Source of the DNA: an uncultured Thermodesulfobacteriota bacterium
Lineage (GTDB): Bacteria; Desulfobacterota; CAZCTP01
DNA: 64,000 nt
Assembly: GCA_964501575.1 (NCBI GenBank)
Contig: CAZCTP010000003.1
Location: 10,384 to 74,383 of the forward strand
Direction of reading: 5' to 3'
The notes below the pieces were generated by a model. The model ran no database searches and was not told the DNA's origin. It was given only the letters and a program-made list of their open reading frames with translations. Both the position numbers and the translations under genes were made by a program. This document shows positions 1 through 64,000 of this stretch, one piece after another. Position 1 is the first letter of the stretch, and the number at the start of each line of letters is the position of its first letter.

Positions 1-829
1 TTTTAAAAAATCTTACTCCTTTTAGAAAATCTCCATCAGTAACTCCAGTAGCTACAAATATTGTTTCTCCCTTAACAAGTTCATCTAAATTATATACTTT
101 GTTGAAATCGTTTATTCCAAATTTTCTTGCTATTTCCATATCTTCAGAGTTTTTTATTACCAACTTCCCTTGCATATCTCCCCCCATACACTTCAGTGCA
201 GATGCAGTAACAATTCCTTCTCTTGCTCCTCCAATCCCCATCAATATATTGATGCCAGACTCCTTATTGGCAGTAGATATTCCAGCTGATACATCACCAT
301 CTCCAATGAGTTTAATCCTTGCCCCTGCATCTCTTATCTCTTTAATTAATTCCCTATGCCTTGGTCTATCCAATATAACTACTGTGAGGTCTTCAATTCT
401 TACTTCTAAAGCTTCAGCAATAGCTTTCAAATTCTGGGATGGAGATAAATTTATATCTATAGTCCCTTTTAACTCAGGACCAACTGCTATCTTTTCCATA
501 TAAAGGTCAGGAACTTTTAGAATATCTCCCTTATCAGATATAGTAATTATAGATAGAGCATTATTCCCACCTTTTGAGCATATAGATGGTCCTTCCAAAG
601 GGATAAAGACTATATCTAAATCAGGATGAATAACCCTCTCATATTTATCATAAACTGAATCATCACCCTCATCTATGACATTCCAACCAATTCTATTAAA
701 TCCTCTTTTCATTTCATTAATAGCCAATTTATCAACCAATATTTCATCTCCCTTGCCCATAAACCTTGAGGCTGATATAGCAGTCTCTTCAGTAATATAT
801 AAGCATTCCAATTCTAACTTTTTATCCAT
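1..829 (-). CDS. glpX: Fructose-1,6-bisphosphatase class II (GlpX), C-terminally truncated by window edge
   Basis: Minus-strand translation from ATG at 827-829 reads MDKKLELECLYITEETAISASRFMGKGDEILVDKLAINEMKRGFNRIGWNVIDEGDD...VVILDRPRHRELIKEIRDAGARIKLIGDGDVSAGI..., the GlpX signature region. Absent from the supplied ORF track; the + strand ORF 99..503 is its antisense shadow. Start overlaps the upstream gene stop by 1 nt. Confidence 0.8.
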   Translation of the reverse strand, partial: MDKKLELECLYITEETAISASRFMGKGDEILVDKLAINEMKRGFNRIGWNVIDEGDDSVYDKYERVIHPDLDIVFIPLEGPSICSKGGNNALSIITISDKGDILKVPDLYMEKIAVGPELKGTIDINLSPSQNLKAIAEALEVRIEDLTVVILDRPRHRELIKEIRDAGARIKLIGDGDVSAGISTANKESGINILMGIGGAREGIVTASALKCMGGDMQGKLVIKNSEDMEIARKFGINDFNKVYNLDELVKGETIFVATGVTDGDFLKGVRFFK

Positions 830-1236
830 TACTTTTCTACCACAGGAGAAATTTTTTTAATTATGAAGTCTGGTATCCTCCTTATTTTTCCCTCTTTATC
901 TGTTAAAGCATGCATAGTGTATCCATTCACAAGCTCAATTTCACTATCTTCAAGAAATATTTCATAATGTATCTTTATACTTGCTCTCTTTACCTCTGTA
1001 AACATAGTTTCAATCCTCAATAGATCGTCATATCTTGCAGGTTTTATATACTTACAATATGCGCTTACTACAGGCAATAAAAATCCCTTTTTTTCAATCT
1101 CTTTATATGGAATACCAAGGTTCCTTAAATATTCTGTTCTACCCATCTCAAACCACTTAAAGTAATTAGAGTGATAAGCAACTCCCATTGCATCAGTATC
1201 AGCATATGTTACCCTATAATTGCACATAAATTTCAT
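829..1236 (-). CDS. Acyl-CoA thioesterase, 4HBT/YbgC hotdog family
   Basis: 135 aa; N-terminus YRVTYADTDAMGVAYHSNYFKWFEMGRTEYL matches the YbgC/4-hydroxybenzoyl-CoA thioesterase hotdog-fold signature (catalytic Asp in the DTD motif). Confidence 0.75.
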   Translation of the reverse strand: MKFMCNYRVTYADTDAMGVAYHSNYFKWFEMGRTEYLRNLGIPYKEIEKKGFLLPVVSAYCKYIKPARYDDLLRIETMFTEVKRASIKIHYEIFLEDSEIELVNGYTMHALTDKEGKIRRIPDFIIKKISPVVEK

Positions 1237-1249
1237 AGAATTTCCTAAA

Positions 1250-2446
1250 TTAGATAAATAAGTTCATAAGTTCAAAACCATCCTTAATATATATACCACT
1301 ATTCTTTGCAGATTTTTCATCAAATCCTCTGTAATCTACTACATTTTTCTTCACTCTTGAATTATATATCGCAAAAGGAACAGGAGAAGAAAAATGTGTT
1401 TTTAAAGAAACAGGGGTAAAATGGTCTGTTAAAATCAGTATCTTATAGTCACTATATATCTCCATGCCTTCAATTACTGTCCCAACAACCTTACTATCCA
1501 CCTCTTCAATTGCTTTAATCTTCTTCTCGATGTCTCCTTCATGAGAAGCTTCATCTGGAGCTTCTACATGGATATATACAAAATCCTTTTCTTTCAGTTC
1601 ATTTAATGCGTAATCAGCCTTCCCATAGAAATTAGTATCAAGATAACCGGTAACTCCTGGAACATCAACCACATCAAGGCCAGCATATATTCCTATACCT
1701 TTAATTAGATCCACCGCAGATATTACAGACCCAGAAATATTATACTTTTCCTTAAATGTAGGGATATCAGGAGCCTTTCCTTCACCCCATAGCCATATTG
1801 AATTCGCTGGTTTTAATCCCTTGTTTATTCTATTTTTATTGATTTTTAAATCTTTGAGGAATTTCTGGGATTCAAATATCAGTTCTCTTATTCTTTTATC
1901 TCCTTTACCTTCTGGAAGATAATCCATAATATTCTTTCCAATAATATCATGGGGTGGATAAGTTAGCATCCCATTTTCTCCATTTTCCCATACCATAAGA
2001 TTTCTGTAGCTAACACCCGGATAAAATCTTATATCATTTCCTCCTAATCTCAGATTTATCTCCTCTATTATCTTTTCAGCCTCCTCAGTTGATATATGAC
2101 CTGCACTAAAATCATCCATATATATCTCTCCGTTTTTAAATAGGAGTGTTACCAAATTACACCTAAAAGCAACATCATTTTCTGTGAGATTTATACCTAT
2201 ACTTGCAGCTTCAAAAGGAGCTCTACCAGTATAATATCTCTTTGAACTATATCCAAATATCTCAAGATTTGATACATCACTTCCTGCGGGAAATCCATCA
2301 GGGATCGTTTTAATAAGCCCCAATATACCCTTAGTGGCTATAATATCCATATTAGGAGTGGATGCAACTTGAAGAGGAGTTTTATCTCCTAATTCAGATA
2401 TTGAATAATCACCCATTCCATCTCCCAAGATTACAATATATTTCAT
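1250..2446 (-). CDS. Cofactor-independent phosphoglycerate mutase (ApgM) family protein; by operon position the proposed non-canonical homoserine kinase
   Basis: 398 aa, [13 protein letters not shown]...TPNMD... metalloenzyme-superfamily motifs of archaeal-type iPGM. Lies immediately downstream of, and overlaps, thrC and hom in a threonine operon that has no thrB. Confidence 0.7.
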   Translation of the reverse strand: MKYIVILGDGMGDYSISELGDKTPLQVASTPNMDIIATKGILGLIKTIPDGFPAGSDVSNLEIFGYSSKRYYTGRAPFEAASIGINLTENDVAFRCNLVTLLFKNGEIYMDDFSAGHISTEEAEKIIEEINLRLGGNDIRFYPGVSYRNLMVWENGENGMLTYPPHDIIGKNIMDYLPEGKGDKRIRELIFESQKFLKDLKINKNRINKGLKPANSIWLWGEGKAPDIPTFKEKYNISGSVISAVDLIKGIGIYAGLDVVDVPGVTGYLDTNFYGKADYALNELKEKDFVYIHVEAPDEASHEGDIEKKIKAIEEVDSKVVGTVIEGMEIYSDYKILILTDHFTPVSLKTHFSSPVPFAIYNSRVKKNVVDYRGFDEKSAKNSGIYIKDGFELMNLFI

Positions 2447-3501
2447 TATAACTCAAATGCCTCTACTATAGCATCTGTATTTGCTGGTAGAGTAACAGGT
2501 TTTTCTGATGTCTTTATCGCTAAATTAGGGTCCTTAAGACCATGACCTGTAAGAGTGCATACTATAATATCATCCTTATTAAAAAAGAGTTTCTTATTCA
2601 ACTTTATAATACCAGCAATAGATGCTGCAGACGCAGGCTCTACAAATATACCTTCCAATCTTGCTAATAATCTGTATGCATTAAGTATATCTTCATCTGA
2701 TACCATATCAATAATTCCTTGAGATTCATTTCTTGCTTTTTCTGCACCCTTCCAGTTTGCTGGATTTCCTATCCTTATAGCAGTAGCAATTGTTTCAGGA
2801 TTACTGATTGGATATCCCCTTACAATTGGAGCAGCCCCTTCTGCCTGAAAACCTAACATTTTTGGCAAAGAATCTATTAATCCATGCTCTTTATATTCTT
2901 TATAACCTTTCCAGTAAGCAGTTATATTTCCCGCATTTCCAACCGGAATAGAGTGATATGTTGGAGCAAAGCCAAGTTTATCACATATTTCAAAAGCAGC
3001 AGTTTTTTGGCCTTCAAGCCTATAGGGATTTAATGAGTTAACAAGGGTTACATTATATCTTTTTACTATATCCTTAACAATTGAGAGGGCATCATCAAAA
3101 TTTCCTTTTATCTGAATAACTTTGGCACCATGAAGAGTTATCTGAGATAGTTTTCCTAAAGCTATCTTTCCTTCTGGAATCAATATATATGCCTTTAAGT
3201 TTCCCCTTGCTGCATAAGCTGCTGCGGATGCAGCAGTATTTCCAGTAGATGCGCATATAATAGTCTTTGATCCTTCTTCTAAAGCCTTTGATACAGCAAC
3301 AGTCATACCTCTATCCTTGAATGATCCTGTAGGATTAGTCCCTTCATACTTTAAATATATCTTAATATTCTTATTTATGTAATCTCTGAGTCTCTTACTC
3401 TCTATTAGTGGAGTATTCCCTTCATTTAATGAGACAATGTTTTCATCATGTTCAATTGGTAAAAACTCCTTATATTTCTTTATTACCCCCATCCACTTCA
3501 T
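2446..3501 (-). CDS. thrC: Threonine synthase
   Basis: 351 aa; PLP-lysine motif [16 protein letters not shown] and overall threonine synthase layout; 1-nt/4-nt overlaps with flanking thr genes. Confidence 0.9.
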
Positions 3502-4799
3502 ATATTATTTTCAATCCTTATAAGGTTTGATTTATCAAGAACAACAGACAATTCATCTATTTCTTTAAGAGCTATTTTTACATCTCTTTCTTTAGCTTCA
3601 TGTGTCATAAGGACAATCGGTACACCTTCCTTTATCTCTCTACCTCTCTGGATCATAGATGCTATACTTATATTATTATCTCCAAGGATAGCTGATATCT
3701 TTGCAAGCACACCAGGTTTATCAACCACAATAAATCTCAAATAATAATTATTTATTATATCATCCATAGATTTTATCTTACTTTTTTTAATCTTCTGGTA
3801 AGATAAAGGAGGTACTCTCTGTTTAACTCCTTTCATAATATTCCTTGCTAACTCTATTATATCACTTACAATAGAACTTCCTGTAGGCATCATACCTGCT
3901 CCTTTACCATAAAATAGAGTAGGGCCAACAGCATCACCAGTTACAAGTATAGCATTAAATACTCCATCAACAGAAAATAAAGGATTATCTTTAGGAAGCA
4001 TTGTAGGATGAACCCTTATCTCGATTTCATTTCCGTTATCTTTTGCAATAGCAAGTAGCTTTATCTTATAACCGAACTCTTTTGCAAATTCAATATCAAT
4101 AGGGGTTATTTTAGAAATACCTTCAACATATACATCATCTATGTTTATCTCTACTCCAAAAGCAATTGACGCAAGAATAGCTATTTTATGAGCTGTATCT
4201 ATACCTTCAACATCAAGGGTTGGATCCGCTTCTGCATATCCTTTAGCTTTAGCTATTTCAAGAACTTCTTTAAAATTTTTTCCTTCTGCTGTCATATCAC
4301 TCAATATATAATTTGCAGTTCCGTTAATTATTCCAAATATAGATTTAATATTATTAGCACAGAGTCCTTCTTTCATAGCTCTTATAATAGGTATTCCCCC
4401 GCCAACACTTCCCTCAAATCCTATATCAACGCCATATAGAGAAGCAGCATCAAATATCTCTTTTCCATGGACAGCGAGTAAAGCCTTGTTTGCAGTAATA
4501 ACATGTTTACCATTTCTAATAGCCTTTAATATAAAACTTTTAGCAGGTTCATAACCACCTATAAGTTCAATTACAATGGATATCTGTGGATCATCTATAA
4601 TCTCCTCTGGATTATCTGTTAATATAGATCTGTCAATATCTATTCCCCTATCCTTCTCTAAGTCTATATCAGCAATCTTCTTTAATACAATTTTTCCGCC
4701 TAATTTTTCTTCTAATATGTCCCCATTCTCATTAAGTATCTTGACAACTCCGGTACCTATTGTCCCAAATCCTATAAGACCTACCTTTATCTCTTTCAT
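3498..4799 (-). CDS. hom: Homoserine dehydrogenase with C-terminal ACT domain
   Basis: 433 aa; N-terminal Rossmann [13 protein letters not shown], homoserine dehydrogenase catalytic region, C-terminal ACT-like domain. Confidence 0.9.
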
Positions 4800-5962
4800 A
4801 ATATTTTCTTTATTCCCTTTATAGCCTGTCTTATTCTATGCTCATTTTCCACAAGTGCAAATCTTATATAGTCATCTCCATATTCACCAAATCCTATACC
4901 TGGAGAGACAGCTACCTTTGCTTTACTTAAAAGAATCTTTGAGAATTCAAGGGATTTCATCTCTAAATAGCTTTCAGGAAGTTTAGCCCATACAAACATA
5001 GTAGCTTTTGGCTTTTCAACCTTCCAGTGTAATCTATTTAAACCATTAATAAGGGTATCCCTTCTTGATCTGTATATCTTCCTTATTTCTTCAACAGAAT
5101 CATCAGATTCATTAAGTGCAATTATAGAGGCAATCTGGATTGGCTGAAATATACCATAATCGAGATAGCTTTTTAATCTTGTTAAAGCAGAGATCACCTT
5201 GCTATTACCAACGGCAAATCCAACTCTCCATCCGGGCATACTGTAACTTTTAGAAAGGGTAAACAATTCAACAGCTACATCCTTTGAATCTTTAATCTGT
5301 AAAATACTTGGTGCTTTATATCCATCAAAAACCAGGTCTGCGTAAGCCAAATCATGAACTACCAATATATTATGTTCTCTTGCAAAATCTACTATCTTTT
5401 GGAAGAATTCTATATTAACCACTGTTGTTGTGGGATTATGAGGAAAGTTTATTATTAACATCTTGGGTTTGGGCCATGTTTCCTTTGTAGCTTTTAAGAG
5501 ATGATCAAAAAAATTATTATCATCAAGAAGAGGAATACTTCTTAAATCGCCTCCTGCAATTACAACAGAATAAGAATGTATAGGGTATGTAGGATTCGGA
5601 ACAAATACTACATCTCCCCTATCTATAACTGCCAAGACCAGATGAGAAATTCCCTCTTTAGAGCCTATTGTTACTATAGCTTCAGAATCAGGATCAAGTT
5701 CAACATCATATCTCTTTTTATACCAGTTTGTAATAGCTAATCTTAATTTGTATATGCCTCTTGATACAGAGTATCTATGATTTCTTGTGTTATATACTGC
5801 TTCTACTAATTTATCCACTATATGCTTTGGTGTAGGGAGATCCGGATTACCCATGCCCAAGTCAATTATATCCTCTCCCATTTTTCTTGCCTGGATTTTT
5901 AGGTTGTTAACAATATTAAATACATAAGGAGGCAATCTTTTAATTCTGTTAAATTCTTCCAT
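4796..5962 (-). CDS. PLP-dependent aminotransferase class I/II (AspC/AlaA-like)
   Basis: 388 aa; [12 protein letters not shown]...[15 protein letters not shown]-terminal motif and [15 protein letters not shown]-lysine motif typical of class I aminotransferases. Confidence 0.8.
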
Positions 5963-6312
5963 TTGTGTAATTAAAACCTCTTAGCTTTATCTATTATTAT
6001 CTATTTAACTAAATTTATGGAAACAAGTCAAGTAAAATCCCTCATTGAACAATGATTTTACAACCTTTACAAATTTTTTAATATAAAAGAGGATGAAGAA
6101 TAAAATAGTAACTGCTAATCCCTATGAGAAATTTCCCCAACTAAATGTTCCAGTGGATGGGATTTTTAACCTAAAAAAATTCCTGATAATATTACTATAG
6201 GTAGGATTTTCCAATTTAGCAATCTTGATTATATAACTATAGTCAGAATATTCTGTACCCATTTTATAAAAGATACATGATTTAATGAATAAATTGCTAA
6301 TTCTATGATACT

Positions 6313-7362
6313 TTACTTAAATAAATGAGAAAAGTAATTCCCCTTCCTTTTTAATCTTACTCTTTCTGAGAGTGCATGGCTGATTATTGGTAAAGCAATA
6401 GTGGCATCACAGTAACATTGGATAAATCCTCCAGTAGCTGCCAATTCCTTTCCCCATGATACAGCTTCTTCAAATGTACATCCTGACAATCCACCCCATT
6501 GCGGAGAATCTGTTGTGATTTGTACAGCATACTTATGGGGATAATAAGTTTCATTTATAATATTACGTTTATGTCCCCCTTTTCTATTGGGTATTCTTCT
6601 ATCTTCATATAATAGGTCACCAGTAACTGCAAAAAGTTGAATAAAATCCTTAGGGACTCCTCCACCAATATAAATTACTCCCGTATCTTTTACCTTCTCT
6701 CCTAAACTCATAAATTCAACATAATCTTTTACTGCGTCGATTATTAAATTAAATCCTTTACTCTTCGCAATAAGAGAGGCATCACCATAAGGACTATCTA
6801 TTATAGCAGGACAAAAAATCGGAATTTTATTCTCTGCTGCTATCGCAACAATACTTCTTATCTCTCTTTCTAAAAGCCATTGCCCAAAAAGGTATAGAAA
6901 TTCTCTTGAAGAATATGCATAATTTTCATTAAGTGTTAATATAAATTCCGCAATTAATTCAGTCATTTTTAAATAATCTTCTTCCTTCCCGAAGACATCA
7001 TAATATCTATTGAGCCCTTCTTTAAATAATTTCTGATCATCAACAAGATGAGAACCTTGAAAGTAACAGAACCCCATAGCTTCAACTATATCTTCAGAAA
7101 TATTAGCACCTGTTGAAACAAGTATATCTACAAAATGATTTTCTATTAACCAATTAATTATCTTCCATTGTCCTGTTGTAGATAAAGAACCAGCGTAACC
7201 AAGAAGTATTGTAATATTTTTATCTTTAATCATTTCTTCAATAATATCTGTTGCTTCAGCTAATTTTCTCCCCTGGAAGCCTGTTTTTGACATTTCAGAT
7301 AGAAGCTGAGATATTGATTTTTTATTTTCTACGCTAATTGCTCTAACCTTATTAGTAGGCAA
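6313..7362 (-). CDS. Deoxyhypusine synthase-like protein (DHS / homospermidine synthase-like)
   Basis: 349 aa; GGLSGCTFEEAVSWGKE matches the DHS active-site region (catalytic Lys in WGK); NAD-binding TGANISEDI segment. Confidence 0.75.
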   Translation of the reverse strand: MPTNKVRAISVENKKSISQLLSEMSKTGFQGRKLAEATDIIEEMIKDKNITILLGYAGSLSTTGQWKIINWLIENHFVDILVSTGANISEDIVEAMGFCYFQGSHLVDDQKLFKEGLNRYYDVFGKEEDYLKMTELIAEFILTLNENYAYSSREFLYLFGQWLLEREIRSIVAIAAENKIPIFCPAIIDSPYGDASLIAKSKGFNLIIDAVKDYVEFMSLGEKVKDTGVIYIGGGVPKDFIQLFAVTGDLLYEDRRIPNRKGGHKRNIINETYYPHKYAVQITTDSPQWGGLSGCTFEEAVSWGKELAATGGFIQCYCDATIALPIISHALSERVRLKRKGNYFSHLFK

Positions 7363-7521
7363 ATCTACCTCCCATGTTCTTAATTTTTGCTAAAGTTTAA
7401 TTTACTCATTTTCATTAAATATTGTCAATACCTTTTGAAAGGAACAGGCTATTTTTTTCTTTATCTTTATTATGGGGGGATACTATGTATATGGTATTTC
7501 CAAGAGGAGGTGAGAAAAGAC

Positions 7522-7551
7522 TTGACATGTATTATGTATACTGTATACAAT
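7522..7551 (+). promoter_or_regulatory. Candidate sigma70-type promoter (TTGACA-N18-TACAAT) overlapping a GTATAC-GTATAC palindromic GntR/FadR-like operator
   Basis: TTGACA at 7522-7527 and TACAAT at 7546-7551; tgtatactgtataca (7535-7549) contains two overlapping GTATAC palindromes, resembling FadR/GntR-family operators. Lies about 45 nt upstream of the GntR gene. Confidence 0.3.
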
Positions 7552-7593
7552 AGAACTTATTATAATGAAATATACATTTTTTGATTTTTAATA

Positions 7594-8262
7594 GTGATAA
7601 TGAAAAAGAAGTTTTTAAGGATTGAAAATCATCAGACATTAAGAGAAAAAATAGTAAATTCTATAAGAGAAGCTATTATAAAAGGAGTGCTTGAACCTGG
7701 AGAGAAAGTTCCTGAACCTGAATTAGCAAGAAGATTTGGAACAAGTAGAACCCCTATTAGAGAATCCTTTAGACAGTTAGAATCAGAAGGTTTTTTAACA
7801 GTTATTCCAAGGAAGGGAGCTATAGTTCGCTCTTTTACCAAGAAAGATATTGAAGAGTTTTATGCTATTAAAGCTTTATTAGAAGGATATGCAGCAAGAA
7901 TAGCTGTGGAGAAGATAACGGAAGATGATATCAAGAAAATGGAGATATTAAATGATAAATTAGAAAGGGTTTCAGATATTCAAGATTTAAAGAGGGCTTT
8001 AGAGATCCATAATGAATTTCATGAAGTATTTATAAAGGCATGTGGCAATGATAAACTTTATCGACTTATAGATAATCTTGTGTCACAATTTTCAATCTTT
8101 AGGTTCTCTATCTCTCAAAAAGGTAGAATAGAAGGTTCTATAGAACAACATAAGGCTATAATAGATGCATTTAAAAAGAGAGATTCCGAACTTGTAGAAA
8201 AGTTAGTCAGAGAGAATGCTATGTATGGAAGAGATGTATTGATCAGAGAAATGAAAGAATAA
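7594..8262 (+). CDS. GntR-family transcriptional regulator (FadR/FCD subfamily)
   Basis: 222 aa; N-terminal winged HTH (LEPGEKVPEPELARRFGTSRTPIRESFRQLESEGFL) and C-terminal FCD-like helical domain. Confidence 0.8.
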   Translation: MIMKKKFLRIENHQTLREKIVNSIREAIIKGVLEPGEKVPEPELARRFGTSRTPIRESFRQLESEGFLTVIPRKGAIVRSFTKKDIEEFYAIKALLEGYAARIAVEKITEDDIKKMEILNDKLERVSDIQDLKRALEIHNEFHEVFIKACGNDKLYRLIDNLVSQFSIFRFSISQKGRIEGSIEQHKAIIDAFKKRDSELVEKLVRENAMYGRDVLIREMKE

Positions 8263-8269
8263 TAAATAT

Positions 8270-9256
8270 ATGGAAGTTAGTGAGATTGGAGAAGAAGAAT
8301 TAATTAATAGGATAAAGAAAAAGGTTAGATATAATGATAGATTGATACTAAAAGGAATTGGAGATGATGCAGCTGTTATAAAATTTTTAACTGGTAAAAA
8401 TCTTCTTTTTACAACAGATCTACTTATAGAAAATATCCATTTCGATCTTAATTTTATAGATCCCTATAGACTGGGCAAAAAATCTTTGGCTGTTAGTTTA
8501 AGTGATATTGCAGCAATGGGAGGGAATCCAAAATATTTTAATATTTCTATTGGAATCCCTTTAAGAATATCGGTTGAGTTTATAGAAGCATTATATAATG
8601 GTATAATTGATATTTCTAAAGCCTATAATGTATCCTTAGTTGGTGGAGATATATCTAAATCGAAGGATAAATTGATTATAGATATATCGTTAATAGGGGA
8701 AGGGGAGAACGTAATATTTAGAAATGGGGCTGGAGTTGGAGATCAGATATTCGTAACTGGCAATTTAGGTGATTCAGCATTTGGATTGAATATTTTGAAA
8801 AATTGTTATAAAATTAAAAATGAGAGATTTATTAATAAACATTTGGAACCATGTCCAAGGGTAAGAGAGGGAATGATTCTTTCAAAACTAAACTTGCCAA
8901 CATCTATGATAGACATTAGTGATGGACTTATTAAAGATTTGGGGCATATTATTAAAGAAAGTGATGTTGGTGCAATTATATGGATGGAAAAACTTCCCTT
9001 TTCGGAAGAAATGCTGGAAGTGATAGATATTGAAGAAGTTTGGAATTTAGCATTAACCGGGGGAGAGGACTATGAACTTTTATTTACAGTAAAAAAAGAT
9101 AGAATAGGAGAATTGGTTAACATTTCTAAAAAATATAATATGAAGATTAGCCATATAGGAGAAATTAAAAAAGATAAAAAGGATATTAAATTCCTCGTTA
9201 AAGATGGGAGAGTTTATAACCCTAAGGGTTACGGTTACGATCATTTTAGGGATTAA
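8270..9256 (+). CDS. thiL: Thiamine-monophosphate kinase
   Basis: 328 aa; GIGDDAAV N-terminal motif, AIR-synthase-related fold, C-terminal KGYGYDHF matching the ThiL C-terminus. Confidence 0.85.
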   Translation: MEVSEIGEEELINRIKKKVRYNDRLILKGIGDDAAVIKFLTGKNLLFTTDLLIENIHFDLNFIDPYRLGKKSLAVSLSDIAAMGGNPKYFNISIGIPLRISVEFIEALYNGIIDISKAYNVSLVGGDISKSKDKLIIDISLIGEGENVIFRNGAGVGDQIFVTGNLGDSAFGLNILKNCYKIKNERFINKHLEPCPRVREGMILSKLNLPTSMIDISDGLIKDLGHIIKESDVGAIIWMEKLPFSEEMLEVIDIEEVWNLALTGGEDYELLFTVKKDRIGELVNISKKYNMKISHIGEIKKDKKDIKFLVKDGRVYNPKGYGYDHFRD

Positions 9257-9258
9257 GA

Positions 9259-10479
9259 TTGGATCCCTCATTTATAATTAGAATTATAATATTGTTAATT
9301 TTTTTATCTCTGTCAGCTTTCTTTGCTGCTTCAGAGACTTCTTTGTTTTCTTTGGGGTCGCTCAAATTAGAAAGGCTAAAAGAGGAAAAGCATCCAAATT
9401 CAAGAGTAATTAGTGATTTACTTAAGTATCCCAGAAGGCTTCTAATATCTATAATTGTGGGCAATGAGCTCGTTAATATAGGAGCTTCAGCTATAATGAC
9501 ATCAATAATTATCACAATATGGGGAGATTCTAAAAAGTGGATTGCAATTGGAATAATGTTTCCTATTATATTAATATTCTGTGAAATCATTCCAAAGAGT
9601 ATTGGAGCTACTGACCCAGAAAAACTGTCAATAATATTTGCTAAACCAATAAAATACTTTATATTTCTTGTTACACCCATTAGGTGGATTATTAGGAATA
9701 TTTCTGATAGGGTAGTGAAAATATTTATAAAGAATGCTGAAAATAGGGAAGATATAATAATGGAGGATGAATTTAGGAGTATCGTAGATATTAGTCGCAA
9801 AGAAGGGATAATAGAAGAGTCTGAAAGAAAGCTGATACATAATGTATTTGAATTTGGAGATATATATGTATCAGAAGTAATGACACCAAGAATAGATATA
9901 TTTAGTCTTTCAATAGGTTTTGAACTTAATGAAATAATAAAGATGGTTAAGAATAGTGGGTATTCAAGGATTCCAATATATGAGGGGGATAAAGATAATA
10001 TAATAGGGATACTTTACGCTAAAGATCTATTTAAAGGTGAAAGAAATCTAAAAAATATATTAAGAAAACCATACTTTATACCTAAAAATAAAAGACTTGA
10101 TGATCTATTTAGGGAATTTCAAACAAAAAGGATTCACTTAGCAATTGTTGTAGATGAATATGGCGGCATTGCCGGTATTGTTACTATAGAGGATCTTATA
10201 AAAAAGCTGTTTGGAGAGATAATGGATGTAAGTAGATTGTATAAAAAAGTAGATGGTAAATATATAGTTTCATCAAAGCTTTTAATAGATGAATTTAATA
10301 AAATATTTGATACAGATATTCCTGATTCTGATTACAAGACTATCGGAGGTTTTATATTAAATCTCTTTGGCAGATTGCCGAAAGTTGGGGATTATATTAA
10401 TTATTCTAATTTTATATTTTTGGTAAATAAGGTAAAAGGAACAAGAATACTTGAAATAATTGTAAAGAGAGAAGACTAA
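9259..10479 (+). CDS. CNNM/CorC/HlyC-family transporter-associated protein (DUF21-CBS-CorC_HlyC)
   Basis: 406 aa; N-terminal 4-TM DUF21, CBS pair, C-terminal CorC_HlyC domain (GDY motif). Confidence 0.8.
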   Translation: MDPSFIIRIIILLIFLSLSAFFAASETSLFSLGSLKLERLKEEKHPNSRVISDLLKYPRRLLISIIVGNELVNIGASAIMTSIIITIWGDSKKWIAIGIMFPIILIFCEIIPKSIGATDPEKLSIIFAKPIKYFIFLVTPIRWIIRNISDRVVKIFIKNAENREDIIMEDEFRSIVDISRKEGIIEESERKLIHNVFEFGDIYVSEVMTPRIDIFSLSIGFELNEIIKMVKNSGYSRIPIYEGDKDNIIGILYAKDLFKGERNLKNILRKPYFIPKNKRLDDLFREFQTKRIHLAIVVDEYGGIAGIVTIEDLIKKLFGEIMDVSRLYKKVDGKYIVSSKLLIDEFNKIFDTDIPDSDYKTIGGFILNLFGRLPKVGDYINYSNFIFLVNKVKGTRILEIIVKRED

Positions 10480-11682
10480 ATGGACATATTTATAGTGATG
10501 ATTATGCTTCTTATATTTGAAGCATTTTTCTCTGGGTCAGAAATAGCTATATTGGCAGTCGATAAGATAAAGGTTAAATATATGGCTGAATCAGGCTCAA
10601 AGAGGGCTAAGCTAATAGATAATATATTAAAAACTCCTGAGAAAATTTTAGGAACGGTCAATATAGGTACAAATTTATCAATAATAACAAATACTACATT
10701 AGCGACTTCAATCATACTTTCTATCTTCCCAGATAAAGGTGATTTACTAACAACCCTTATTATGACTCCAATAATATTGATATTTGGAGAAATAATACCT
10801 AAGAGTATTGCCCAGAATAAAGCGCAATATATTTCTCTGAAAGTGATACCGTTTTTATGGATATTCTACTATATTTTTTCTCCTATAATATTTTTAATTA
10901 CAAGTATATATAAATTTATAAAAAAAGATAGAGATATAGTTCCCTTTATGACAAAGGAAGAATTGTCCCTATTATTAAGGACAAGGGGAAGAAGTATAGA
11001 CTTATCAGAAAAAAATATGATTAATAGGATATTTGATTTTTCAGAAAAGACTGTAAAAGAAGTAATGATTCCATTAATAGAAGTTCAAGCTATTTCAGAA
11101 GATGCTAAGATAAGCAATGCAATAGATATGATTAATAATACAGGTTTTTCAAAATTTCCTGTGTATCGAGATAGAATAGATAATATTATAGGGGTATTGA
11201 AAGCTTTTGATATTCTGAATGAGTCAGAAGAAGAGGGTATAAAAAAATATATAAAAAATGCTTATTATGTCCCGGAGACTAAATCTATAGATGAGTTGCT
11301 TGTAGAGCTTGAAAAAAATAGAGAAGGTATGGGAGTAGTAGTAGACGAGTATGGAGGAGCAGTAGGTATAATAACTATAGAGGATATACTTGAAGAGATT
11401 GTAGGAGAAATAGAGGATGAATATGATGTAAAGGAAGAGCTTTATAGAAAGATTGGCGAAAAAAAATATATTGTAAATGTCAGGATGGAAGTAGACAAAA
11501 TAAACGAGATATTAGATTTAAATCTTCCAAAGGGAGATTATGAAACATTAGGAGGATTTATATTGGAAAGGATGGGAAAAATTCCCAAGGTAGGGGAAGT
11601 TTTAAGATATAATAATATAACATTTATAATTAAGAAGGGGACAAATCGTTTTATATCAGAGGTTATAGTTAAAATAGATTGA
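10480..11682 (+). CDS. CNNM/CorC/HlyC-family protein, tandem paralog
   Basis: 400 aa; same DUF21-CBS-CorC_HlyC architecture as the preceding gene; start immediately follows the previous stop. Confidence 0.8.
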
Positions 11683-11737
11683 TTTTTAATTGTAATAATA
11701 TTATTATATTTAAAATTAAAATGAAAGGAGATAAGAA

Positions 11738-12235
11738 ATGGTTAAGGTTCTTAAATTACCAGATGAGGTTGTAGAGATAATCAATAATCCTAAAACATTT
11801 AAAGTTGTTGCTACTAAGGATGAGGAAGGAGTTCCTCATGTAGTTTTTAAAGGTTCATTAAGGGCAATAGATAATGAGACAATAGCTTTTGCAGAACTCT
11901 TAGAGAACTCAAGAACTGGAAAAAATATACTAAGACTTATGAATTTCGATTACGACAAAAAGAAACTTATAGCTATTTCTGTATTTAATTCTGAAAATGG
12001 AATATCCTATCAAATAAAAGGAGAGCCTTATCAGCTTGAGGTAGAAGGACCAATATGGGATGAGTTTTTAAAGATGATTTGGAAGTGGAATAGAGATGCG
12101 GATCCAGTCGGAGTATGGTTAGTAAGACCAAGGGAGTTATTAAATCAAACATATAATTTCAGAAAACAGGAGGAGGAAAATAGATTACAACCTCCTGATT
12201 CCATGTGGTTCAAATATCTTGGTCCAAGAGAGTAG
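11738..12235 (+). CDS. PNPOx-like FMN-binding split-barrel family protein (function unknown)
   Basis: 165 aa; shares NNP...KV.AT.D..G.PH....AFA.L...SYQIKG pattern with the 35297..35710 product (paralogs). Fold assignment is by pattern, not by search. Confidence 0.45.
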   Translation: MVKVLKLPDEVVEIINNPKTFKVVATKDEEGVPHVVFKGSLRAIDNETIAFAELLENSRTGKNILRLMNFDYDKKKLIAISVFNSENGISYQIKGEPYQLEVEGPIWDEFLKMIWKWNRDADPVGVWLVRPRELLNQTYNFRKQEEENRLQPPDSMWFKYLGPRE

Positions 12236-12986
12236 AAGAATGAAGAGAGTGGTTGAGCCAAAGAATAGAATAATCTTCCCTTTAGATGTTAATTCTGAAA
12301 GAGACGTTAGAAAATGGGTGAGATTATTAAAGGATTATGTAGGATTATTTAAAGTTGGGAATGAACTATTTACCTATTATGGTCCTAAAATCTTAGATAT
12401 AGTCTATGAGAATGATTGTAAGGTATTTCTTGATCTTAAATTTCATGATATCCCAAATACAGTTGTAAAGGCATCAAAGGAGGCTTTAAAACTTAACGTA
12501 TCTATGTTTAGTGTGCATTCATTAGGTGGATATGAAATGATGAGAGGAAGTGTTGAGGCTATTAAAGAGGTATCAGAAAGATTAAGGCCTTTAATTTTAT
12601 CTGTTACAATATTAACAAGTATGGATAATAACTCTCTCAAGGAGATAGGGATATATGATAGTATAGAAAACTCTGTGCTTCGGCTCGCTTCTCTTTCCCA
12701 AAAAGCTGGTGTTGATGGAGTTGTTGCTTCAGGAAGTGAAACAAAGAGAATTAAAGAAAAATTTGGGAATGATTTTATAGTTGTTACTCCAGGTATAAGA
12801 ATCAATGACCTGTATCACGATCAGAAGAGGGTATCAGGAGTGGTTGAAGCGATAAAAAATGGAGCGGATTATATTGTTGTAGGACGGCCTATAAGAGAGT
12901 CAAAAGACCCTTTAAAGGCAGTTCAAACAATAATAGATGATATTCTAAAAGCTGAACATTATATGCTTGAAGAAAGGATTATATGA
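12219..12986 (+). CDS. pyrF: Orotidine 5'-phosphate decarboxylase
   Basis: 255 aa; FPLDV...[11 protein letters not shown] motifs of OMP decarboxylase; true start probably the internal MKRVV at about 12240. Confidence 0.85.
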
Positions 12987-13858
12987 AGTTTCAGGATATT
13001 ATTTTTTCCCTTCAAAGATTCTGGAGTGAGAAAGGATGTATAATTCAACAACCATACGATGTAGAAGTGGGGGCAGGCACTTTTAATCCTGCTACCTTTT
13101 TAAGAGTACTTGGGCCAGAGCCATGGAGAGTCGCCTATGTTGAACCCTCAAGACGGCCTACTGATGGTAGATATGGAGAAAATCCAAATAGACTTCAGCA
13201 CTATTATCAATTCCAGGTTATATTAAAGCCATCTCCAATTGATATTCAGGATATATATATTGATAGTCTGAAGTATTTGAATATTAACCCATTGGAACAT
13301 GATATAAGATTTATAGAAGATGATTGGGAATCCCCGACACTTGGAGCATGGGGATTGGGATGGGAAGTATGGCTCGACGGAATGGAAATTACACAATTTA
13401 CATATTTCCAACAGGCAGGTGGAATTGATCTTAAACCTATATCTGTTGAGATAACCTATGGTATAGAAAGGATAGCTATGTATTTACAGGAAGTAGACAA
13501 TGTATTTGATATTGAATGGGGTGAAAGAATAAAATATGGTGATATCCATTATCAATCAGAGGTAGAATTTTCCATATATAATTTTGAGGAAGCAGATATA
13601 AATATGTTATTCAATTTATTTGATATTTATGAAAAAGAAGGTATCAGGCTAATAGAAAGAGAGATTGTGTTACCTGCTTATGATTACTGTTTAAAATGTT
13701 CTCATATATTTAACCTTCTTGAAGCAAGGGGCGCAATAAGCGTAACAGAGAGAACAGGATATATTGGAAGGGTCAGGAATCTTGCATCTCTATGTGCTAA
13801 GAAATATTTAGATAGGCGTGAGAGAGCAGGATATCCTTTGTTAAGGAAGAAAAAATGA
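12983..13858 (+). CDS. glyQ: Glycine--tRNA ligase alpha subunit
   Basis: 291 aa; [41 protein letters not shown] is the highly conserved GlyQ N-terminus. Confidence 0.95.
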
Positions 13859-15921
13859 ATAAAGATCTTATACTTGAGATAGGAATTGAAGAAATGCCCG
13901 CAAGATTTTTGCCTAAGATATTGAAAGATTTATATAATATTGCTATTAAAGAATTTGATGATAAAGTAATTAAATTTAAAGAGGTTAAAACATTTGGAAC
14001 CCCAAGGAGAATAACTCTATATATAAATAATATTGATGAGAAGCAGGAAGATTTCCGTATGAAGGTTATAGGGCCTCCATCTAAAGTAGCATTTAATTCT
14101 GATAATAGACCTACAAAAGCTGCTATAAAATTCGTAAAATTCCACGGTATGGATATATCTAATATAAAAATTATTTCTCTTGAGAAAGGAGATTATATAT
14201 ATTTAGATAAATTCAAGAAAGGAGAGAGTACAAGGCTTCTTCTTCCAGAAATACTAAAAAAAATAATCTTTTCTCTCCCATTTCCTAAATCTATGAAGTG
14301 GGGAGATTGGGATATCAGATTTGTAAGACCTATACATTGGATTCTTTCAATATATGATGGTGAAACCATTCCTATTGAGATAGCCGGCATTAAGAGTAAC
14401 AATCTATCTTATGGACACAGGTTTCTATCTCCTTCACCGTTTGTTGTAAAGGATTATTTTTCATATATAGAGGGATTAAAAGATAGATATATTATACTTG
14501 ATCAGGCAGAAAGGAAAGAGATAATAAATAATGAAATAAAGAGACTGTCAGAAATGGTTTCGGGTAAAATCATAGATGATCCCGAGCTTATTGAAACTGT
14601 TACATATTTAATAGAATATCCTTTTGCAATATTGGGAAGGATTAATCATGATTTTCTTAATCTTCCAAAGGATGTTATTATTACTGTTATAAGAGATGTA
14701 CAGAAATTCTTCCCTGTAGTAGATAATAAGGGAAAGCTTCTACCATATTTTATATCTATAATTAATACGAAGGTAAATGATCCGGATGTTGTAATTAAAG
14801 GGAATGAAAGAGTTTTAAATGCTAAGCTTAATGATGCAAAGTTCTTTTTTAATGAGGATATAAAAAGAAGACTTGAAAATTATGTAGAAAGGTTAAAGGG
14901 TGTAATATTTCAATCAAAGTTAGGCTCATACTATGAAAAAAGTTTAAGAATTAAAGAAATATCTCTATACCTAGCTGGTAAAATAGATAATAATATAATA
15001 GAGACAGTAGAAAGAGGAGCTATGTTATGCAAAGCTGATCTTGTTACTTCAATGGTATCAGAATTTCCGAATCTTCAAGGAGTGATGGGAAGAGAATATG
15101 CTATACTTTCGGATGAAAAGATAGAAGTAGCTGATGCAATATATGAACACTATTTACCAACTTCATCAAAAGATATAATACCTACTTGCAACGCTGGAGC
15201 AATTATAGGTATTGCAGATAGAATAGATACAATAGTAGGATGTTTTGGTATAGGATTAATACCATCAGGGACTTCAGATCCCTATGGATTAAGAAGAAAT
15301 ACTATTGCTATAATAAATATAGTAATTGGAAAGGGTTATCATATATCATTGAATGCTCTTGTTAACAAGGGGTTAGAACTCCTTGAAAATAAAATAGAGA
15401 GAGATAAGGACAGTATTAAAAGTGATATAATAGAGTTTTTTAGAATTAGACTAAATAACAAACTTGTTTCAGAGGGACATTTATATGATACAGTTGATGC
15501 GGTATTATCAGTATATTTTGATGATATATTAGATTCAGTAGAACGCATAAGAGCTTTATCATATGCAAGATCTTATCTTAAATTTGATGACCTTATAATA
15601 CCCTTTAAAAGGGCTATAAATATAATTAAAGGTTTTGAATATTCAGAAATAAATGAAACTCTATTTGAGAATAAAGTTGAAAAAGAACTTTATGAAATTC
15701 TTATTCCTATAGAAGAAAGGACTAACATTTTGATAGAAAGGAGGGATTATACAGGGGTATTAAAAGAGATGTTATCACTTAGAAAGCCTATAGATAATCT
15801 ATTTAATAAGGTAATGATAATGACAGAGGATGAAAATATAAGAAATAATCGTATATCCCTTCTTAGAAGGATATGCATGTTATTTTCTAAATTTGCCGAT
15901 TTTTCAAAGATATCATTTTAA
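13855..15921 (+). CDS. glyS: Glycine--tRNA ligase beta subunit
   Basis: 688 aa; follows glyQ with 4-nt overlap; GlyS tRNA-binding and anticodon-binding regions. Confidence 0.9.
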
Positions 15922-15936
15922 TTTAAGGAGGTTTCA

Positions 15937-18588
15937 ATGGCTCTAAAATATATTTACTTTTTTGGAGAAGGAAAAGCCGATGGTAACGCAAATATGAAGG
16001 ATTTATTAGGTGGTAAAGGAGCAAATCTTGCTGAAATGACAAATTTAGGTATTCCTGTTCCTCCGGGTTTTACAATAACAACCCAGGCTTGTATAGAGTT
16101 TTTTAAGAATGAGGGCGAATATCCAGATGGTATGTGGGAAGAGTTGATTGAAAATTTAAACAAATTAGAATCTATCATGGGAACAAAGCTTGGTGATTCA
16201 GAAAATCCTCTTTTAGTTTCTGTAAGATCTGGTGCTAAGTATTCTATGCCTGGTATGATGGATACGATCTTAAATCTTGGTCTTAATGATAACTCTCTTA
16301 AAGGACTTATAAAGAAAACAAATAATGAGAGATTTGCATATGATGCATATAGACGTTTTATTGCAATGTTTGGATCTATTGTAATGAATATTGATAAAAA
16401 GAGATTTGAAAATATATTAGAAGAGAAGAAAAAAGAGGCTGGGATAAAGGATGATACAGAGCTTTTAGTACAGGACCTAAAAGATATAACAGATAAATAT
16501 AAGATGATTTATAAAAAAGAGACAGGCGATGAACTACCTTCTAATCCACTGGACCAATTGAAACTTGCTATAAACGCTGTCTTTAATTCATGGTGGAGTG
16601 AAAGAGCAAAAACCTATAGAAAACTTCATGGTATTTCTGATGATTTAGGCACAGCGGTAAATGTTGTTACAATGGTTTTCGGAAATATGGGGGATACATC
16701 AGGGACTGGTGTAGCATTTACAAGGAATCCTTCTACAGGAGAAAATAAATTTTATGGTGAGTATTTAGCAAATGCTCAGGGAGAAGATGTGGTTGCAGGT
16801 ATAAGAACTCCTCTTCCTATAGAAGCTCTCTCAAAGAGTATGCCAGATGTGTATAATGAGCTTATAAATATTTATAAAAAACTTGAAAATCATTATAAAG
16901 ATATGCTTGATATTGAATTTACTGTTCAAGAAGGAAAGTTATATATACTACAAACAAGAGTTGGTAAACGGACAGCGAGGGCTGCCCTTAAAATTGCTGT
17001 AGATATGGTAAAGGAAGGATTAATAGATAAAAAGGACGCTATTCTTAGAATAACTCCTGAACAGGTTGAGCAACTCCTTCATCCAATGATAAATCCTGAT
17101 ATAAAGGTTAATAAGATAGCAAAGGGGCTTCCTGCTTCTCCTGGAGCTGCTGTTGGAAGAGTGGTGTTTACAGCTACAGATGCAGAAAGGATAGCATCTA
17201 AAAAAGAAAAAGTTATTCTTTTAAGACTTGAAACTTCTCCAGAAGATATAGGTGGTATGCATGCAGCAGAAGGTATACTAACAGCAAGAGGTGGTATGAC
17301 TTCACATGCAGCAGTTGTTGCAAGAGGTATGGGGAAGCCATGTATTGTGGGTTGTGGGGAATTAGTAATTAATGAGGAAGAGAAATATTTTACTGTGAAT
17401 GATGTAAAGGTCAATGAGGGCGATTATATAACAATAGATGGAAGTACGGGAGAAGTTATTCTTGGGGCAGTAGATCTTGTTGAACCAAAACTTACCGGGG
17501 ATTTTAGTACACTTATGGAGTGGGCAGATGAATTCAGAGAAATAGGAGTCCGTGCAAATGCTGATACTCCAAAAGATGCAAAGGTAGCAAGGGAGTTTGG
17601 AGCTGAAGGCATAGGATTGTGTAGAACAGAACATATGTTTTTTGGAGGAGACAGAATAAAGGCAATGCGCGAAATGATACTTGCAAATGATAAACAAGGA
17701 AGAGAGAGAGCTCTTGCTAAAATTCTACCAATGCAGAAGAATGATTTTATAGAAATATTTAAGGCTATGGAAGGGTATCCTGTAACTATAAGACTTCTTG
17801 ATCCTCCTCTTCATGAATTTCTTCCTCATACAGATGATGAGATAAAGGAACTCTCGAAAGAAATGGGAGTTTCTGTTGAAGAATTAAAGGCAAAGCAAAA
17901 GGCTTTATTTGAATTTAATCCTATGCTTGGATACAGAGGATGCCGTCTTGGAATAACGTATTCTGAAATATATGAGATGCAGGTTAATGCTATAATGGAA
18001 GCTGCATGTAAACTTACAAAAGAAGGTATAGAGGTTATACCAGAAATAATGATCCCTCTTGTAGCATATGTGAATGAGTTAAGGGTGATGAAAGAAATGA
18101 CGATTAAGACAGCAGATAAAGTGATGAGTAAATATGGTGTTAAAGTAGATTATAAAATTGGAACCATGATAGAGCTTCCAAGAGCAGCCCTCACAGCAGA
18201 TGAGATTGCTAAAGAGGCAGAATTTTTTTCATTTGGGACAAATGATCTTACACAAACTACTATCGGACTTAGTCGTGATGATGCAGGTAAATTCTTACCT
18301 TATTATGTAGAAAATAGGATAATTGATAAGGATCCTTTTATTAGCATAGATCAAAGTGGTGTAGGACTTCTCATAAAAATAGGTGTTGAAAAGGGGAGAA
18401 AAACAAAGCAGGATTTAAAAATAGGAATTTGTGGAGAACATGGAGGAGATCCTGCATCTATAGAATTCTGTCATATTAACGGATTGAATTATGTCAGTTG
18501 TTCTCCATATAGAGTTCTTATAGCAAGATTATCAGGAGCTCAGTCTAATTTAAAGAAGGAGGCTGTAGAATCAATTGACTATAGATAA
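15937..18588 (+). CDS. ppdK: Pyruvate, phosphate dikinase
   Basis: 883 aa; PEP-utilising His domain GGMTSHAAVVARGMGKPC, C-terminal PEP/pyruvate TIM barrel with GICGEHGGDP. Confidence 0.95.
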   Translation: MALKYIYFFGEGKADGNANMKDLLGGKGANLAEMTNLGIPVPPGFTITTQACIEFFKNEGEYPDGMWEELIENLNKLESIMGTKLGDSENPLLVSVRSGAKYSMPGMMDTILNLGLNDNSLKGLIKKTNNERFAYDAYRRFIAMFGSIVMNIDKKRFENILEEKKKEAGIKDDTELLVQDLKDITDKYKMIYKKETGDELPSNPLDQLKLAINAVFNSWWSERAKTYRKLHGISDDLGTAVNVVTMVFGNMGDTSGTGVAFTRNPSTGENKFYGEYLANAQGEDVVAGIRTPLPIEALSKSMPDVYNELINIYKKLENHYKDMLDIEFTVQEGKLYILQTRVGKRTARAALKIAVDMVKEGLIDKKDAILRITPEQVEQLLHPMINPDIKVNKIAKGLPASPGAAVGRVVFTATDAERIASKKEKVILLRLETSPEDIGGMHAAEGILTARGGMTSHAAVVARGMGKPCIVGCGELVINEEEKYFTVNDVKVNEGDYITIDGSTGEVILGAVDLVEPKLTGDFSTLMEWADEFREIGVRANADTPKDAKVAREFGAEGIGLCRTEHMFFGGDRIKAMREMILANDKQGRERALAKILPMQKNDFIEIFKAMEGYPVTIRLLDPPLHEFLPHTDDEIKELSKEMGVSVEELKAKQKALFEFNPMLGYRGCRLGITYSEIYEMQVNAIMEAACKLTKEGIEVIPEIMIPLVAYVNELRVMKEMTIKTADKVMSKYGVKVDYKIGTMIELPRAALTADEIAKEAEFFSFGTNDLTQTTIGLSRDDAGKFLPYYVENRIIDKDPFISIDQSGVGLLIKIGVEKGRKTKQDLKIGICGEHGGDPASIEFCHINGLNYVSCSPYRVLIARLSGAQSNLKKEAVESIDYR

Positions 18589-18633
18589 ACTTTATGATAT
18601 TTGTTAATAAAATCAAAAACAAAAAGGTGAGCT

Positions 18634-19983
18634 ATGTCTAAAAAAGTTTTATTGGCAGACGATAGTATTACTATTCAAAAGGCTATTTCCATAATTTTTT
18701 CTACAGAGGATATCTCTCTAACAATGGTTAATAACGGTACAGATGCTATAACCAAGGCAAAGGAGCTAAAACCAGATTTAATATTAGCAGATGTATCTAT
18801 GCCTGGGAAAAATGGCTTTGAGGTGTGTGAATATATAAAAAATGATCCAGAGTTAAAAGATATACCTGTGCTTATATTGGCAAGTACATTTGAGCCATTC
18901 AATGAGGAGGAATACAGAAAGGTTAGAGCTGATGACTATATAGTTAAGCCTTTTGAATCGAAAGAATTAATGGATAAAGTTAACTCTTTATTATTTATGA
19001 AGAAGACTGGTGAAGAAGTTACAGAATATGAGGAAATTCTGGAAGAAACAGAAGAGTTGACTTTTGAGGAAGAACCTCAAATTGAGGATGAAGGCGAAAG
19101 ATTATCTGAAGAAGAGGATTTACTAACAGAAGAGGATTTAAAATTCTTAGACTCTCTCGAAGAGGAAATTTCAGAGAAGGAAGCTGAAGAAGAGATTAGA
19201 GAGGAATTTTCTTTAGAAGAGTCCTTTACCGAAGAACCTCAAATAAAAGAGACTGGAGAGAAAACTTTTCAAAGTGAGTCTAAAGAATCATTAGGAGAAA
19301 TAGGTATATGGGACGATGAATTTATTGAAGAAATAGAAGAGAGGGAAGTAGTTGAAGAGCTTCCTGAAGGGGAAATTATAGAGGAACTACCAGAAGAGGA
19401 AATAATTTTAGAAGAAGAAATAGAAGACCTTTCAGAAGAAGGAAAGATAGAATTATCTCCTGAGGAGCTGAAGATAGAATCTGATGTAGAAAAACCATTA
19501 GAAAGTGAAGAGGAGGAGATAATAGAAGAATTAGAAGAAATTTCAGAAGAGTGGGAAGAAGAGGCAGAGGAATTAGAAGAGATTCCAGAGGAATTAAAGA
19601 TAGAAGAAAAGGAATTATTAGAAGAAATAGATAAATTTCCAAAGGAGGATATAGAGGCGTTTCCTAAAGAAGAAATTAAATTGGAAGAAGGCGGGGCTGA
19701 AGAAGCTGTTTTAGATGAATTTAATAGGGAGATAACGGATCATTACGAAACGGTTTATAAGATTGAGGAAATTTCGGAATCACCTAGTGAAAAAGAAGAG
19801 AGGGAATTAGAAAAACGTATTGAAAGTGAAATTAAAGCTATTCCTGAGAAAAAGTTAGAAGATATAATTGCAAATGTTGCTAAAGATATAATAAAAGATA
19901 TTGCTTGGGAAGTTATTCCTGATATAGCTGAAAATTTGATAAAGGATGAGATAAGAAGGTTAAAGGAGGGGGAGGTATCCTGA
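18634..19983 (+). CDS. CheY-like receiver domain protein with about 320-residue Glu-rich low-complexity tail
   Basis: N-terminal REC domain (LLADDS...DLILADVSMPGKNG...DDYIVKPF); the remainder is EE[IL]xE-type acidic repeats encoded by GAAGAA-rich DNA. Confidence 0.7.
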   Translation: MSKKVLLADDSITIQKAISIIFSTEDISLTMVNNGTDAITKAKELKPDLILADVSMPGKNGFEVCEYIKNDPELKDIPVLILASTFEPFNEEEYRKVRADDYIVKPFESKELMDKVNSLLFMKKTGEEVTEYEEILEETEELTFEEEPQIEDEGERLSEEEDLLTEEDLKFLDSLEEEISEKEAEEEIREEFSLEESFTEEPQIKETGEKTFQSESKESLGEIGIWDDEFIEEIEEREVVEELPEGEIIEELPEEEIILEEEIEDLSEEGKIELSPEELKIESDVEKPLESEEEEIIEELEEISEEWEEEAEELEEIPEELKIEEKELLEEIDKFPKEDIEAFPKEEIKLEEGGAEEAVLDEFNREITDHYETVYKIEEISESPSEKEERELEKRIESEIKAIPEKKLEDIIANVAKDIIKDIAWEVIPDIAENLIKDEIRRLKEGEVS

Positions 19984-19987
19984 AGTT

Positions 19988-22615
19988 ATGGGTAAATTAT
20001 TAGAGAAGGTTTATAATCCTCATAAGATAGAAGATAAATGGTATAATTTCTGGATAGAAAATAATTTCTTCCATGCGGAGGAGGACTCTGATAAAAAACC
20101 CTTTTCGATTGTAATTCCACCACCAAATATCACCGGTTCCCTTCATATGGGTCATGCATTAAATAATACACTTCAAGATATAATTGCCAGATATAAGAGA
20201 ATGCAGGGCTATAATGTTTTATGGATGCCAGGGACAGATCATGCCGGTATCGCTACCCAAAATGTAGTAGAGAGAGATATAATGAAGAAGGGATTTACTC
20301 GTCAATCATTAGGAAGAGAGGAGTTTATAAAGAGGATATGGAAATGGAAAGGGAAATATGGTAACGAGATAATAAATCAGCTTAAAAGGCTTGGTGCATC
20401 CTGCGATTGGGAAAGAGAAAGGTTTACAATGGATGAAGGGCTTTCTCTGGCTGTAAAAGAAGTATTTGTAAGACTTTATGAAGAGAATCTTATATATATA
20501 GGTGATTATATAATAAATTGGTGCCCAAGATGCTTAACGGCTTTATCTGATCTTGAGGTAGAGCATAAAGAGGTGGATGGAAATCTTTACTATATAGATT
20601 ATCCGGTAAAAAATAGCACTTATTCTATACAAATTGCTACTACAAGGCCAGAAACTATGCTCGGAGATACAGCAGTTGCTGTTAATCCCGAGGATAAGAG
20701 ATATTCAGATTTTGTAGGTAAGGTTGCAATTTTACCCATTGTAAATAGAGATATTCCTATTATTATGGATGAATATGTTGACATGGATTTCGGATCTGGA
20801 GCTTTAAAGATTACCCCTGCCCATGATCCATATGACTTTGAAGTTTCAAAAAGGCATAATTTGGATGTGATAAAGATGATGGAAGATGATGGAACTATTA
20901 AGAAAGGATTTGGTAAATATAGCGGTATGGATAGATTTTACTGCAGAGATGAAATTGTAAAAGACTTAAAAAATTTAGGCTTTTTGAAAAGAATAGAGGA
21001 ATATAAACATACAGTAGGACATTGCTATAGATGTAGGTCTATCGTGGAACCGATATTATCAAAACAATGGTTTGTTAAAGTAAAACCGCTCTCCTTATCT
21101 GCAATTGAGGCTGTAAAAAAGGGTAAAACAAGAATAATACCCAAGGGGTGGGAGAAAACATACTTTGAATGGATGAAGAATATAAAAGATTGGTGTATAT
21201 CACGCCAAATATGGTGGGGACATAGAATACCAGCATGGCATTGTGATGACTGTAAAGAGATAACGGTGGCAAGGGAAGAGCCAACAATTTGTAAACATTG
21301 TAATAGTAAAAATATTCACCAGGATACAGATGTTCTTGATACATGGTTTTCCTCAGCTTTATGGCCATTTAGTACATTTGGCTGGCCTAGTCATACAAAA
21401 GAATTAGAGGTATTCTATCCAACATCGCTTCTTGTAACAGGGTTTGATATTCTATTCTTCTGGGTTGCAAGGATGATGATGATGGGGATAAAATTCATGC
21501 ATGATGTTCCATTTAGAGATGTATACATTCATGCTCTTGTAAGGGATGCTGAAGGACAGAAGATGAGTAAATCTAAGGGTAATGTTATTGATCCATTAAT
21601 AATTATGGATAAATATGGAACAGATGCATTTCGTTTTACACTTGCTGCATTTGCTGCTCAAGGTAGGGATGTTAAACTTTCAGAGGATAGAATAGAAGGA
21701 TACAGAAACTTTATGAATAAGCTATGGAATGCTTCTCGATTTTCTCTAATGAATATTGATGATGCTTCAATAGAGATTAAAAAAGAATTTTTATCTATTC
21801 CTGATAAATGGATTCTATCAAGATTAAGAGATGTAACCTCTCAGACAATAAAGGCACTTGATGAGTATAGATTTAATGATGGGGCACATATATTATATCA
21901 ATTTGTATGGCATGAATTCTGTGACTGGTATATTGAGTTTATAAAACCATTATTATATGGAGATAGTGATCCATCTCAAAAGATATGTACGAAAAAGGTT
22001 CTTGAAATAGCTCTTAGAGCAATTCTTAGACTACTCCATCCCTTTATACCTTTCATTACCGAAGAAATATGGCAATCTCTGCCATCCACAAAGGAGAGCT
22101 TGACAATATCAAGATATCCAGAGATAGATGAATTTCCATCATTTGAAGATGAGTCAAAAGAGATAGCTCTTATAACAGATATAATTAGTGGAATAAGAAA
22201 TATTAGAGGAGAGATAAGAATATCTCCATCTGAATATGTTGATTTGATCCTCTTAACCAATAATAAAAATAATCTTATATATATAGAGAGGAATGTGGAA
22301 TATATAAAAAATTTAGCAAAAGTTAGAGAAATACATATAAATACGGATAGGCCGCTAAATAGTGCTACCGGAGTTGTAAAGGATATAGAAATATTTGTAC
22401 CTATAGCCAATATTCAGAGTGAGATAAAAAGGCTGAATAAAGAAATAGAAAAGATAGATAAAGAGTTTAAATTAATAAATAAGAAGCTCTTAAATGAAGA
22501 TTTTATTGAAAATGCACCAGATGAGATAGTTGAAAAAGAAAGAAGAAAGGCTAAAGAGCTTGTTGAAAAAAGGGATAAACTCAAAAAGAGTTTAGAGAAT
22601 ATTGAAAGAATTTAA
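19988..22615 (+). CDS. valS: Valine--tRNA ligase
   Basis: 875 aa; HMGH and KMSKS class I signature motifs, C-terminal coiled-coil. Confidence 0.95.
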   Translation: MGKLLEKVYNPHKIEDKWYNFWIENNFFHAEEDSDKKPFSIVIPPPNITGSLHMGHALNNTLQDIIARYKRMQGYNVLWMPGTDHAGIATQNVVERDIMKKGFTRQSLGREEFIKRIWKWKGKYGNEIINQLKRLGASCDWERERFTMDEGLSLAVKEVFVRLYEENLIYIGDYIINWCPRCLTALSDLEVEHKEVDGNLYYIDYPVKNSTYSIQIATTRPETMLGDTAVAVNPEDKRYSDFVGKVAILPIVNRDIPIIMDEYVDMDFGSGALKITPAHDPYDFEVSKRHNLDVIKMMEDDGTIKKGFGKYSGMDRFYCRDEIVKDLKNLGFLKRIEEYKHTVGHCYRCRSIVEPILSKQWFVKVKPLSLSAIEAVKKGKTRIIPKGWEKTYFEWMKNIKDWCISRQIWWGHRIPAWHCDDCKEITVAREEPTICKHCNSKNIHQDTDVLDTWFSSALWPFSTFGWPSHTKELEVFYPTSLLVTGFDILFFWVARMMMMGIKFMHDVPFRDVYIHALVRDAEGQKMSKSKGNVIDPLIIMDKYGTDAFRFTLAAFAAQGRDVKLSEDRIEGYRNFMNKLWNASRFSLMNIDDASIEIKKEFLSIPDKWILSRLRDVTSQTIKALDEYRFNDGAHILYQFVWHEFCDWYIEFIKPLLYGDSDPSQKICTKKVLEIALRAILRLLHPFIPFITEEIWQSLPSTKESLTISRYPEIDEFPSFEDESKEIALITDIISGIRNIRGEIRISPSEYVDLILLTNNKNNLIYIERNVEYIKNLAKVREIHINTDRPLNSATGVVKDIEIFVPIANIQSEIKRLNKEIEKIDKEFKLINKKLLNEDFIENAPDEIVEKERRKAKELVEKRDKLKKSLENIERI

Positions 22616-23432
22616 TTATGATAGTTTAATAGAATCTGCGATTAAAGAGGATATTGGCTCAGGTGATATAACTACCTATTCTCTTGAGCTTAGTGATAGG
22701 TATGGAGAAGGATTAATAATAGCTAAAGAAGATCTTATATTAGCCGGTATCGATATAGCAGAAAGAGTATTCAAGATTTTAAATCCCGAAATAATATTTA
22801 ATAAAAATTATATAGATGGAGATGAAGTTAATAAAGGTAGAGTTATAGGTTCAATCAAAGGTAAGGTTGAATACTTACTTGCTGGTGAGAGAGTAGCCTT
22901 AAACTTTCTACAGAGATTGAGTGGAATTTCTACTTTGACAAGAAGATATGTTGATATGGTTAAAGATTATAATGTTAGAATATTAGATACAAGAAAGACT
23001 ACGCCAGGACTCAGGACGTTAGAGAAGTATGCTGTGAAGATTGGTGGAGGGTTTAATCATAGATTTGGGCTTTTTGATGGAGTTCTTATAAAGGATAATC
23101 ATATTAAGGCTGTCGGTGGAATAAGGGAGGCTATTAAAAGAGCGAGGTCTACTATACCTCATACATTAAAAATTGAGGTAGAGGTTAAAGATTTAGATGA
23201 GGTGGAGGAGGCTCTCAATGGAGGGGCTGATATTATAATGCTTGATAATATGTCTATCAATGATATTGAAAGGGCAGTAAATATTATTAATAAGAAAATA
23301 CCTATTGAGGTATCAGGTAATATAAAGCTGGATAATATTATAGAGGTAGCAAAGACAGGGGTTAATTTTATATCAATAGGAGCATTGACACACTCCTCAA
23401 AGGGAGTAGATATTAGCTTGGAGATTATTTGA
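22602..23432 (+). CDS. nadC: Nicotinate-nucleotide pyrophosphorylase (carboxylating)
   Basis: 276 aa; quinolinate phosphoribosyltransferase type II fold motifs (LDTRKTTPGLR, LLDNM). Confidence 0.85.
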   Translation: MKEFNYDSLIESAIKEDIGSGDITTYSLELSDRYGEGLIIAKEDLILAGIDIAERVFKILNPEIIFNKNYIDGDEVNKGRVIGSIKGKVEYLLAGERVALNFLQRLSGISTLTRRYVDMVKDYNVRILDTRKTTPGLRTLEKYAVKIGGGFNHRFGLFDGVLIKDNHIKAVGGIREAIKRARSTIPHTLKIEVEVKDLDEVEEALNGGADIIMLDNMSINDIERAVNIINKKIPIEVSGNIKLDNIIEVAKTGVNFISIGALTHSSKGVDISLEII

Positions 23433-24259
23433 TAGGACTAAAGAATATACTCAATACAGACTTCATTGGAAAAGATATATACTATTTTAAAGAAATAGAT
23501 TCTACAAATAATAAAGCCTATGAGTTAGCTGAAAAGGGAGCTGAGGAAGGAATTGTTATAATAGCTGAATCTCAAACCAGAGGTAAAGGAAGATTAGGTA
23601 GAAGATGGGAATCTCCATATGGTGTAAATTTATATACCTCTATTATATTGAGGCCTCAAATATCACCTAATATAGCTACATTGATAACAATAATGTCATC
23701 TATCGCTGTATCAGATGCTATTAATAAATCTTTTAATATAGTCCCACAAATTAAATGGCCAAATGATATTATTATAAATAACAAAAAGGTTTCTGGAATA
23801 CTAACAGAGATGGATTCTAACATAAGTTTAGTAAATTTTATTATACTTGGAATAGGAGTAAATCTCAATATGGATGTTCCAGAATATTTAAAGGATAAAG
23901 CTATATCTATAAAAGAGATTATGAATAAGGAAGTTTCAAGAGTGGAGTTTACAGCAATTTTGTTTAAGATGATAGAAAAATGGTATAATAATTTTTTGAA
24001 GAAGGGATTTGAATCCATAATATATCCATGGAATAGATATTCTATGATGGAGGGAAAGCTTATAAAGGTTTCATCTCATGGAGAGACTATAGAAGGATAT
24101 TCAATAGGGTTAGATAGGGATGGTGCTCTTATTTTAAGAGATAGAAATGGTATAATAAGAAGAGTTATAGCTGGAGATGTGACAGTTATTCAGGGTGACA
24201 AATACTTCTCCGATTTTCTCAAACAAGAGAATGTAATCAAACAAGAGAATGTAAAATGA
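23429..24259 (+). CDS. birA: Biotin--[acetyl-CoA-carboxylase] ligase, group I (no DNA-binding domain)
   Basis: 276 aa; GRGRLGRRWESP biotin-binding loop; C-terminus ends with an 18-bp tandem duplication (KQENVIKQENVK). Confidence 0.8.
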   Translation: MIGLKNILNTDFIGKDIYYFKEIDSTNNKAYELAEKGAEEGIVIIAESQTRGKGRLGRRWESPYGVNLYTSIILRPQISPNIATLITIMSSIAVSDAINKSFNIVPQIKWPNDIIINNKKVSGILTEMDSNISLVNFIILGIGVNLNMDVPEYLKDKAISIKEIMNKEVSRVEFTAILFKMIEKWYNNFLKKGFESIIYPWNRYSMMEGKLIKVSSHGETIEGYSIGLDRDGALILRDRNGIIRRVIAGDVTVIQGDKYFSDFLKQENVIKQENVK

Positions 24260-24313
24260 GAGTTTATATTTAGAGGATTCAAATAAATTTAAGGCTTCTT
24301 TAGAGAGGCTACC

Positions 24314-25093
24314 ATGCTTTTAGTAATAGATGTCGGTAATACTCATATAGTGTTTGGTGTATATAAAAAGGATAAACTTATAAATGACTGGAGGATAGAG
24401 ACAGATGCTCAAAAAACATCCGATGAGTATGGAACTATTCTAAGATCATTCTTTTTATATAATGATATATCCTACAGAGGGATAAATGATATTATAATAT
24501 CTAATGTGGTTCCTCCACTTCATAATGTGCTAATAGAGATGTCAAGAAAATATTTTAATGTTGATCCAATAATGGTTGAGCCAGGTATAAAGACTGGAAT
24601 GGCAATACTCTGTGATAATCCAAAAGAAGTTGGAGCTGACAGAATTGTAAATGCAGTGGCAGCTTATGAAAAACACAAAAGAAGCCTGATAATAGTAGAC
24701 TTTGGAACAGCAACTACCTTTGACTATGTGAATTCAATAGGAGAATATATAGGTGGTATAATAGCACCAGGAATAATAATTTCATCTGAGGCTCTTTTTC
24801 AAAAGGCATCAAAGCTTCCAAGAATTGAGCTTAAAAAACCTTCTTCCGTAATAGGTAAGAATACTATAAATAGCATGCAGTCTGGTATAATATATGGATA
24901 TGTTGGACTTGTAGATGGGATAATAACTCGTATGAAAGCAGAAGTAAGAGAAGACTCCTATGTAATTGCTACAGGAGGATTGGCTAAAGTTATTGCACCA
25001 GAGACAGCTTCAATAAATGAGATAGACGATTCCTTAACATTGGAAGGATTAAGAATTATATATAACAAAAATAGAAGATCATCTATAAGATAA
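24314..25093 (+). CDS. coaX: Type III pantothenate kinase
   Basis: 259 aa; [11 protein letters not shown] and GTATT motifs of the CoaX/Bvg accessory factor family; classic birA-coaX adjacency. Confidence 0.85.
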
Positions 25094-25242
25094 AAAATTT
25101 CCTACTATGAGAAAAGCTCCAATTATCAATATAATTAATGGGATAAAAACCGAAATCTCCATTTATCTACCTCCCTTTAAACTATCCAATTTAATATTTT
25201 TAATAAATTTTTAACATAATGTCAAGGGAAATATGGAAATAA

Positions 25243-26292
25243 GTGAAAATAAGTGAAAAAATAAAAATCTTATCCCTTCAGGCAAAATATGATATCTCTT
25301 CACCATATGGAGTATATTATGCTTATTTACAAGGAGGTAAAAAAATTTCTTTGTTTAAGATTCTATTGACAAATATCTGTGAAAAAGATTGTTATTACTG
25401 TGGTAATAGTTCTTTATTGGATATACCAAGGAAAAGTTTCAATCCAGAAGAATTAGCAAAAATATTTATGGAATATTATAATCGTGGTTATGTAGAAGGC
25501 TTGTTCCTTTCCTCTGGTATAGCTAAAAACTCTTTATTTACAATGAGAAGAATGATTGATACAGTGGAAATATTAAGAAATAGATATAAATACAAGGGAT
25601 ATATACACCTTAAAATTCTGCCTGGAGCAGATCTCGGATCTATAGAAAAAGCTATACAATTAAGCGATAGGGTATCTGTAAATATAGAGGCTCCCAATCC
25701 ATGGAGGCTCAAGAAAATCTCATCTATGAAACTCTACTACGAAGAGATATTAAGTATAATGAATCACATAAAAATTATATTAAAAAAGAATCCAGGCCTT
25801 CTTCCTTCAGGGTATACCACCCAGTTTGTTGTTGGAGCATCAAATGAGTCAGATAAAGAGATATTAGTCTCAGTTGATAGATTATATAAAGAATTTAATA
25901 TAAAGAGACCATATTTTAGTCCGTTTAATCCTATACCTAAAACTCCACTTGAGAATCTTATTCAAGTTCCTGTAACAAGAGCTCATAGATTATATCAGGC
26001 AGATTGGCTTTTAAGAAACTATGGATTTAACATAAAAGACCTTATATTTGAGGGAGGGAATCTTCCTGTAAGTCTTGATCCAAAACTTTTATGGGCGAGA
26101 GCAAATCCTCAACTTTTCCCCATAGATATAAATAAGGCTTCTTATCATGAACTTATACTTATTCCTGGAATAGGCCCACTATCCGCTAAAAAAATAATAA
26201 AATTTAGAAGAGAAAAAAAATTTAAAGATACATCTGATTTAAAGAAAGCTGGTTTACCTATTAAGAGAGCTTTGTCATTTATTAAATTATAA
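25243..26292 (+). CDS. Radical SAM protein with C-terminal helix-hairpin-helix (resembles the 'putative DNA modification/repair radical SAM protein' family)
   Basis: 349 aa; CX3CX2C (LTNICEKDCYYCGN) near the N-terminus; C-terminal HhH (ELILIPGIGPLSAKKII). Translationally coupled (TAATG) to the next gene. Confidence 0.55.
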   Translation: MKISEKIKILSLQAKYDISSPYGVYYAYLQGGKKISLFKILLTNICEKDCYYCGNSSLLDIPRKSFNPEELAKIFMEYYNRGYVEGLFLSSGIAKNSLFTMRRMIDTVEILRNRYKYKGYIHLKILPGADLGSIEKAIQLSDRVSVNIEAPNPWRLKKISSMKLYYEEILSIMNHIKIILKKNPGLLPSGYTTQFVVGASNESDKEILVSVDRLYKEFNIKRPYFSPFNPIPKTPLENLIQVPVTRAHRLYQADWLLRNYGFNIKDLIFEGGNLPVSLDPKLLWARANPQLFPIDINKASYHELILIPGIGPLSAKKIIKFRREKKFKDTSDLKKAGLPIKRALSFIKL

Positions 26293-27248
26293 TGAATATT
26301 GGTATATTCGAGTTTTATCTTAGAGCAATAGAAAGAATTCTTTTACCTCCCTATAAAGGTTCAACAATAAGAGGAGGATTTGGTAATGTTTTTAAAAAGG
26401 TTGTATGTGCAATAAAAAATAATAAAATGTGTAATAATTGTATACTTAGAGAGAGATGTATATATTCATATATATTTGAAACCAAGCCTCCTTCAGATAC
26501 GAAAATAATGCGAAAATATGAAAGAGTCCCACATCCATTTATTATAGAGCCTCCATATAAAGACAAAATAGAGTATAATATAGGAGAAATAATTGAATTC
26601 AATCTGATACTTATAGGGAGAGCTATAGATTATCTTCCGTATTTCATATATACCTTTGATGAGCTCGGAAAGATAGGAATTGGAAAGGGTAGGGGAAAAT
26701 ATGAACTGAAAAGTGTTAAGATTCAAAAGTCGATGATCAAAAGTGAAGAAATTTATTCATCTGATACAAAAATTCTTAAACCATTTAAAATAAATCCATT
26801 ATCTTTACAGCCTCTATCTCTTGGAAATGACTTCACCTATCTAAAGAATTTAACCCTTTATTTCCTTACACCAACCCGTATTATTCACAATGGCCATCTA
26901 ATATTTGATCTTGAATTTCATATATTTATAAGAAATTTATTAAGAAGGATTGCACTTATTTATTACTTCCATTGTGGAGGGAGCCCTTTCAAAATACGTT
27001 TTAAAGAGTTAATATATAAAGCAATGGAGATAAAGGTTAGAGATAGAAATCTAAAATGGTATGACTGGGAGAGATACTCAGCAAAGCAGGATATAAAAAT
27101 TAAAATGGGAGGATTTATAGGGAATATAACATTTGAAGGGGATATAAATAAGTTTATTCCTTATATAAATATTGGTGAATATATTCATGTAGGCAAAGGA
27201 ACAAGCTTTGGGCTTGGAAAGTATGAAGTAAGTTATGAAAATTTTTAA
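26292..27248 (+). CDS. Cas6-like RAMP-fold protein (two glycine-rich loops), not CRISPR-associated here
   Basis: 318 aa; C-terminal VGKGTSFGLGKYEV matches the Cas6 G-rich loop pattern GxGxxxxxGxG near the C-terminus; second internal loop GIGKGRGKYEL; N-terminal C-x7-C-x2-C-x5-C cluster. Confidence 0.35.
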   Translation: MNIGIFEFYLRAIERILLPPYKGSTIRGGFGNVFKKVVCAIKNNKMCNNCILRERCIYSYIFETKPPSDTKIMRKYERVPHPFIIEPPYKDKIEYNIGEIIEFNLILIGRAIDYLPYFIYTFDELGKIGIGKGRGKYELKSVKIQKSMIKSEEIYSSDTKILKPFKINPLSLQPLSLGNDFTYLKNLTLYFLTPTRIIHNGHLIFDLEFHIFIRNLLRRIALIYYFHCGGSPFKIRFKELIYKAMEIKVRDRNLKWYDWERYSAKQDIKIKMGGFIGNITFEGDINKFIPYINIGEYIHVGKGTSFGLGKYEVSYENF

Positions 27249-27314
27249 AAATATTTTTTTCAAAAGAAATTAAAAAATTGCCATAAGTTACCTATATCAA
27301 CGTTTAAATTCGCC

Positions 27315-27343
27315 TTGACATAAAAGAATTAAATATTTAAAAT
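27315..27343 (+). promoter_or_regulatory. Candidate sigma70 promoter TTGACA-N17-TAAAAT directly abutting the regulator start codon (leaderless or near-leaderless)
   Basis: TTGACA 27315-27320, 17-nt spacer, TAAAAT 27338-27343; ATG of the sigma-54 activator at 27353. Confidence 0.35.
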
Positions 27344-27352
27344 AGAATTATA

Positions 27353-29329
27353 ATGGGAGTTTATCCTATTAATTTAAATGTATCTGTTGAATCCATATTA
27401 AAGGCAAAAGATAAATTTCTCAGAACAGGATTTATAGATAAAAGGGTTGTTCGTCAAATAATTGCGGATTCCTGGATCAGGTCTAGGGATTTTTACAATA
27501 TAGATCCGGAGAGTATAAATACCTCTACCTATTTAGATGATGCGGAATATAGGGAAAAATTGGATGAAAATGAATATCTTCTTAGATTTTCTATACCATT
27601 CTTAGAAAAGCTTATTCCATTTTTAAGAGAGGATGGGTATGTATTAGTATTATATTCAAAAGATGGTTATCATATATATCATTCAGGAGAGCTTTATCCT
27701 AAAGAGAAAAGAGTAATAAAGCTTTATGAAATTCTCAAGCGAGTATGTTGGAATGAGGAATATATAGGTACATCTCCATTTTCATTGGTAAAAAGACTAA
27801 GATCAGCGGTTCAGGTATTTGGACCGGAATATTATTGCAATATAATGTGTAACTTTTGTGGTTCTTTTGCACCTATTATAGTGGAAAACAATGAATTTAT
27901 AGGTGCAATAGGGATTACTTCCTATGGTAAGATACCTCACCCCCATACATTGGGTATAGCCATATCCGCTGCTTCAGCTATAGAGAATCATATAAAGCAT
28001 GAAAGAGTGAATGAAAGATTAAGATTTTATATTGAAAATATAAGGATTACTCTTAATTCCATGAAGGATGGTCTTGTGTGGACAGATGAAAATGGGAAGA
28101 TCATAGAGATAAATGAATCTGCTATAGAAATGCTCGGTATTATAGGAAAGGACGTAAAGGGTAAAAATGTTAAAGATATAGTTAATTCCTATCCTTCGTT
28201 ATCTGATTTAATAAAATCAGCGCTTTCTATGAAGAAAGTCCCTTCTGATGAGGAGATTATTGTGGAGTCTATTGATGGAATAAATAGACTCATTACTTCT
28301 ATAACGGCTGTTAAGATAGATGGTGGAGAATATATTGGTACGATTATATCATTAAAAAACATAAAGAGCATTAAAAAGATTGCTAAGAATATTGCATCTT
28401 ACGAAGCTAAGTTTTTACTCTCCGATATTGTAGGAAATAGTAAAACAATCAGAGAATTAAAGGAATATGTTTTACTTATTGCAAGGAGTGATTCTAATAT
28501 ATTAATTGAAGGTGAAAGCGGAACCGGTAAAGAGTTAATAGCTCATTGTATTCATAATTATAGTGATAGGAGTGAGGGGCCATTTGTTCCAATTAATTGC
28601 GCTGCGATTCCTCCGGAATTATTTGAAAGTATCCTTTTTGGATATGAGAAAGGGGCGTTTACGGGGGCCAAAGCAGAAGGAAGCCATGGAAAATTCGAGA
28701 TTGCCAATGGTGGGACACTATTCTTAGATGAAATAGGAGAACTCCCTTTTCATATGCAGTCAAAGCTATTGAGGGCAATATCAGAGGGGAGAATTGAGAA
28801 AATAGGTGGGAGAAGGCCAATAAATGTCGATGTAAGATTAATTTCTGCTACAAACAAATCCTTGCTGGATGAGATAGATAGTGGTAGATTTAGAAAAGAT
28901 TTATATTATAGAATAAATGTTTTTAATATAAAGACTCCTTCTCTTAGAGAGATTATAGATGATATTCCTCTATTAGTAGAATATTTTATAAAAAAATCTG
29001 GGAAGAAAATAAAATATATCTCAGAAGATTTTTATAATGTTCTTAAAGCATATTCATGGCCTGGTAATGTGAGGGAACTTGAAAATATTTTAGAGAGAGC
29101 TATTCATACTAGTAAAGATGGTATAATAGATATTAATTCCCTTCCTGAATATATTATAAACAACCAGGAATTCCTTTTACCTAAAAAGATTTTACCACTT
29201 TCAGAAATAGAGAGGAATGTTATAAAAATGGCTCTCGATATCTGTAAAGGCAATAAGAGTAAATCTGCAAAACTTTTAGGAATAGGAAGAGATACTCTAT
29301 ATAGGAAGATAAGGTCTTATCACATATAA
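27353..29329 (+). CDS. Sigma-54-dependent transcriptional activator (sensory N-terminal domain + PAS + AAA+ sigma54-interaction + HTH)
   Basis: 658 aa; GESGTGKE Walker A, GAFTGA sigma54-contact motif (EKGAFTGAK), C-terminal Fis-type HTH. Confidence 0.85.
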
Positions 29330-29517
29330 ATGTATTAATACAATACATTGTCTTATTATAGGATATTTTTATTTATAATTTTTAATCAGTATATGAGAAT
29401 ATTATTTTAATATTTTAGTTGTTTTATTTTTAATCTATTCTAATATTATGTCTTGAAATAATACATGCAAATTCATTCCTCTACACCTTTACCTTTGATT
29501 ATAGATACTTCTTATTA

Positions 29518-29533
29518 TGGCATGATAATTGCA
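29518..29533 (+). promoter_or_regulatory. Sigma-54 (-24/-12) promoter candidate TGGCAT-N5-TTGCA
   Basis: TGGCATgataaTTGCA: GG at 29519-29520 and GC at 29531-29532 with canonical 10-nt spacing. Located 200 bp downstream of a sigma-54 activator gene and about 17 nt upstream of the MoaD-like start. Confidence 0.5.
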
Positions 29534-29549
29534 TAATTATATTTTATAT

Positions 29550-29849
29550 ATGAAAATTAAGGTGAAGTTTTATGGAACAGTTAGAGATATAGTGAAGGAA
29601 AAAGAAGTTGAAATAGAGGGTAATGGAATATTAAACATTATGGACATTATAAATATTTTTATAGAGAGATATGGAAACAGGTTTAAAGAGAGAATTTTAA
29701 CTAATAATGGGAAGCTTCAGAGTTATGTAAGAATATTTATAAATGATGATCCTGTAGATTATAGAGAATTGGATAAGAAACTTATTAACAAAGGAGACTC
29801 AGAGATATTAATATATATATTACCAGCTCAAATGGGAGGATTATTATGA
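29550..29849 (+). CDS. MoaD/ThiS-family beta-grasp small protein with GG followed by two extra residues
   Basis: MKIKVKFYGTVRDIVKEKEVEIEG... aligns with the MoaD N-terminus (MIKVLFFAQVRE...); ends ...AQMGGLL. Stop overlaps the next gene start (ATGA). The upstream ATG at 29529 used by the ORF track would place the promoter inside the gene. Confidence 0.55.
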   Translation: MKIKVKFYGTVRDIVKEKEVEIEGNGILNIMDIINIFIERYGNRFKERILTNNGKLQSYVRIFINDDPVDYRELDKKLINKGDSEILIYILPAQMGGLL

Positions 29850-32413
29850 ATAATATAAAAGAGGATGTATGGATACCATCATCATGTAATATATGCTATG
29901 GAGGCTGTTCAATTTTAGCCCATAGAGTTAATGGGGTTTTAACAAAGATAGAAGGAAATCCAGAGAGTCCTATAGGTATGGGGAGATTATGTCCTAAGGG
30001 AGTATCCGGGATTATGATTTTATATGACCCTAATAGGGTGAATGTCCCATTAAAAAGGACAAATCCTGAGAAAGGATTTGGAGTTGATCCTAAATGGGTG
30101 GAAATTACCTGGGATGAAGCACTTGATACTATTGTAGAAAGGCTTAAAAAGATAAGGGAAGATGATCCAAGAAAGCTCTTCTTTATGGGTACCACAACAT
30201 GTGGGAATACAATGACATCTGGAGGGGTAACATTTATATCTGCCTTTGGTTCCCATAACTTCCTTGTTGGTGGAGGAGGTCTTCATTGTGGAAATGGTGC
30301 TCATCTTTTGAATGGTGTAATGCATGCATCATGGTCTTTAGTTCCTGATTTTGAATATTCTAACTATATTATATATTTTGGAGCAAGCAAAGGACATGCT
30401 GCAGGTCATGCAGCAAATTCTAATGCACAGAAGGCTGCTGATGCAAGGGCAAGGGGTGCAAAGTTTGTTGTTGTTGATCCAATGTGTAATTTTTCAGCAT
30501 CAAAGTCTGTTGAATGGATTCCTATTAAACCTGGGACTGATGGAGCATTCGCAATAGCAATTATAAATATACTTCTAAATGAGCTTAATATATATGATAG
30601 GGAGTATATAAAGAAACATACAAATGGTCCATATCTTATCAGACCCGATGGGTATTACATGAGAGATGAGAATGGAACTCCTTTAATATGGGATCCTGTT
30701 GATAATAGAGCAAAGCCTTACAATGACTTAAGTATAAAAGATCTTTCTATAAAGGGTGAATACGAAATTAGTGGAACTATCTGTAAACCAGGATTTCAGT
30801 TGCTTAAAGAACATGTTAGGAAATATACTCCTGAAGAGGTTTCAAGGATAACAACCATACCTCCAGATACAATAAGAAGAATAGCAAAAGAATTCGGAGA
30901 AGCAGCCCGAGTTGGAAGTAAAATAGTGATAGAAGGGGTAGAGCTTCCCTATAGACCTGCATGTGCAATATATTTTAGAGGAGCCCAGGGGCATAAGAAT
31001 TCTACATTAACGTGTATGGCAATAGAGCTTCTAAATCAGGTAGTTGGGGCTGCTGATGTCCCTGGTGGAGCACTCGGATTTACACCTGTTAGTTATGGCC
31101 ATCCAGATACCGGGAGACCCTATTTTGTTCCAAAGGAAGGGGAGGATGGAATAATGCTTACCGGAACATGGATGGTTCCTCATCTCCCATATCCACCTAA
31201 TGAACCAAGGGTCCCGGAGTCAATAGGGCTTGGAGAACTATTCCCTTTAGGTATGCTTACTCCTCTAACTGTTTCATCTGATCAGGAAGAGCTCTGGGAA
31301 AAGGTTGGACTTCCCTATAGGGTGGAGATGATAATCAATTTTGGATCAAACCCTATAATGAGTGTTGGTAATCCCGGGATAGTTGCTGAATCTATAAAGA
31401 GAATACCATTTATTGTATCCTTTGATATATTTCTTACAGAATTTTCACAATTTGCAGATATAGTTTTGCCTGATGGATGTTATCTTGAGAGGTTTGATCC
31501 GGGTCCAGCGTATCCACCAATTCTTAATCATCCAGCAGGTATGGGTGAATGGGGATGGCCGATAAGACAATCTGTTGTTGAACCGGCTTTTAAGAGAAGA
31601 AATTTTACAGAAGTTATGCTTGAAATTGCGGATAGGATAGGAATGAGAGACGATTTCTATGCTGTATTAAATCTCTTTTACGAACTTAAAGGGCCTTATA
31701 AACTTGATTCTAAAAGAGAATATACCTGGGAAGAGATATGCAACAATATTCTGAAGAATAATTTTGGGGAGGAGCATGATATAAATTGGTTCAGAAAGAA
31801 TGGTATTATAAAGTGGAAGAAAAGAGTTGAAGAGGTATATTGGAGGCCATTCTTAAATGTGAGGGTTCCAATATATTTTGAATATATTAGAAGAGTTGGT
31901 GATAAGGTTAAGGAAATTGCGGATAAATTGGATATTAAGCTCGATTATTCCTATTATCAGCCTTTACCAGATTACAGGCCCTGTGTATCACATCAGGTAG
32001 CTGATGAAAACTATGATTTATATGGATTCTATTACCGGGATGTGTTACACACAAACTCATTTACAATGGAAAATCCATGGCTTGATGAGGCTTCTTTAAT
32101 GAATCAGCATACCTATTATATCTCAATAAATTTGGATACCGGGAGAAAAAAAGGTATAAAGGATGGTGATACTATATTGGTAGAATCAACAAAGGGACGC
32201 AGGATAAAGGGTAAGGTAAAACTTATAGAGGGAATACATCCAGAGTGTCTTGGAATAGCTGCCTGTTCCGGTCATTGGAGTCCAAATATGCCTGTAGCTA
32301 AAGGTAAGGGGGTCCTTTTTAATGAACTCCTTGAGGTAGATCTTGAACATTCTGATCCAGCAAACCTTAATATGGATCTATGTGTTAAGGTGAGAATATA
32401 TAAGGAGGGTTAA
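29846..32413 (+). CDS. Molybdopterin (Mo/W-bisPGD) oxidoreductase catalytic subunit, PsrA/PhsA-like, no twin-arginine signal
   Basis: 855 aa; N-terminal FeS motif C-x2-C-x3-C...C (SSCNICYGGCS...GRLCPKG), MopB domains. N-terminus MNNIKEDVWIPSSC lacks an RR Tat motif. Confidence 0.85.
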   Translation: MNNIKEDVWIPSSCNICYGGCSILAHRVNGVLTKIEGNPESPIGMGRLCPKGVSGIMILYDPNRVNVPLKRTNPEKGFGVDPKWVEITWDEALDTIVERLKKIREDDPRKLFFMGTTTCGNTMTSGGVTFISAFGSHNFLVGGGGLHCGNGAHLLNGVMHASWSLVPDFEYSNYIIYFGASKGHAAGHAANSNAQKAADARARGAKFVVVDPMCNFSASKSVEWIPIKPGTDGAFAIAIINILLNELNIYDREYIKKHTNGPYLIRPDGYYMRDENGTPLIWDPVDNRAKPYNDLSIKDLSIKGEYEISGTICKPGFQLLKEHVRKYTPEEVSRITTIPPDTIRRIAKEFGEAARVGSKIVIEGVELPYRPACAIYFRGAQGHKNSTLTCMAIELLNQVVGAADVPGGALGFTPVSYGHPDTGRPYFVPKEGEDGIMLTGTWMVPHLPYPPNEPRVPESIGLGELFPLGMLTPLTVSSDQEELWEKVGLPYRVEMIINFGSNPIMSVGNPGIVAESIKRIPFIVSFDIFLTEFSQFADIVLPDGCYLERFDPGPAYPPILNHPAGMGEWGWPIRQSVVEPAFKRRNFTEVMLEIADRIGMRDDFYAVLNLFYELKGPYKLDSKREYTWEEICNNILKNNFGEEHDINWFRKNGIIKWKKRVEEVYWRPFLNVRVPIYFEYIRRVGDKVKEIADKLDIKLDYSYYQPLPDYRPCVSHQVADENYDLYGFYYRDVLHTNSFTMENPWLDEASLMNQHTYYISINLDTGRKKGIKDGDTILVESTKGRRIKGKVKLIEGIHPECLGIAACSGHWSPNMPVAKGKGVLFNELLEVDLEHSDPANLNMDLCVKVRIYKEG

Positions 32414-32414
32414 G

Positions 32415-33086
32415 ATGGTGAGATATGGGATGGTTATAGATCTCTTAAGATGCATAGGATGTTTCGGATGTCAGCTTGCATGCAAGGCTGAGAATGCCAC
32501 TCCAAAGGGAATTCTATGGGCAAGGGTTGAGGAGAAGGAGATAGGTAAATTTCCATCTGTAAGGAAAATATATCTTCCTCTGCTCTGTATGCATTGTAGA
32601 GAACCTGAGTGTGAAAAGGTATGTCCTACAAAGGCAACTACGAAAAGAGAAGATGGAATAGTGGATATTGATGATACAAAGTGCATAGGGTGTAGATATT
32701 GTATGACAGCATGTCCATATGGGTCAAGATATTTCATGGATGGAATTAAAAGTTATTTTGATAATGCTATTACTCCATATGAGGATTTTGGATATAAAAA
32801 GTGGCAAAAGGGTGTTACAGTTAAGTGCAATATGTGTAAGGATAGGATAGAGAACGGAATAAAGAGGGGGTTAAACCCTGGGATTGATAGAGCCGCAACC
32901 CCAGCCTGTGTGATAAACTGTATGAGTAAAGCGAGATACTTTGGAGATCTTGATGATCCAACGAGTGAAGTTTCAAGATTGATTGCAACTGGTCAGGCAT
33001 TTCAACTGCTTCCAGAGATAGGAACAGATCCTCAGGTTTATTATTTAGCCCCTGGAAGACTGATGCCTATACAATCACCACCATAG
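32415..33086 (+). CDS. 4Fe-4S ferredoxin-type electron-transfer subunit (PsrB/DmsB-like)
   Basis: 223 aa; four Cys cluster motifs (CIGCFGCQLAC, CMHCREPECEKVC, CIGCRYCMTAC, CNMCKDR...). Confidence 0.85.
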   Translation: MVRYGMVIDLLRCIGCFGCQLACKAENATPKGILWARVEEKEIGKFPSVRKIYLPLLCMHCREPECEKVCPTKATTKREDGIVDIDDTKCIGCRYCMTACPYGSRYFMDGIKSYFDNAITPYEDFGYKKWQKGVTVKCNMCKDRIENGIKRGLNPGIDRAATPACVINCMSKARYFGDLDDPTSEVSRLIATGQAFQLLPEIGTDPQVYYLAPGRLMPIQSPP

Positions 33087-33098
33087 GGAGGTTTTGAT

Positions 33099-33962
33099 AT
33101 GGATGTAACACAGACTATATGGAGATGGAAGGTAGCTTTTTATCTGTTTCTTGCAGGAGTTGGTGCCGGGAGTTATTTTATAGGAATTATTGAAGATTTT
33201 AGAGGGTATGATTCGGTGGCTACTATAGGTATCTGGCTCGGTGTTATCTTGGTATTTATATCTATCCTATTTTTACTCTGGGATCTTGGAAGACCTGAGA
33301 GATTTTATAAAGCAATAAATAATCCCAATTCATGGATCACAAAGGGTGTTTTTATACTCACTTTATTTGTTGTAGTGGGTATTGTTACTATTTTTATTGG
33401 TAATCCATTAAACTTTTATTTTAAAATTATTGGAATCATATTAGCTATAGCAATAGCTATATATACAGGGGTATTAATAGGAGTCGTTGCTGGAAGACCG
33501 ATATGGGGTAATTCAATGCTTCCTATACTTTTCTTAGTTTCAGCAATATCTACAGGAATAGGTGGAATAATGACTGTATATGTATTTAATATAGGAGACT
33601 TAAGTATTATTGATAGACTTGGATTGTTAGATATATTTCTGATAATATTAGAAGGGCTCGTTATATACCTATATCTTGTTATAATATTCTGGAGATTTCC
33701 AGAGAGTGTTAACATATTGATAAAGGGAAGACTCTCTCTCCAATTCTGGATAGGGCTTATATTTATAGGTCTTATTCTCCCATTGGTATTAGAATATATA
33801 AATCTATATACCGAAGTAGAGATAGTAAAGCTTCTTATTGCTTTTACAACTGGTATATCACTATTAATAGGTGGGTTTTTATTGAGAATTCTGATACTTG
33901 GAGCAGGGATTAGAAGACCTTTATATGTTGGGGTTCCCTTTTATGTACGTCCTGATGAGTGA
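33099..33962 (+). CDS. NrfD/PsrC-family integral membrane quinone-interacting subunit
   Basis: 287 aa, about 8 predicted TM helices, WRWKVAFYLFLAGVGAGSY N-terminal pattern typical of NrfD/PsrC. Confidence 0.75.
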   Translation: MDVTQTIWRWKVAFYLFLAGVGAGSYFIGIIEDFRGYDSVATIGIWLGVILVFISILFLLWDLGRPERFYKAINNPNSWITKGVFILTLFVVVGIVTIFIGNPLNFYFKIIGIILAIAIAIYTGVLIGVVAGRPIWGNSMLPILFLVSAISTGIGGIMTVYVFNIGDLSIIDRLGLLDIFLIILEGLVIYLYLVIIFWRFPESVNILIKGRLSLQFWIGLIFIGLILPLVLEYINLYTEVEIVKLLIAFTTGISLLIGGFLLRILILGAGIRRPLYVGVPFYVRPDE

Positions 33963-33973
33963 GGAGGGTAATT

Positions 33974-35239
33974 ATGCAGATTAGAAGGTTATATGAGAAA
34001 TTTTTATGGGTTGCAGAGCCAATAATATTAAAAATTGAGATTTTAAGAACAGGTTTAAAATTTACAGATGCTGCTAAGAATGCTCTAAAAGAGAGGGATG
34101 ATATATTATTTAAAGGATTCTGGCTATTTTCATATGATAGGGGAGAACCTGTTATGTATGGAGAGAAAATCCCTTTTCTTATAAGACTAAAAGATGAGAC
34201 TCCCATTCAGGTTAGAACAAATGAGAATTCTCCATATTATATAGATTATACTGATGGGAAATATATGCTTTGCGATCCTGATGGGCCACTTGAGGAAATT
34301 TTTTTTGATAGATCTCCAAAATATTATTCTAAAATTCTTTCAGATGGTACTCCAATGGCATCTATTGTCCAGGCAGTTGGCGATCTATTATTTGTAACAA
34401 TAAATAAATATTGCGAAATGTGGAAGGGTGGAAATCAGTGTCTGTTCTGTGATTTCAATGCCCAGACAAGAACTCAATCCCAAAAAGGGGAGGCTACAAT
34501 AGTAAGGAAAACTCCAGAAGTTATTGCAGATGTCTTGGAGATTGCATTCCATGAACCACAGTTCAGATATATGCTTATAACCGGCGGTTCAATTCTATCA
34601 TCTTATGAGGGTAAGAATGAAGTAGAGTATTATTGCGAACATTTAAATACTATAAGAAAGAGACTCAGGGTATGGTATCCAGCGGCATTTCAGATTGGTG
34701 CATTAAAAGAAGATGACTGGAAGAGAATATATGATACTGGAATTGGAACTGTTGAGCCAAATATAGAAGTGTGGGATAAAAGGCTATTTCAGATATTGTG
34801 TCCTGGTAAGGAGAAGGCGGTTGGATATGATGAATGGATAAGGAGAACTATTAAAGCTGTTGATATATTTGGACCTGGTAATGTTGTTCCAAACTTTGTA
34901 ACAGGGATTGAAATGGCAAAACCCTATGGATTTGAAAGATGGGAAGATGCTGTTAAATCTACATTGGATGGATTTGACTATTTGATGGATTATGGAGTCT
35001 TACCAAGGATGGATATGTGGTGTATAGAACCCAATTCTGTTCTTGCGAAATATAATCCAGAACCACCCCCTATAGAATATTATGTACATTTAGAAAAGGG
35101 ATATATGGAATTAAGGGAAAAGCATGACTTTATGACACTACAGGCGGGAATATCAAGATATTCTTATATCCATAACTGTGCTTGTGATTTCGCATACTAT
35201 CATGGGAATGGCCCCGGGTCAAAGAAGATACTTGGTTAA
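33974..35239 (+). CDS. Uncharacterised Cys-rich protein X1 (possible non-canonical radical SAM/TIM-barrel FeS enzyme); paralog of 62235..63512
   Basis: Strong SD GGAGGGT 6 nt before ATG 33974 (the track's GTG at 33959 overlaps the NrfD stop). Conserved with X2: FKGFWLFSYD.GEPVMYG, C-x9-C-x2-C (YCEMWKGGNQCLFCD), ITGG, EPNIEVW, ICPGK, MWCIE, C-terminal CxC. Confidence 0.5.
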   Translation: MQIRRLYEKFLWVAEPIILKIEILRTGLKFTDAAKNALKERDDILFKGFWLFSYDRGEPVMYGEKIPFLIRLKDETPIQVRTNENSPYYIDYTDGKYMLCDPDGPLEEIFFDRSPKYYSKILSDGTPMASIVQAVGDLLFVTINKYCEMWKGGNQCLFCDFNAQTRTQSQKGEATIVRKTPEVIADVLEIAFHEPQFRYMLITGGSILSSYEGKNEVEYYCEHLNTIRKRLRVWYPAAFQIGALKEDDWKRIYDTGIGTVEPNIEVWDKRLFQILCPGKEKAVGYDEWIRRTIKAVDIFGPGNVVPNFVTGIEMAKPYGFERWEDAVKSTLDGFDYLMDYGVLPRMDMWCIEPNSVLAKYNPEPPPIEYYVHLEKGYMELREKHDFMTLQAGISRYSYIHNCACDFAYYHGNGPGSKKILG

Positions 35240-35296
35240 ATAAAGTTTCAAGGGGAATACCCCTTTGAATCAAATTAATTAAAAAGGAGGTTTGAT

Positions 35297-35710
35297 ATGG
35301 CTAATATGACAAAAGAGGTAATGGATATGTTTAATAATCCAGCTGCTTCAAAAGTATTGGCTACAGTAGATTCAAATGGGAAGGTTCACGCAGTCCCCCA
35401 TGGATCTATAGTAGCTATCGGTCCTGATAGAGTAGCATTTGCAAAACTTGTTAAGGGGAAGACATTGGAGAATCTTGAATCTACTAAAAATGTTTCTGTA
35501 ACAGCCTTTGTTCCATCACAACAACCAGGAGAGTCTATAGGTTATCAGATTAAGGGGATATTTGAAGGACTTCAGAATTCCGGTCCACTATTTGATAACT
35601 ACCAATCAAAGATGCCACCTAATATGAAACTGGCAGGGGTTGGAACAATAAAGGTTGAAGAAGTCTATGAGGTAAGTCCTGGACCAAACTGCGGTAAGAG
35701 GCTTGCCTGA
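35297..35710 (+). CDS. PNPOx-like FMN-binding split-barrel family protein (paralog of 11738..12235)
   Basis: 137 aa; shares the ...VLATVDSNGKVHAVPHGS...VAFAKL...YQIKG pattern with the housekeeping-region paralog. Confidence 0.45.
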   Translation: MANMTKEVMDMFNNPAASKVLATVDSNGKVHAVPHGSIVAIGPDRVAFAKLVKGKTLENLESTKNVSVTAFVPSQQPGESIGYQIKGIFEGLQNSGPLFDNYQSKMPPNMKLAGVGTIKVEEVYEVSPGPNCGKRLA

Positions 35711-35736
35711 AAATTTAATATAAAAGGAGGTGTAAG

Positions 35737-38208
35737 ATGGCAAGAGAAGCAGTAGTGAGGAAGATAGTAACTCCAAGAGAAGTAAAAGGAGAACCTTCAA
35801 CTCCAAGATCAAGGATTGTAAGAGAAAGATATTTGAAGGCAGAACCAAGAGTTGATCCTGAAAGAGCATATCTATATACCAAATCATGGAAAGAGACAGA
35901 AGGAGAGCCTGTTGAGATAAGAAGAGGGAAATCATTTAAGTATGTGATGTCAAATCTAACTCCGGTAATAAGAGAAGGAGAATTGATTGTTGGTAATACA
36001 ACAAGGTATGTTCGTGGTTCATCCCCTTATCCTGAATTTTCAGTAAAATGGATGAAAAATGTGCTGAAGCAGGTACTTGATGAGGATGAGAAGTATGTTG
36101 ATGTCGGAACATATACAAAAGAGGCAAATTTTGGTGTATACAAAATAAGTACAGAAGACCTTAATATGCTCAAGGAATGTATTGAATACTGGGATGGGAG
36201 ATCATTGGACTGTCTTGCAAGAAAGTATATAGGTATGACGGATTGGAAGGATGAATTCGAAGCTGGTGAATCTGCTCAATGGTTTACAAGGCTTGGTTCA
36301 GAAATTCCAGAGGGTAGATTGGTGCTTGATTATGGAAAAGTCTTAAAATTGGGATTTAGGGGTATAATAGATGAGGCTAAAAACTGGATGAAATTACTCG
36401 AGGTAGTTACAATGGATGATTTCAGAAAACTTGCTTTCTATCAGGGAGTTATTAATGCATTAGAAGGAGTAATCCAATTTGCAAAGAACTATGCAAATGA
36501 GGCAAGAAGATTATCAAAGGAGGAGAAAAACAGGGATAGAGAAAAAGAACTTCTTGAGATTGCAGAGAGATGTGAATGGGTATCTGAGAACCCTCCAAGA
36601 GGGTTTAAAGATGCTTTACAGCTATACTGGTTTACAGTTTTATCCGGTCAGATTGAAAGTTTTTCATTCGGATTCTCTCCTGGAAGATTCGATCAATATA
36701 TGTATCCCTTCTATAGAAAAGATATAGACGAAGGTAAGATTACAAATAAGGAGGTCCTTGAACTACTTGAGCTATTAAGAGTTAAGTTTACAGAGATTCA
36801 GAGGGTCTGTTCGAGGTTCTGGGAAGGTCATGGTTCCGGTAATCTCTACCAGAATATGATGCTTGGAGGGATGAAAGCCGATGGCGAGGATGCAAGTAAT
36901 GAATTATCTATTCTTGTTCTTCAGGCAGCTATAAATCAGCAGACAACCCAGCCAACTCTATCGGTTAGATGGAATGATAAACTTAATGAGGAATTCCTGT
37001 TAAAGGCTATAGAACTTGTAAAAACCGGGGTCGGTATGCCAGCATGGTTTAATGATGAAGTGGCAATCCAACATTTCTTGGGCTATACTGGCTGCACATT
37101 AGAGGAGGCAAGAGATTATGCAATGGGTGGATGTACAGAAATGACACTTCCTGGAAAGAGATACGGTATTGTTACACCTGGTTTTGTAAATCAGGCGAAA
37201 TGTCTTGAGCTTGCTCTAAATAATGGTGTAAATCCTATAGATGGGAAGCAGCTTGGGCCGAAAACAGGCAAAATTAATAGCTTTGAAGATCTGCACAGAG
37301 CATTTCTCATACAGATGCAAAGGGCTATTGAGCTTATGTGTAAAGGACATGCAATATTAATGGGAGTTCATAGAGAGCTTGTTCCTCTTATATTCCATTC
37401 AGCAGTTATGGATGACTGCCTTGAAAAGGGTTTAAGCATGGATAATGGGGGAATAAGATATAAGGATTCGCCAACAATACTCTCTGTGGGGATGATAAAT
37501 GTTGCAAACTCTATGGCTGCTATAAAAAAGTGTGTATTTGAAGATAAAACATTCACGTTGAATGAGCTTAAAAAGGCATTGATTTCTAACTTTAAAGGAG
37601 ATGGATACGCAAGTGTTCACAGGAAGCTTCTTGATGCCCCTAAGTTTGGTAATGATGATGATTATGTAGACTTAATAGCAAAGGAGTTATACGAAGAGTT
37701 TGCAGAGGAAGTTTATAAATATAAGAACTATTTTGGTGTTCCTTATACCCCTGGAGCTCTTTCAATAAGCAGTCATCCACACTTTGGCAGGGTATGCGGT
37801 GCAAGCCCTGATGGAAGATTGGCAGGTGTCTCTCTATGCGATGGAGCTGTATCTGCATTTCCAGGAACAGATAAAAATGGACCAACATCCCTTGTTAAAT
37901 CCGCAACCAAGGTTGATTCCATTCCCCATATGGTGGTCCTCTTTAATATGAAATTCCATCCAACAGCTTTAAAGGGAATAGAGGGGTCAAAGAAGCTATT
38001 ATCTCTGATTAAGACATATTTTGATAGGGGTGGATGGCATGTTCAATTCAATGTAGTTGATACAAAGATGCTGAGGGATGCCCAGAGGAATCCTGAAAAA
38101 TACAGGGATCTTATTGTAAGGGTAGCAGGATTCAGTGCCTACTGGGTTGAGTTATCAAAGGCGGTTCAGGACGAGGTAATAGCAAGAACCGAGTATGAGA
38201 CATGTTAA
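35737..38208 (+). CDS. Glycyl radical enzyme GRE1 (PFL superfamily), unknown specificity
   Basis: 823 aa; C-terminal glycyl radical motif [13 protein letters not shown] (Gly codon 38128-38130); catalytic Cys loop MGGCTEM (Cys codon 37132-37134) with Glu two residues after Cys, as in GRE eliminases/decarboxylases. Confidence 0.9.
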   Translation: MAREAVVRKIVTPREVKGEPSTPRSRIVRERYLKAEPRVDPERAYLYTKSWKETEGEPVEIRRGKSFKYVMSNLTPVIREGELIVGNTTRYVRGSSPYPEFSVKWMKNVLKQVLDEDEKYVDVGTYTKEANFGVYKISTEDLNMLKECIEYWDGRSLDCLARKYIGMTDWKDEFEAGESAQWFTRLGSEIPEGRLVLDYGKVLKLGFRGIIDEAKNWMKLLEVVTMDDFRKLAFYQGVINALEGVIQFAKNYANEARRLSKEEKNRDREKELLEIAERCEWVSENPPRGFKDALQLYWFTVLSGQIESFSFGFSPGRFDQYMYPFYRKDIDEGKITNKEVLELLELLRVKFTEIQRVCSRFWEGHGSGNLYQNMMLGGMKADGEDASNELSILVLQAAINQQTTQPTLSVRWNDKLNEEFLLKAIELVKTGVGMPAWFNDEVAIQHFLGYTGCTLEEARDYAMGGCTEMTLPGKRYGIVTPGFVNQAKCLELALNNGVNPIDGKQLGPKTGKINSFEDLHRAFLIQMQRAIELMCKGHAILMGVHRELVPLIFHSAVMDDCLEKGLSMDNGGIRYKDSPTILSVGMINVANSMAAIKKCVFEDKTFTLNELKKALISNFKGDGYASVHRKLLDAPKFGNDDDYVDLIAKELYEEFAEEVYKYKNYFGVPYTPGALSISSHPHFGRVCGASPDGRLAGVSLCDGAVSAFPGTDKNGPTSLVKSATKVDSIPHMVVLFNMKFHPTALKGIEGSKKLLSLIKTYFDRGGWHVQFNVVDTKMLRDAQRNPEKYRDLIVRVAGFSAYWVELSKAVQDEVIARTEYETC

Positions 38209-38318
38209 AAAGAGCGGAAGTCCTGAAGTGCTGAGGAACGGAAGTGCGGAAGCAAAGACTTTAGATTTCTGAGTTTTCGTGCTTCTGTTCTCTTATAAAG
38301 TATAAAGGAGATAAAAAT

Positions 38319-39245
38319 ATGGTTGATAATGGAGAGAGAGCTCTTATATTTAATATTCAGAGATATTCTGTCCATGATGGTCCTGGAATAAGAACTACAG
38401 TATTTATGAAGGGATGCCCATTAAGATGTATATGGTGTCAGAATCCAGAAGGTATAAAGGGAAGGGTAGAGATAGGTTATAGCAAAAGATTGTGTTGTAG
38501 AGACTATCTCTGTTTAAAGGCGTGTCCAAATGGAGCAATAACTCTCTTAAAAAACGGAGAGATAAGGATAAATAGGAATATATGTTATCTATGTGAAAAT
38601 AGAAATTGTTTGTCAGTATGTAATACAAGAGCTATAGAACCGATAGGGAGATACATGACAGTTGATGAATTATTAAAAGAGGTTATGAAAGACAGCCTCT
38701 TTTATAGAAATTCGGATGACGGTGGAGTTACCCTATCCGGTGGTGAATCAACAACACAATGGAGATTTGTATTGGAGTTTTTTAAGAAATGTAAAGAGAG
38801 GGGGGTCCATACTGTTCTTGATACATGTGGATATGTTAAATGGGAAAGACTGTTAAATATATTGGAATATACGGATATAATTCTTTACGATATAAAGCAT
38901 ATGAATAGTAAGGAACATAAAAGACTTACCGGGGTTTCAAATGAACTTATTTTAAAGAATGCAGAGAATATTGCTAAGTTAAAGGATAAAAAGGTTATTA
39001 TAAGATATCCTGTTATCCCCGGGTATAATGATTCTATAGAAAACATAGATGCTTTAGGAGAATTTATGAATAAAATAGGTTTAAAGGAGATATGCCTTTT
39101 ACCCTATCACAGATTGGGCTCAGGTAAATATGAGAAAATAGGAAGGAAATATAGATTAGACCATGTTTTGGCTCCAAGTGAATCACAATTAAAGGGAATA
39201 AAGGATATTTTTGATAGAAGAGGGTTTATCTGTTCTATACAATGA
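38319..39245 (+). CDS. Glycyl radical enzyme activating enzyme (radical SAM, with two-ferredoxin insert)
   Basis: 308 aa; CX3CX2C in GCPLRCIWCQN, then two ferredoxin-like Cys motifs (CCRDYLCLKACP, CYLCENRNCLSVCN) as in BssD/CutD/GD-AE-type activases. Confidence 0.9.
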   Translation: MVDNGERALIFNIQRYSVHDGPGIRTTVFMKGCPLRCIWCQNPEGIKGRVEIGYSKRLCCRDYLCLKACPNGAITLLKNGEIRINRNICYLCENRNCLSVCNTRAIEPIGRYMTVDELLKEVMKDSLFYRNSDDGGVTLSGGESTTQWRFVLEFFKKCKERGVHTVLDTCGYVKWERLLNILEYTDIILYDIKHMNSKEHKRLTGVSNELILKNAENIAKLKDKKVIIRYPVIPGYNDSIENIDALGEFMNKIGLKEICLLPYHRLGSGKYEKIGRKYRLDHVLAPSESQLKGIKDIFDRRGFICSIQ

Positions 39246-39802
39246 ATCTTAAAAGGATTTTAAAACTTGATCCGGATAGAATAAGTTTAGGGACAAATAT
39301 AGCCCTTATAGGAGCAATAAGATTTGCAGTGAAAAATAAAAGTAGTGAAGTATACCCTGAACATATTATATATTCCCTTTTTACCATGGAGGATGCTGTT
39401 CTGCCTTTACTGATATCCAATCTTGGAGGCGATCCAGAAGAGGTTATTAGTAGTATAGAAAAGAGAATTAAAGATATTCAGGATAAAAAAAGAGTAGCTG
39501 ATAGAATTGAGAATGTTAAATTGTCTTTCAAATTAAGAAGGATAATAAATGAGGCTCTTAAGGAATCAGAGATGAGAGGAGAGCTTTTGTGTAATGATCA
39601 TCTTATGGTCGCTCTTTTTAAAGAAAAGGGTGGATTATTTTCGGAGATCCTTTTAAGTAATGGTATTAAGGAGTTTGATGTAAAACCCTTCAATTGTGGA
39701 GGATGTCCCAACGTATGTGAAGATATTATTGAATATATTGTAAACGGTGAGGTAATTGGAAGATATGGTGGGATATGTGGAACATGGAGGTTTAACCTAT
39801 GA
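39242..39802 (+). CDS. Stand-alone Clp N-terminal-domain (double Clp_N repeat) protein with Cys-rich C-terminal tail
   Basis: 186 aa; two Clp_N repeats (PEHIIYSLFTMEDAVLPLLISNLGGDPEEV and NDHLMVALFKEKGGLFSEILLSNGIKEF); tail C-x2-C-x3-C...C. ATGA overlap with the AE gene. Confidence 0.55.
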   Translation: MNLKRILKLDPDRISLGTNIALIGAIRFAVKNKSSEVYPEHIIYSLFTMEDAVLPLLISNLGGDPEEVISSIEKRIKDIQDKKRVADRIENVKLSFKLRRIINEALKESEMRGELLCNDHLMVALFKEKGGLFSEILLSNGIKEFDVKPFNCGGCPNVCEDIIEYIVNGEVIGRYGGICGTWRFNL

Positions 39803-39887
39803 AGAACATAGGCGGGAAGAGTGGAAGCGCGGAAGGACTTTGTAATTGGAAGAAATAGAGAATATGTGGAACATGGAGGTTTAACCT
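39773..39887 (+). repeat. Perfect 26-bp direct repeat (39773-39798 and 39862-39887) bracketing a 63-bp GGAAG-rich segment
   Basis: ATATGTGGAACATGGAGGTTTAACCT occurs twice; copy 1 is the 3' end of the Clp_N gene, copy 2 supplies the RBS of the next small ORF. The bracketed segment resembles the GGAAG-rich element at 38209-38265. Confidence 0.8.
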
Positions 39888-39888
39888 G

Positions 39889-40457
39889 ATGCGAAATATA
39901 ACAATTTTGAAGGAATCTGTAATTATAATGTTATCCATTCTATTTTTTGGATTTACCCCTATTAACAGGAACTATCTTGGAATAGATATTGGCATATCCC
40001 CTGATGAGTTTGTTAAGAGAACAAATGGAAAGGAGGTGACATACAATCTTTTTCATGTAAAGGATGAGAGAACAATCTTTTTCATGTAAAGGATGAGAGA
40101 ATATTCGAAGCTGTGGATTATAAGAAGGGTGTAAATATCCATTCATATTTTTATAAGGGGGTCCTATATAGATTTGATGTGGAATATCCTGCTGACTGTT
40201 TACCCTGTGAATCATTATGGAATAATGAGATCAGAACTTTCTTTAAAGCTTATAATGCCCCAATGATTAATAATGAGGCTATTTCCGTATGGAATGACGG
40301 CAAGACAGAACTTATATTGTTTAAGAAGAGTAAAGTAATAATATTAAGAGATGATAGGGTAGCAGATATAATAGAAATGGAGGAAAATAAAAACCCTCTT
40401 ATCAAGAATATGGAAGAAAAGGCAAGAAATATATTTAAAGATAAAAATAAAGAATAG
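39889..40457 (+). pseudogene. Small membrane-anchored protein gene split by a 29-bp tandem duplication (frameshift)
   Basis: ORFs 39889..40089 and 40113..40457 become one continuous about 180-aa frame if one copy of the 29-bp unit is removed (...LFHVKDER|IFEAVDYKKGVNIH...). Confidence 0.5.
40044..40101 (+). repeat. 29-bp perfect tandem duplication (CAATCTTTTTCATGTAAAGGATGAGAGAA x2)
   Basis: Units at 40044-40072 and 40073-40101 are identical; the duplication introduces a TAA at 40087-40089 in the second copy. Confidence 0.85.
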
Positions 40458-40532
40458 AATGAGAGAATATTTTTACTCTAATGATTTTAAAATTAATTTT
40501 TAATCTAATAATTTTGATTAAGGAGGTGCTTT

Positions 40533-42035
40533 ATGAGATTAATAAAATATAGTGTTATAATTTTAATGATATTTTTATGGGTTAATCCTTCCTATAGTGG
40601 AACAACTTTTACTACAAAAGCAGGGATACTATCTATTGGTGGTTATTTTGAAAATGCGAGTGGTTTAAGGCTTGGGCAGGAGGGTAGAGGCAGATTAACA
40701 ATGTGTAGAACCTCAATTCAGCCTGATATATTCTTTGATACCGGAAAGGGCGTAAGATTCTTTTTAGCTCAAAGACTGGTTAAGGAGACTAAATATACTC
40801 TTGAGGATAAATTGAGAAAGAAAGCAGGATTGCCACCCCTTGAGAGCGATTTTTATGATGAATATGATTCATGGTCTGTAAGAGAGTTATATTTTGATAT
40901 TGATCTTTTGGAAAATTTAAATATAAGGATTGGAAGACAATTGATAACATGGGGTGAGACAGATGTATTTACCCTTTTAGATGTTATTGACCCTCAAGAT
41001 TCAAGCTGGAATCTACCAGGTCTATTCCCTCTTGAAGAAACAAGGCTTCCGTTATCAGGTTTAAGGGCTCTATGGACAATGCCATCAATGGGAATGACGA
41101 CAAACCCTGTATTTGAGTTTGTTTACTTCCCCGGCCTTGATGATTTCAGAGTTAACAAGGGTGCTCCCACAGCAGGAAGATTTCGTCCCCATCCTGAGGA
41201 CAGACCAGGAGCAGCGTTTCCATTTCAGTTTCCTCAGATCCCGCTAAGTGATTGGAGAAGCATTGGAAGGAATGTTGGTGTAAGAACAGTCCTTCCTGAA
41301 AAGCATGGTGATAATGGAAGGGTTGGAGGCAGATTGTATTTCTTTATTGGTAGATGGAATTTCTCTATTGCAGACTATTATACATATAACCTATCTCCTA
41401 ACTTCTATATTGAAAATATAGAAAGGGATGATTTGGGAATTGCAAGGGCTGCCCAGTTTGCTGTTAAATATAAGAGGCAGAATATAGTCGGATTTACCTT
41501 CAATGTTTCTGATGACTATACAAAGGCAACATATAATGGTGAGTTCGCATATTATATAAATAAGCCTTATAATACATATGATCCAAATATTAAAAATGCA
41601 GTTGTTCAGAAGGATACCCTATCCTCTGTGATAAGGATTGAAAGACCAACCTATATTCCACTTCTTCAGCCATATGATCCTACAAGAGAATTTGTTATCT
41701 CATTTCAGTGGTTTCAGGATCTTATTTTGAGTAAGGATGATAATCTCCATTTTCTTATATATAAGACTCCCATTGATAAAGTTACAACAAGGTTGACCCT
41801 TTCTATAGCCACAGGGTATAAGAACGACCAATGGAAACCATCTGTATTCTGGGCGTATGATCCTGATAGGAACAACGGACTGTTTAGAGGGATATTGGAA
41901 TATAATCCCCCCTGGAATGAAAGATATAAGTTGCAGATCCTTTACGAAAACTTCTGGGGTAAGGATTCCTATAACTTCGCTGGTTTCTTCAGAGAAAAGG
42001 ATTCTATATTCTTTAAAATACGGTATCAATTTTAG
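40533..42035 (+). CDS. Secreted/outer-membrane protein, DUF1302-like (putative beta-barrel of hydrophobic-substrate uptake cluster)
   Basis: 500 aa; cleavable signal peptide (MRLIKYSVIILMIFLWVNPSYSG); C-terminal aromatic residue (…KIRYQF); gene order OMP-BNR-RND-DUF1329 matches the known DUF1302/DUF1329 cluster architecture. Family assignment is by context and pattern. Confidence 0.45.
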   Translation: MRLIKYSVIILMIFLWVNPSYSGTTFTTKAGILSIGGYFENASGLRLGQEGRGRLTMCRTSIQPDIFFDTGKGVRFFLAQRLVKETKYTLEDKLRKKAGLPPLESDFYDEYDSWSVRELYFDIDLLENLNIRIGRQLITWGETDVFTLLDVIDPQDSSWNLPGLFPLEETRLPLSGLRALWTMPSMGMTTNPVFEFVYFPGLDDFRVNKGAPTAGRFRPHPEDRPGAAFPFQFPQIPLSDWRSIGRNVGVRTVLPEKHGDNGRVGGRLYFFIGRWNFSIADYYTYNLSPNFYIENIERDDLGIARAAQFAVKYKRQNIVGFTFNVSDDYTKATYNGEFAYYINKPYNTYDPNIKNAVVQKDTLSSVIRIERPTYIPLLQPYDPTREFVISFQWFQDLILSKDDNLHFLIYKTPIDKVTTRLTLSIATGYKNDQWKPSVFWAYDPDRNNGLFRGILEYNPPWNERYKLQILYENFWGKDSYNFAGFFREKDSIFFKIRYQF

Positions 42036-42050
42036 TAAGAAGGATAGAAA

Positions 42051-43067
42051 ATGGAATTTAAGAGAGTATCTATTCTATTAATGATGGTTCTCCTTCTCTT
42101 AATGAATTTCAGGATAGTCCGTGCCTCTGATAGAATTGTAAGATATTATGACAATCTGTATGATGTTGAAATAGTGGGAAAGAATATATGGGCTGTGGGT
42201 TATTATGGAACCATACTTTATTCAAAGGATGGTGGTGAAAACTGGACTATTCAGAAAAGTCCAACAAAGAATCCCTTATTCAGGGTAGAATTTCTCGATG
42301 GATCAAATGGATGGATTGTCGGAAATTATGGGACAATTTTGCATACCTCAGATGGTGGAAGAAGCTGGAATATTCAGAAGAGTGGAACAAATAACCATCT
42401 ATTTGGTATCTCTTTTATAAACCCGGTAAAAGGATGGGTTGTAGGAGAGATGGGAACCATTCTTCATACCGATGATGGTGGTAAGAGCTGGATTGACCAA
42501 TCATTAAAGAATGAAGATATCATTCTAAATAGTATATGCTTTATTGATGAGGAAAATGGATGGATAGGAGGGGAATTCGGGGTTATATATGCTACAAAAG
42601 ATGGAGGCAGGAGCTGGATTAAGCAGAATAGTCCGGTAGAGGTTGGAAGATTTTCAGGGATTAGCCAGGTTATAAATAAGATTTGCTTCAATGATTTAAA
42701 AAGAGGATGGGCTGTAGGTTTAGATGGTGTTATTCTCAAGACAGAGGATGGAGGTAATAGCTGGAGGATTGTTGATAAAAAGGGGATATCCAAGCATGAG
42801 ATGGCAAGGAGTTATCTTTTAGACCTTACAAGTAACAGTGAAGATATATGGGCTGTTGGTTTAAGGGGAGCAATAATCTTCAGCAAGAATGAAGGTAAAG
42901 AATGGCATGTTATGGACTTAGGATACAGATTCCATCTAAATGGTATAGATATGAATAAAAAAGGACTTGGAATTATAGTTGGAGATAAAGGGTTTATTCT
43001 TAGAACCTTAGACGGTGGGAAAAGCTGGGATGTTATAAAACTTGAGGGAAGAGGAGAGAGAAAATGA
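42051..43067 (+). CDS. BNR/Ycf48-like beta-propeller repeat protein, secreted
   Basis: 338 aa; signal peptide; six to seven repeats of the DGG(K/R)SW BNR/Asp-box motif. Confidence 0.65.
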   Translation: MEFKRVSILLMMVLLLLMNFRIVRASDRIVRYYDNLYDVEIVGKNIWAVGYYGTILYSKDGGENWTIQKSPTKNPLFRVEFLDGSNGWIVGNYGTILHTSDGGRSWNIQKSGTNNHLFGISFINPVKGWVVGEMGTILHTDDGGKSWIDQSLKNEDIILNSICFIDEENGWIGGEFGVIYATKDGGRSWIKQNSPVEVGRFSGISQVINKICFNDLKRGWAVGLDGVILKTEDGGNSWRIVDKKGISKHEMARSYLLDLTSNSEDIWAVGLRGAIIFSKNEGKEWHVMDLGYRFHLNGIDMNKKGLGIIVGDKGFILRTLDGGKSWDVIKLEGRGERK

Positions 43068-45370
43068 AAATATTAGCCACTTTTATTATAAAATATCGCT
43101 TGCCAATCCTGACTGTAATAGTTCTAATTACCCTATTCTTTGCTTATCAAATACTCCATATAGAGATGTATACGGTCTTTGAAGACCTTCTTCCTTCAAA
43201 TCATCCATATATAAAGATGCATAGAGAGTTTAAGGATATATTTGGAGGGGCAAACCTTGTTCTTATATCAATTGAGGTAAAAAAAGGGAATATATTTAAT
43301 TACGATATCCTCTATAAGGTTAAGAAGATGACAGAGGCTGTTGAGATGTGCCATGGGGTGAATAACTATTTAATATACTCCATTGCAAGGCAGAAGGTTA
43401 AGGATATGAAGGCAACATCATGGGGGATTGAGATACAGCCTGTAATGTTTCCGAATCCACCGAAAACCAAGGAAGGTATGGAAGAACTTAAGAATGTTAT
43501 ATACTCCAATGATACAATATTTGGTAAGCTTGTTTCCCTTGACAGCAAGGCTGCTTTAATAACAGCCTCATTTATGGAGAAGAGGCTCGACTATAAATAT
43601 ATATTTGACCATATAATGAGGGCAGCGGATTCACTAAAAGATGAGAATACAATAATTAATGTTGCTGGTGAACCCATATTATATGGATGGATGTATTATC
43701 ATCTAAGGGAAATATCTGTAATATTTATTATTACCATCTCTACTATAGTTCTTCTACTAATCCTTTACTTTAGAAATATACCTGGTGTTATTATACCCAT
43801 GCTTTCTCTTATAGTTACAGCTATATGGGGTGTAGGATTTAATGGCGTTATGGGGTATAACTTTGATCCATTAATCCTTGTAGTTCCATTCCTTATATCT
43901 GCAAGGACAGTCAGTCACTCTGTTCAGATGACTTCTCGATTCTTTGAAGAATATGTTAGATCGGGTGATAGAAAAGAATCAGCGAGGATATCCATTGAAG
44001 GTTTACTGATCCCTGGATTAACATCCATAATAACAGATGCATTTGGTATTCTTGTTATTATTATTGCTCCCATACCAATCCTGGTGAGATTGGGTGTTGT
44101 TGGAACATTCTGGATAATAACGAATATTGTGAGTGTTCTTATATTAGCTCCTATCATATTTACATATATTCCGGTTCCTAAAAAGATAAGAGAGGAAAAG
44201 AGTGAAGATCTCCTTGGGAGAACCCTGTATAGAGCTGGAAAGGGATGCTTTGGGTTTCCACGATTTGGTATAGTAGGAGCAGCTATAATCATTGTTATAT
44301 GGTCTTCATGGAATGTAAGATATCTGACAATAGGGGATTCTCGCCCCGGTTCCCCTTTATTATGGCCAGATGCTCCTTTTAATCTCAGCACAAAGCATAT
44401 AAATGATAAGTTTCCAGGAACAAACCAGTTGATAATATTTGTAAAAGGGAAACATGAAAATACAATAAAATCTCCTGCTTTATTGTACAAGATGGAGGAA
44501 TTTGAAAGGTATTTAAGGAGATATTCAAAGGTTGGTGGAACAGAGTCTATAATAAATCTTGGTAAGAGGGCATATATGGTATTTCATAACGATGATCCAA
44601 GATGGAGATTCCTGTGTAAATCCAGGAATGATATGGGCAATATCTTCTATTTAGCCCAGGAAGGAACAGAGCCTGGGGACTTAGATAAATGGGTAAATTA
44701 TAACTGGCAGCATGGAACTATTATAGCCTATTTAAAGGACCATAAGGGAGATACTATAAGGGAGATTATAGGTAGAGCAAAGAGATTCATTGATAAAAAT
44801 CCAGTTAAAGATGCAGAATGGAAGCTTGCTGGTGGTCTTATAGGTATAGTCGCTGCAGGGAACGAAGTTATTGCAAAAGCCCATGAGTGGAATCTATTCC
44901 TTATACTATTTATAACCTTCCTATGCTGTGCAATAGGCTATAGGTCTATTATTGGTGGTATACTATTTATAGTATCTACATCAATAGCCAATTTTACCAC
45001 CTTGGCTATAATGGCATATTATAACCTTGGTTTAAATGTTAATACAATCCCTGTTGTGACATTAGGTATAGGATTGGGGGTTGATTATGGTCTCTATGTT
45101 GTAAGCAGAATAAAGGAGGAATATGAAATATCTAAGGATTTGAAGATCGCTATTCCCCTGGCTATATCCACTGCTGGTAAGGCTGTTCTATTTACAGCAT
45201 TAACAATAACAGCAGGTATTATATTCTGGTGGTTTTCACCCCTTAGGTTCCAGGCTGAGATGGGGGGGCTTTTGACAATAGTACTTCTCTTTAATATGCT
45301 CGGGGGTATGTTTCTACTTCCGGCACTTATATATATTATAAAACCAAAATTTGTTATTGGAAGGGGGTGA
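43064..45370 (+). CDS. RND-superfamily exporter (MMPL/'predicted exporter of the RND superfamily' type)
   Basis: 768 aa; two 6-TM bundles each preceded by a large extracytoplasmic loop; sterol-sensing-domain-like TM region. Confidence 0.75.
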   Translation: MKILATFIIKYRLPILTVIVLITLFFAYQILHIEMYTVFEDLLPSNHPYIKMHREFKDIFGGANLVLISIEVKKGNIFNYDILYKVKKMTEAVEMCHGVNNYLIYSIARQKVKDMKATSWGIEIQPVMFPNPPKTKEGMEELKNVIYSNDTIFGKLVSLDSKAALITASFMEKRLDYKYIFDHIMRAADSLKDENTIINVAGEPILYGWMYYHLREISVIFIITISTIVLLLILYFRNIPGVIIPMLSLIVTAIWGVGFNGVMGYNFDPLILVVPFLISARTVSHSVQMTSRFFEEYVRSGDRKESARISIEGLLIPGLTSIITDAFGILVIIIAPIPILVRLGVVGTFWIITNIVSVLILAPIIFTYIPVPKKIREEKSEDLLGRTLYRAGKGCFGFPRFGIVGAAIIIVIWSSWNVRYLTIGDSRPGSPLLWPDAPFNLSTKHINDKFPGTNQLIIFVKGKHENTIKSPALLYKMEEFERYLRRYSKVGGTESIINLGKRAYMVFHNDDPRWRFLCKSRNDMGNIFYLAQEGTEPGDLDKWVNYNWQHGTIIAYLKDHKGDTIREIIGRAKRFIDKNPVKDAEWKLAGGLIGIVAAGNEVIAKAHEWNLFLILFITFLCCAIGYRSIIGGILFIVSTSIANFTTLAIMAYYNLGLNVNTIPVVTLGIGLGVDYGLYVVSRIKEEYEISKDLKIAIPLAISTAGKAVLFTALTITAGIIFWWFSPLRFQAEMGGLLTIVLLFNMLGGMFLLPALIYIIKPKFVIGRG

Positions 45371-45459
45371 GGGAAGTCAATTAAGAATTATGAATTAGGA
45401 ATTATGAATTATGAGTTATTATTAAGCAGGAAGTAAAAAATATAAAGAAGGAGGTTTAT

Positions 45460-46716
45460 ATGAAAAAATCAAAATATTTCGTTATTCCTTTTATAATTTT
45501 ATCCTTTATTTTTCTTCTTAATACGAGAAGGGGCTTTGCGGATGTTAAGCCAGGGGATGTTATAGGTCCAAATAACTGGGAGAAAGTTAAAGACCTATTT
45601 TTACCATGGATGTTAGGGCAGATAAAAAAAGGCTGGACAATAAAGATAAGAAAGACAGAGCCTATTCTCCCCACATTTTCAAAGGGATACTTAGAGGCAA
45701 CCCGGAAGTATGCAGGGCAGGCAAAGATAGGGCTCAATGATGGGTTGCTTAACTATAAAGGTGGCCTTCCATTTCCGAAGATAGACCCCGATGACCCTCA
45801 AGCTGGAATAAAGATTATGTATAACTTCTACTGGAGATGGACAGGAGATGATAAGGTTCTCGCTGTTGATAAAACCGGAAAGAGAATAGTACCCTGGAGG
45901 AGATGGGTTATTGATAGGCACGGAAATGAGATAACTGCAGATACATATGGATATTTTTTGAAAGCGAGTGCAAGAACAGATATACCTCCAATATCTGCTT
46001 TTAAAGGAAAGGAGCATATAGAGAGTTATAGTATGTGGATAAATGTATGGCCAAGGGATTCATCGGGAACGGTTGTCTTTTATTACAGATATTATGATCC
46101 TAAAAAATGGGATGACCAGTGGATATTTATACCGAGTATAAGAAGAGTAAGAAGATGGCCAACATCTCAGAGATGTTCAACAAAAGCTCCAACAGACTAT
46201 ATATGGGATGATAACTGGGGATGGGATTCAAAGGTAAGCCTTTTTAAATATAAACTTCTTGGTGAAAAGAAGATGTTAACCATATTTCATGGAAAGCATA
46301 TTCCATATAAGAAGAAGAAAGGTTCTCCATGGTTGCTGGATGAAGAGTTTGAAGTAAGGGACTGTTATGTTGTTGAGATAACTGCAAAGGATCCAAACTA
46401 CTGCTATAGAAGACAGGTATACTATGTAGACAAAGAGAGTTTTCATGGAGTTGCAAAGGAGGTGTATGACAGGAAAAATGAATACTGGAAAGAGATGTTA
46501 ATGTTTGGAACCAATTATGAATATCCTGATGGAAGGAAATTCTGGGGGATTTTAGGATCTATATTTGTAAATGTTCAGACAGAACATATAAATATAAACT
46601 GCCCTTCTGAATCTGGGGCTACAATATATTATAATATAGGACTTACTCCAAAGTTCTTTACCCTATCTCAGATGCAGCAATTTCAGAGAGGGATGGGTTA
46701 TGTGAAGATTAAGTGA
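45460..46716 (+). CDS. Secreted protein, DUF1329-like (partner of DUF1302-like protein)
   Basis: 418 aa; signal peptide MKKSKYFVIPFIILSFIFLLNTRRGFADV; paralog at 61160..62233. Confidence 0.45.
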   Translation: MKKSKYFVIPFIILSFIFLLNTRRGFADVKPGDVIGPNNWEKVKDLFLPWMLGQIKKGWTIKIRKTEPILPTFSKGYLEATRKYAGQAKIGLNDGLLNYKGGLPFPKIDPDDPQAGIKIMYNFYWRWTGDDKVLAVDKTGKRIVPWRRWVIDRHGNEITADTYGYFLKASARTDIPPISAFKGKEHIESYSMWINVWPRDSSGTVVFYYRYYDPKKWDDQWIFIPSIRRVRRWPTSQRCSTKAPTDYIWDDNWGWDSKVSLFKYKLLGEKKMLTIFHGKHIPYKKKKGSPWLLDEEFEVRDCYVVEITAKDPNYCYRRQVYYVDKESFHGVAKEVYDRKNEYWKEMLMFGTNYEYPDGRKFWGILGSIFVNVQTEHININCPSESGATIYYNIGLTPKFFTLSQMQQFQRGMGYVKIK

Positions 46717-46742
46717 GAGAAGGTTTAAAGTAGAGGATAAAG

Positions 46743-47525
46743 GTGAGGCTCAAGGATAGGGTAGCAATAGTAACAGGTGGCGGGACTGGTATTGGTAAAG
46801 CTATTGCTCTTGGCTTTGCAAGGGAGGGAGCAGATGTTGTAATTGCCCAGAGGAGGATGGAACTGGCAGAAAAAACAGCAGAGGAGATAAAAGTTATAGG
46901 CAGAAGAGCAATTGCTATTAAGACTGACATCTCTATAATTAGAGATGTCAATAACTTGGTTGATAGGACTATAGAGAATTTTGGTAAGATAGACATCCTC
47001 GTAAACAATGCATCTCTATTTCCTGGGGGTTCATTTTTAGAAATATCAGAAGAGGAACTGGATAGAGTGTTTTCAGTAAATCTTAAGGGGACATTTCTTT
47101 TAACCCAGAGAGTCGCTAAGGAGATGACCAGTAGAAGGAAGGGGAAGATAATAAATATATCTTCGGGCCGTTCCATTGTTGGGATACCCGGGCTTACCCA
47201 TTATACTGTTACAAAAGGAGGGATTAATGCATTTACGAGGGGACTGGCTGCAGAACTCGGTCCCTATGGAATAAATGTAAATGCTATTGTTTGTGGGTTT
47301 GTACCTGATACGGACGGGGTTAATGCTCTGTTTTCCTCTCTGGGTGAAGGGCTCTCCAGAAAGATCCTTGAAACTCAGATATTACAAACAGCCTTGAAAA
47401 GGTTCGGAAAGCCAGATGATTTTGTGGGTATTGCTGTCTATTTAGCAAGCGATGAAAGTAATTTTATAACGGCAGAGTGTATAACCGTGGATGGAGGCTT
47501 AGCTTATACTCGGATGAGATGGTAG
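46743..47525 (+). CDS. Short-chain dehydrogenase/reductase (FabG-like)
   Basis: 260 aa; TGGGTGIGKAIA Rossmann motif, NNAS, catalytic YTVTK (YxxxK). Confidence 0.85.
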   Translation: MRLKDRVAIVTGGGTGIGKAIALGFAREGADVVIAQRRMELAEKTAEEIKVIGRRAIAIKTDISIIRDVNNLVDRTIENFGKIDILVNNASLFPGGSFLEISEEELDRVFSVNLKGTFLLTQRVAKEMTSRRKGKIINISSGRSIVGIPGLTHYTVTKGGINAFTRGLAAELGPYGINVNAIVCGFVPDTDGVNALFSSLGEGLSRKILETQILQTALKRFGKPDDFVGIAVYLASDESNFITAECITVDGGLAYTRMRW

Positions 47526-47609
47526 ATATAAGGAATAAATGGAAGGGTTTTTTTGTTTGTAGGAAAGAGTATTAACTTAACTCTTAAACCTTTAATATAA
47601 GGAGGTAAA

Positions 47610-47998
47610 ATGGCAAGAGAAGCAGTAATAAAGGAAATAATAGCTCCAAGGGAGGTTCAGGGTGAGCCTTCAACTGAAAGATCAAGACTTGTAAGGGAGA
47701 GATATCTAAAGGCAGAGCTTGAAGTAGATCCTGAAAGGGCGGATCTCTATACAAAATCATGTAAGGAAACATAGGGAGAGCCTCTTGAAATAAGGAGAGG
47801 TAAGGCATTCAAATATATTATAGGTGGCATATACAGTTCAATGTAGTTGATACAAAGATGCTGAGGGATGCACAGAGGAATCCTGATAAATACAGGGGTC
47901 TTATTGTAAGGGTTGCAGGATTCAGTGCCTACTGGGTTGAGCTTTCTAAAGCAGTGCAGGATGAAGTTATAGCAAGAACTGAGTATGAGACATGCTAA
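47610..47998 (+). pseudogene. Glycyl radical enzyme remnant: GRE1-type N-terminus (about 70 aa) fused to C-terminal glycyl-radical motif segment, with an in-frame stop and about 700 codons deleted
   Basis: Begins with the same SD + ATGGCAAGAGAAGCAGTA as GRE1 (MAREAVIKEIIAPREVQGEPSTERSRLVRERYLKAE...), TAG at 47772-47774, then at about 47840 jumps to sequence about 90% identical to the last about 160 nt of GRE1 ([55 protein letters not shown]), out of frame. Confidence 0.75.
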
Positions 47999-48053
47999 AG
48001 AGGCAATAGGTAAGAGGTGATAGGTAAGAAATTATGAGATGAGGAAATAAAGA

Positions 48054-50345
48054 ATGAAAAGATACTCTGTGATTGGTAAAAGTTTGCCTATGGTGGATAG
48101 TATACCAAAGGTTACCGGGGAGGCTAAATATTCTATCGATATATTTTTACCAGGGATGCTACATGGGAAGATTCTAAGGAGTCCCTGTCCCCACGCAAGA
48201 ATTCTTAATATAGATGTCAGTGAGGCTAATAAACTTTCTGGGGTGAAGGCTATAATAACCGGTAGAGAAACCCTGGGAATAAAACGTAGCTTCTTTTCTA
48301 ACCCACCCCAGTATGATGATGAGTTTCCATTAGCTATAGATAGGGTCAGATATATTGGTGATCCATTGGCTGCAGTGGCTGCAGTAAATGAATATATAGC
48401 TGAAGAGGCATTAGAGCTTATTAAAGTAGAATATGAGGTATTACCTGCTTTCTTTTCTCCTGAGGAGGCTATGGAAGAGGGGGCTCCAATGATTCATGAG
48501 CATGTTAAGAATAATATAGCCCACCAACTCCATCTTGATTTTGGTGATATAGATAATGGTTTTAGTCAATCTGATTATATCCGTGAGGATAGATTCATTT
48601 CCAATCCCCTTCATCAGGGTTTTCTTGAACCTCATATCTCTGTAGCATCCTATGATTCTATGGGTGAATTGACTATCTGGACCTCTACTCAAATACCATT
48701 TTCCCTTAGAAGTGAATTATCTAAAACACTGGGAGTGAAAGAAGGGATGATAAGGGTAATTAAACCCTATGTGGGTGGGGCTCATTGTAGCAAATTAGAG
48801 TTACTTGCCCACCATTTCTGTTCGGCTCTCCTTTCAAAGAAGACAGGGAAGCCAGTAAAGATAGAGTTGACAAGGGAAGAAGTTTTTCAAATCAATAGAG
48901 GATCCCATCCTGTTACTATTGATCTAAAAACAGGGGTTAAGAAGGATGGAACTCTGATGGCTCAATATGCTAAGCTTATCGCTGATGCTGGAGCATATTT
49001 AAGCGCTGGATTGCTTCTAAATATCCTTTCAGGCCTTTTTATCTCCCTGCCTTATAAAATAGATAACTTTCGCTATGATGGATACATTGTATATACAAAT
49101 AACCCTGTCTGTGCAACTCAAAGAGCAATGGGATTGATTCAGATGCGCTTTGCAATTGATTCTCAACTGGATATAATTGCCAGGAACTTAGGAATAGACA
49201 TTAAAGATTTAATGATCAAGAATGCTGTTACCAGTGGGTATACTACTATAACTAAAAATAAGATATCAAGCTGTGGTCTTATAGAATGTATACAAAAAAC
49301 TGAAGAAAGTTCTTACTGGAGGGAAAGGCATAGTAAATTATTAAATAATAATAGAGGACTGGGAATAGGATGCGGATTCTGTACCTCAGGGGTAAAGGGG
49401 ACCAAGGTAACAGGGGATACCTGGGCTAAGTTAAAGATAGATTCAGATGGCATAGTTACTCTATTTACAGGGGCTTCAGATCTCGGCCAGGGAAGCAATA
49501 CTATTTTATCCCAGATAGTCGCTGAGGAACTGGGTATAGATTTAAAAAATATAAAAATAATCTCTGCAGACACAAAGATTACTCCAACAACTCCTGGAAG
49601 CTTTGGAAGCAGGGTTACCTTCCAGGTAGGAAATGCTGTAAAGCTGGCTGCTGCCGATGCAAAAAGGATTCTTCTAAGAACCGCTGCTAAAAAATTAAAG
49701 GTAAAATATGAATTCTTAGATATCAAAGATAATCGTATCTTTGTTAAGAATTTTCCAGATAGAGCCATATCTTTTTTAGATGCTGTTCGGGTATCTCTCG
49801 AATACCAACAGAGAAGAGATTCTATAATAGGCGAAGGATATTATACCCCTCCTGGTGAAATGCCGGATCCAGACACCTATGAGGGGAATATCGCTTCAGC
49901 CTTTAGCTTTGGGACAACAATAGCTGAAGTGGAGGCTGATCCTGAAACAGGAAGAGTTAATGTATTAAAAATAACTCATTCCCATGACTGCGGTTTTCCG
50001 ATAAATCCTATGGCAGTTGAAGGTCAGATTGAAGGTCAGGTAGCTTTTGGATTGGGACAGGCTTTATATGAAGAGCGTATTTTAGAAAATGGATTAATGG
50101 TCAATCCTTCTTTCTTGGGATATAAGATCCCTATAGCTTCAGAAATGCCGAGTGTAAATTCTATATTAATAGAAACCCATGATCCTAACGGGCCTTTTGG
50201 AGCTAAAGAATGCGGTGAGGGACCTCAAACTTCTGTAGTTCCAGCTATAGCCAATGCTATCTATAATGCAATCGGTATAAGGATTAAAGATTTACCCATA
50301 ACCCCTGAAAAGATATTGAAGGGATTGGAAGAAAAAAGCCTGTGA
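48054..50345 (+). CDS. Xanthine dehydrogenase/aldehyde oxidase-family molybdopterin-binding large subunit (CoxL/HcrA-like), no adjacent FeS or FAD subunit genes
   Basis: 763 aa; N-terminal a/b-hammerhead domain (SVIGKSLPMVDSIPKVTGEAKYSID...), MoCo-binding domains. Confidence 0.8.
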   Translation: MKRYSVIGKSLPMVDSIPKVTGEAKYSIDIFLPGMLHGKILRSPCPHARILNIDVSEANKLSGVKAIITGRETLGIKRSFFSNPPQYDDEFPLAIDRVRYIGDPLAAVAAVNEYIAEEALELIKVEYEVLPAFFSPEEAMEEGAPMIHEHVKNNIAHQLHLDFGDIDNGFSQSDYIREDRFISNPLHQGFLEPHISVASYDSMGELTIWTSTQIPFSLRSELSKTLGVKEGMIRVIKPYVGGAHCSKLELLAHHFCSALLSKKTGKPVKIELTREEVFQINRGSHPVTIDLKTGVKKDGTLMAQYAKLIADAGAYLSAGLLLNILSGLFISLPYKIDNFRYDGYIVYTNNPVCATQRAMGLIQMRFAIDSQLDIIARNLGIDIKDLMIKNAVTSGYTTITKNKISSCGLIECIQKTEESSYWRERHSKLLNNNRGLGIGCGFCTSGVKGTKVTGDTWAKLKIDSDGIVTLFTGASDLGQGSNTILSQIVAEELGIDLKNIKIISADTKITPTTPGSFGSRVTFQVGNAVKLAAADAKRILLRTAAKKLKVKYEFLDIKDNRIFVKNFPDRAISFLDAVRVSLEYQQRRDSIIGEGYYTPPGEMPDPDTYEGNIASAFSFGTTIAEVEADPETGRVNVLKITHSHDCGFPINPMAVEGQIEGQVAFGLGQALYEERILENGLMVNPSFLGYKIPIASEMPSVNSILIETHDPNGPFGAKECGEGPQTSVVPAIANAIYNAIGIRIKDLPITPEKILKGLEEKSL

Positions 50346-50375
50346 CCGGGTTGAAAATATAAAAGGGAGTTTAGA

Positions 50376-51842
50376 ATGGCAAGAGATATGTTTGATGAGG
50401 AGTATGATGTAGTTATAATCGGTGCAGGTATGGGAGGACTTACCTGTGGAGCAGCTCTTGCTAAAAAAGGAAAGAGAGTAAAGATATTTGAACAGCACAT
50501 TCTTCCAGGAGGATATGCCTCTTCCTTTGTTAGAAAGGGCTTTAAATTTGATGTCGCTATTCATTATGTAATCGGTTTGGGTAATGGGGGACAGGTATAT
50601 AAAATATTATCAGAAATTGGGCTTAGTGACGGATTAGATTCCATTAAATTTGATAATCTTTACAGATGCTTTTTCCCGGGAGAATCTTTTATTGTCCCCA
50701 GTAATTTGGAAGATTATTTAAATTTTCTCTCTCAAAGATTTCCAGAGGAAAAGATAGGAATAAAAACCCTTTTTGGTACAATGGGACTCATCTATGAAGA
50801 TAGTAAGAACCTTCCATCACTGACCTCTTTATTAACCCGATATAAAGATAAGACGCAAAAGGAATTATTAGATGAGTTTATAAAGGATGGTAAGCTTAAG
50901 AGTATAGTTTCTTCACTATTTTATGGGGGCTTGCCACCATCTAAGATATCAGCTATTCAGAGATCCTGCTCAATAATGGGAGCCTTTTCAAATGGGGCAT
51001 TTTATCCAGTAGGAGGTTCACAAGCATTAGTCAATATCTTGGTAAATGGATTAAAAAGAGCTGGAGGAGAATTAGAATTGGGTAGATTAGTGAATAGAAT
51101 TATTGTAAAGAATGGAAGGGCTATTGGAATTGAAACATCAGATGGTAAGAGAATAAAAGCTAATTGGATTGTATCTAATTCAGATATTATGGAAACCTTT
51201 TTTAAGTTAATCGGGGGAAAAGAGTTAGAAGGGATAAATCCTGCATTTCTAAAAGGCTTAAGGGAAATGCAGCCATCTTTATCCTCTTTTGATGTATACC
51301 TTGGAGTGGACTTGGATATAAAATCCATTGGTATCACTGACCATGAGATTATAGTGCATGAAAGCTGGAATATAGAGGAGGAATTTAAAGAATTATTAGA
51401 GGATGGTTTCTCGGGGGTTCCCTATTCTATAACAATACCAACACTTTCTGATCCTTCACTTGCTCCTGTGAATCATCATATAGTAATTATCTTTACACCA
51501 GCGCCTTATCATTTAAAAGGAGGGGATTGGAAGGCTGATAAAGAGAGGATTACGAATGAAATGATATTAAAGGCAGAGTCTGTTATACCTGGATTATCCA
51601 AGCATATAGTAGTAAAAGACTCCGCTACCCCTTTGACAAAGGAAAGGTATACATTAAATTTTAGGGGGTCTATTGGAGGTTGGGCTAATTATCCAAACAT
51701 AATATTTAATAAGCCATTACCCAAGACCCCGGTTGAGAATCTTTATCTTACCGGTCATTGGACACTTCCTGGAGGTGGAATTTCAGGGGTAATCTCTTCT
51801 GGATGGGCAGTTGCTAATATGATAGGGGAAAATAGCTTTTAG
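50376..51842 (+). CDS. FAD-dependent oxidoreductase, phytoene-desaturase (CrtI/COG1233) family
   Basis: 488 aa; N-terminal DVVIIGAGMGGLTCGAALAKKGKRVKIFEQHILPGGYA dinucleotide-binding motif characteristic of the CrtI-like amine-oxidase fold. Confidence 0.7.
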   Translation: MARDMFDEEYDVVIIGAGMGGLTCGAALAKKGKRVKIFEQHILPGGYASSFVRKGFKFDVAIHYVIGLGNGGQVYKILSEIGLSDGLDSIKFDNLYRCFFPGESFIVPSNLEDYLNFLSQRFPEEKIGIKTLFGTMGLIYEDSKNLPSLTSLLTRYKDKTQKELLDEFIKDGKLKSIVSSLFYGGLPPSKISAIQRSCSIMGAFSNGAFYPVGGSQALVNILVNGLKRAGGELELGRLVNRIIVKNGRAIGIETSDGKRIKANWIVSNSDIMETFFKLIGGKELEGINPAFLKGLREMQPSLSSFDVYLGVDLDIKSIGITDHEIIVHESWNIEEEFKELLEDGFSGVPYSITIPTLSDPSLAPVNHHIVIIFTPAPYHLKGGDWKADKERITNEMILKAESVIPGLSKHIVVKDSATPLTKERYTLNFRGSIGGWANYPNIIFNKPLPKTPVENLYLTGHWTLPGGGISGVISSGWAVANMIGENSF

Positions 51843-51883
51843 TTAATTTTTTAAAATATTATGAATTAATAAGGGGGTATAAA

Positions 51884-54385
51884 ATGGCAAGAGAATCAGC
51901 AATAAGGGAACTAATAACCGATAGGGAAATAAGGAGAGAGCCTACTACAGAGAGAACAAAGATGCTCAGAAAAAGATTTCTTCAGGAAAAGCTTACAGTA
52001 TGCACTGAGAGGGCATTTTTATTTACAGAGGCTTTTAAAAAAGGCGATGGTCTGCCAATAATGGTAAGAAGAGCAGAAGCATTCAAATATTACTTGAGCA
52101 ATATGAAGCCCATTATCAGAGATGGAGAGCTTATTGTAGGAAATTATACAAGATTTGTAAGGGGCGCTGCACTCTATCCTGATGGGGGTGTAAAGTGGAT
52201 AAAGGACGTATTAAAAGGGATTCTTTCTGAAGCCGAACAGAAATATGTAGAGCTCCCGGATGGGGGTGGAATTGTAAGGGACTTTGTCACATATAGGCTT
52301 GCACTGAGTAAGAAGGAAGAGGAAAAGTTATGGGAGGTGTTAGACTACTGGGATGGTAAAAGTTTTGATTGTATGATTAGAAAATATTTTGAAAAGACCG
52401 ATAGTTATGCCCTTCTAAAAGAATTAGAGTCTACATTAACTATTTCTCCATTTATTACAACCAATCTCTGTGAAGGTAGGATGGTTCTTGATTATGAAAA
52501 GGTTTTAAATAAGGGATTTAATGGAATAATAGAAGAGATAAATGAGAAACTAAGAGAGCTCAGAAGGATAGGGCATAGAGTGAGGCTTATGGATGATATG
52601 GATAAGATAATCTTCTACGAATCTGCTATATCATCCTGTGAAGGGGTAATAGCACTATCAGAGAATTATGCCTCCGAGGCAGAGAGATTGGCAAGAAACG
52701 AAAAGAATAGAAATAGAAAAGATGAACTAATGAGAATAGCAGGGGCATGCAGATGGGTTCCTGCAAATCCAGCGAGGAATTTATATGAGGCATTACAGTC
52801 ATGGTATTTCACTCATATGGCTGGATTCTTAGAGTCTGGTGGAGCAGCTTATTCTCCTGCAAGGTTTGATCAATATATGTATCCCTTCTATAAAAAGGAT
52901 ATAGAAGAGAATAAAATAACAAGGAGTGAGGCTTTAGAGCTATTAGAATGCTTAAGGTTAAAAATCGCTCAATATCAGTATGTAACCACTGTTATGAATG
53001 AAGGGCTTTTTTCAGGGACTACAAATCAGAATCTTGTGTTAGGGGGATGCACAAAGGATGGAAAACCTGCTGATAATGATTTGTCAACCCTCATATTAGA
53101 ATCAGCAATAACAATGCAGACAAATCAGCCAACTCTATCTATCAGATATAATGATAAACTTAATGAGGATTTCCTGCTTAAGGCTATAGAATTGGTAAAG
53201 ACAGGTATTGGGATGCCTGCATGGTTTAATGATGAGGTTGGCATTGCTCATGCATTATCCCATACCGGTGCTTCCTTAGAAGATGCAAGGGATTGGGCAC
53301 TGGGGGGTTGTGTTGAGCAGGTTGTATCCCATAGAAGGGGAGGATTCCAATTATCATTCTATACAAACCTCGGGAAGACACTGGAATTAGCACTGAATAA
53401 TGGAATTGATCCAGTAAGCAGGAAAAGGGTTGGTATTGAGACAGGTGATCCTCAGAATATGAGCTATGATGAGCTTGTTGATGCCTGGAAAAAACAGACA
53501 GCATATGTTTATCATCTTGCCCAGGACTACTGGAATATGGCAATGGGCTTGCACCCTCATATCCTTCCACTACCCTATGCATCTGTTTTAACAGATGATT
53601 GTATTGAAAGGGGTAAGAGTTTAGATGAAGGTGGAGCAAGGTACTCAGATGGACCAACCCATTTAATTACAGGTCTTATAGATGTAGCTAATTCCTTTGC
53701 AGCTATAAAGAAGTGTGTATTTGAAGATAAGGTCTTTACAATGGGGGAGTTAATTAATGCATTAAATAGAGACTTTAAAGGGTATGAGGATATTCAAAGG
53801 AAGCTTATTGATGCTTCAAAGTTTGGAAATGATGATGATTATGTGGATGATATAGCCCAAGATCTTTATGGATATCTTGCAGAGGAATCGCTCTCCCATA
53901 AGAATTGGTTTGGTCATCCAATCCCTCCTGCACCGGCTACTGTAACCACACATCCAATATTTGGTAAGGCATGTGGTGCTCTGCCAGAAGGAAGAAAGAA
54001 GGGGATTGCCCTATGTGATGGTTCTGTTTCGGCACTTCCCGGGACGGATAAAAATGGTCCAACAGCTCTTGTTAATTCTGCATCCAAGGTAGATGCTATT
54101 CCATATTCATGTCATCTATTAAATATTAAGTTTCATCCAACAGCTCTGAAGGATATAGATGGATCAAGAAAACTTTTGGCATTGATTAAGACCTATATGG
54201 ATAGGGGTGGATATCATGTTCAATTTAATGTGGTTGATACAAAGATGTTAAGGGATGCTCAGAGGAGACCGGAAGATTATCAGGATTTATGGGTAAGGGT
54301 AGCCGGATTCAGTATGAGGTGGGTTGAGCTATCAAGGGCTGTTCAGGATGAGATAATCAGAAGAACAGAGTATGAAGAATGCTAA
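51884..54385 (+). CDS. Glycyl radical enzyme GRE2 (PFL superfamily), paralog of GRE1
   Basis: 833 aa; C-terminal RVAGFSMRWVELS glycyl radical motif (Gly codon 54304-54306); catalytic loop LGGCVEQ (Cys codon 53309-53311). No activase or small subunit genes adjacent. Confidence 0.9.
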   Translation: MARESAIRELITDREIRREPTTERTKMLRKRFLQEKLTVCTERAFLFTEAFKKGDGLPIMVRRAEAFKYYLSNMKPIIRDGELIVGNYTRFVRGAALYPDGGVKWIKDVLKGILSEAEQKYVELPDGGGIVRDFVTYRLALSKKEEEKLWEVLDYWDGKSFDCMIRKYFEKTDSYALLKELESTLTISPFITTNLCEGRMVLDYEKVLNKGFNGIIEEINEKLRELRRIGHRVRLMDDMDKIIFYESAISSCEGVIALSENYASEAERLARNEKNRNRKDELMRIAGACRWVPANPARNLYEALQSWYFTHMAGFLESGGAAYSPARFDQYMYPFYKKDIEENKITRSEALELLECLRLKIAQYQYVTTVMNEGLFSGTTNQNLVLGGCTKDGKPADNDLSTLILESAITMQTNQPTLSIRYNDKLNEDFLLKAIELVKTGIGMPAWFNDEVGIAHALSHTGASLEDARDWALGGCVEQVVSHRRGGFQLSFYTNLGKTLELALNNGIDPVSRKRVGIETGDPQNMSYDELVDAWKKQTAYVYHLAQDYWNMAMGLHPHILPLPYASVLTDDCIERGKSLDEGGARYSDGPTHLITGLIDVANSFAAIKKCVFEDKVFTMGELINALNRDFKGYEDIQRKLIDASKFGNDDDYVDDIAQDLYGYLAEESLSHKNWFGHPIPPAPATVTTHPIFGKACGALPEGRKKGIALCDGSVSALPGTDKNGPTALVNSASKVDAIPYSCHLLNIKFHPTALKDIDGSRKLLALIKTYMDRGGYHVQFNVVDTKMLRDAQRRPEDYQDLWVRVAGFSMRWVELSRAVQDEIIRRTEYEEC

Positions 54386-54475
54386 TAAGGTGAAGGATAA
54401 AAACCGATAAAGAATAAAAAAGATGATGTGACAGGTATATAAAAAAATATTATTTTAATTGAAGGGGAATAAAAA

Positions 54476-56029
54476 ATGGAATATGATATTATTGTGATAG
54501 GAAGCGGACATAATGGTTTAACAACCGCATGTTATCTTGCAAAATGGGGACTTAAGGTTATTGTTTTGGAAAAAAGGAATGTCTTCGGTGGAGGATGTAT
54601 TACTGAAGAGGTAACGCTCCCTGGTTTTAAGCATGATATTCATTCAGAAAATCATCTGTGGGTGAGAATATCCCCTACAATGGATGAACTTCAACTTGAA
54701 AAATATGGACTGGAATATTATATACCGGAAAAACTTATTGGTTCAGGATTTCCTGATGGAAGTTCCATAGTTCAAAATATAGATATAGATAAAACACTTG
54801 AGAGTATATCAAAGATAAATGAGGAAGATGCAGATTCATATAAAAGGTTTTATGAGAGATATTTAGAGGTTTCAAAGATAATATTTGATTCCTTCTTTTT
54901 AACAACCCCTCCTGGAACAGGATTTATGCAGGCAATGGAGGGAAGTAGAGAAGGTGCAGAAATATTGAGATATATGCTTCTTTCTCCAAAAGATGTATTA
55001 GACGAAAATTTTAAAGATGACAGGGTTAAAACATGGCTATATGCTTATGCTGAACAGCTTGGAAATGCTCCTGATGAACCAGGGAGCGGTTTCTCTATAT
55101 TTCTTCTTCCCTCATTTGTTCAACAATATGGTCTGGGGAAGCCGATTGGAGGCTCTGGTATGCTTACAGAAGCATTTCTAAAATGTTTTAAATCTTTAGG
55201 AGGAGAGGTAAGAGGGAATTCTGAGGTTAGAAGGATAATAATTGAAGGGGGGGGAGCAAGCGGCGTTGAACTTATTAGTGGAGAGAAGATAAGGGCTAAA
55301 AAGGCTATCGTGTCGATGATGTCATTTCCCTACCTGATTAAGGCTACTGGAGAAGAAAATCTTGGCTATGATTTTGTAAAGAGAGCAAATAACTTTAGAT
55401 ATGGATATGGAATATTTATGGTTCATGCTGCCCTTGATGATCAATTAAATTTTATTTCTCCTGAGCTTGATGATGCAACAACAATAACCCTTTATGAATC
55501 AATGGATAACTGCCTTAAATGTTTTCATCAAATATCCATGGGAGAGATACCATGGGATAATATACTTGTATTTGTGAGTAACTATTCTGTAAAGCTATGT
55601 GAAAAGACAAAAAAGGTACCACATGGAAAAGCTACATTATATCTTGCATCTCCTGAATGTATTCCAAATACCAAAAATTTAAGAAATGGAACATGGGATT
55701 ATAATAAGGTAAGGTTTGGAGAAGCACTTATAAATAAACTCTCTATGTATGCACCGAATCTCAAAGATATTCTTTTAAAGGTATATTTTGATTCACCAGC
55801 AGACATCGAGAGGAGAAATCCTACAATGGCATACGGAGATGCAGTCTTAGGGAGATCTACTTTAGAACAGTTCTTAATGAGACCATTTCCAGGATATACA
55901 GAATATAAAACATCCATATCTAATCTGTATATGACGGGGGGGCATACATGGCCATCCGGAGGTGTAACAACAGCCCCAGGATATAACTGTGCAAGAATTA
56001 TAAAAAGAGATCTTAAGATAGGAGGATAG
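54476..56029 (+). CDS. FAD-dependent oxidoreductase, phytoene-desaturase (CrtI/COG1233) family
   Basis: 517 aa; [45 protein letters not shown] dinucleotide-binding motif. Confidence 0.7.
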   Translation: MEYDIIVIGSGHNGLTTACYLAKWGLKVIVLEKRNVFGGGCITEEVTLPGFKHDIHSENHLWVRISPTMDELQLEKYGLEYYIPEKLIGSGFPDGSSIVQNIDIDKTLESISKINEEDADSYKRFYERYLEVSKIIFDSFFLTTPPGTGFMQAMEGSREGAEILRYMLLSPKDVLDENFKDDRVKTWLYAYAEQLGNAPDEPGSGFSIFLLPSFVQQYGLGKPIGGSGMLTEAFLKCFKSLGGEVRGNSEVRRIIIEGGGASGVELISGEKIRAKKAIVSMMSFPYLIKATGEENLGYDFVKRANNFRYGYGIFMVHAALDDQLNFISPELDDATTITLYESMDNCLKCFHQISMGEIPWDNILVFVSNYSVKLCEKTKKVPHGKATLYLASPECIPNTKNLRNGTWDYNKVRFGEALINKLSMYAPNLKDILLKVYFDSPADIERRNPTMAYGDAVLGRSTLEQFLMRPFPGYTEYKTSISNLYMTGGHTWPSGGVTTAPGYNCARIIKRDLKIGG

Positions 56030-56033
56030 GAAT

Positions 56034-57461
56034 ATGCCTTTCAATGATATAAGGGAGTTTATAGAAAGATTAAGAGAGACAGGAGATCTATTAGAGATTA
56101 ATAGAGAGGTCGACTGGAATCTTGAGGCAGGCGCTATAATGAGAAGGTGTAATGAAACAAATGAAAGGGCTCAACTTTTTAATAATATAAAGGGATATCC
56201 AGAAGGATACAGGTTATTTGGGAGTCCATTAGCAAATTTAAGAAGAGTCGCTATAGCACTCGAGATGTCTCCAGAATCCTCTTATACAGAAATATTAGAT
56301 GAGTATATTAAGAGGCGCAATAATATTATAAAGCCTATAATTGTGAGTGATGGTCCATGTAAGGAGAATATATATAAGGGAGAAGAGGTCGATCTGTTTA
56401 AATTTCCTTCTCCTATGATTCATGCAGGGGACGGAGGGCGTTATATAGGAACATTGGATGTAGGGGTATGTAAAGATCCGGACTCTGACTGGATAAATTG
56501 GGGTACATATAGGTTAATGATCCATGATAGAGATTCCATAGGTATATTTCTTATTCCTGCTCAACATGTTGGGATGATATATTCAAAGTATAAATCAAGC
56601 AATAAACCTATGGAATATGTTGCATTTATGGGCTGTGAACCAATAACAAATCTTGTTGCAACGACGGGGATACCCTATGGAGTGAGTGAAGTGGATGTAA
56701 TAGGAGCTGTTAGAAGAGAACCTTTAAAGGTGGTTAAATGTGAGACTGTTGACCTCTTTGTCCCTGCAAGCGCAGAGATTGTTATTGAAGGGGAGATACT
56801 TCCTCATGTCAGAAAGGATGAAGGACCATTTGGAGAAGGGGCTGGTTACCAGGTTACTGGAAGGGTTCCGAGACCAGTATTTAAAGTAAAAGCCATTACA
56901 CATCGAAATGCTCCAATACTTCCTGTTTCATGCATAGGTGTTCCTGTAGATGACAGTCATGTAGCAAGTAATATAGGATTTATATCAGGTATAAAGATAG
57001 CATTAGTTGAAGCTGGTATTCCAATTACTGGAATATATATGCCCCCAGAATCCGGGCTTTCCCTGTGTATTGTTTCAACAAAGACTCCGACTCCAAATAT
57101 AGCGAGAAGGATTGCAAGTTGTGTATGGGGAGATAAAAATGGCCAATATCTGCCCAAAATAGTAGTAGTTGATGAAGATATTGATCCAACAAATATGGCT
57201 CAGGTCATCCATGCATTTGCTACCAAGTGTCATCCATCAAGAGGGATAATGATTATGGATAATGTATTTAATTCTCCAATATTAGGATACTTAAGTAAGG
57301 AGGAGAGGACTTTAAGTAGTGGAAGCAATGTTTTGTTTGATTGTACATGGCCTAAAAGCTGGAAGACAGAAGATATTCCACCAAAATCCTCCTTTGACAA
57401 TATATACCCAGATGAGGTTAGAGAGATGGTTATATCTAATTGGAAGGAATATGGATTTTAG
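56034..57461 (+). CDS. UbiD-family (prenylated-FMN-dependent) decarboxylase/carboxylase
   Basis: 475 aa; MPFNDIREFIERLRETGDLLEINREVDWNLEAGAIMRR is the conserved UbiD N-terminus; no ubiX in window. Confidence 0.85.
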   Translation: MPFNDIREFIERLRETGDLLEINREVDWNLEAGAIMRRCNETNERAQLFNNIKGYPEGYRLFGSPLANLRRVAIALEMSPESSYTEILDEYIKRRNNIIKPIIVSDGPCKENIYKGEEVDLFKFPSPMIHAGDGGRYIGTLDVGVCKDPDSDWINWGTYRLMIHDRDSIGIFLIPAQHVGMIYSKYKSSNKPMEYVAFMGCEPITNLVATTGIPYGVSEVDVIGAVRREPLKVVKCETVDLFVPASAEIVIEGEILPHVRKDEGPFGEGAGYQVTGRVPRPVFKVKAITHRNAPILPVSCIGVPVDDSHVASNIGFISGIKIALVEAGIPITGIYMPPESGLSLCIVSTKTPTPNIARRIASCVWGDKNGQYLPKIVVVDEDIDPTNMAQVIHAFATKCHPSRGIMIMDNVFNSPILGYLSKEERTLSSGSNVLFDCTWPKSWKTEDIPPKSSFDNIYPDEVREMVISNWKEYGF

Positions 57462-57555
57462 AGTTATTGCAATTGCTTATAAATTTATGTACATAAATCA
57501 ATGAATTGTAAATATTTACTATAATTTATGTTAATATTATATAAGGAGGACGTAT

Positions 57556-57930
57556 ATGAAATATGTAACAATTGTAAATATTAATCCATCTCAGGCAGAA
57601 AGGCTTAGAGAGTCTATTCCAGCAGAGGCTTTTCTACATCTTGAAGAGGCTATTCACTCAGGAAGAACTCCCTCGGAGGAAGAGTTATTAAGTAAGGGGG
57701 TGGAAAAGGAATTCGCAGAGCTTTTAGTAGCTCATCTAAGCTATCTAAAAAGTTTAAATGATAGAGGTATCCTTGAGAGCGGAGGGCCATGCAAAGGATT
57801 TAATAAAGCTGTTAATATATTTGAGGCTGATTCAGAGGAAAAGGCGAGAGAATTTCAAGAGGGGGACCCGTTCTTTAAGTATGGGATGCTTTCAGATTAT
57901 GAGATCTTAGAGTGGAATAAAGTATTTTAG
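57556..57930 (+). CDS. Small YciI/Dabb-like protein (tentative)
   Basis: 124 aa; size and hydrophobic pattern with ...DRGILESGGP... resemble YciI-like ferredoxin-fold proteins common in aromatic catabolic clusters. Weak assignment. Confidence 0.35.
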   Translation: MKYVTIVNINPSQAERLRESIPAEAFLHLEEAIHSGRTPSEEELLSKGVEKEFAELLVAHLSYLKSLNDRGILESGGPCKGFNKAVNIFEADSEEKAREFQEGDPFFKYGMLSDYEILEWNKVF

Positions 57931-58100
57931 TCTTAATTGCATAGAAATAATTCAGGCTAAAGATTGATAGAGAAAAGAATAAGATATTTTAGAATTATCT
58001 ATAATAAATTTTTTTGTTAATTAGATTTTAAAGGAATTATCATTTTTAAGATTAGTGAAAGGGGGAAAAATTCTAATTTAATAATGAAGATATAATTTAA

Positions 58101-59727
<1,627 letters not shown>

Positions 59728-59731
<4 letters not shown>

Positions 59732-61149
59732 AAGGAAAGGTTTTATTAATTGTATTAATAGCTTTATTTATAGATAAAAGAGCTTTCTCCTTTAATATTG
59801 CTTCATTCAATCCCATAGGTAATAGCCTTAGTAAAATAAAGAAGAGTATACCAAATCTGGATATTAAAGGGTTTATTGAAAATGAAACCGATATAGATCT
59901 TCATGGACATAGATATAATACCCAGAAGATAGAGTGGCTTTCAGAGATTGATCTAAGATATAGGTTATCCAGTGATATGGAGATAGTGAACATCTATAAT
60001 TTTCTATATGATTCAATATTTGACTGGGAGGCAAAACATGTATTCTCTTCAGAAACAGAAAGGAAGTTAAGAGTATACAGGAATGGAAAGAGGATATTAA
60101 GAGAGTTATATCTTGACTGGGCACTTAATGACTGGAGATTTATTTTAGGAAAACAACAGGTTGTTTGGGGAAAGGTTGATGGAAGAAAGGTTCTTGATAT
60201 GATAAATCCAGAGGATTTTAGAGAGGGTCCATGGGATGCTGCAATGGATGATTGGAAGTATACAAGAATTCCGTTATGGATGGCAAATATATCATGGAGT
60301 GGAGAGATATATAACCTCCAATTTTTATGGATTCCTGACTTTGAGCCAAATCCCTTAATACCTGAGGACTGGATATGGGGATTTAAGAGAAGACCAGATC
60401 CATCGATTAGAACGGTAATTAGAGATATTATTAAACCCGATGAAGATAGGATTGAAAATCATGAATTCGCTCTAAAGTTAGAATTTGAGCAAAATGGATG
60501 GGATATATTCTTTGTTTACTTTTATGGATGGAGTTATAATCCTACTCTCTTTAGAAAGGATACTATAATATCCACTAATAAAGGAGATCCAATAACATTT
60601 GTTCTTGAACCAAGATATACCCGCTTGCACAGATTCGGCTTTGCCCTTGATAAAGCATTCTCCTTTTTAGGATATGATTGGGTTGGAAGAATAGAATCTG
60701 TTTACAAAAAGAATCTATATATAGCCACTGATAATGAACCACTGAATGAGGATGGTCAGACTCAAAGGGACAGGCTTTTAACATCGCTTGCTTTAGAGAC
60801 TATAATCTTTGTAGACTGGGATATTCTTCTCACTATTCTACCTGAATATACATTTGGAAGTATGGAGGGATTGAGATTTATGCCGATAAGAACACCTCTT
60901 AATCACTGGGAAAATTATTATTCTCTTACAATAACAAAGAGTTTTTATTATGACAGGGGTACTTTATCCCTTACAATGGCTTATGGTGACCATGGAGAGG
61001 AAAGGCTTAGAACTCGTATATTCTTTAGGCTTTCCGATTTTATAACATTGAGTGTCGGGATTCATTCCTTCTGGGGGAAGGATAGTACAGTTACAGGACA
61101 ATTCTCAAAGAATGACGAAGTAGAATTCGGGATAAAATATGAATTTTAA
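59728..61149 (+). CDS. Secreted/outer-membrane protein, DUF1302-like, second copy
   Basis: 473 aa; signal peptide MKGKVLLIVLIALFIDKRAFSF; C-terminal aromatic residue (…GIKYEF); paired with DUF1329-like gene as in the first module. Confidence 0.4.
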
Positions 61150-61159
61150 GGAGGAGAGT

Positions 61160-62233
61160 ATGATGAGAAAAATAATTTTTTTAATCCCCTTTATATTTTT
61201 CCAATCTTTATTATATGCAGGTCAATGGAAGAACCCAAGGGATATCATAGGGGATCCTATGATTGTCAGGCTACAACAGGGCAGGAAAGAGCTTACTTCA
61301 GAGGAAAAGGAAGAAATAAAGAGATATGGATATACAGGATTGGAGATAATGAGCTATGTGATGTGCAACAAGGACCCCGGAAAAGACAATGAGGGATTCT
61401 ATAAAAGTATATCTGTAGATTCATCAGGAAATATCCAGATCAGAGAGGTTATAAGAAGGAGAAAATATTATTATAAGGATTATAGGGCAAGGTTTACCTA
61501 TGATGGGATTAAGCCCGGGGATGTAGTTTACAAAAGAGCAGGTATGCAGTTATATCCCCCTCGTGATAGAGGAACCACATTTATAAGAATTGCCTATCTA
61601 AAATCAAAGGATAATTATAAGCCAGATACCCTTTTCGTAAGGTCTATATCTCTGAAGAGGATAAGGCAATATCCAACCCCTAACAATCAGGATAAATTTT
61701 ACAAAGAGGATATGACTCATGATGACTGGTATGCAAGAGAGGCGTGGCAGGAAAATCACAGGATTATAGGAGAGGATAATATAAGGGGTAAGGACTGCTT
61801 TGTTATAGAGAGCAAAAACTGGTATTATCCGAATTACTATCTCAGCAAGAGGGTAACCTGGGTTGAGAAGAAGAACTTTCTTGATCTACATGAAGAACAG
61901 TTTGATAGGAAGGGCAGGCTATTTAAAATAATGGACAAAGAGTGGGTCCAGGTTCCACCATGGAACTATTGGGTGAGAAAAAACTGGGATATTATAGATC
62001 TCAGCACAAAATCAAGAACCATTGAATATACCTATGATTGGATATTTGATCAGGGTTTTACAGAAAAGAAATTCTCTAAGGCGATGCTTAAGAATGAGAA
62101 GGTGTGGAGAGAACCTAAAAATCCGCCTCCATCCATTAGAAAACTTTCAGATCTACCTAATCCACCACAGGTAAGGTCAGAGTTCTGGAAGAGGATGGAT
62201 GTAGCACCAAATATTTTTGGGAGGGGGAAGTAA
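61160..62233 (+). CDS. Secreted protein, DUF1329-like, second copy
   Basis: Start ATG 61160 preceded by AGGAGG; signal peptide MMRKIIFLIPFIFFQSLLYAGQ; shares size, signal peptide and W/Y-rich composition with 45460..46716. Confidence 0.4.
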   Translation: MMRKIIFLIPFIFFQSLLYAGQWKNPRDIIGDPMIVRLQQGRKELTSEEKEEIKRYGYTGLEIMSYVMCNKDPGKDNEGFYKSISVDSSGNIQIREVIRRRKYYYKDYRARFTYDGIKPGDVVYKRAGMQLYPPRDRGTTFIRIAYLKSKDNYKPDTLFVRSISLKRIRQYPTPNNQDKFYKEDMTHDDWYAREAWQENHRIIGEDNIRGKDCFVIESKNWYYPNYYLSKRVTWVEKKNFLDLHEEQFDRKGRLFKIMDKEWVQVPPWNYWVRKNWDIIDLSTKSRTIEYTYDWIFDQGFTEKKFSKAMLKNEKVWREPKNPPPSIRKLSDLPNPPQVRSEFWKRMDVAPNIFGRGK

Positions 62234-62234
62234 T

Positions 62235-63512
62235 ATGGAGCTATTTGAAGCATTTAAAAGATTTTCGGATGTTGCAGAGCCTATAATTATAAAATCTGAT
62301 GTTGTAAGACTCGGGCTAAGATTCAGTGACAGAGCAAAGGAGTCCTTCAAAGAGAGGAAGGATATTCTATATAAAGGATTCTGGCTATTTTCCTATGATA
62401 AGGGAGAACCTGTTATGTATGGAGATAATATACCATTTCTTATAATCCTTGATGATGGAACAGAAGAGGGAACGACGATTCAGGTTAGAACATCTGAGGA
62501 TACCCCGTATATGGTTGATATAGTTGATGGAGAATATAAGCTATTCTGGAATGAAGAACCTATAGGAAGGGTCGGTTTTGATAAGCCCCCAAAGTTTTTT
62601 GAGAGGATGATAGATGGAATTCCTATGGCATCCCTGGTTCAGGGAGCAAGGGATACTCTATTTGTTACTGCTAATAAACATTGTGACTATTTCTCAATAA
62701 AGAAGGAGTGCCTGTTCTGTGATCTTACACCCCATGCCGCTGCCCAGAAAAAGAAGGGTGAGACAATGATATTAAGAAAAAAAGGGGATATGGTTGCTGA
62801 AGTCCTGGAAATTGGGCTTCATGAGTCGAGGTTCAGGCATCTATTTATAACCGGAGGGACATTCCTGAAGGAATATGAGGGTAAGAAGGAACTGGATTGG
62901 TATTGTGATTTCTTAGAATCCATAAGAAAAAGGCTAAAGGTATGGTATCCTGTAAATTTTCAGATAGGAGCCCTTGATGATGAGGGATGGAAGAGATTAA
63001 AGGATACAGGAATTACCAATATTGAACCAAATATTGAGGTATGGAATAGGAAGCTATTTGAAATAATATGTCCTGGTAAGGCTTCCCATGTCGGGTATGA
63101 TGAATGGATAAAAAGGACTATAAGGGCTGTTGATTTCTTTGGAGTCGGGAATGTTAACCCGAACTTTGTTTCAGGAGTTGAGATGGCAAAACCCTTTGGA
63201 TTTACCGATGTAGATGAGGCTGTTGAATCCACAGTTAATGGATTTGACTTCCTTATGAGTCATGGTGTTCTTCCAAGACAGGGGGACTTCTGGTGTATTG
63301 AGCAAAAATCAAAGCTTTCCCACTCTGAACCACCACCTTTAGAGTATTTTATAAAACTTGGAATAGGATATCTTGAGGTAAGAGAGAAGTATGGATTTAT
63401 GTCTCCAACTCTATCATTGTGTAGATATTGTCTCCCTCATGGGACAGAGTATGACTTTGAATACTGGCATGGTAATGGGCCATATTCAAAGAAAAATGAA
63501 AAAGGAGGGTAA
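62235..63512 (+). CDS. Uncharacterised Cys-rich protein X2 (paralog of X1 at 33974..35239)
   Basis: Start ATG 62235 preceded by GGGAGGGGG; about 60% identical to X1 by eye, with the same conserved blocks (YKGFWLFSYDKGEPVMYG, C-x8-C-x2-C in HCDYFSIKKECLFCD, ITGG, EPNIEVW, ICPGK, FWCIE). Confidence 0.5.
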   Translation: MELFEAFKRFSDVAEPIIIKSDVVRLGLRFSDRAKESFKERKDILYKGFWLFSYDKGEPVMYGDNIPFLIILDDGTEEGTTIQVRTSEDTPYMVDIVDGEYKLFWNEEPIGRVGFDKPPKFFERMIDGIPMASLVQGARDTLFVTANKHCDYFSIKKECLFCDLTPHAAAQKKKGETMILRKKGDMVAEVLEIGLHESRFRHLFITGGTFLKEYEGKKELDWYCDFLESIRKRLKVWYPVNFQIGALDDEGWKRLKDTGITNIEPNIEVWNRKLFEIICPGKASHVGYDEWIKRTIRAVDFFGVGNVNPNFVSGVEMAKPFGFTDVDEAVESTVNGFDFLMSHGVLPRQGDFWCIEQKSKLSHSEPPPLEYFIKLGIGYLEVREKYGFMSPTLSLCRYCLPHGTEYDFEYWHGNGPYSKKNEKGG

Positions 63513-63513
63513 C

Positions 63514-64000
63514 ATGGATTTAATAGAACCTTTAGCAGAAAATATAGTCAATATAAATTATAATGATCTCCCAGAAGATATTATAGATATCACGAAGATG
63601 TGCATCCTTGATTCTATAGGAACAATGATTGCAGGTTCAGATGCCCCCGGATGCAGGAATATAGTGGAAATAGTTAAAGAATGGGGTGGTAAGGAGGAAT
63701 CCACAATAATGATATATGGGGGTAAAGTTCCAGCGCATGATGCTGCTTTAGCAAATGCAGTTATGGCAAGGGCTCTTGACTTTGATGATGGGGTTGATAA
63801 GGGGATGCATATGAGTTCATCTTTAATCCCAACCGCATTTGCAGCAGGAGAAAAGATAGGAGGAATTAATGGTAAAGAATTTCTGACTGCTATCGCATTA
63901 GGAACAGATATTGCAGTCAGGATAAGTAAGGCAACACTTGATTATCATGGATTTGATCCAACATTAACTTGTGGTATATTTGGAACAACAGCCTGTGCAG
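63514..64000 (+). CDS. MmgE/PrpD-family protein (2-methylcitrate dehydratase-like), N-terminal part, runs off window
   Basis: MDLIEPLAENIVNINYNDLPEDIIDITKMCILDSIGTMIAGSDAPG... matches the MmgE/PrpD N-terminal domain. Confidence 0.7.
   Translation, partial: MDLIEPLAENIVNINYNDLPEDIIDITKMCILDSIGTMIAGSDAPGCRNIVEIVKEWGGKEESTIMIYGGKVPAHDAALANAVMARALDFDDGVDKGMHMSSSLIPTAFAAGEKIGGINGKEFLTAIALGTDIAVRISKATLDYHGFDPTLTCGIFGTTACA

Follow-up and report, generated by a model that had tools for sequence, protein, structure and literature searches.

The question raised by this locus is why one gene island should hold two full-length genes for glycyl radical enzymes (GREs). Is the second enzyme, GRE2, a spare copy of the first, GRE1, or does it act on a substrate of its own? 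In the initial annotation of the window, i.e. of the whole 64-kb stretch of DNA analysed here, GRE2 was described as a second full-length GRE paralog. The two genes and the relevant sites of GRE2 are:

35737..38208, + strand: GRE1, 823-aa paralog grouping next to clade B; its hydrophobic pocket is IAD-like
51871..51877, + strand: Shine-Dalgarno-like AAGGGGG, 6 nt 5' of the GRE2 ATG, read directly from the sequence
51884..54385, + strand: GRE2, glycyl radical enzyme with a PFL-like barrel and a C-terminal glycyl radical domain (ORF, Pfam, AlphaFold2 model)
52478..52480, + strand: codon of GRE2 Arg199 (EGR motif), invariant in the family; equivalent to Arg226 of IAD, while GD has His164
53303..53320, + strand: Cys loop GGCVEQ of GRE2, aa 474–479; its CXE motif contributes Cys476 and Glu478
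53984..54382, + strand: C-terminal glycyl radical domain of GRE2, aa 701–833, with RVAG808FS

GRE2 is indeed full length: its open reading frame runs uninterrupted from ATG to stop over 833 aa and encodes both Pfam domains, the PFL-like PF02901 (aa 22–694, 3.7e-188) and the Gly_radical domain PF01228 (aa 714–814, 3.9e-26). Both motifs singled out by the initial annotation can be read from the sequences. Specifically, the C-terminal glycyl radical motif is common to the two paralogs (RVAGFSMRW in GRE2, RVAGFSAYW in GRE1) with Gly808 as the candidate radical site of GRE2, and the Cys loops differ (GGCVEQ in GRE2 versus GGCTEM in GRE1). Cys476 of GRE2 is aligned to Cys433 of glycerol dehydratase (GD), Cys503 of HPAD and Cys500 of IAD. 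The AlphaFold2 model of GRE2 (pTM 0.87) has the GRE fold, with active-site loops of low confidence. In Foldseek comparisons the model matches GD, PD, HPAD, HypD and CutC alike (TM 0.85–0.88), and it is important to note that these scores do not separate the GRE classes. Scans for sigma-70 promoters and terminators around GRE2 gave matches at chance level.

An intact reading frame bears on the possibility that GRE2 has lost its function and is decaying in an eroding island. The island does contain an internally deleted GRE gene (47610–47998) and a frameshifted CrtO-like gene (58119–59731), GRE2 is without any ortholog of more than 57% identity, and its active-site loops are off the family consensus, including the segment VVSHRRGGFQLSFY just after GGCVEQ, besides being modelled with low confidence. 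Against decay, the 2.5-kb ORF is unbroken, it is preceded by a strong Shine-Dalgarno sequence and all catalytic residues are retained. Departures from near-invariant family positions occur at similar rates in GRE2 (41 out of 311) and GRE1 (33 out of 313), the rate in GRE2 also resembles that of other singleton lineages, and outside the active-site loops the departures of GRE2 are mostly conservative. The GRE2 sequence is, moreover, the same in four independent assemblies, except for one base in one JGI contig (L003). We consider a relic very unlikely. As part of our best explanation, which as a whole we hold with moderate confidence, GRE2 is intact and would be a functional glycyl radical enzyme whose lineage is uncharacterised.

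Could GRE2 be a redundant dosage copy of GRE1 acting on the same substrate? The two enzymes belong to the same superfamily, share architecture and island, have their catalytic residues in common and are very similar in the C-terminal domain. However, the pairwise comparison proposed in the initial annotation gave an identity of 53% (445/837 positions, full length), which is substantial divergence, and synonymous sites between the two genes are saturated. GRE2 is sister to the uncharacterised clade A in 99/100 bootstraps, and in 197/200 over residues 1–700; GRE1 is sister to clade B (91/100). Because residues 1–700 place GRE1 and GRE2 in different clades, GRE2 is not a recent copy, and this phylogeny rules out the recent in-genome duplication hinted at by the common MARE... 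start and ...TEYE.C end. Judged by their sequences, the two genes are old paralogs in different subclades. One MAG, that of Deltaproteobacteria bacterium DG_8, has both a clade A and a clade B enzyme. The best hits come from Deltaproteobacteria/Thermodesulfobacteriota MAGs, which suggests a similar affiliation for the DNA analysed here.

The nearest relatives of GRE2 are clade A enzymes (e.g. KPJ58181.1 from Deltaproteobacteria bacterium DG_8; P0002–P0011) with 55–57% identity, and among 5.8 billion proteins searched none was more than 57% identical to it. Clade A differs from GRE2 at several informative places. The Cys-loop motif is CSD in clade A (CSE in clade B), so that Asp replaces the Glu which GRE2 keeps; the Gly loop is RVAGFT instead of RVAGFS; and clade A has Phe at the position of IAD Leu616 and Tyr at that of Leu730, neither of which is found in GRE2.

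The substrate pocket speaks more directly to the dosage question. GRE function is fixed by a few pocket residues, and whole clades are still without assignment (PMC13450708). We compared the equivalents of the experimentally defined IAD pocket, for which the OsIAD sequence was recovered and the literature numbering verified. Most non-catalytic sites differ between GRE1 and GRE2 (W362/N372, G366/F376, Y371/N381, T480/L490, G482/F492, L675/A685 and P191/C196). GRE2 keeps IAD Arg226, Glu502 and Leu616 as Arg199, Glu478 and Leu594; the pocket is otherwise made of Asn372, Phe376, Asn381, Leu490, Phe492 and Ala685. The three retained residues are essential in IAD by mutagenesis (PMC13450708, PMC13232127), and Arg226 stacks on the substrate ring (PMC13232127). 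GRE1 and clade B retain most of the IAD cage, i.e. Arg226, Trp392, Phe517, Leu616, Leu730 and Ile732, with Phe401 as Tyr, and have the pocket signature PRW[GS][YF]C[TS]EM.GFLLI. In contrast, the 15-site signature of GRE2, CRNFNCVEQLFYLAV, is unique among about 190 homologues, the best match sharing 7/15 sites.

Near-identity of the two pockets, which had been named beforehand as the mark of a dosage duplication, is not what the comparison of GRE1 with GRE2 revealed. Since the pocket has been rebuilt (W to N372, G to F376, Y to N381, T to L490, G to F492 and L to A685), a different substrate or step is indicated, as the initial annotation had suggested from the divergence of the paralogs, and not a dosage copy, a reading that we now regard as highly improbable. 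It is likely that GRE2 represents a new substrate specificity in a known superfamily.

Which reaction might GRE2 catalyse? Curated family profiles do not settle the class, as GRE2 passes none of the cut-offs. Its best profile is that of IAD (NF033718; 750.3 bits versus a cut-off of 1100), against which GRE1 scores 870.4 bits, also below the cut-off. The next best are TIGR01774 (PFL2-3; 577 bits, cut-off 678) and the HPAD profile NF033715 (561 bits, cut-off 1150). It is the IAD profile score together with the pocket residues that allies GRE2 with the arylacetate decarboxylases of the IAD type. OsIAD and OuIAD, for which a cryo-EM structure is available (PMC13232127), share with GRE2 the N-terminal REV.G.PST.R motif, the catalytic pair Cys500/Glu502 (Cys476/Glu478 in GRE2), Cys223 (Cys196), the Gly loop RVAGFS and the lack of a small subunit. 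There are also clear differences. The IAD gate Trp392, Phe401, the indole-NH-binding His514 and Leu730 correspond to Asn372, Asn381, Leu490 and Ala685 in GRE2. The OsIAD insertion 656–678 and about 20 N-terminal residues are missing from both GRE1 and GRE2; loop extensions and a long N-terminal 'seatbelt' have been described for IAD and HPAD (PMC13232127). The settings are different as well: IAD serves amino-acid fermentation in gut bacteria, and GRE2 lies in a sediment-type, Thermodesulfobacteriota-like catabolic island.

HPAD (PDB 2Y8N/2YAJ) resembles GRE2 in its GRE fold (TM 0.88), CXE motif and C-terminal domain. However, its phenol-binding Glu637 ('Glu2') and His536 correspond to Leu594 and Phe492, and the replacement of Glu637 rules out an HPAD identity for GRE2. 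This alignment was obtained with the C-terminal half; the N-terminal 378 aa of GRE1 ranked HPAD 11th in a PDB search. No gene for an HpdC-like Fe-S small subunit lies beside GRE2, where the flanking gaps of 41 and 90 nt hold no small ORF.

In a different reading GRE2, as a dehydratase/lyase-type 1,2-eliminase or isomerase, would turn a hydroxylated, probably anionic, hydrophobic substrate into an aldehyde or ketone for SDR- or AFOR-type enzymes. The overall identity of GRE2 is 40% to GD (PDB 1R8W) and 36% to IAD, CutC and GD are its best matches in a PDB sequence search, and GD and other GRE 1,2-eliminases share its fold (TM 0.85–0.90) and its CXE motif (C476-V-E478). No known GRE eliminase or isomerase lacks this motif (PMC13450708). 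It is not class-specific, as IAD and HPAD have it too; being common to all eliminases and isomerases, it does not identify GRE2 as a decarboxylase either. The neighbourhoods of relatives are also relevant here. At other loci the gene found most often beside a clade A or clade B GRE, apart from the activase, is an SDR. Genes for SDR and aldehyde:ferredoxin oxidoreductase (AFOR) recur beside relatives from both clades, and relatives also occur next to TPP enzymes, UbiD and a PaaK-like ligase. The AFOR and SDR genes would fit an aldehyde-forming eliminase too. IslA binds its sulfonate with an Arg that may occupy a position equivalent to Arg199 of GRE2, which we count for an eliminase. The residues given for IslA are Arg189, Gln193 and Arg678 (PMC13450708). 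On the other hand, His164, Ser282 and Asp447 of GD are replaced by Arg199, Ala322 and Leu490 in GRE2 (and Tyr640 by Ala685). The loss of these diol-binding and acid-base residues rules out a GD-type dehydratase. Furthermore, the cut-off of TIGR01774 is missed, the best profile is that of IAD, and most of the hydrophobic IAD cage is kept in the sister lineages, GRE1 and clade B. We regard an eliminase or isomerase as rather unlikely.

We put about equal weight for and against our preferred reading, in which GRE2 would be activated in trans, resemble IAD and use a hydrophobic carboxylic acid other than that of GRE1, probably as a decarboxylase. Among the points against the decarboxylase are the higher identity to glycerol dehydratase than to IAD and the absence of the IAD gate Trp392, of Phe401 and His514 and of the 656–678 loop extension. 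In the proposed mechanism the activase encoded at 38319–39245 would put the radical on Gly808, from which it would move to Cys476. Radical transfer from Gly to the catalytic Cys is general for GREs. A hydrophobic carboxylic acid, held against the invariant Arg199, would most likely lose its carboxyl group in a radical decarboxylation, and Glu478 would return a proton to Cys476.

Activation in trans requires an activase, and a single candidate was found:

38319..39245, + strand: sole GRE-activating radical SAM enzyme of the window (TIGR02494, 343.7 bits versus a cut-off of 174)

This gene lies 12.6 kb upstream of GRE2 on the same strand and is not adjacent to it. That no activase stands next to GRE2 had been annotated correctly: tblastn of the activase against the whole 64-kb window gave a single match, 38319–39242, and no second activase was found in the 10 kb downstream, so that the count covers 74 kb. 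None of the three other radical SAM genes of the window encodes a GRE activase. The two variant paralogs of the radical SAM family were weighed as alternatives and rejected: their match is to NF045502 instead of TIGR02494, and they stand beside GRE homologues in none of 87 other loci.

The C-terminal domain of GRE2 has a history at odds with the rest of the protein. In residues 751–800 and 776–825 GRE2 is 82% identical to GRE1 versus 66–72% to clade A, and in the tree of residues 701–833 GRE2 pairs with GRE1 in 113/200 bootstraps (only 56%) and with clade A in 4/200. Synonymous divergence between GRE1 and GRE2 is lower here too (pS 0.57 versus 0.73). These values fit a candidate tract of gene conversion or of co-adaptation to a shared activase; either would explain the common C-terminus better than a recent duplication. 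The Gly loop RVAGFS is likewise common to GRE2 and GRE1, unlike RVAGFT of clade A, and activase cross-reactivity follows Gly-loop identity (PMC13450708). The initial annotation presumed that GRE2 relies on the activase at 38319. It is the sole activase of the window as stated; reliance on it, shared with GRE1, is plausible because the window has one activase, the Gly loops are near-identical and the C-terminal domain of GRE2 is GRE1-like. The locus would then be a natural pair, in which GRE1 has the arylacetate-decarboxylase cage, GRE2 a uniquely rebuilt one, and both apparently depend on one activase. This makes it a compact system for studying the determinants of GRE substrate choice and activase compatibility.

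What could the substrates be? The surrounding genes are:

27353..29329, + strand: PAS-domain sigma-54 activator, upstream edge of the island
40533..46716, + strand: DUF1302 / BNR / MMPL(RND) / DUF1329 set, putative transport of hydrophobic compounds ('Nanopod'-type)
46743..47525, + strand: SDR oxidoreductase
47610..47998, + strand: GRE3 remnant, third GRE1-like gene, residues 1–74 fused to 767–823
48054..50345, + strand: xanthine-dehydrogenase-family molybdenum enzyme, large subunit (nearest model 4-hydroxybenzoyl-CoA reductase alpha, below cut-off)
50376..51842, + strand: CrtI/CrtISO-family flavoprotein, directly upstream of GRE2
54476..56029, + strand: CrtO-like (CrtI-family) flavoprotein, directly downstream of GRE2
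56034..57461, + strand: UbiD-family (de)carboxylase (passes TIGR00148; nearest model phenylphosphate carboxylase alpha, below cut-off)
59728..62233, + strand: second DUF1302 and LolA-like/DUF1329 pair

The placement of GRE2 between two CrtI-like flavoproteins and upstream of UbiD agrees with the initial annotation. No FAD or Fe-S subunit for the molybdenum enzyme was found in the window; the partner subunits of the xanthine-dehydrogenase-type enzyme are located downstream of it. Matches to sigma-54 promoters are not enriched overall (20 versus 14.6 expected), and the one match at a sensible location is at 29518. In the literature searched on GREs with DUF1329, UbiD or CrtI, no description of such a cluster turned up; 'Nanopod'-type transport of hydrophobic compounds has a basis in the literature (PMC13101534). 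The combination of a xanthine dehydrogenase large subunit with a CrtI-like flavoprotein, a GRE and MMPL is found again as a cassette in a Thermodesulfobacteriota MAG from a tar biofilm. By its gene content, the island looks like one for degrading hydrophobic acids, aromatic or unsaturated, under anaerobic conditions.

The transporters for hydrophobic compounds and the related cassette of the tar biofilm could also be read as signs of a hydrocarbon-activating enzyme that adds fumarate, similar to X-succinate synthases. However, BSS and MASS/MasD are among the weakest GRE matches of GRE2 in the PDB (305–370 bits versus 533), no genes for small beta or gamma subunits stand beside GRE2 and no fumarate-addition genes such as bbs were found among the genes of the window. 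Such a function is extremely improbable.

Returning to the decarboxylase, a wider proposal, which we make tentatively and think unlikely to be right as a whole, is that the genes of the island make up an anaerobic pathway not described so far. Served by one activase, two specialised GRE decarboxylases of the IAD type (once three) would remove carboxyl groups from hydrophobic aryl- or alkenyl-acetic acids imported by Nanopod-type transporters, in partnership with CrtI-type desaturases/isomerases, a xanthine-dehydrogenase-type hydroxylase/dehydroxylase and UbiD. The use of GREs would be catabolic and not for fermentative end products, and GRE2 would handle a new substrate class, its radical domain having been homogenised with that of GRE1 for the shared activase. 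If the decarboxylase reading is true, the range of GRE decarboxylases would go beyond amino-acid fermentation in the gut and take in the breakdown of hydrophobic acids by sulfate-reducer-like bacteria of sediments or hydrocarbon-associated settings. Such enzymes are relevant to biological hydrocarbon formation and bioremediation.

Regarding the GRE3 remnant at 47610–47998, it was absent from the initial annotation; about 690 codons have been deleted from this gene and its reading frame is broken.

The second glycyl radical enzyme (GRE) of the window, GRE2, is encoded by an uninterrupted ORF of 833 aa with matches to the full PFL-like domain (3.7e-188) and to the glycyl radical domain (3.9e-26) of Pfam. 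The radical-bearing glycine is Gly808 in the motif RVAGFS, and the Cys loop reads G474-G-C476-V-E478-Q. The initial annotation of a second full-length GRE with a GGCVEQ loop is thereby borne out. The paralog GRE1 (823 aa) is built alike and carries the motifs GGCTEM and RVAGFSAYW. Annotation of the neighbouring genes also bears out the position of GRE2 between two CrtI-like flavoproteins and upstream of UbiD.

Features of the island around GRE2
27353-29329 (+), PAS/sigma-54 activator, first gene of the island
29518-29533 (+), sigma-54-type promoter match TGGCATGATAATTGCA, 1 mismatch
35737-38208 (+), GRE1
38319-39245 (+), radical SAM GRE-activating enzyme (activase)
47610-47998 (+), GRE3, a deleted GRE remnant
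48054-50345 (+), large subunit of the xanthine dehydrogenase (XDH) family, 4-hydroxybenzoyl-CoA-reductase-alpha-like
50376-51842, CrtISO-like flavoprotein, upstream of GRE2
51871-51877, putative ribosome-binding site AAGGGGG preceding GRE2
51884-54385 (+), GRE2
54476-56029, CrtO-like flavoprotein, downstream of GRE2
56034-57461, UbiD-family enzyme, after the CrtO-like gene
58119-59168 (+), 349 aa, and 59240-59731 (+), 163 aa, two ORFs of a third CrtO-like flavoprotein gene

Aligned end to end, GRE1 and GRE2 share 53% of their residues (445/837). Apart from GRE2 itself, none of the 5.8 billion proteins searched exceeded 57% identity to it. The nearest relatives form two groups: clade A (P0002-P0011; Cys loop GGCSDM, Gly loop RVAGFTAYW), 55-57% identical to GRE2, and clade B (P0012-P0028, P0030; GGCSEMQLPG, RVAGFSAYW), 58-61% identical to GRE1. 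In a neighbour-joining tree rooted with glycerol dehydratase (GD), GRE2 is sister to clade A (99/100 bootstraps) and GRE1 to clade B (91/100). Since the two belong to different clades and one MAG, Deltaproteobacteria bacterium DG_8, holds one enzyme of each type, the tree identifies GRE1 and GRE2 as old paralogs and rules out a recent duplication. Synonymous sites between them are saturated (pS 0.73 in codons 1-700). We also noticed that in clade A and several archaeal homologues Asp replaces the Glu of the otherwise universal CXE motif (GGCSDM and CGCVDV in P0002-P0011 and P0034), and that clade A loci (L004-L008) adjoin TPP-decarboxylase-like, AFOR, FAD-oxidoreductase and peptidase M19 genes.

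By its domains and motifs GRE2 belongs to the GRE superfamily, and it reached the cut-off of no curated family model. The indoleacetate decarboxylase (IAD) model scored best (750 bits, cut-off 1100; GRE1 870 bits), followed by TIGR01774 (577 bits, cut-off 678) and the 4-hydroxyphenylacetate decarboxylase (HPAD) model (561 bits, cut-off 1150). An HPAD type was rejected at the phenol-binding Glu637, which is Leu594 in GRE2; no small-subunit gene was found in the flanks. A GD type was rejected as well, His164, Ser282, Asp447 and Tyr640 being replaced by Arg199, Ala322, Leu490 and Ala685. By the membership criteria tested, GRE2 falls outside IAD, HPAD, GD-type eliminases and X-succinate synthases. 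One more unassigned clade is unsurprising because uncharacterised GRE clades are common (PMC13450708). Less ordinary are the unique pocket signature of GRE2, the series GRE1, GRE2 and ghost GRE3 with one activase presumed for all, the chimeric phylogenetic signal in the glycyl radical domain of GRE2, and a recurring XDH/CrtI-like/GRE/MMPL association.

As pocket reference we used OsIAD of Tractidigestivibacter (Olsenella) scatoligenes (L078), the numbering of which fits the literature residues R226, W392, A396, F401, C500, E502, H514, L616 and G853; equivalents were taken from an L-INS-i alignment. In IAD, the substrate ring is enclosed by a hydrophobic cage of Phe401, Phe517, Leu616, Leu730 and an adjacent Ile, Arg226 stacks on this ring, the indole NH is bound by His514, Trp392 is the entry gate, Cys223 lies at the far pocket end and Glu502 works via a water molecule (the 2018 discovery paper PMC6181972, the 2026 review PMC13450708 and the 2026 OuIAD cryo-EM preprint PMC13232127).

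Pocket residues of the reference enzymes and their equivalents in GRE1 and GRE2
IAD Cys223: GRE1 P191, GRE2 C196
IAD Arg226: GRE1 R194, GRE2 R199
IAD Trp392: GRE1 W362, GRE2 N372
IAD Ala396: GRE1 G366, GRE2 F376
IAD Phe401: GRE1 Y371, GRE2 N381
IAD Cys500/Glu502: GRE1 C466/E468, GRE2 C476/E478
IAD His514: GRE1 T480, GRE2 L490
HPAD His536: GRE1 G482, GRE2 F492
IAD Phe517: GRE1 F483, GRE2 Y493
IAD Leu616: GRE1 L582, GRE2 L594
IAD Leu730: GRE1 L675, GRE2 A685
IAD Ile732: GRE1 I677, GRE2 V687

Pocket signatures at 15 sites, compared over about 190 homologues
IAD: CRWAFCVE.HAFLLI
GRE1: PRWGYCTEMTGFLLI
Clade B: PRWSFCSEMIGFLLI
Clade A: MR.TFCSDMPGFFYI
GRE2: CRNFNCVEQLFYLAV

Most of the IAD cage survives in GRE1 and clade B, where only the indole-specific His is missing. 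In GRE2 the Arg platform, the catalytic dyad and Leu594 are preserved, but the gate has been exchanged together with half of the cage (for two Asn, two new Phe and one Ala). The signature of GRE2 is unique among the homologues compared, its best match to another being 7/15. Near-identity of the two pockets is clearly absent, which supports the functional divergence proposed for the pair. All catalytic residues are retained in GRE2. Among 311 family columns with a conservation of 90% or more, it deviates at 41 (GRE1 at 33 of 313, other singleton lineages at 47-67). About 15 of the 41 lie in the active-site segments 308-326, 384, 479-493, 684-687 and 811-812, and the remaining ones are mostly conservative. 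The low-confidence stretches of an AlphaFold2 model of GRE2 (pTM 0.87) are essentially the active-site loops, and the TM values of 0.85-0.88 to solved GREs do not discriminate the GRE classes.

With moderate confidence we propose that GRE2 works most like an IAD-type decarboxylase. Following established GRE chemistry, the activase would take a hydrogen from Gly808, the radical would move on to Cys476, and the product radical would regain hydrogen from Cys476. A carboxylate substrate may be set against Arg199 and Cys476 and decarboxylated by a Kolbe-type or HAT-initiated route (debated for IAD), with Glu478 as a likely proton relay. The substrate probably differs from that of GRE1 and possibly carries polar substituents, for which Asn372 and Asn381 are candidate binders. 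The strongest alternative is that of an eliminase or isomerase acting on a hydroxylated anionic substrate. Support for it comes from the CXE motif, from an identity slightly higher to GD (40%) than to IAD (36%), and from the AFOR and SDR genes neighbouring GRE2's relatives.

The view that GRE2 has no activase of its own holds for the DNA searched: tblastn with the activase hit only one locus of the 64-kb window (38319-39242), and there is none in the 10 kb downstream on the 95,471-bp JGI contig, in which the window spans positions 11337-75336. The other three radical SAM genes of the window were rejected as GRE activases, two being NF045502 'variant rSAM' paralogs and one of DNA-repair type. 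The Gly loop is thought to be the main recognition site of GRE activases, and cross-activation is known between GREs with identical or nearly identical Gly loops (PMC13450708). The loops are RVAGFSM in GRE2, RVAGFSA in GRE1 and RVAGFTA in clade A. Scanned in sliding windows of 50 residues, GRE2 shares 82% identity with GRE1 at 751-800 and 776-825, compared with 66-72% for clade A and 66-73% for clade B. In trees of residues 1-700, GRE2 groups with clade A in 197/200 bootstraps; in those of residues 701-833 it does so in 4/200 and groups with GRE1 in 113/200. pS between GRE1 and GRE2 is also lower C-terminally (0.57, and 0.53 in 751-833) than in codons 1-700. Because the trees are incongruent, there is moderate evidence that the glycyl radical domain of GRE2 was homogenised with that of GRE1 by gene conversion or co-adapted to the same activase. 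Both possibilities would fit trans-activation of GRE2 by the 38319 enzyme. Clade A and clade B genes in other loci often have no adjoining activase either. A gene for a 186-aa Clp_N-domain protein (39242-39802, +) begins 4 nt ahead of the stop codon of the activase, an arrangement that looks like translational coupling. We know of no described Clp_N-domain partner of a GRE activase.

In the GRE1-like remnant GRE3, residues 1-74 (73% identical to GRE1) abut residues 767-823 (95% identical, RVAGFS retained), so about 690 codons were lost. Between the C-terminal piece and GRE1, 12 changes are synonymous and 3 non-synonymous, so this copy diverged from GRE1 under purifying selection until its deletion. 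Its 46-aa C-terminal ORF (47858-47998), annotated by JGI as a Gly_radical protein, may possibly serve as a GrcA-like 'spare part'. The third CrtO-like gene has a frameshift at about 59165, and its two ORFs cover CrtO profile positions 3-351 and 391-538. The split is identical in three independent assemblies and is therefore probably a real pseudogene or split gene. Judged by their sequences, the remnant and the frameshifted gene show erosion of the island; as its ORF is intact amid this erosion, we infer that GRE2 is maintained.

The first 27 kb of the window hold housekeeping genes. The match TGGCATGATAATTGCA is well placed, just downstream of the PAS/sigma-54 activator and ahead of the molybdenum-enzyme/GRE1 array; over the whole window such matches are not enriched. 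The array runs from MoaD-like, a PhsA/PsrA-like molybdenum enzyme with Fe-S and NrfD subunits, variant rSAM and PNPOx-like to GRE1, the activase, Clp_N, a DUF1302/BNR/MMPL/DUF1329 transport set, SDR and the GRE3 remnant. The orphan XDH-family large subunit, CrtISO-like, GRE2, CrtO-like, UbiD and YCII follow, and then the split CrtO-like gene, DUF1302, LolA-like and a second variant rSAM. FAD and 2Fe-2S subunit genes for the large subunit are absent from the window. Beyond it lie PrpD-like, long-chain acyl-CoA ligase and TPP enzyme genes and, about 20 kb downstream, a complete XDH-type set (FAD subunit, 2Fe-2S subunit, second large subunit; L092 18323-21278). The DUF1329/DUF1302/MMPL set resembles the 'Nanopod' cluster of an anaerobic benzene degrader, proposed to move benzene (PMC13101534).

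In Thermodesulfobacteriota MAG12 'tar biofilm' (L074 1-12043), LolA/DUF1329, an XDH large subunit, CrtI-like, a GRE 37% identical to GRE2 and MMPL stand in order, a likeness to the GRE2 module that suggests a conserved functional cassette. A Dehalococcoidia MAG (L013) has a GRE (46% identical) and activase with two CrtO-like genes, a bis-MGD molybdenum enzyme and a PaaK-type ligase. Clade A and B genes adjoin SDR, aldehyde:ferredoxin oxidoreductase, TPP-decarboxylase-like, UbiD and Amidohydro_2 genes. Taken together, the island and related loci suggest that hydrophobic aromatic or unsaturated carboxylic acids are processed anaerobically.

Two further clusters come from the window's metagenomes. 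One (L093/L094 1480-10598) holds the closest homologue (54%) of the window's CrtO-like gene with acyl-CoA dehydrogenase, methylmalonyl-CoA-mutase-like, two CrtI-like, SDR and two TodX/FadL outer-membrane channel genes, which again links CrtI-like flavoproteins to hydrophobic substrates. In the other (L095/L096 4067-11584), an O2-independent quinone-biosynthesis-like cluster, UbiD again adjoins a CrtI-family flavoprotein, together with UbiA, two peptidase-U32 (UbiU/UbiV-like) and SCP2 (UbiT-like) genes; a second CrtI-like gene there shares 38% identity with the CrtO-like gene of the window.

Ahead of the island, 25243-27248 (+) holds a putative DNA-modification/repair radical SAM gene (TIGR03916) and then a 318-aa protein with CRISPR_Cas6 as its sole Pfam match; no further cas genes were seen nearby. 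The NF045502 paralogs (33959-35239, +, and 62217-63512, +) are absent from beside GRE homologues in 87 other loci. They bracket the island, and their mutual identity of 54% mirrors the 53% of GRE1 and GRE2.
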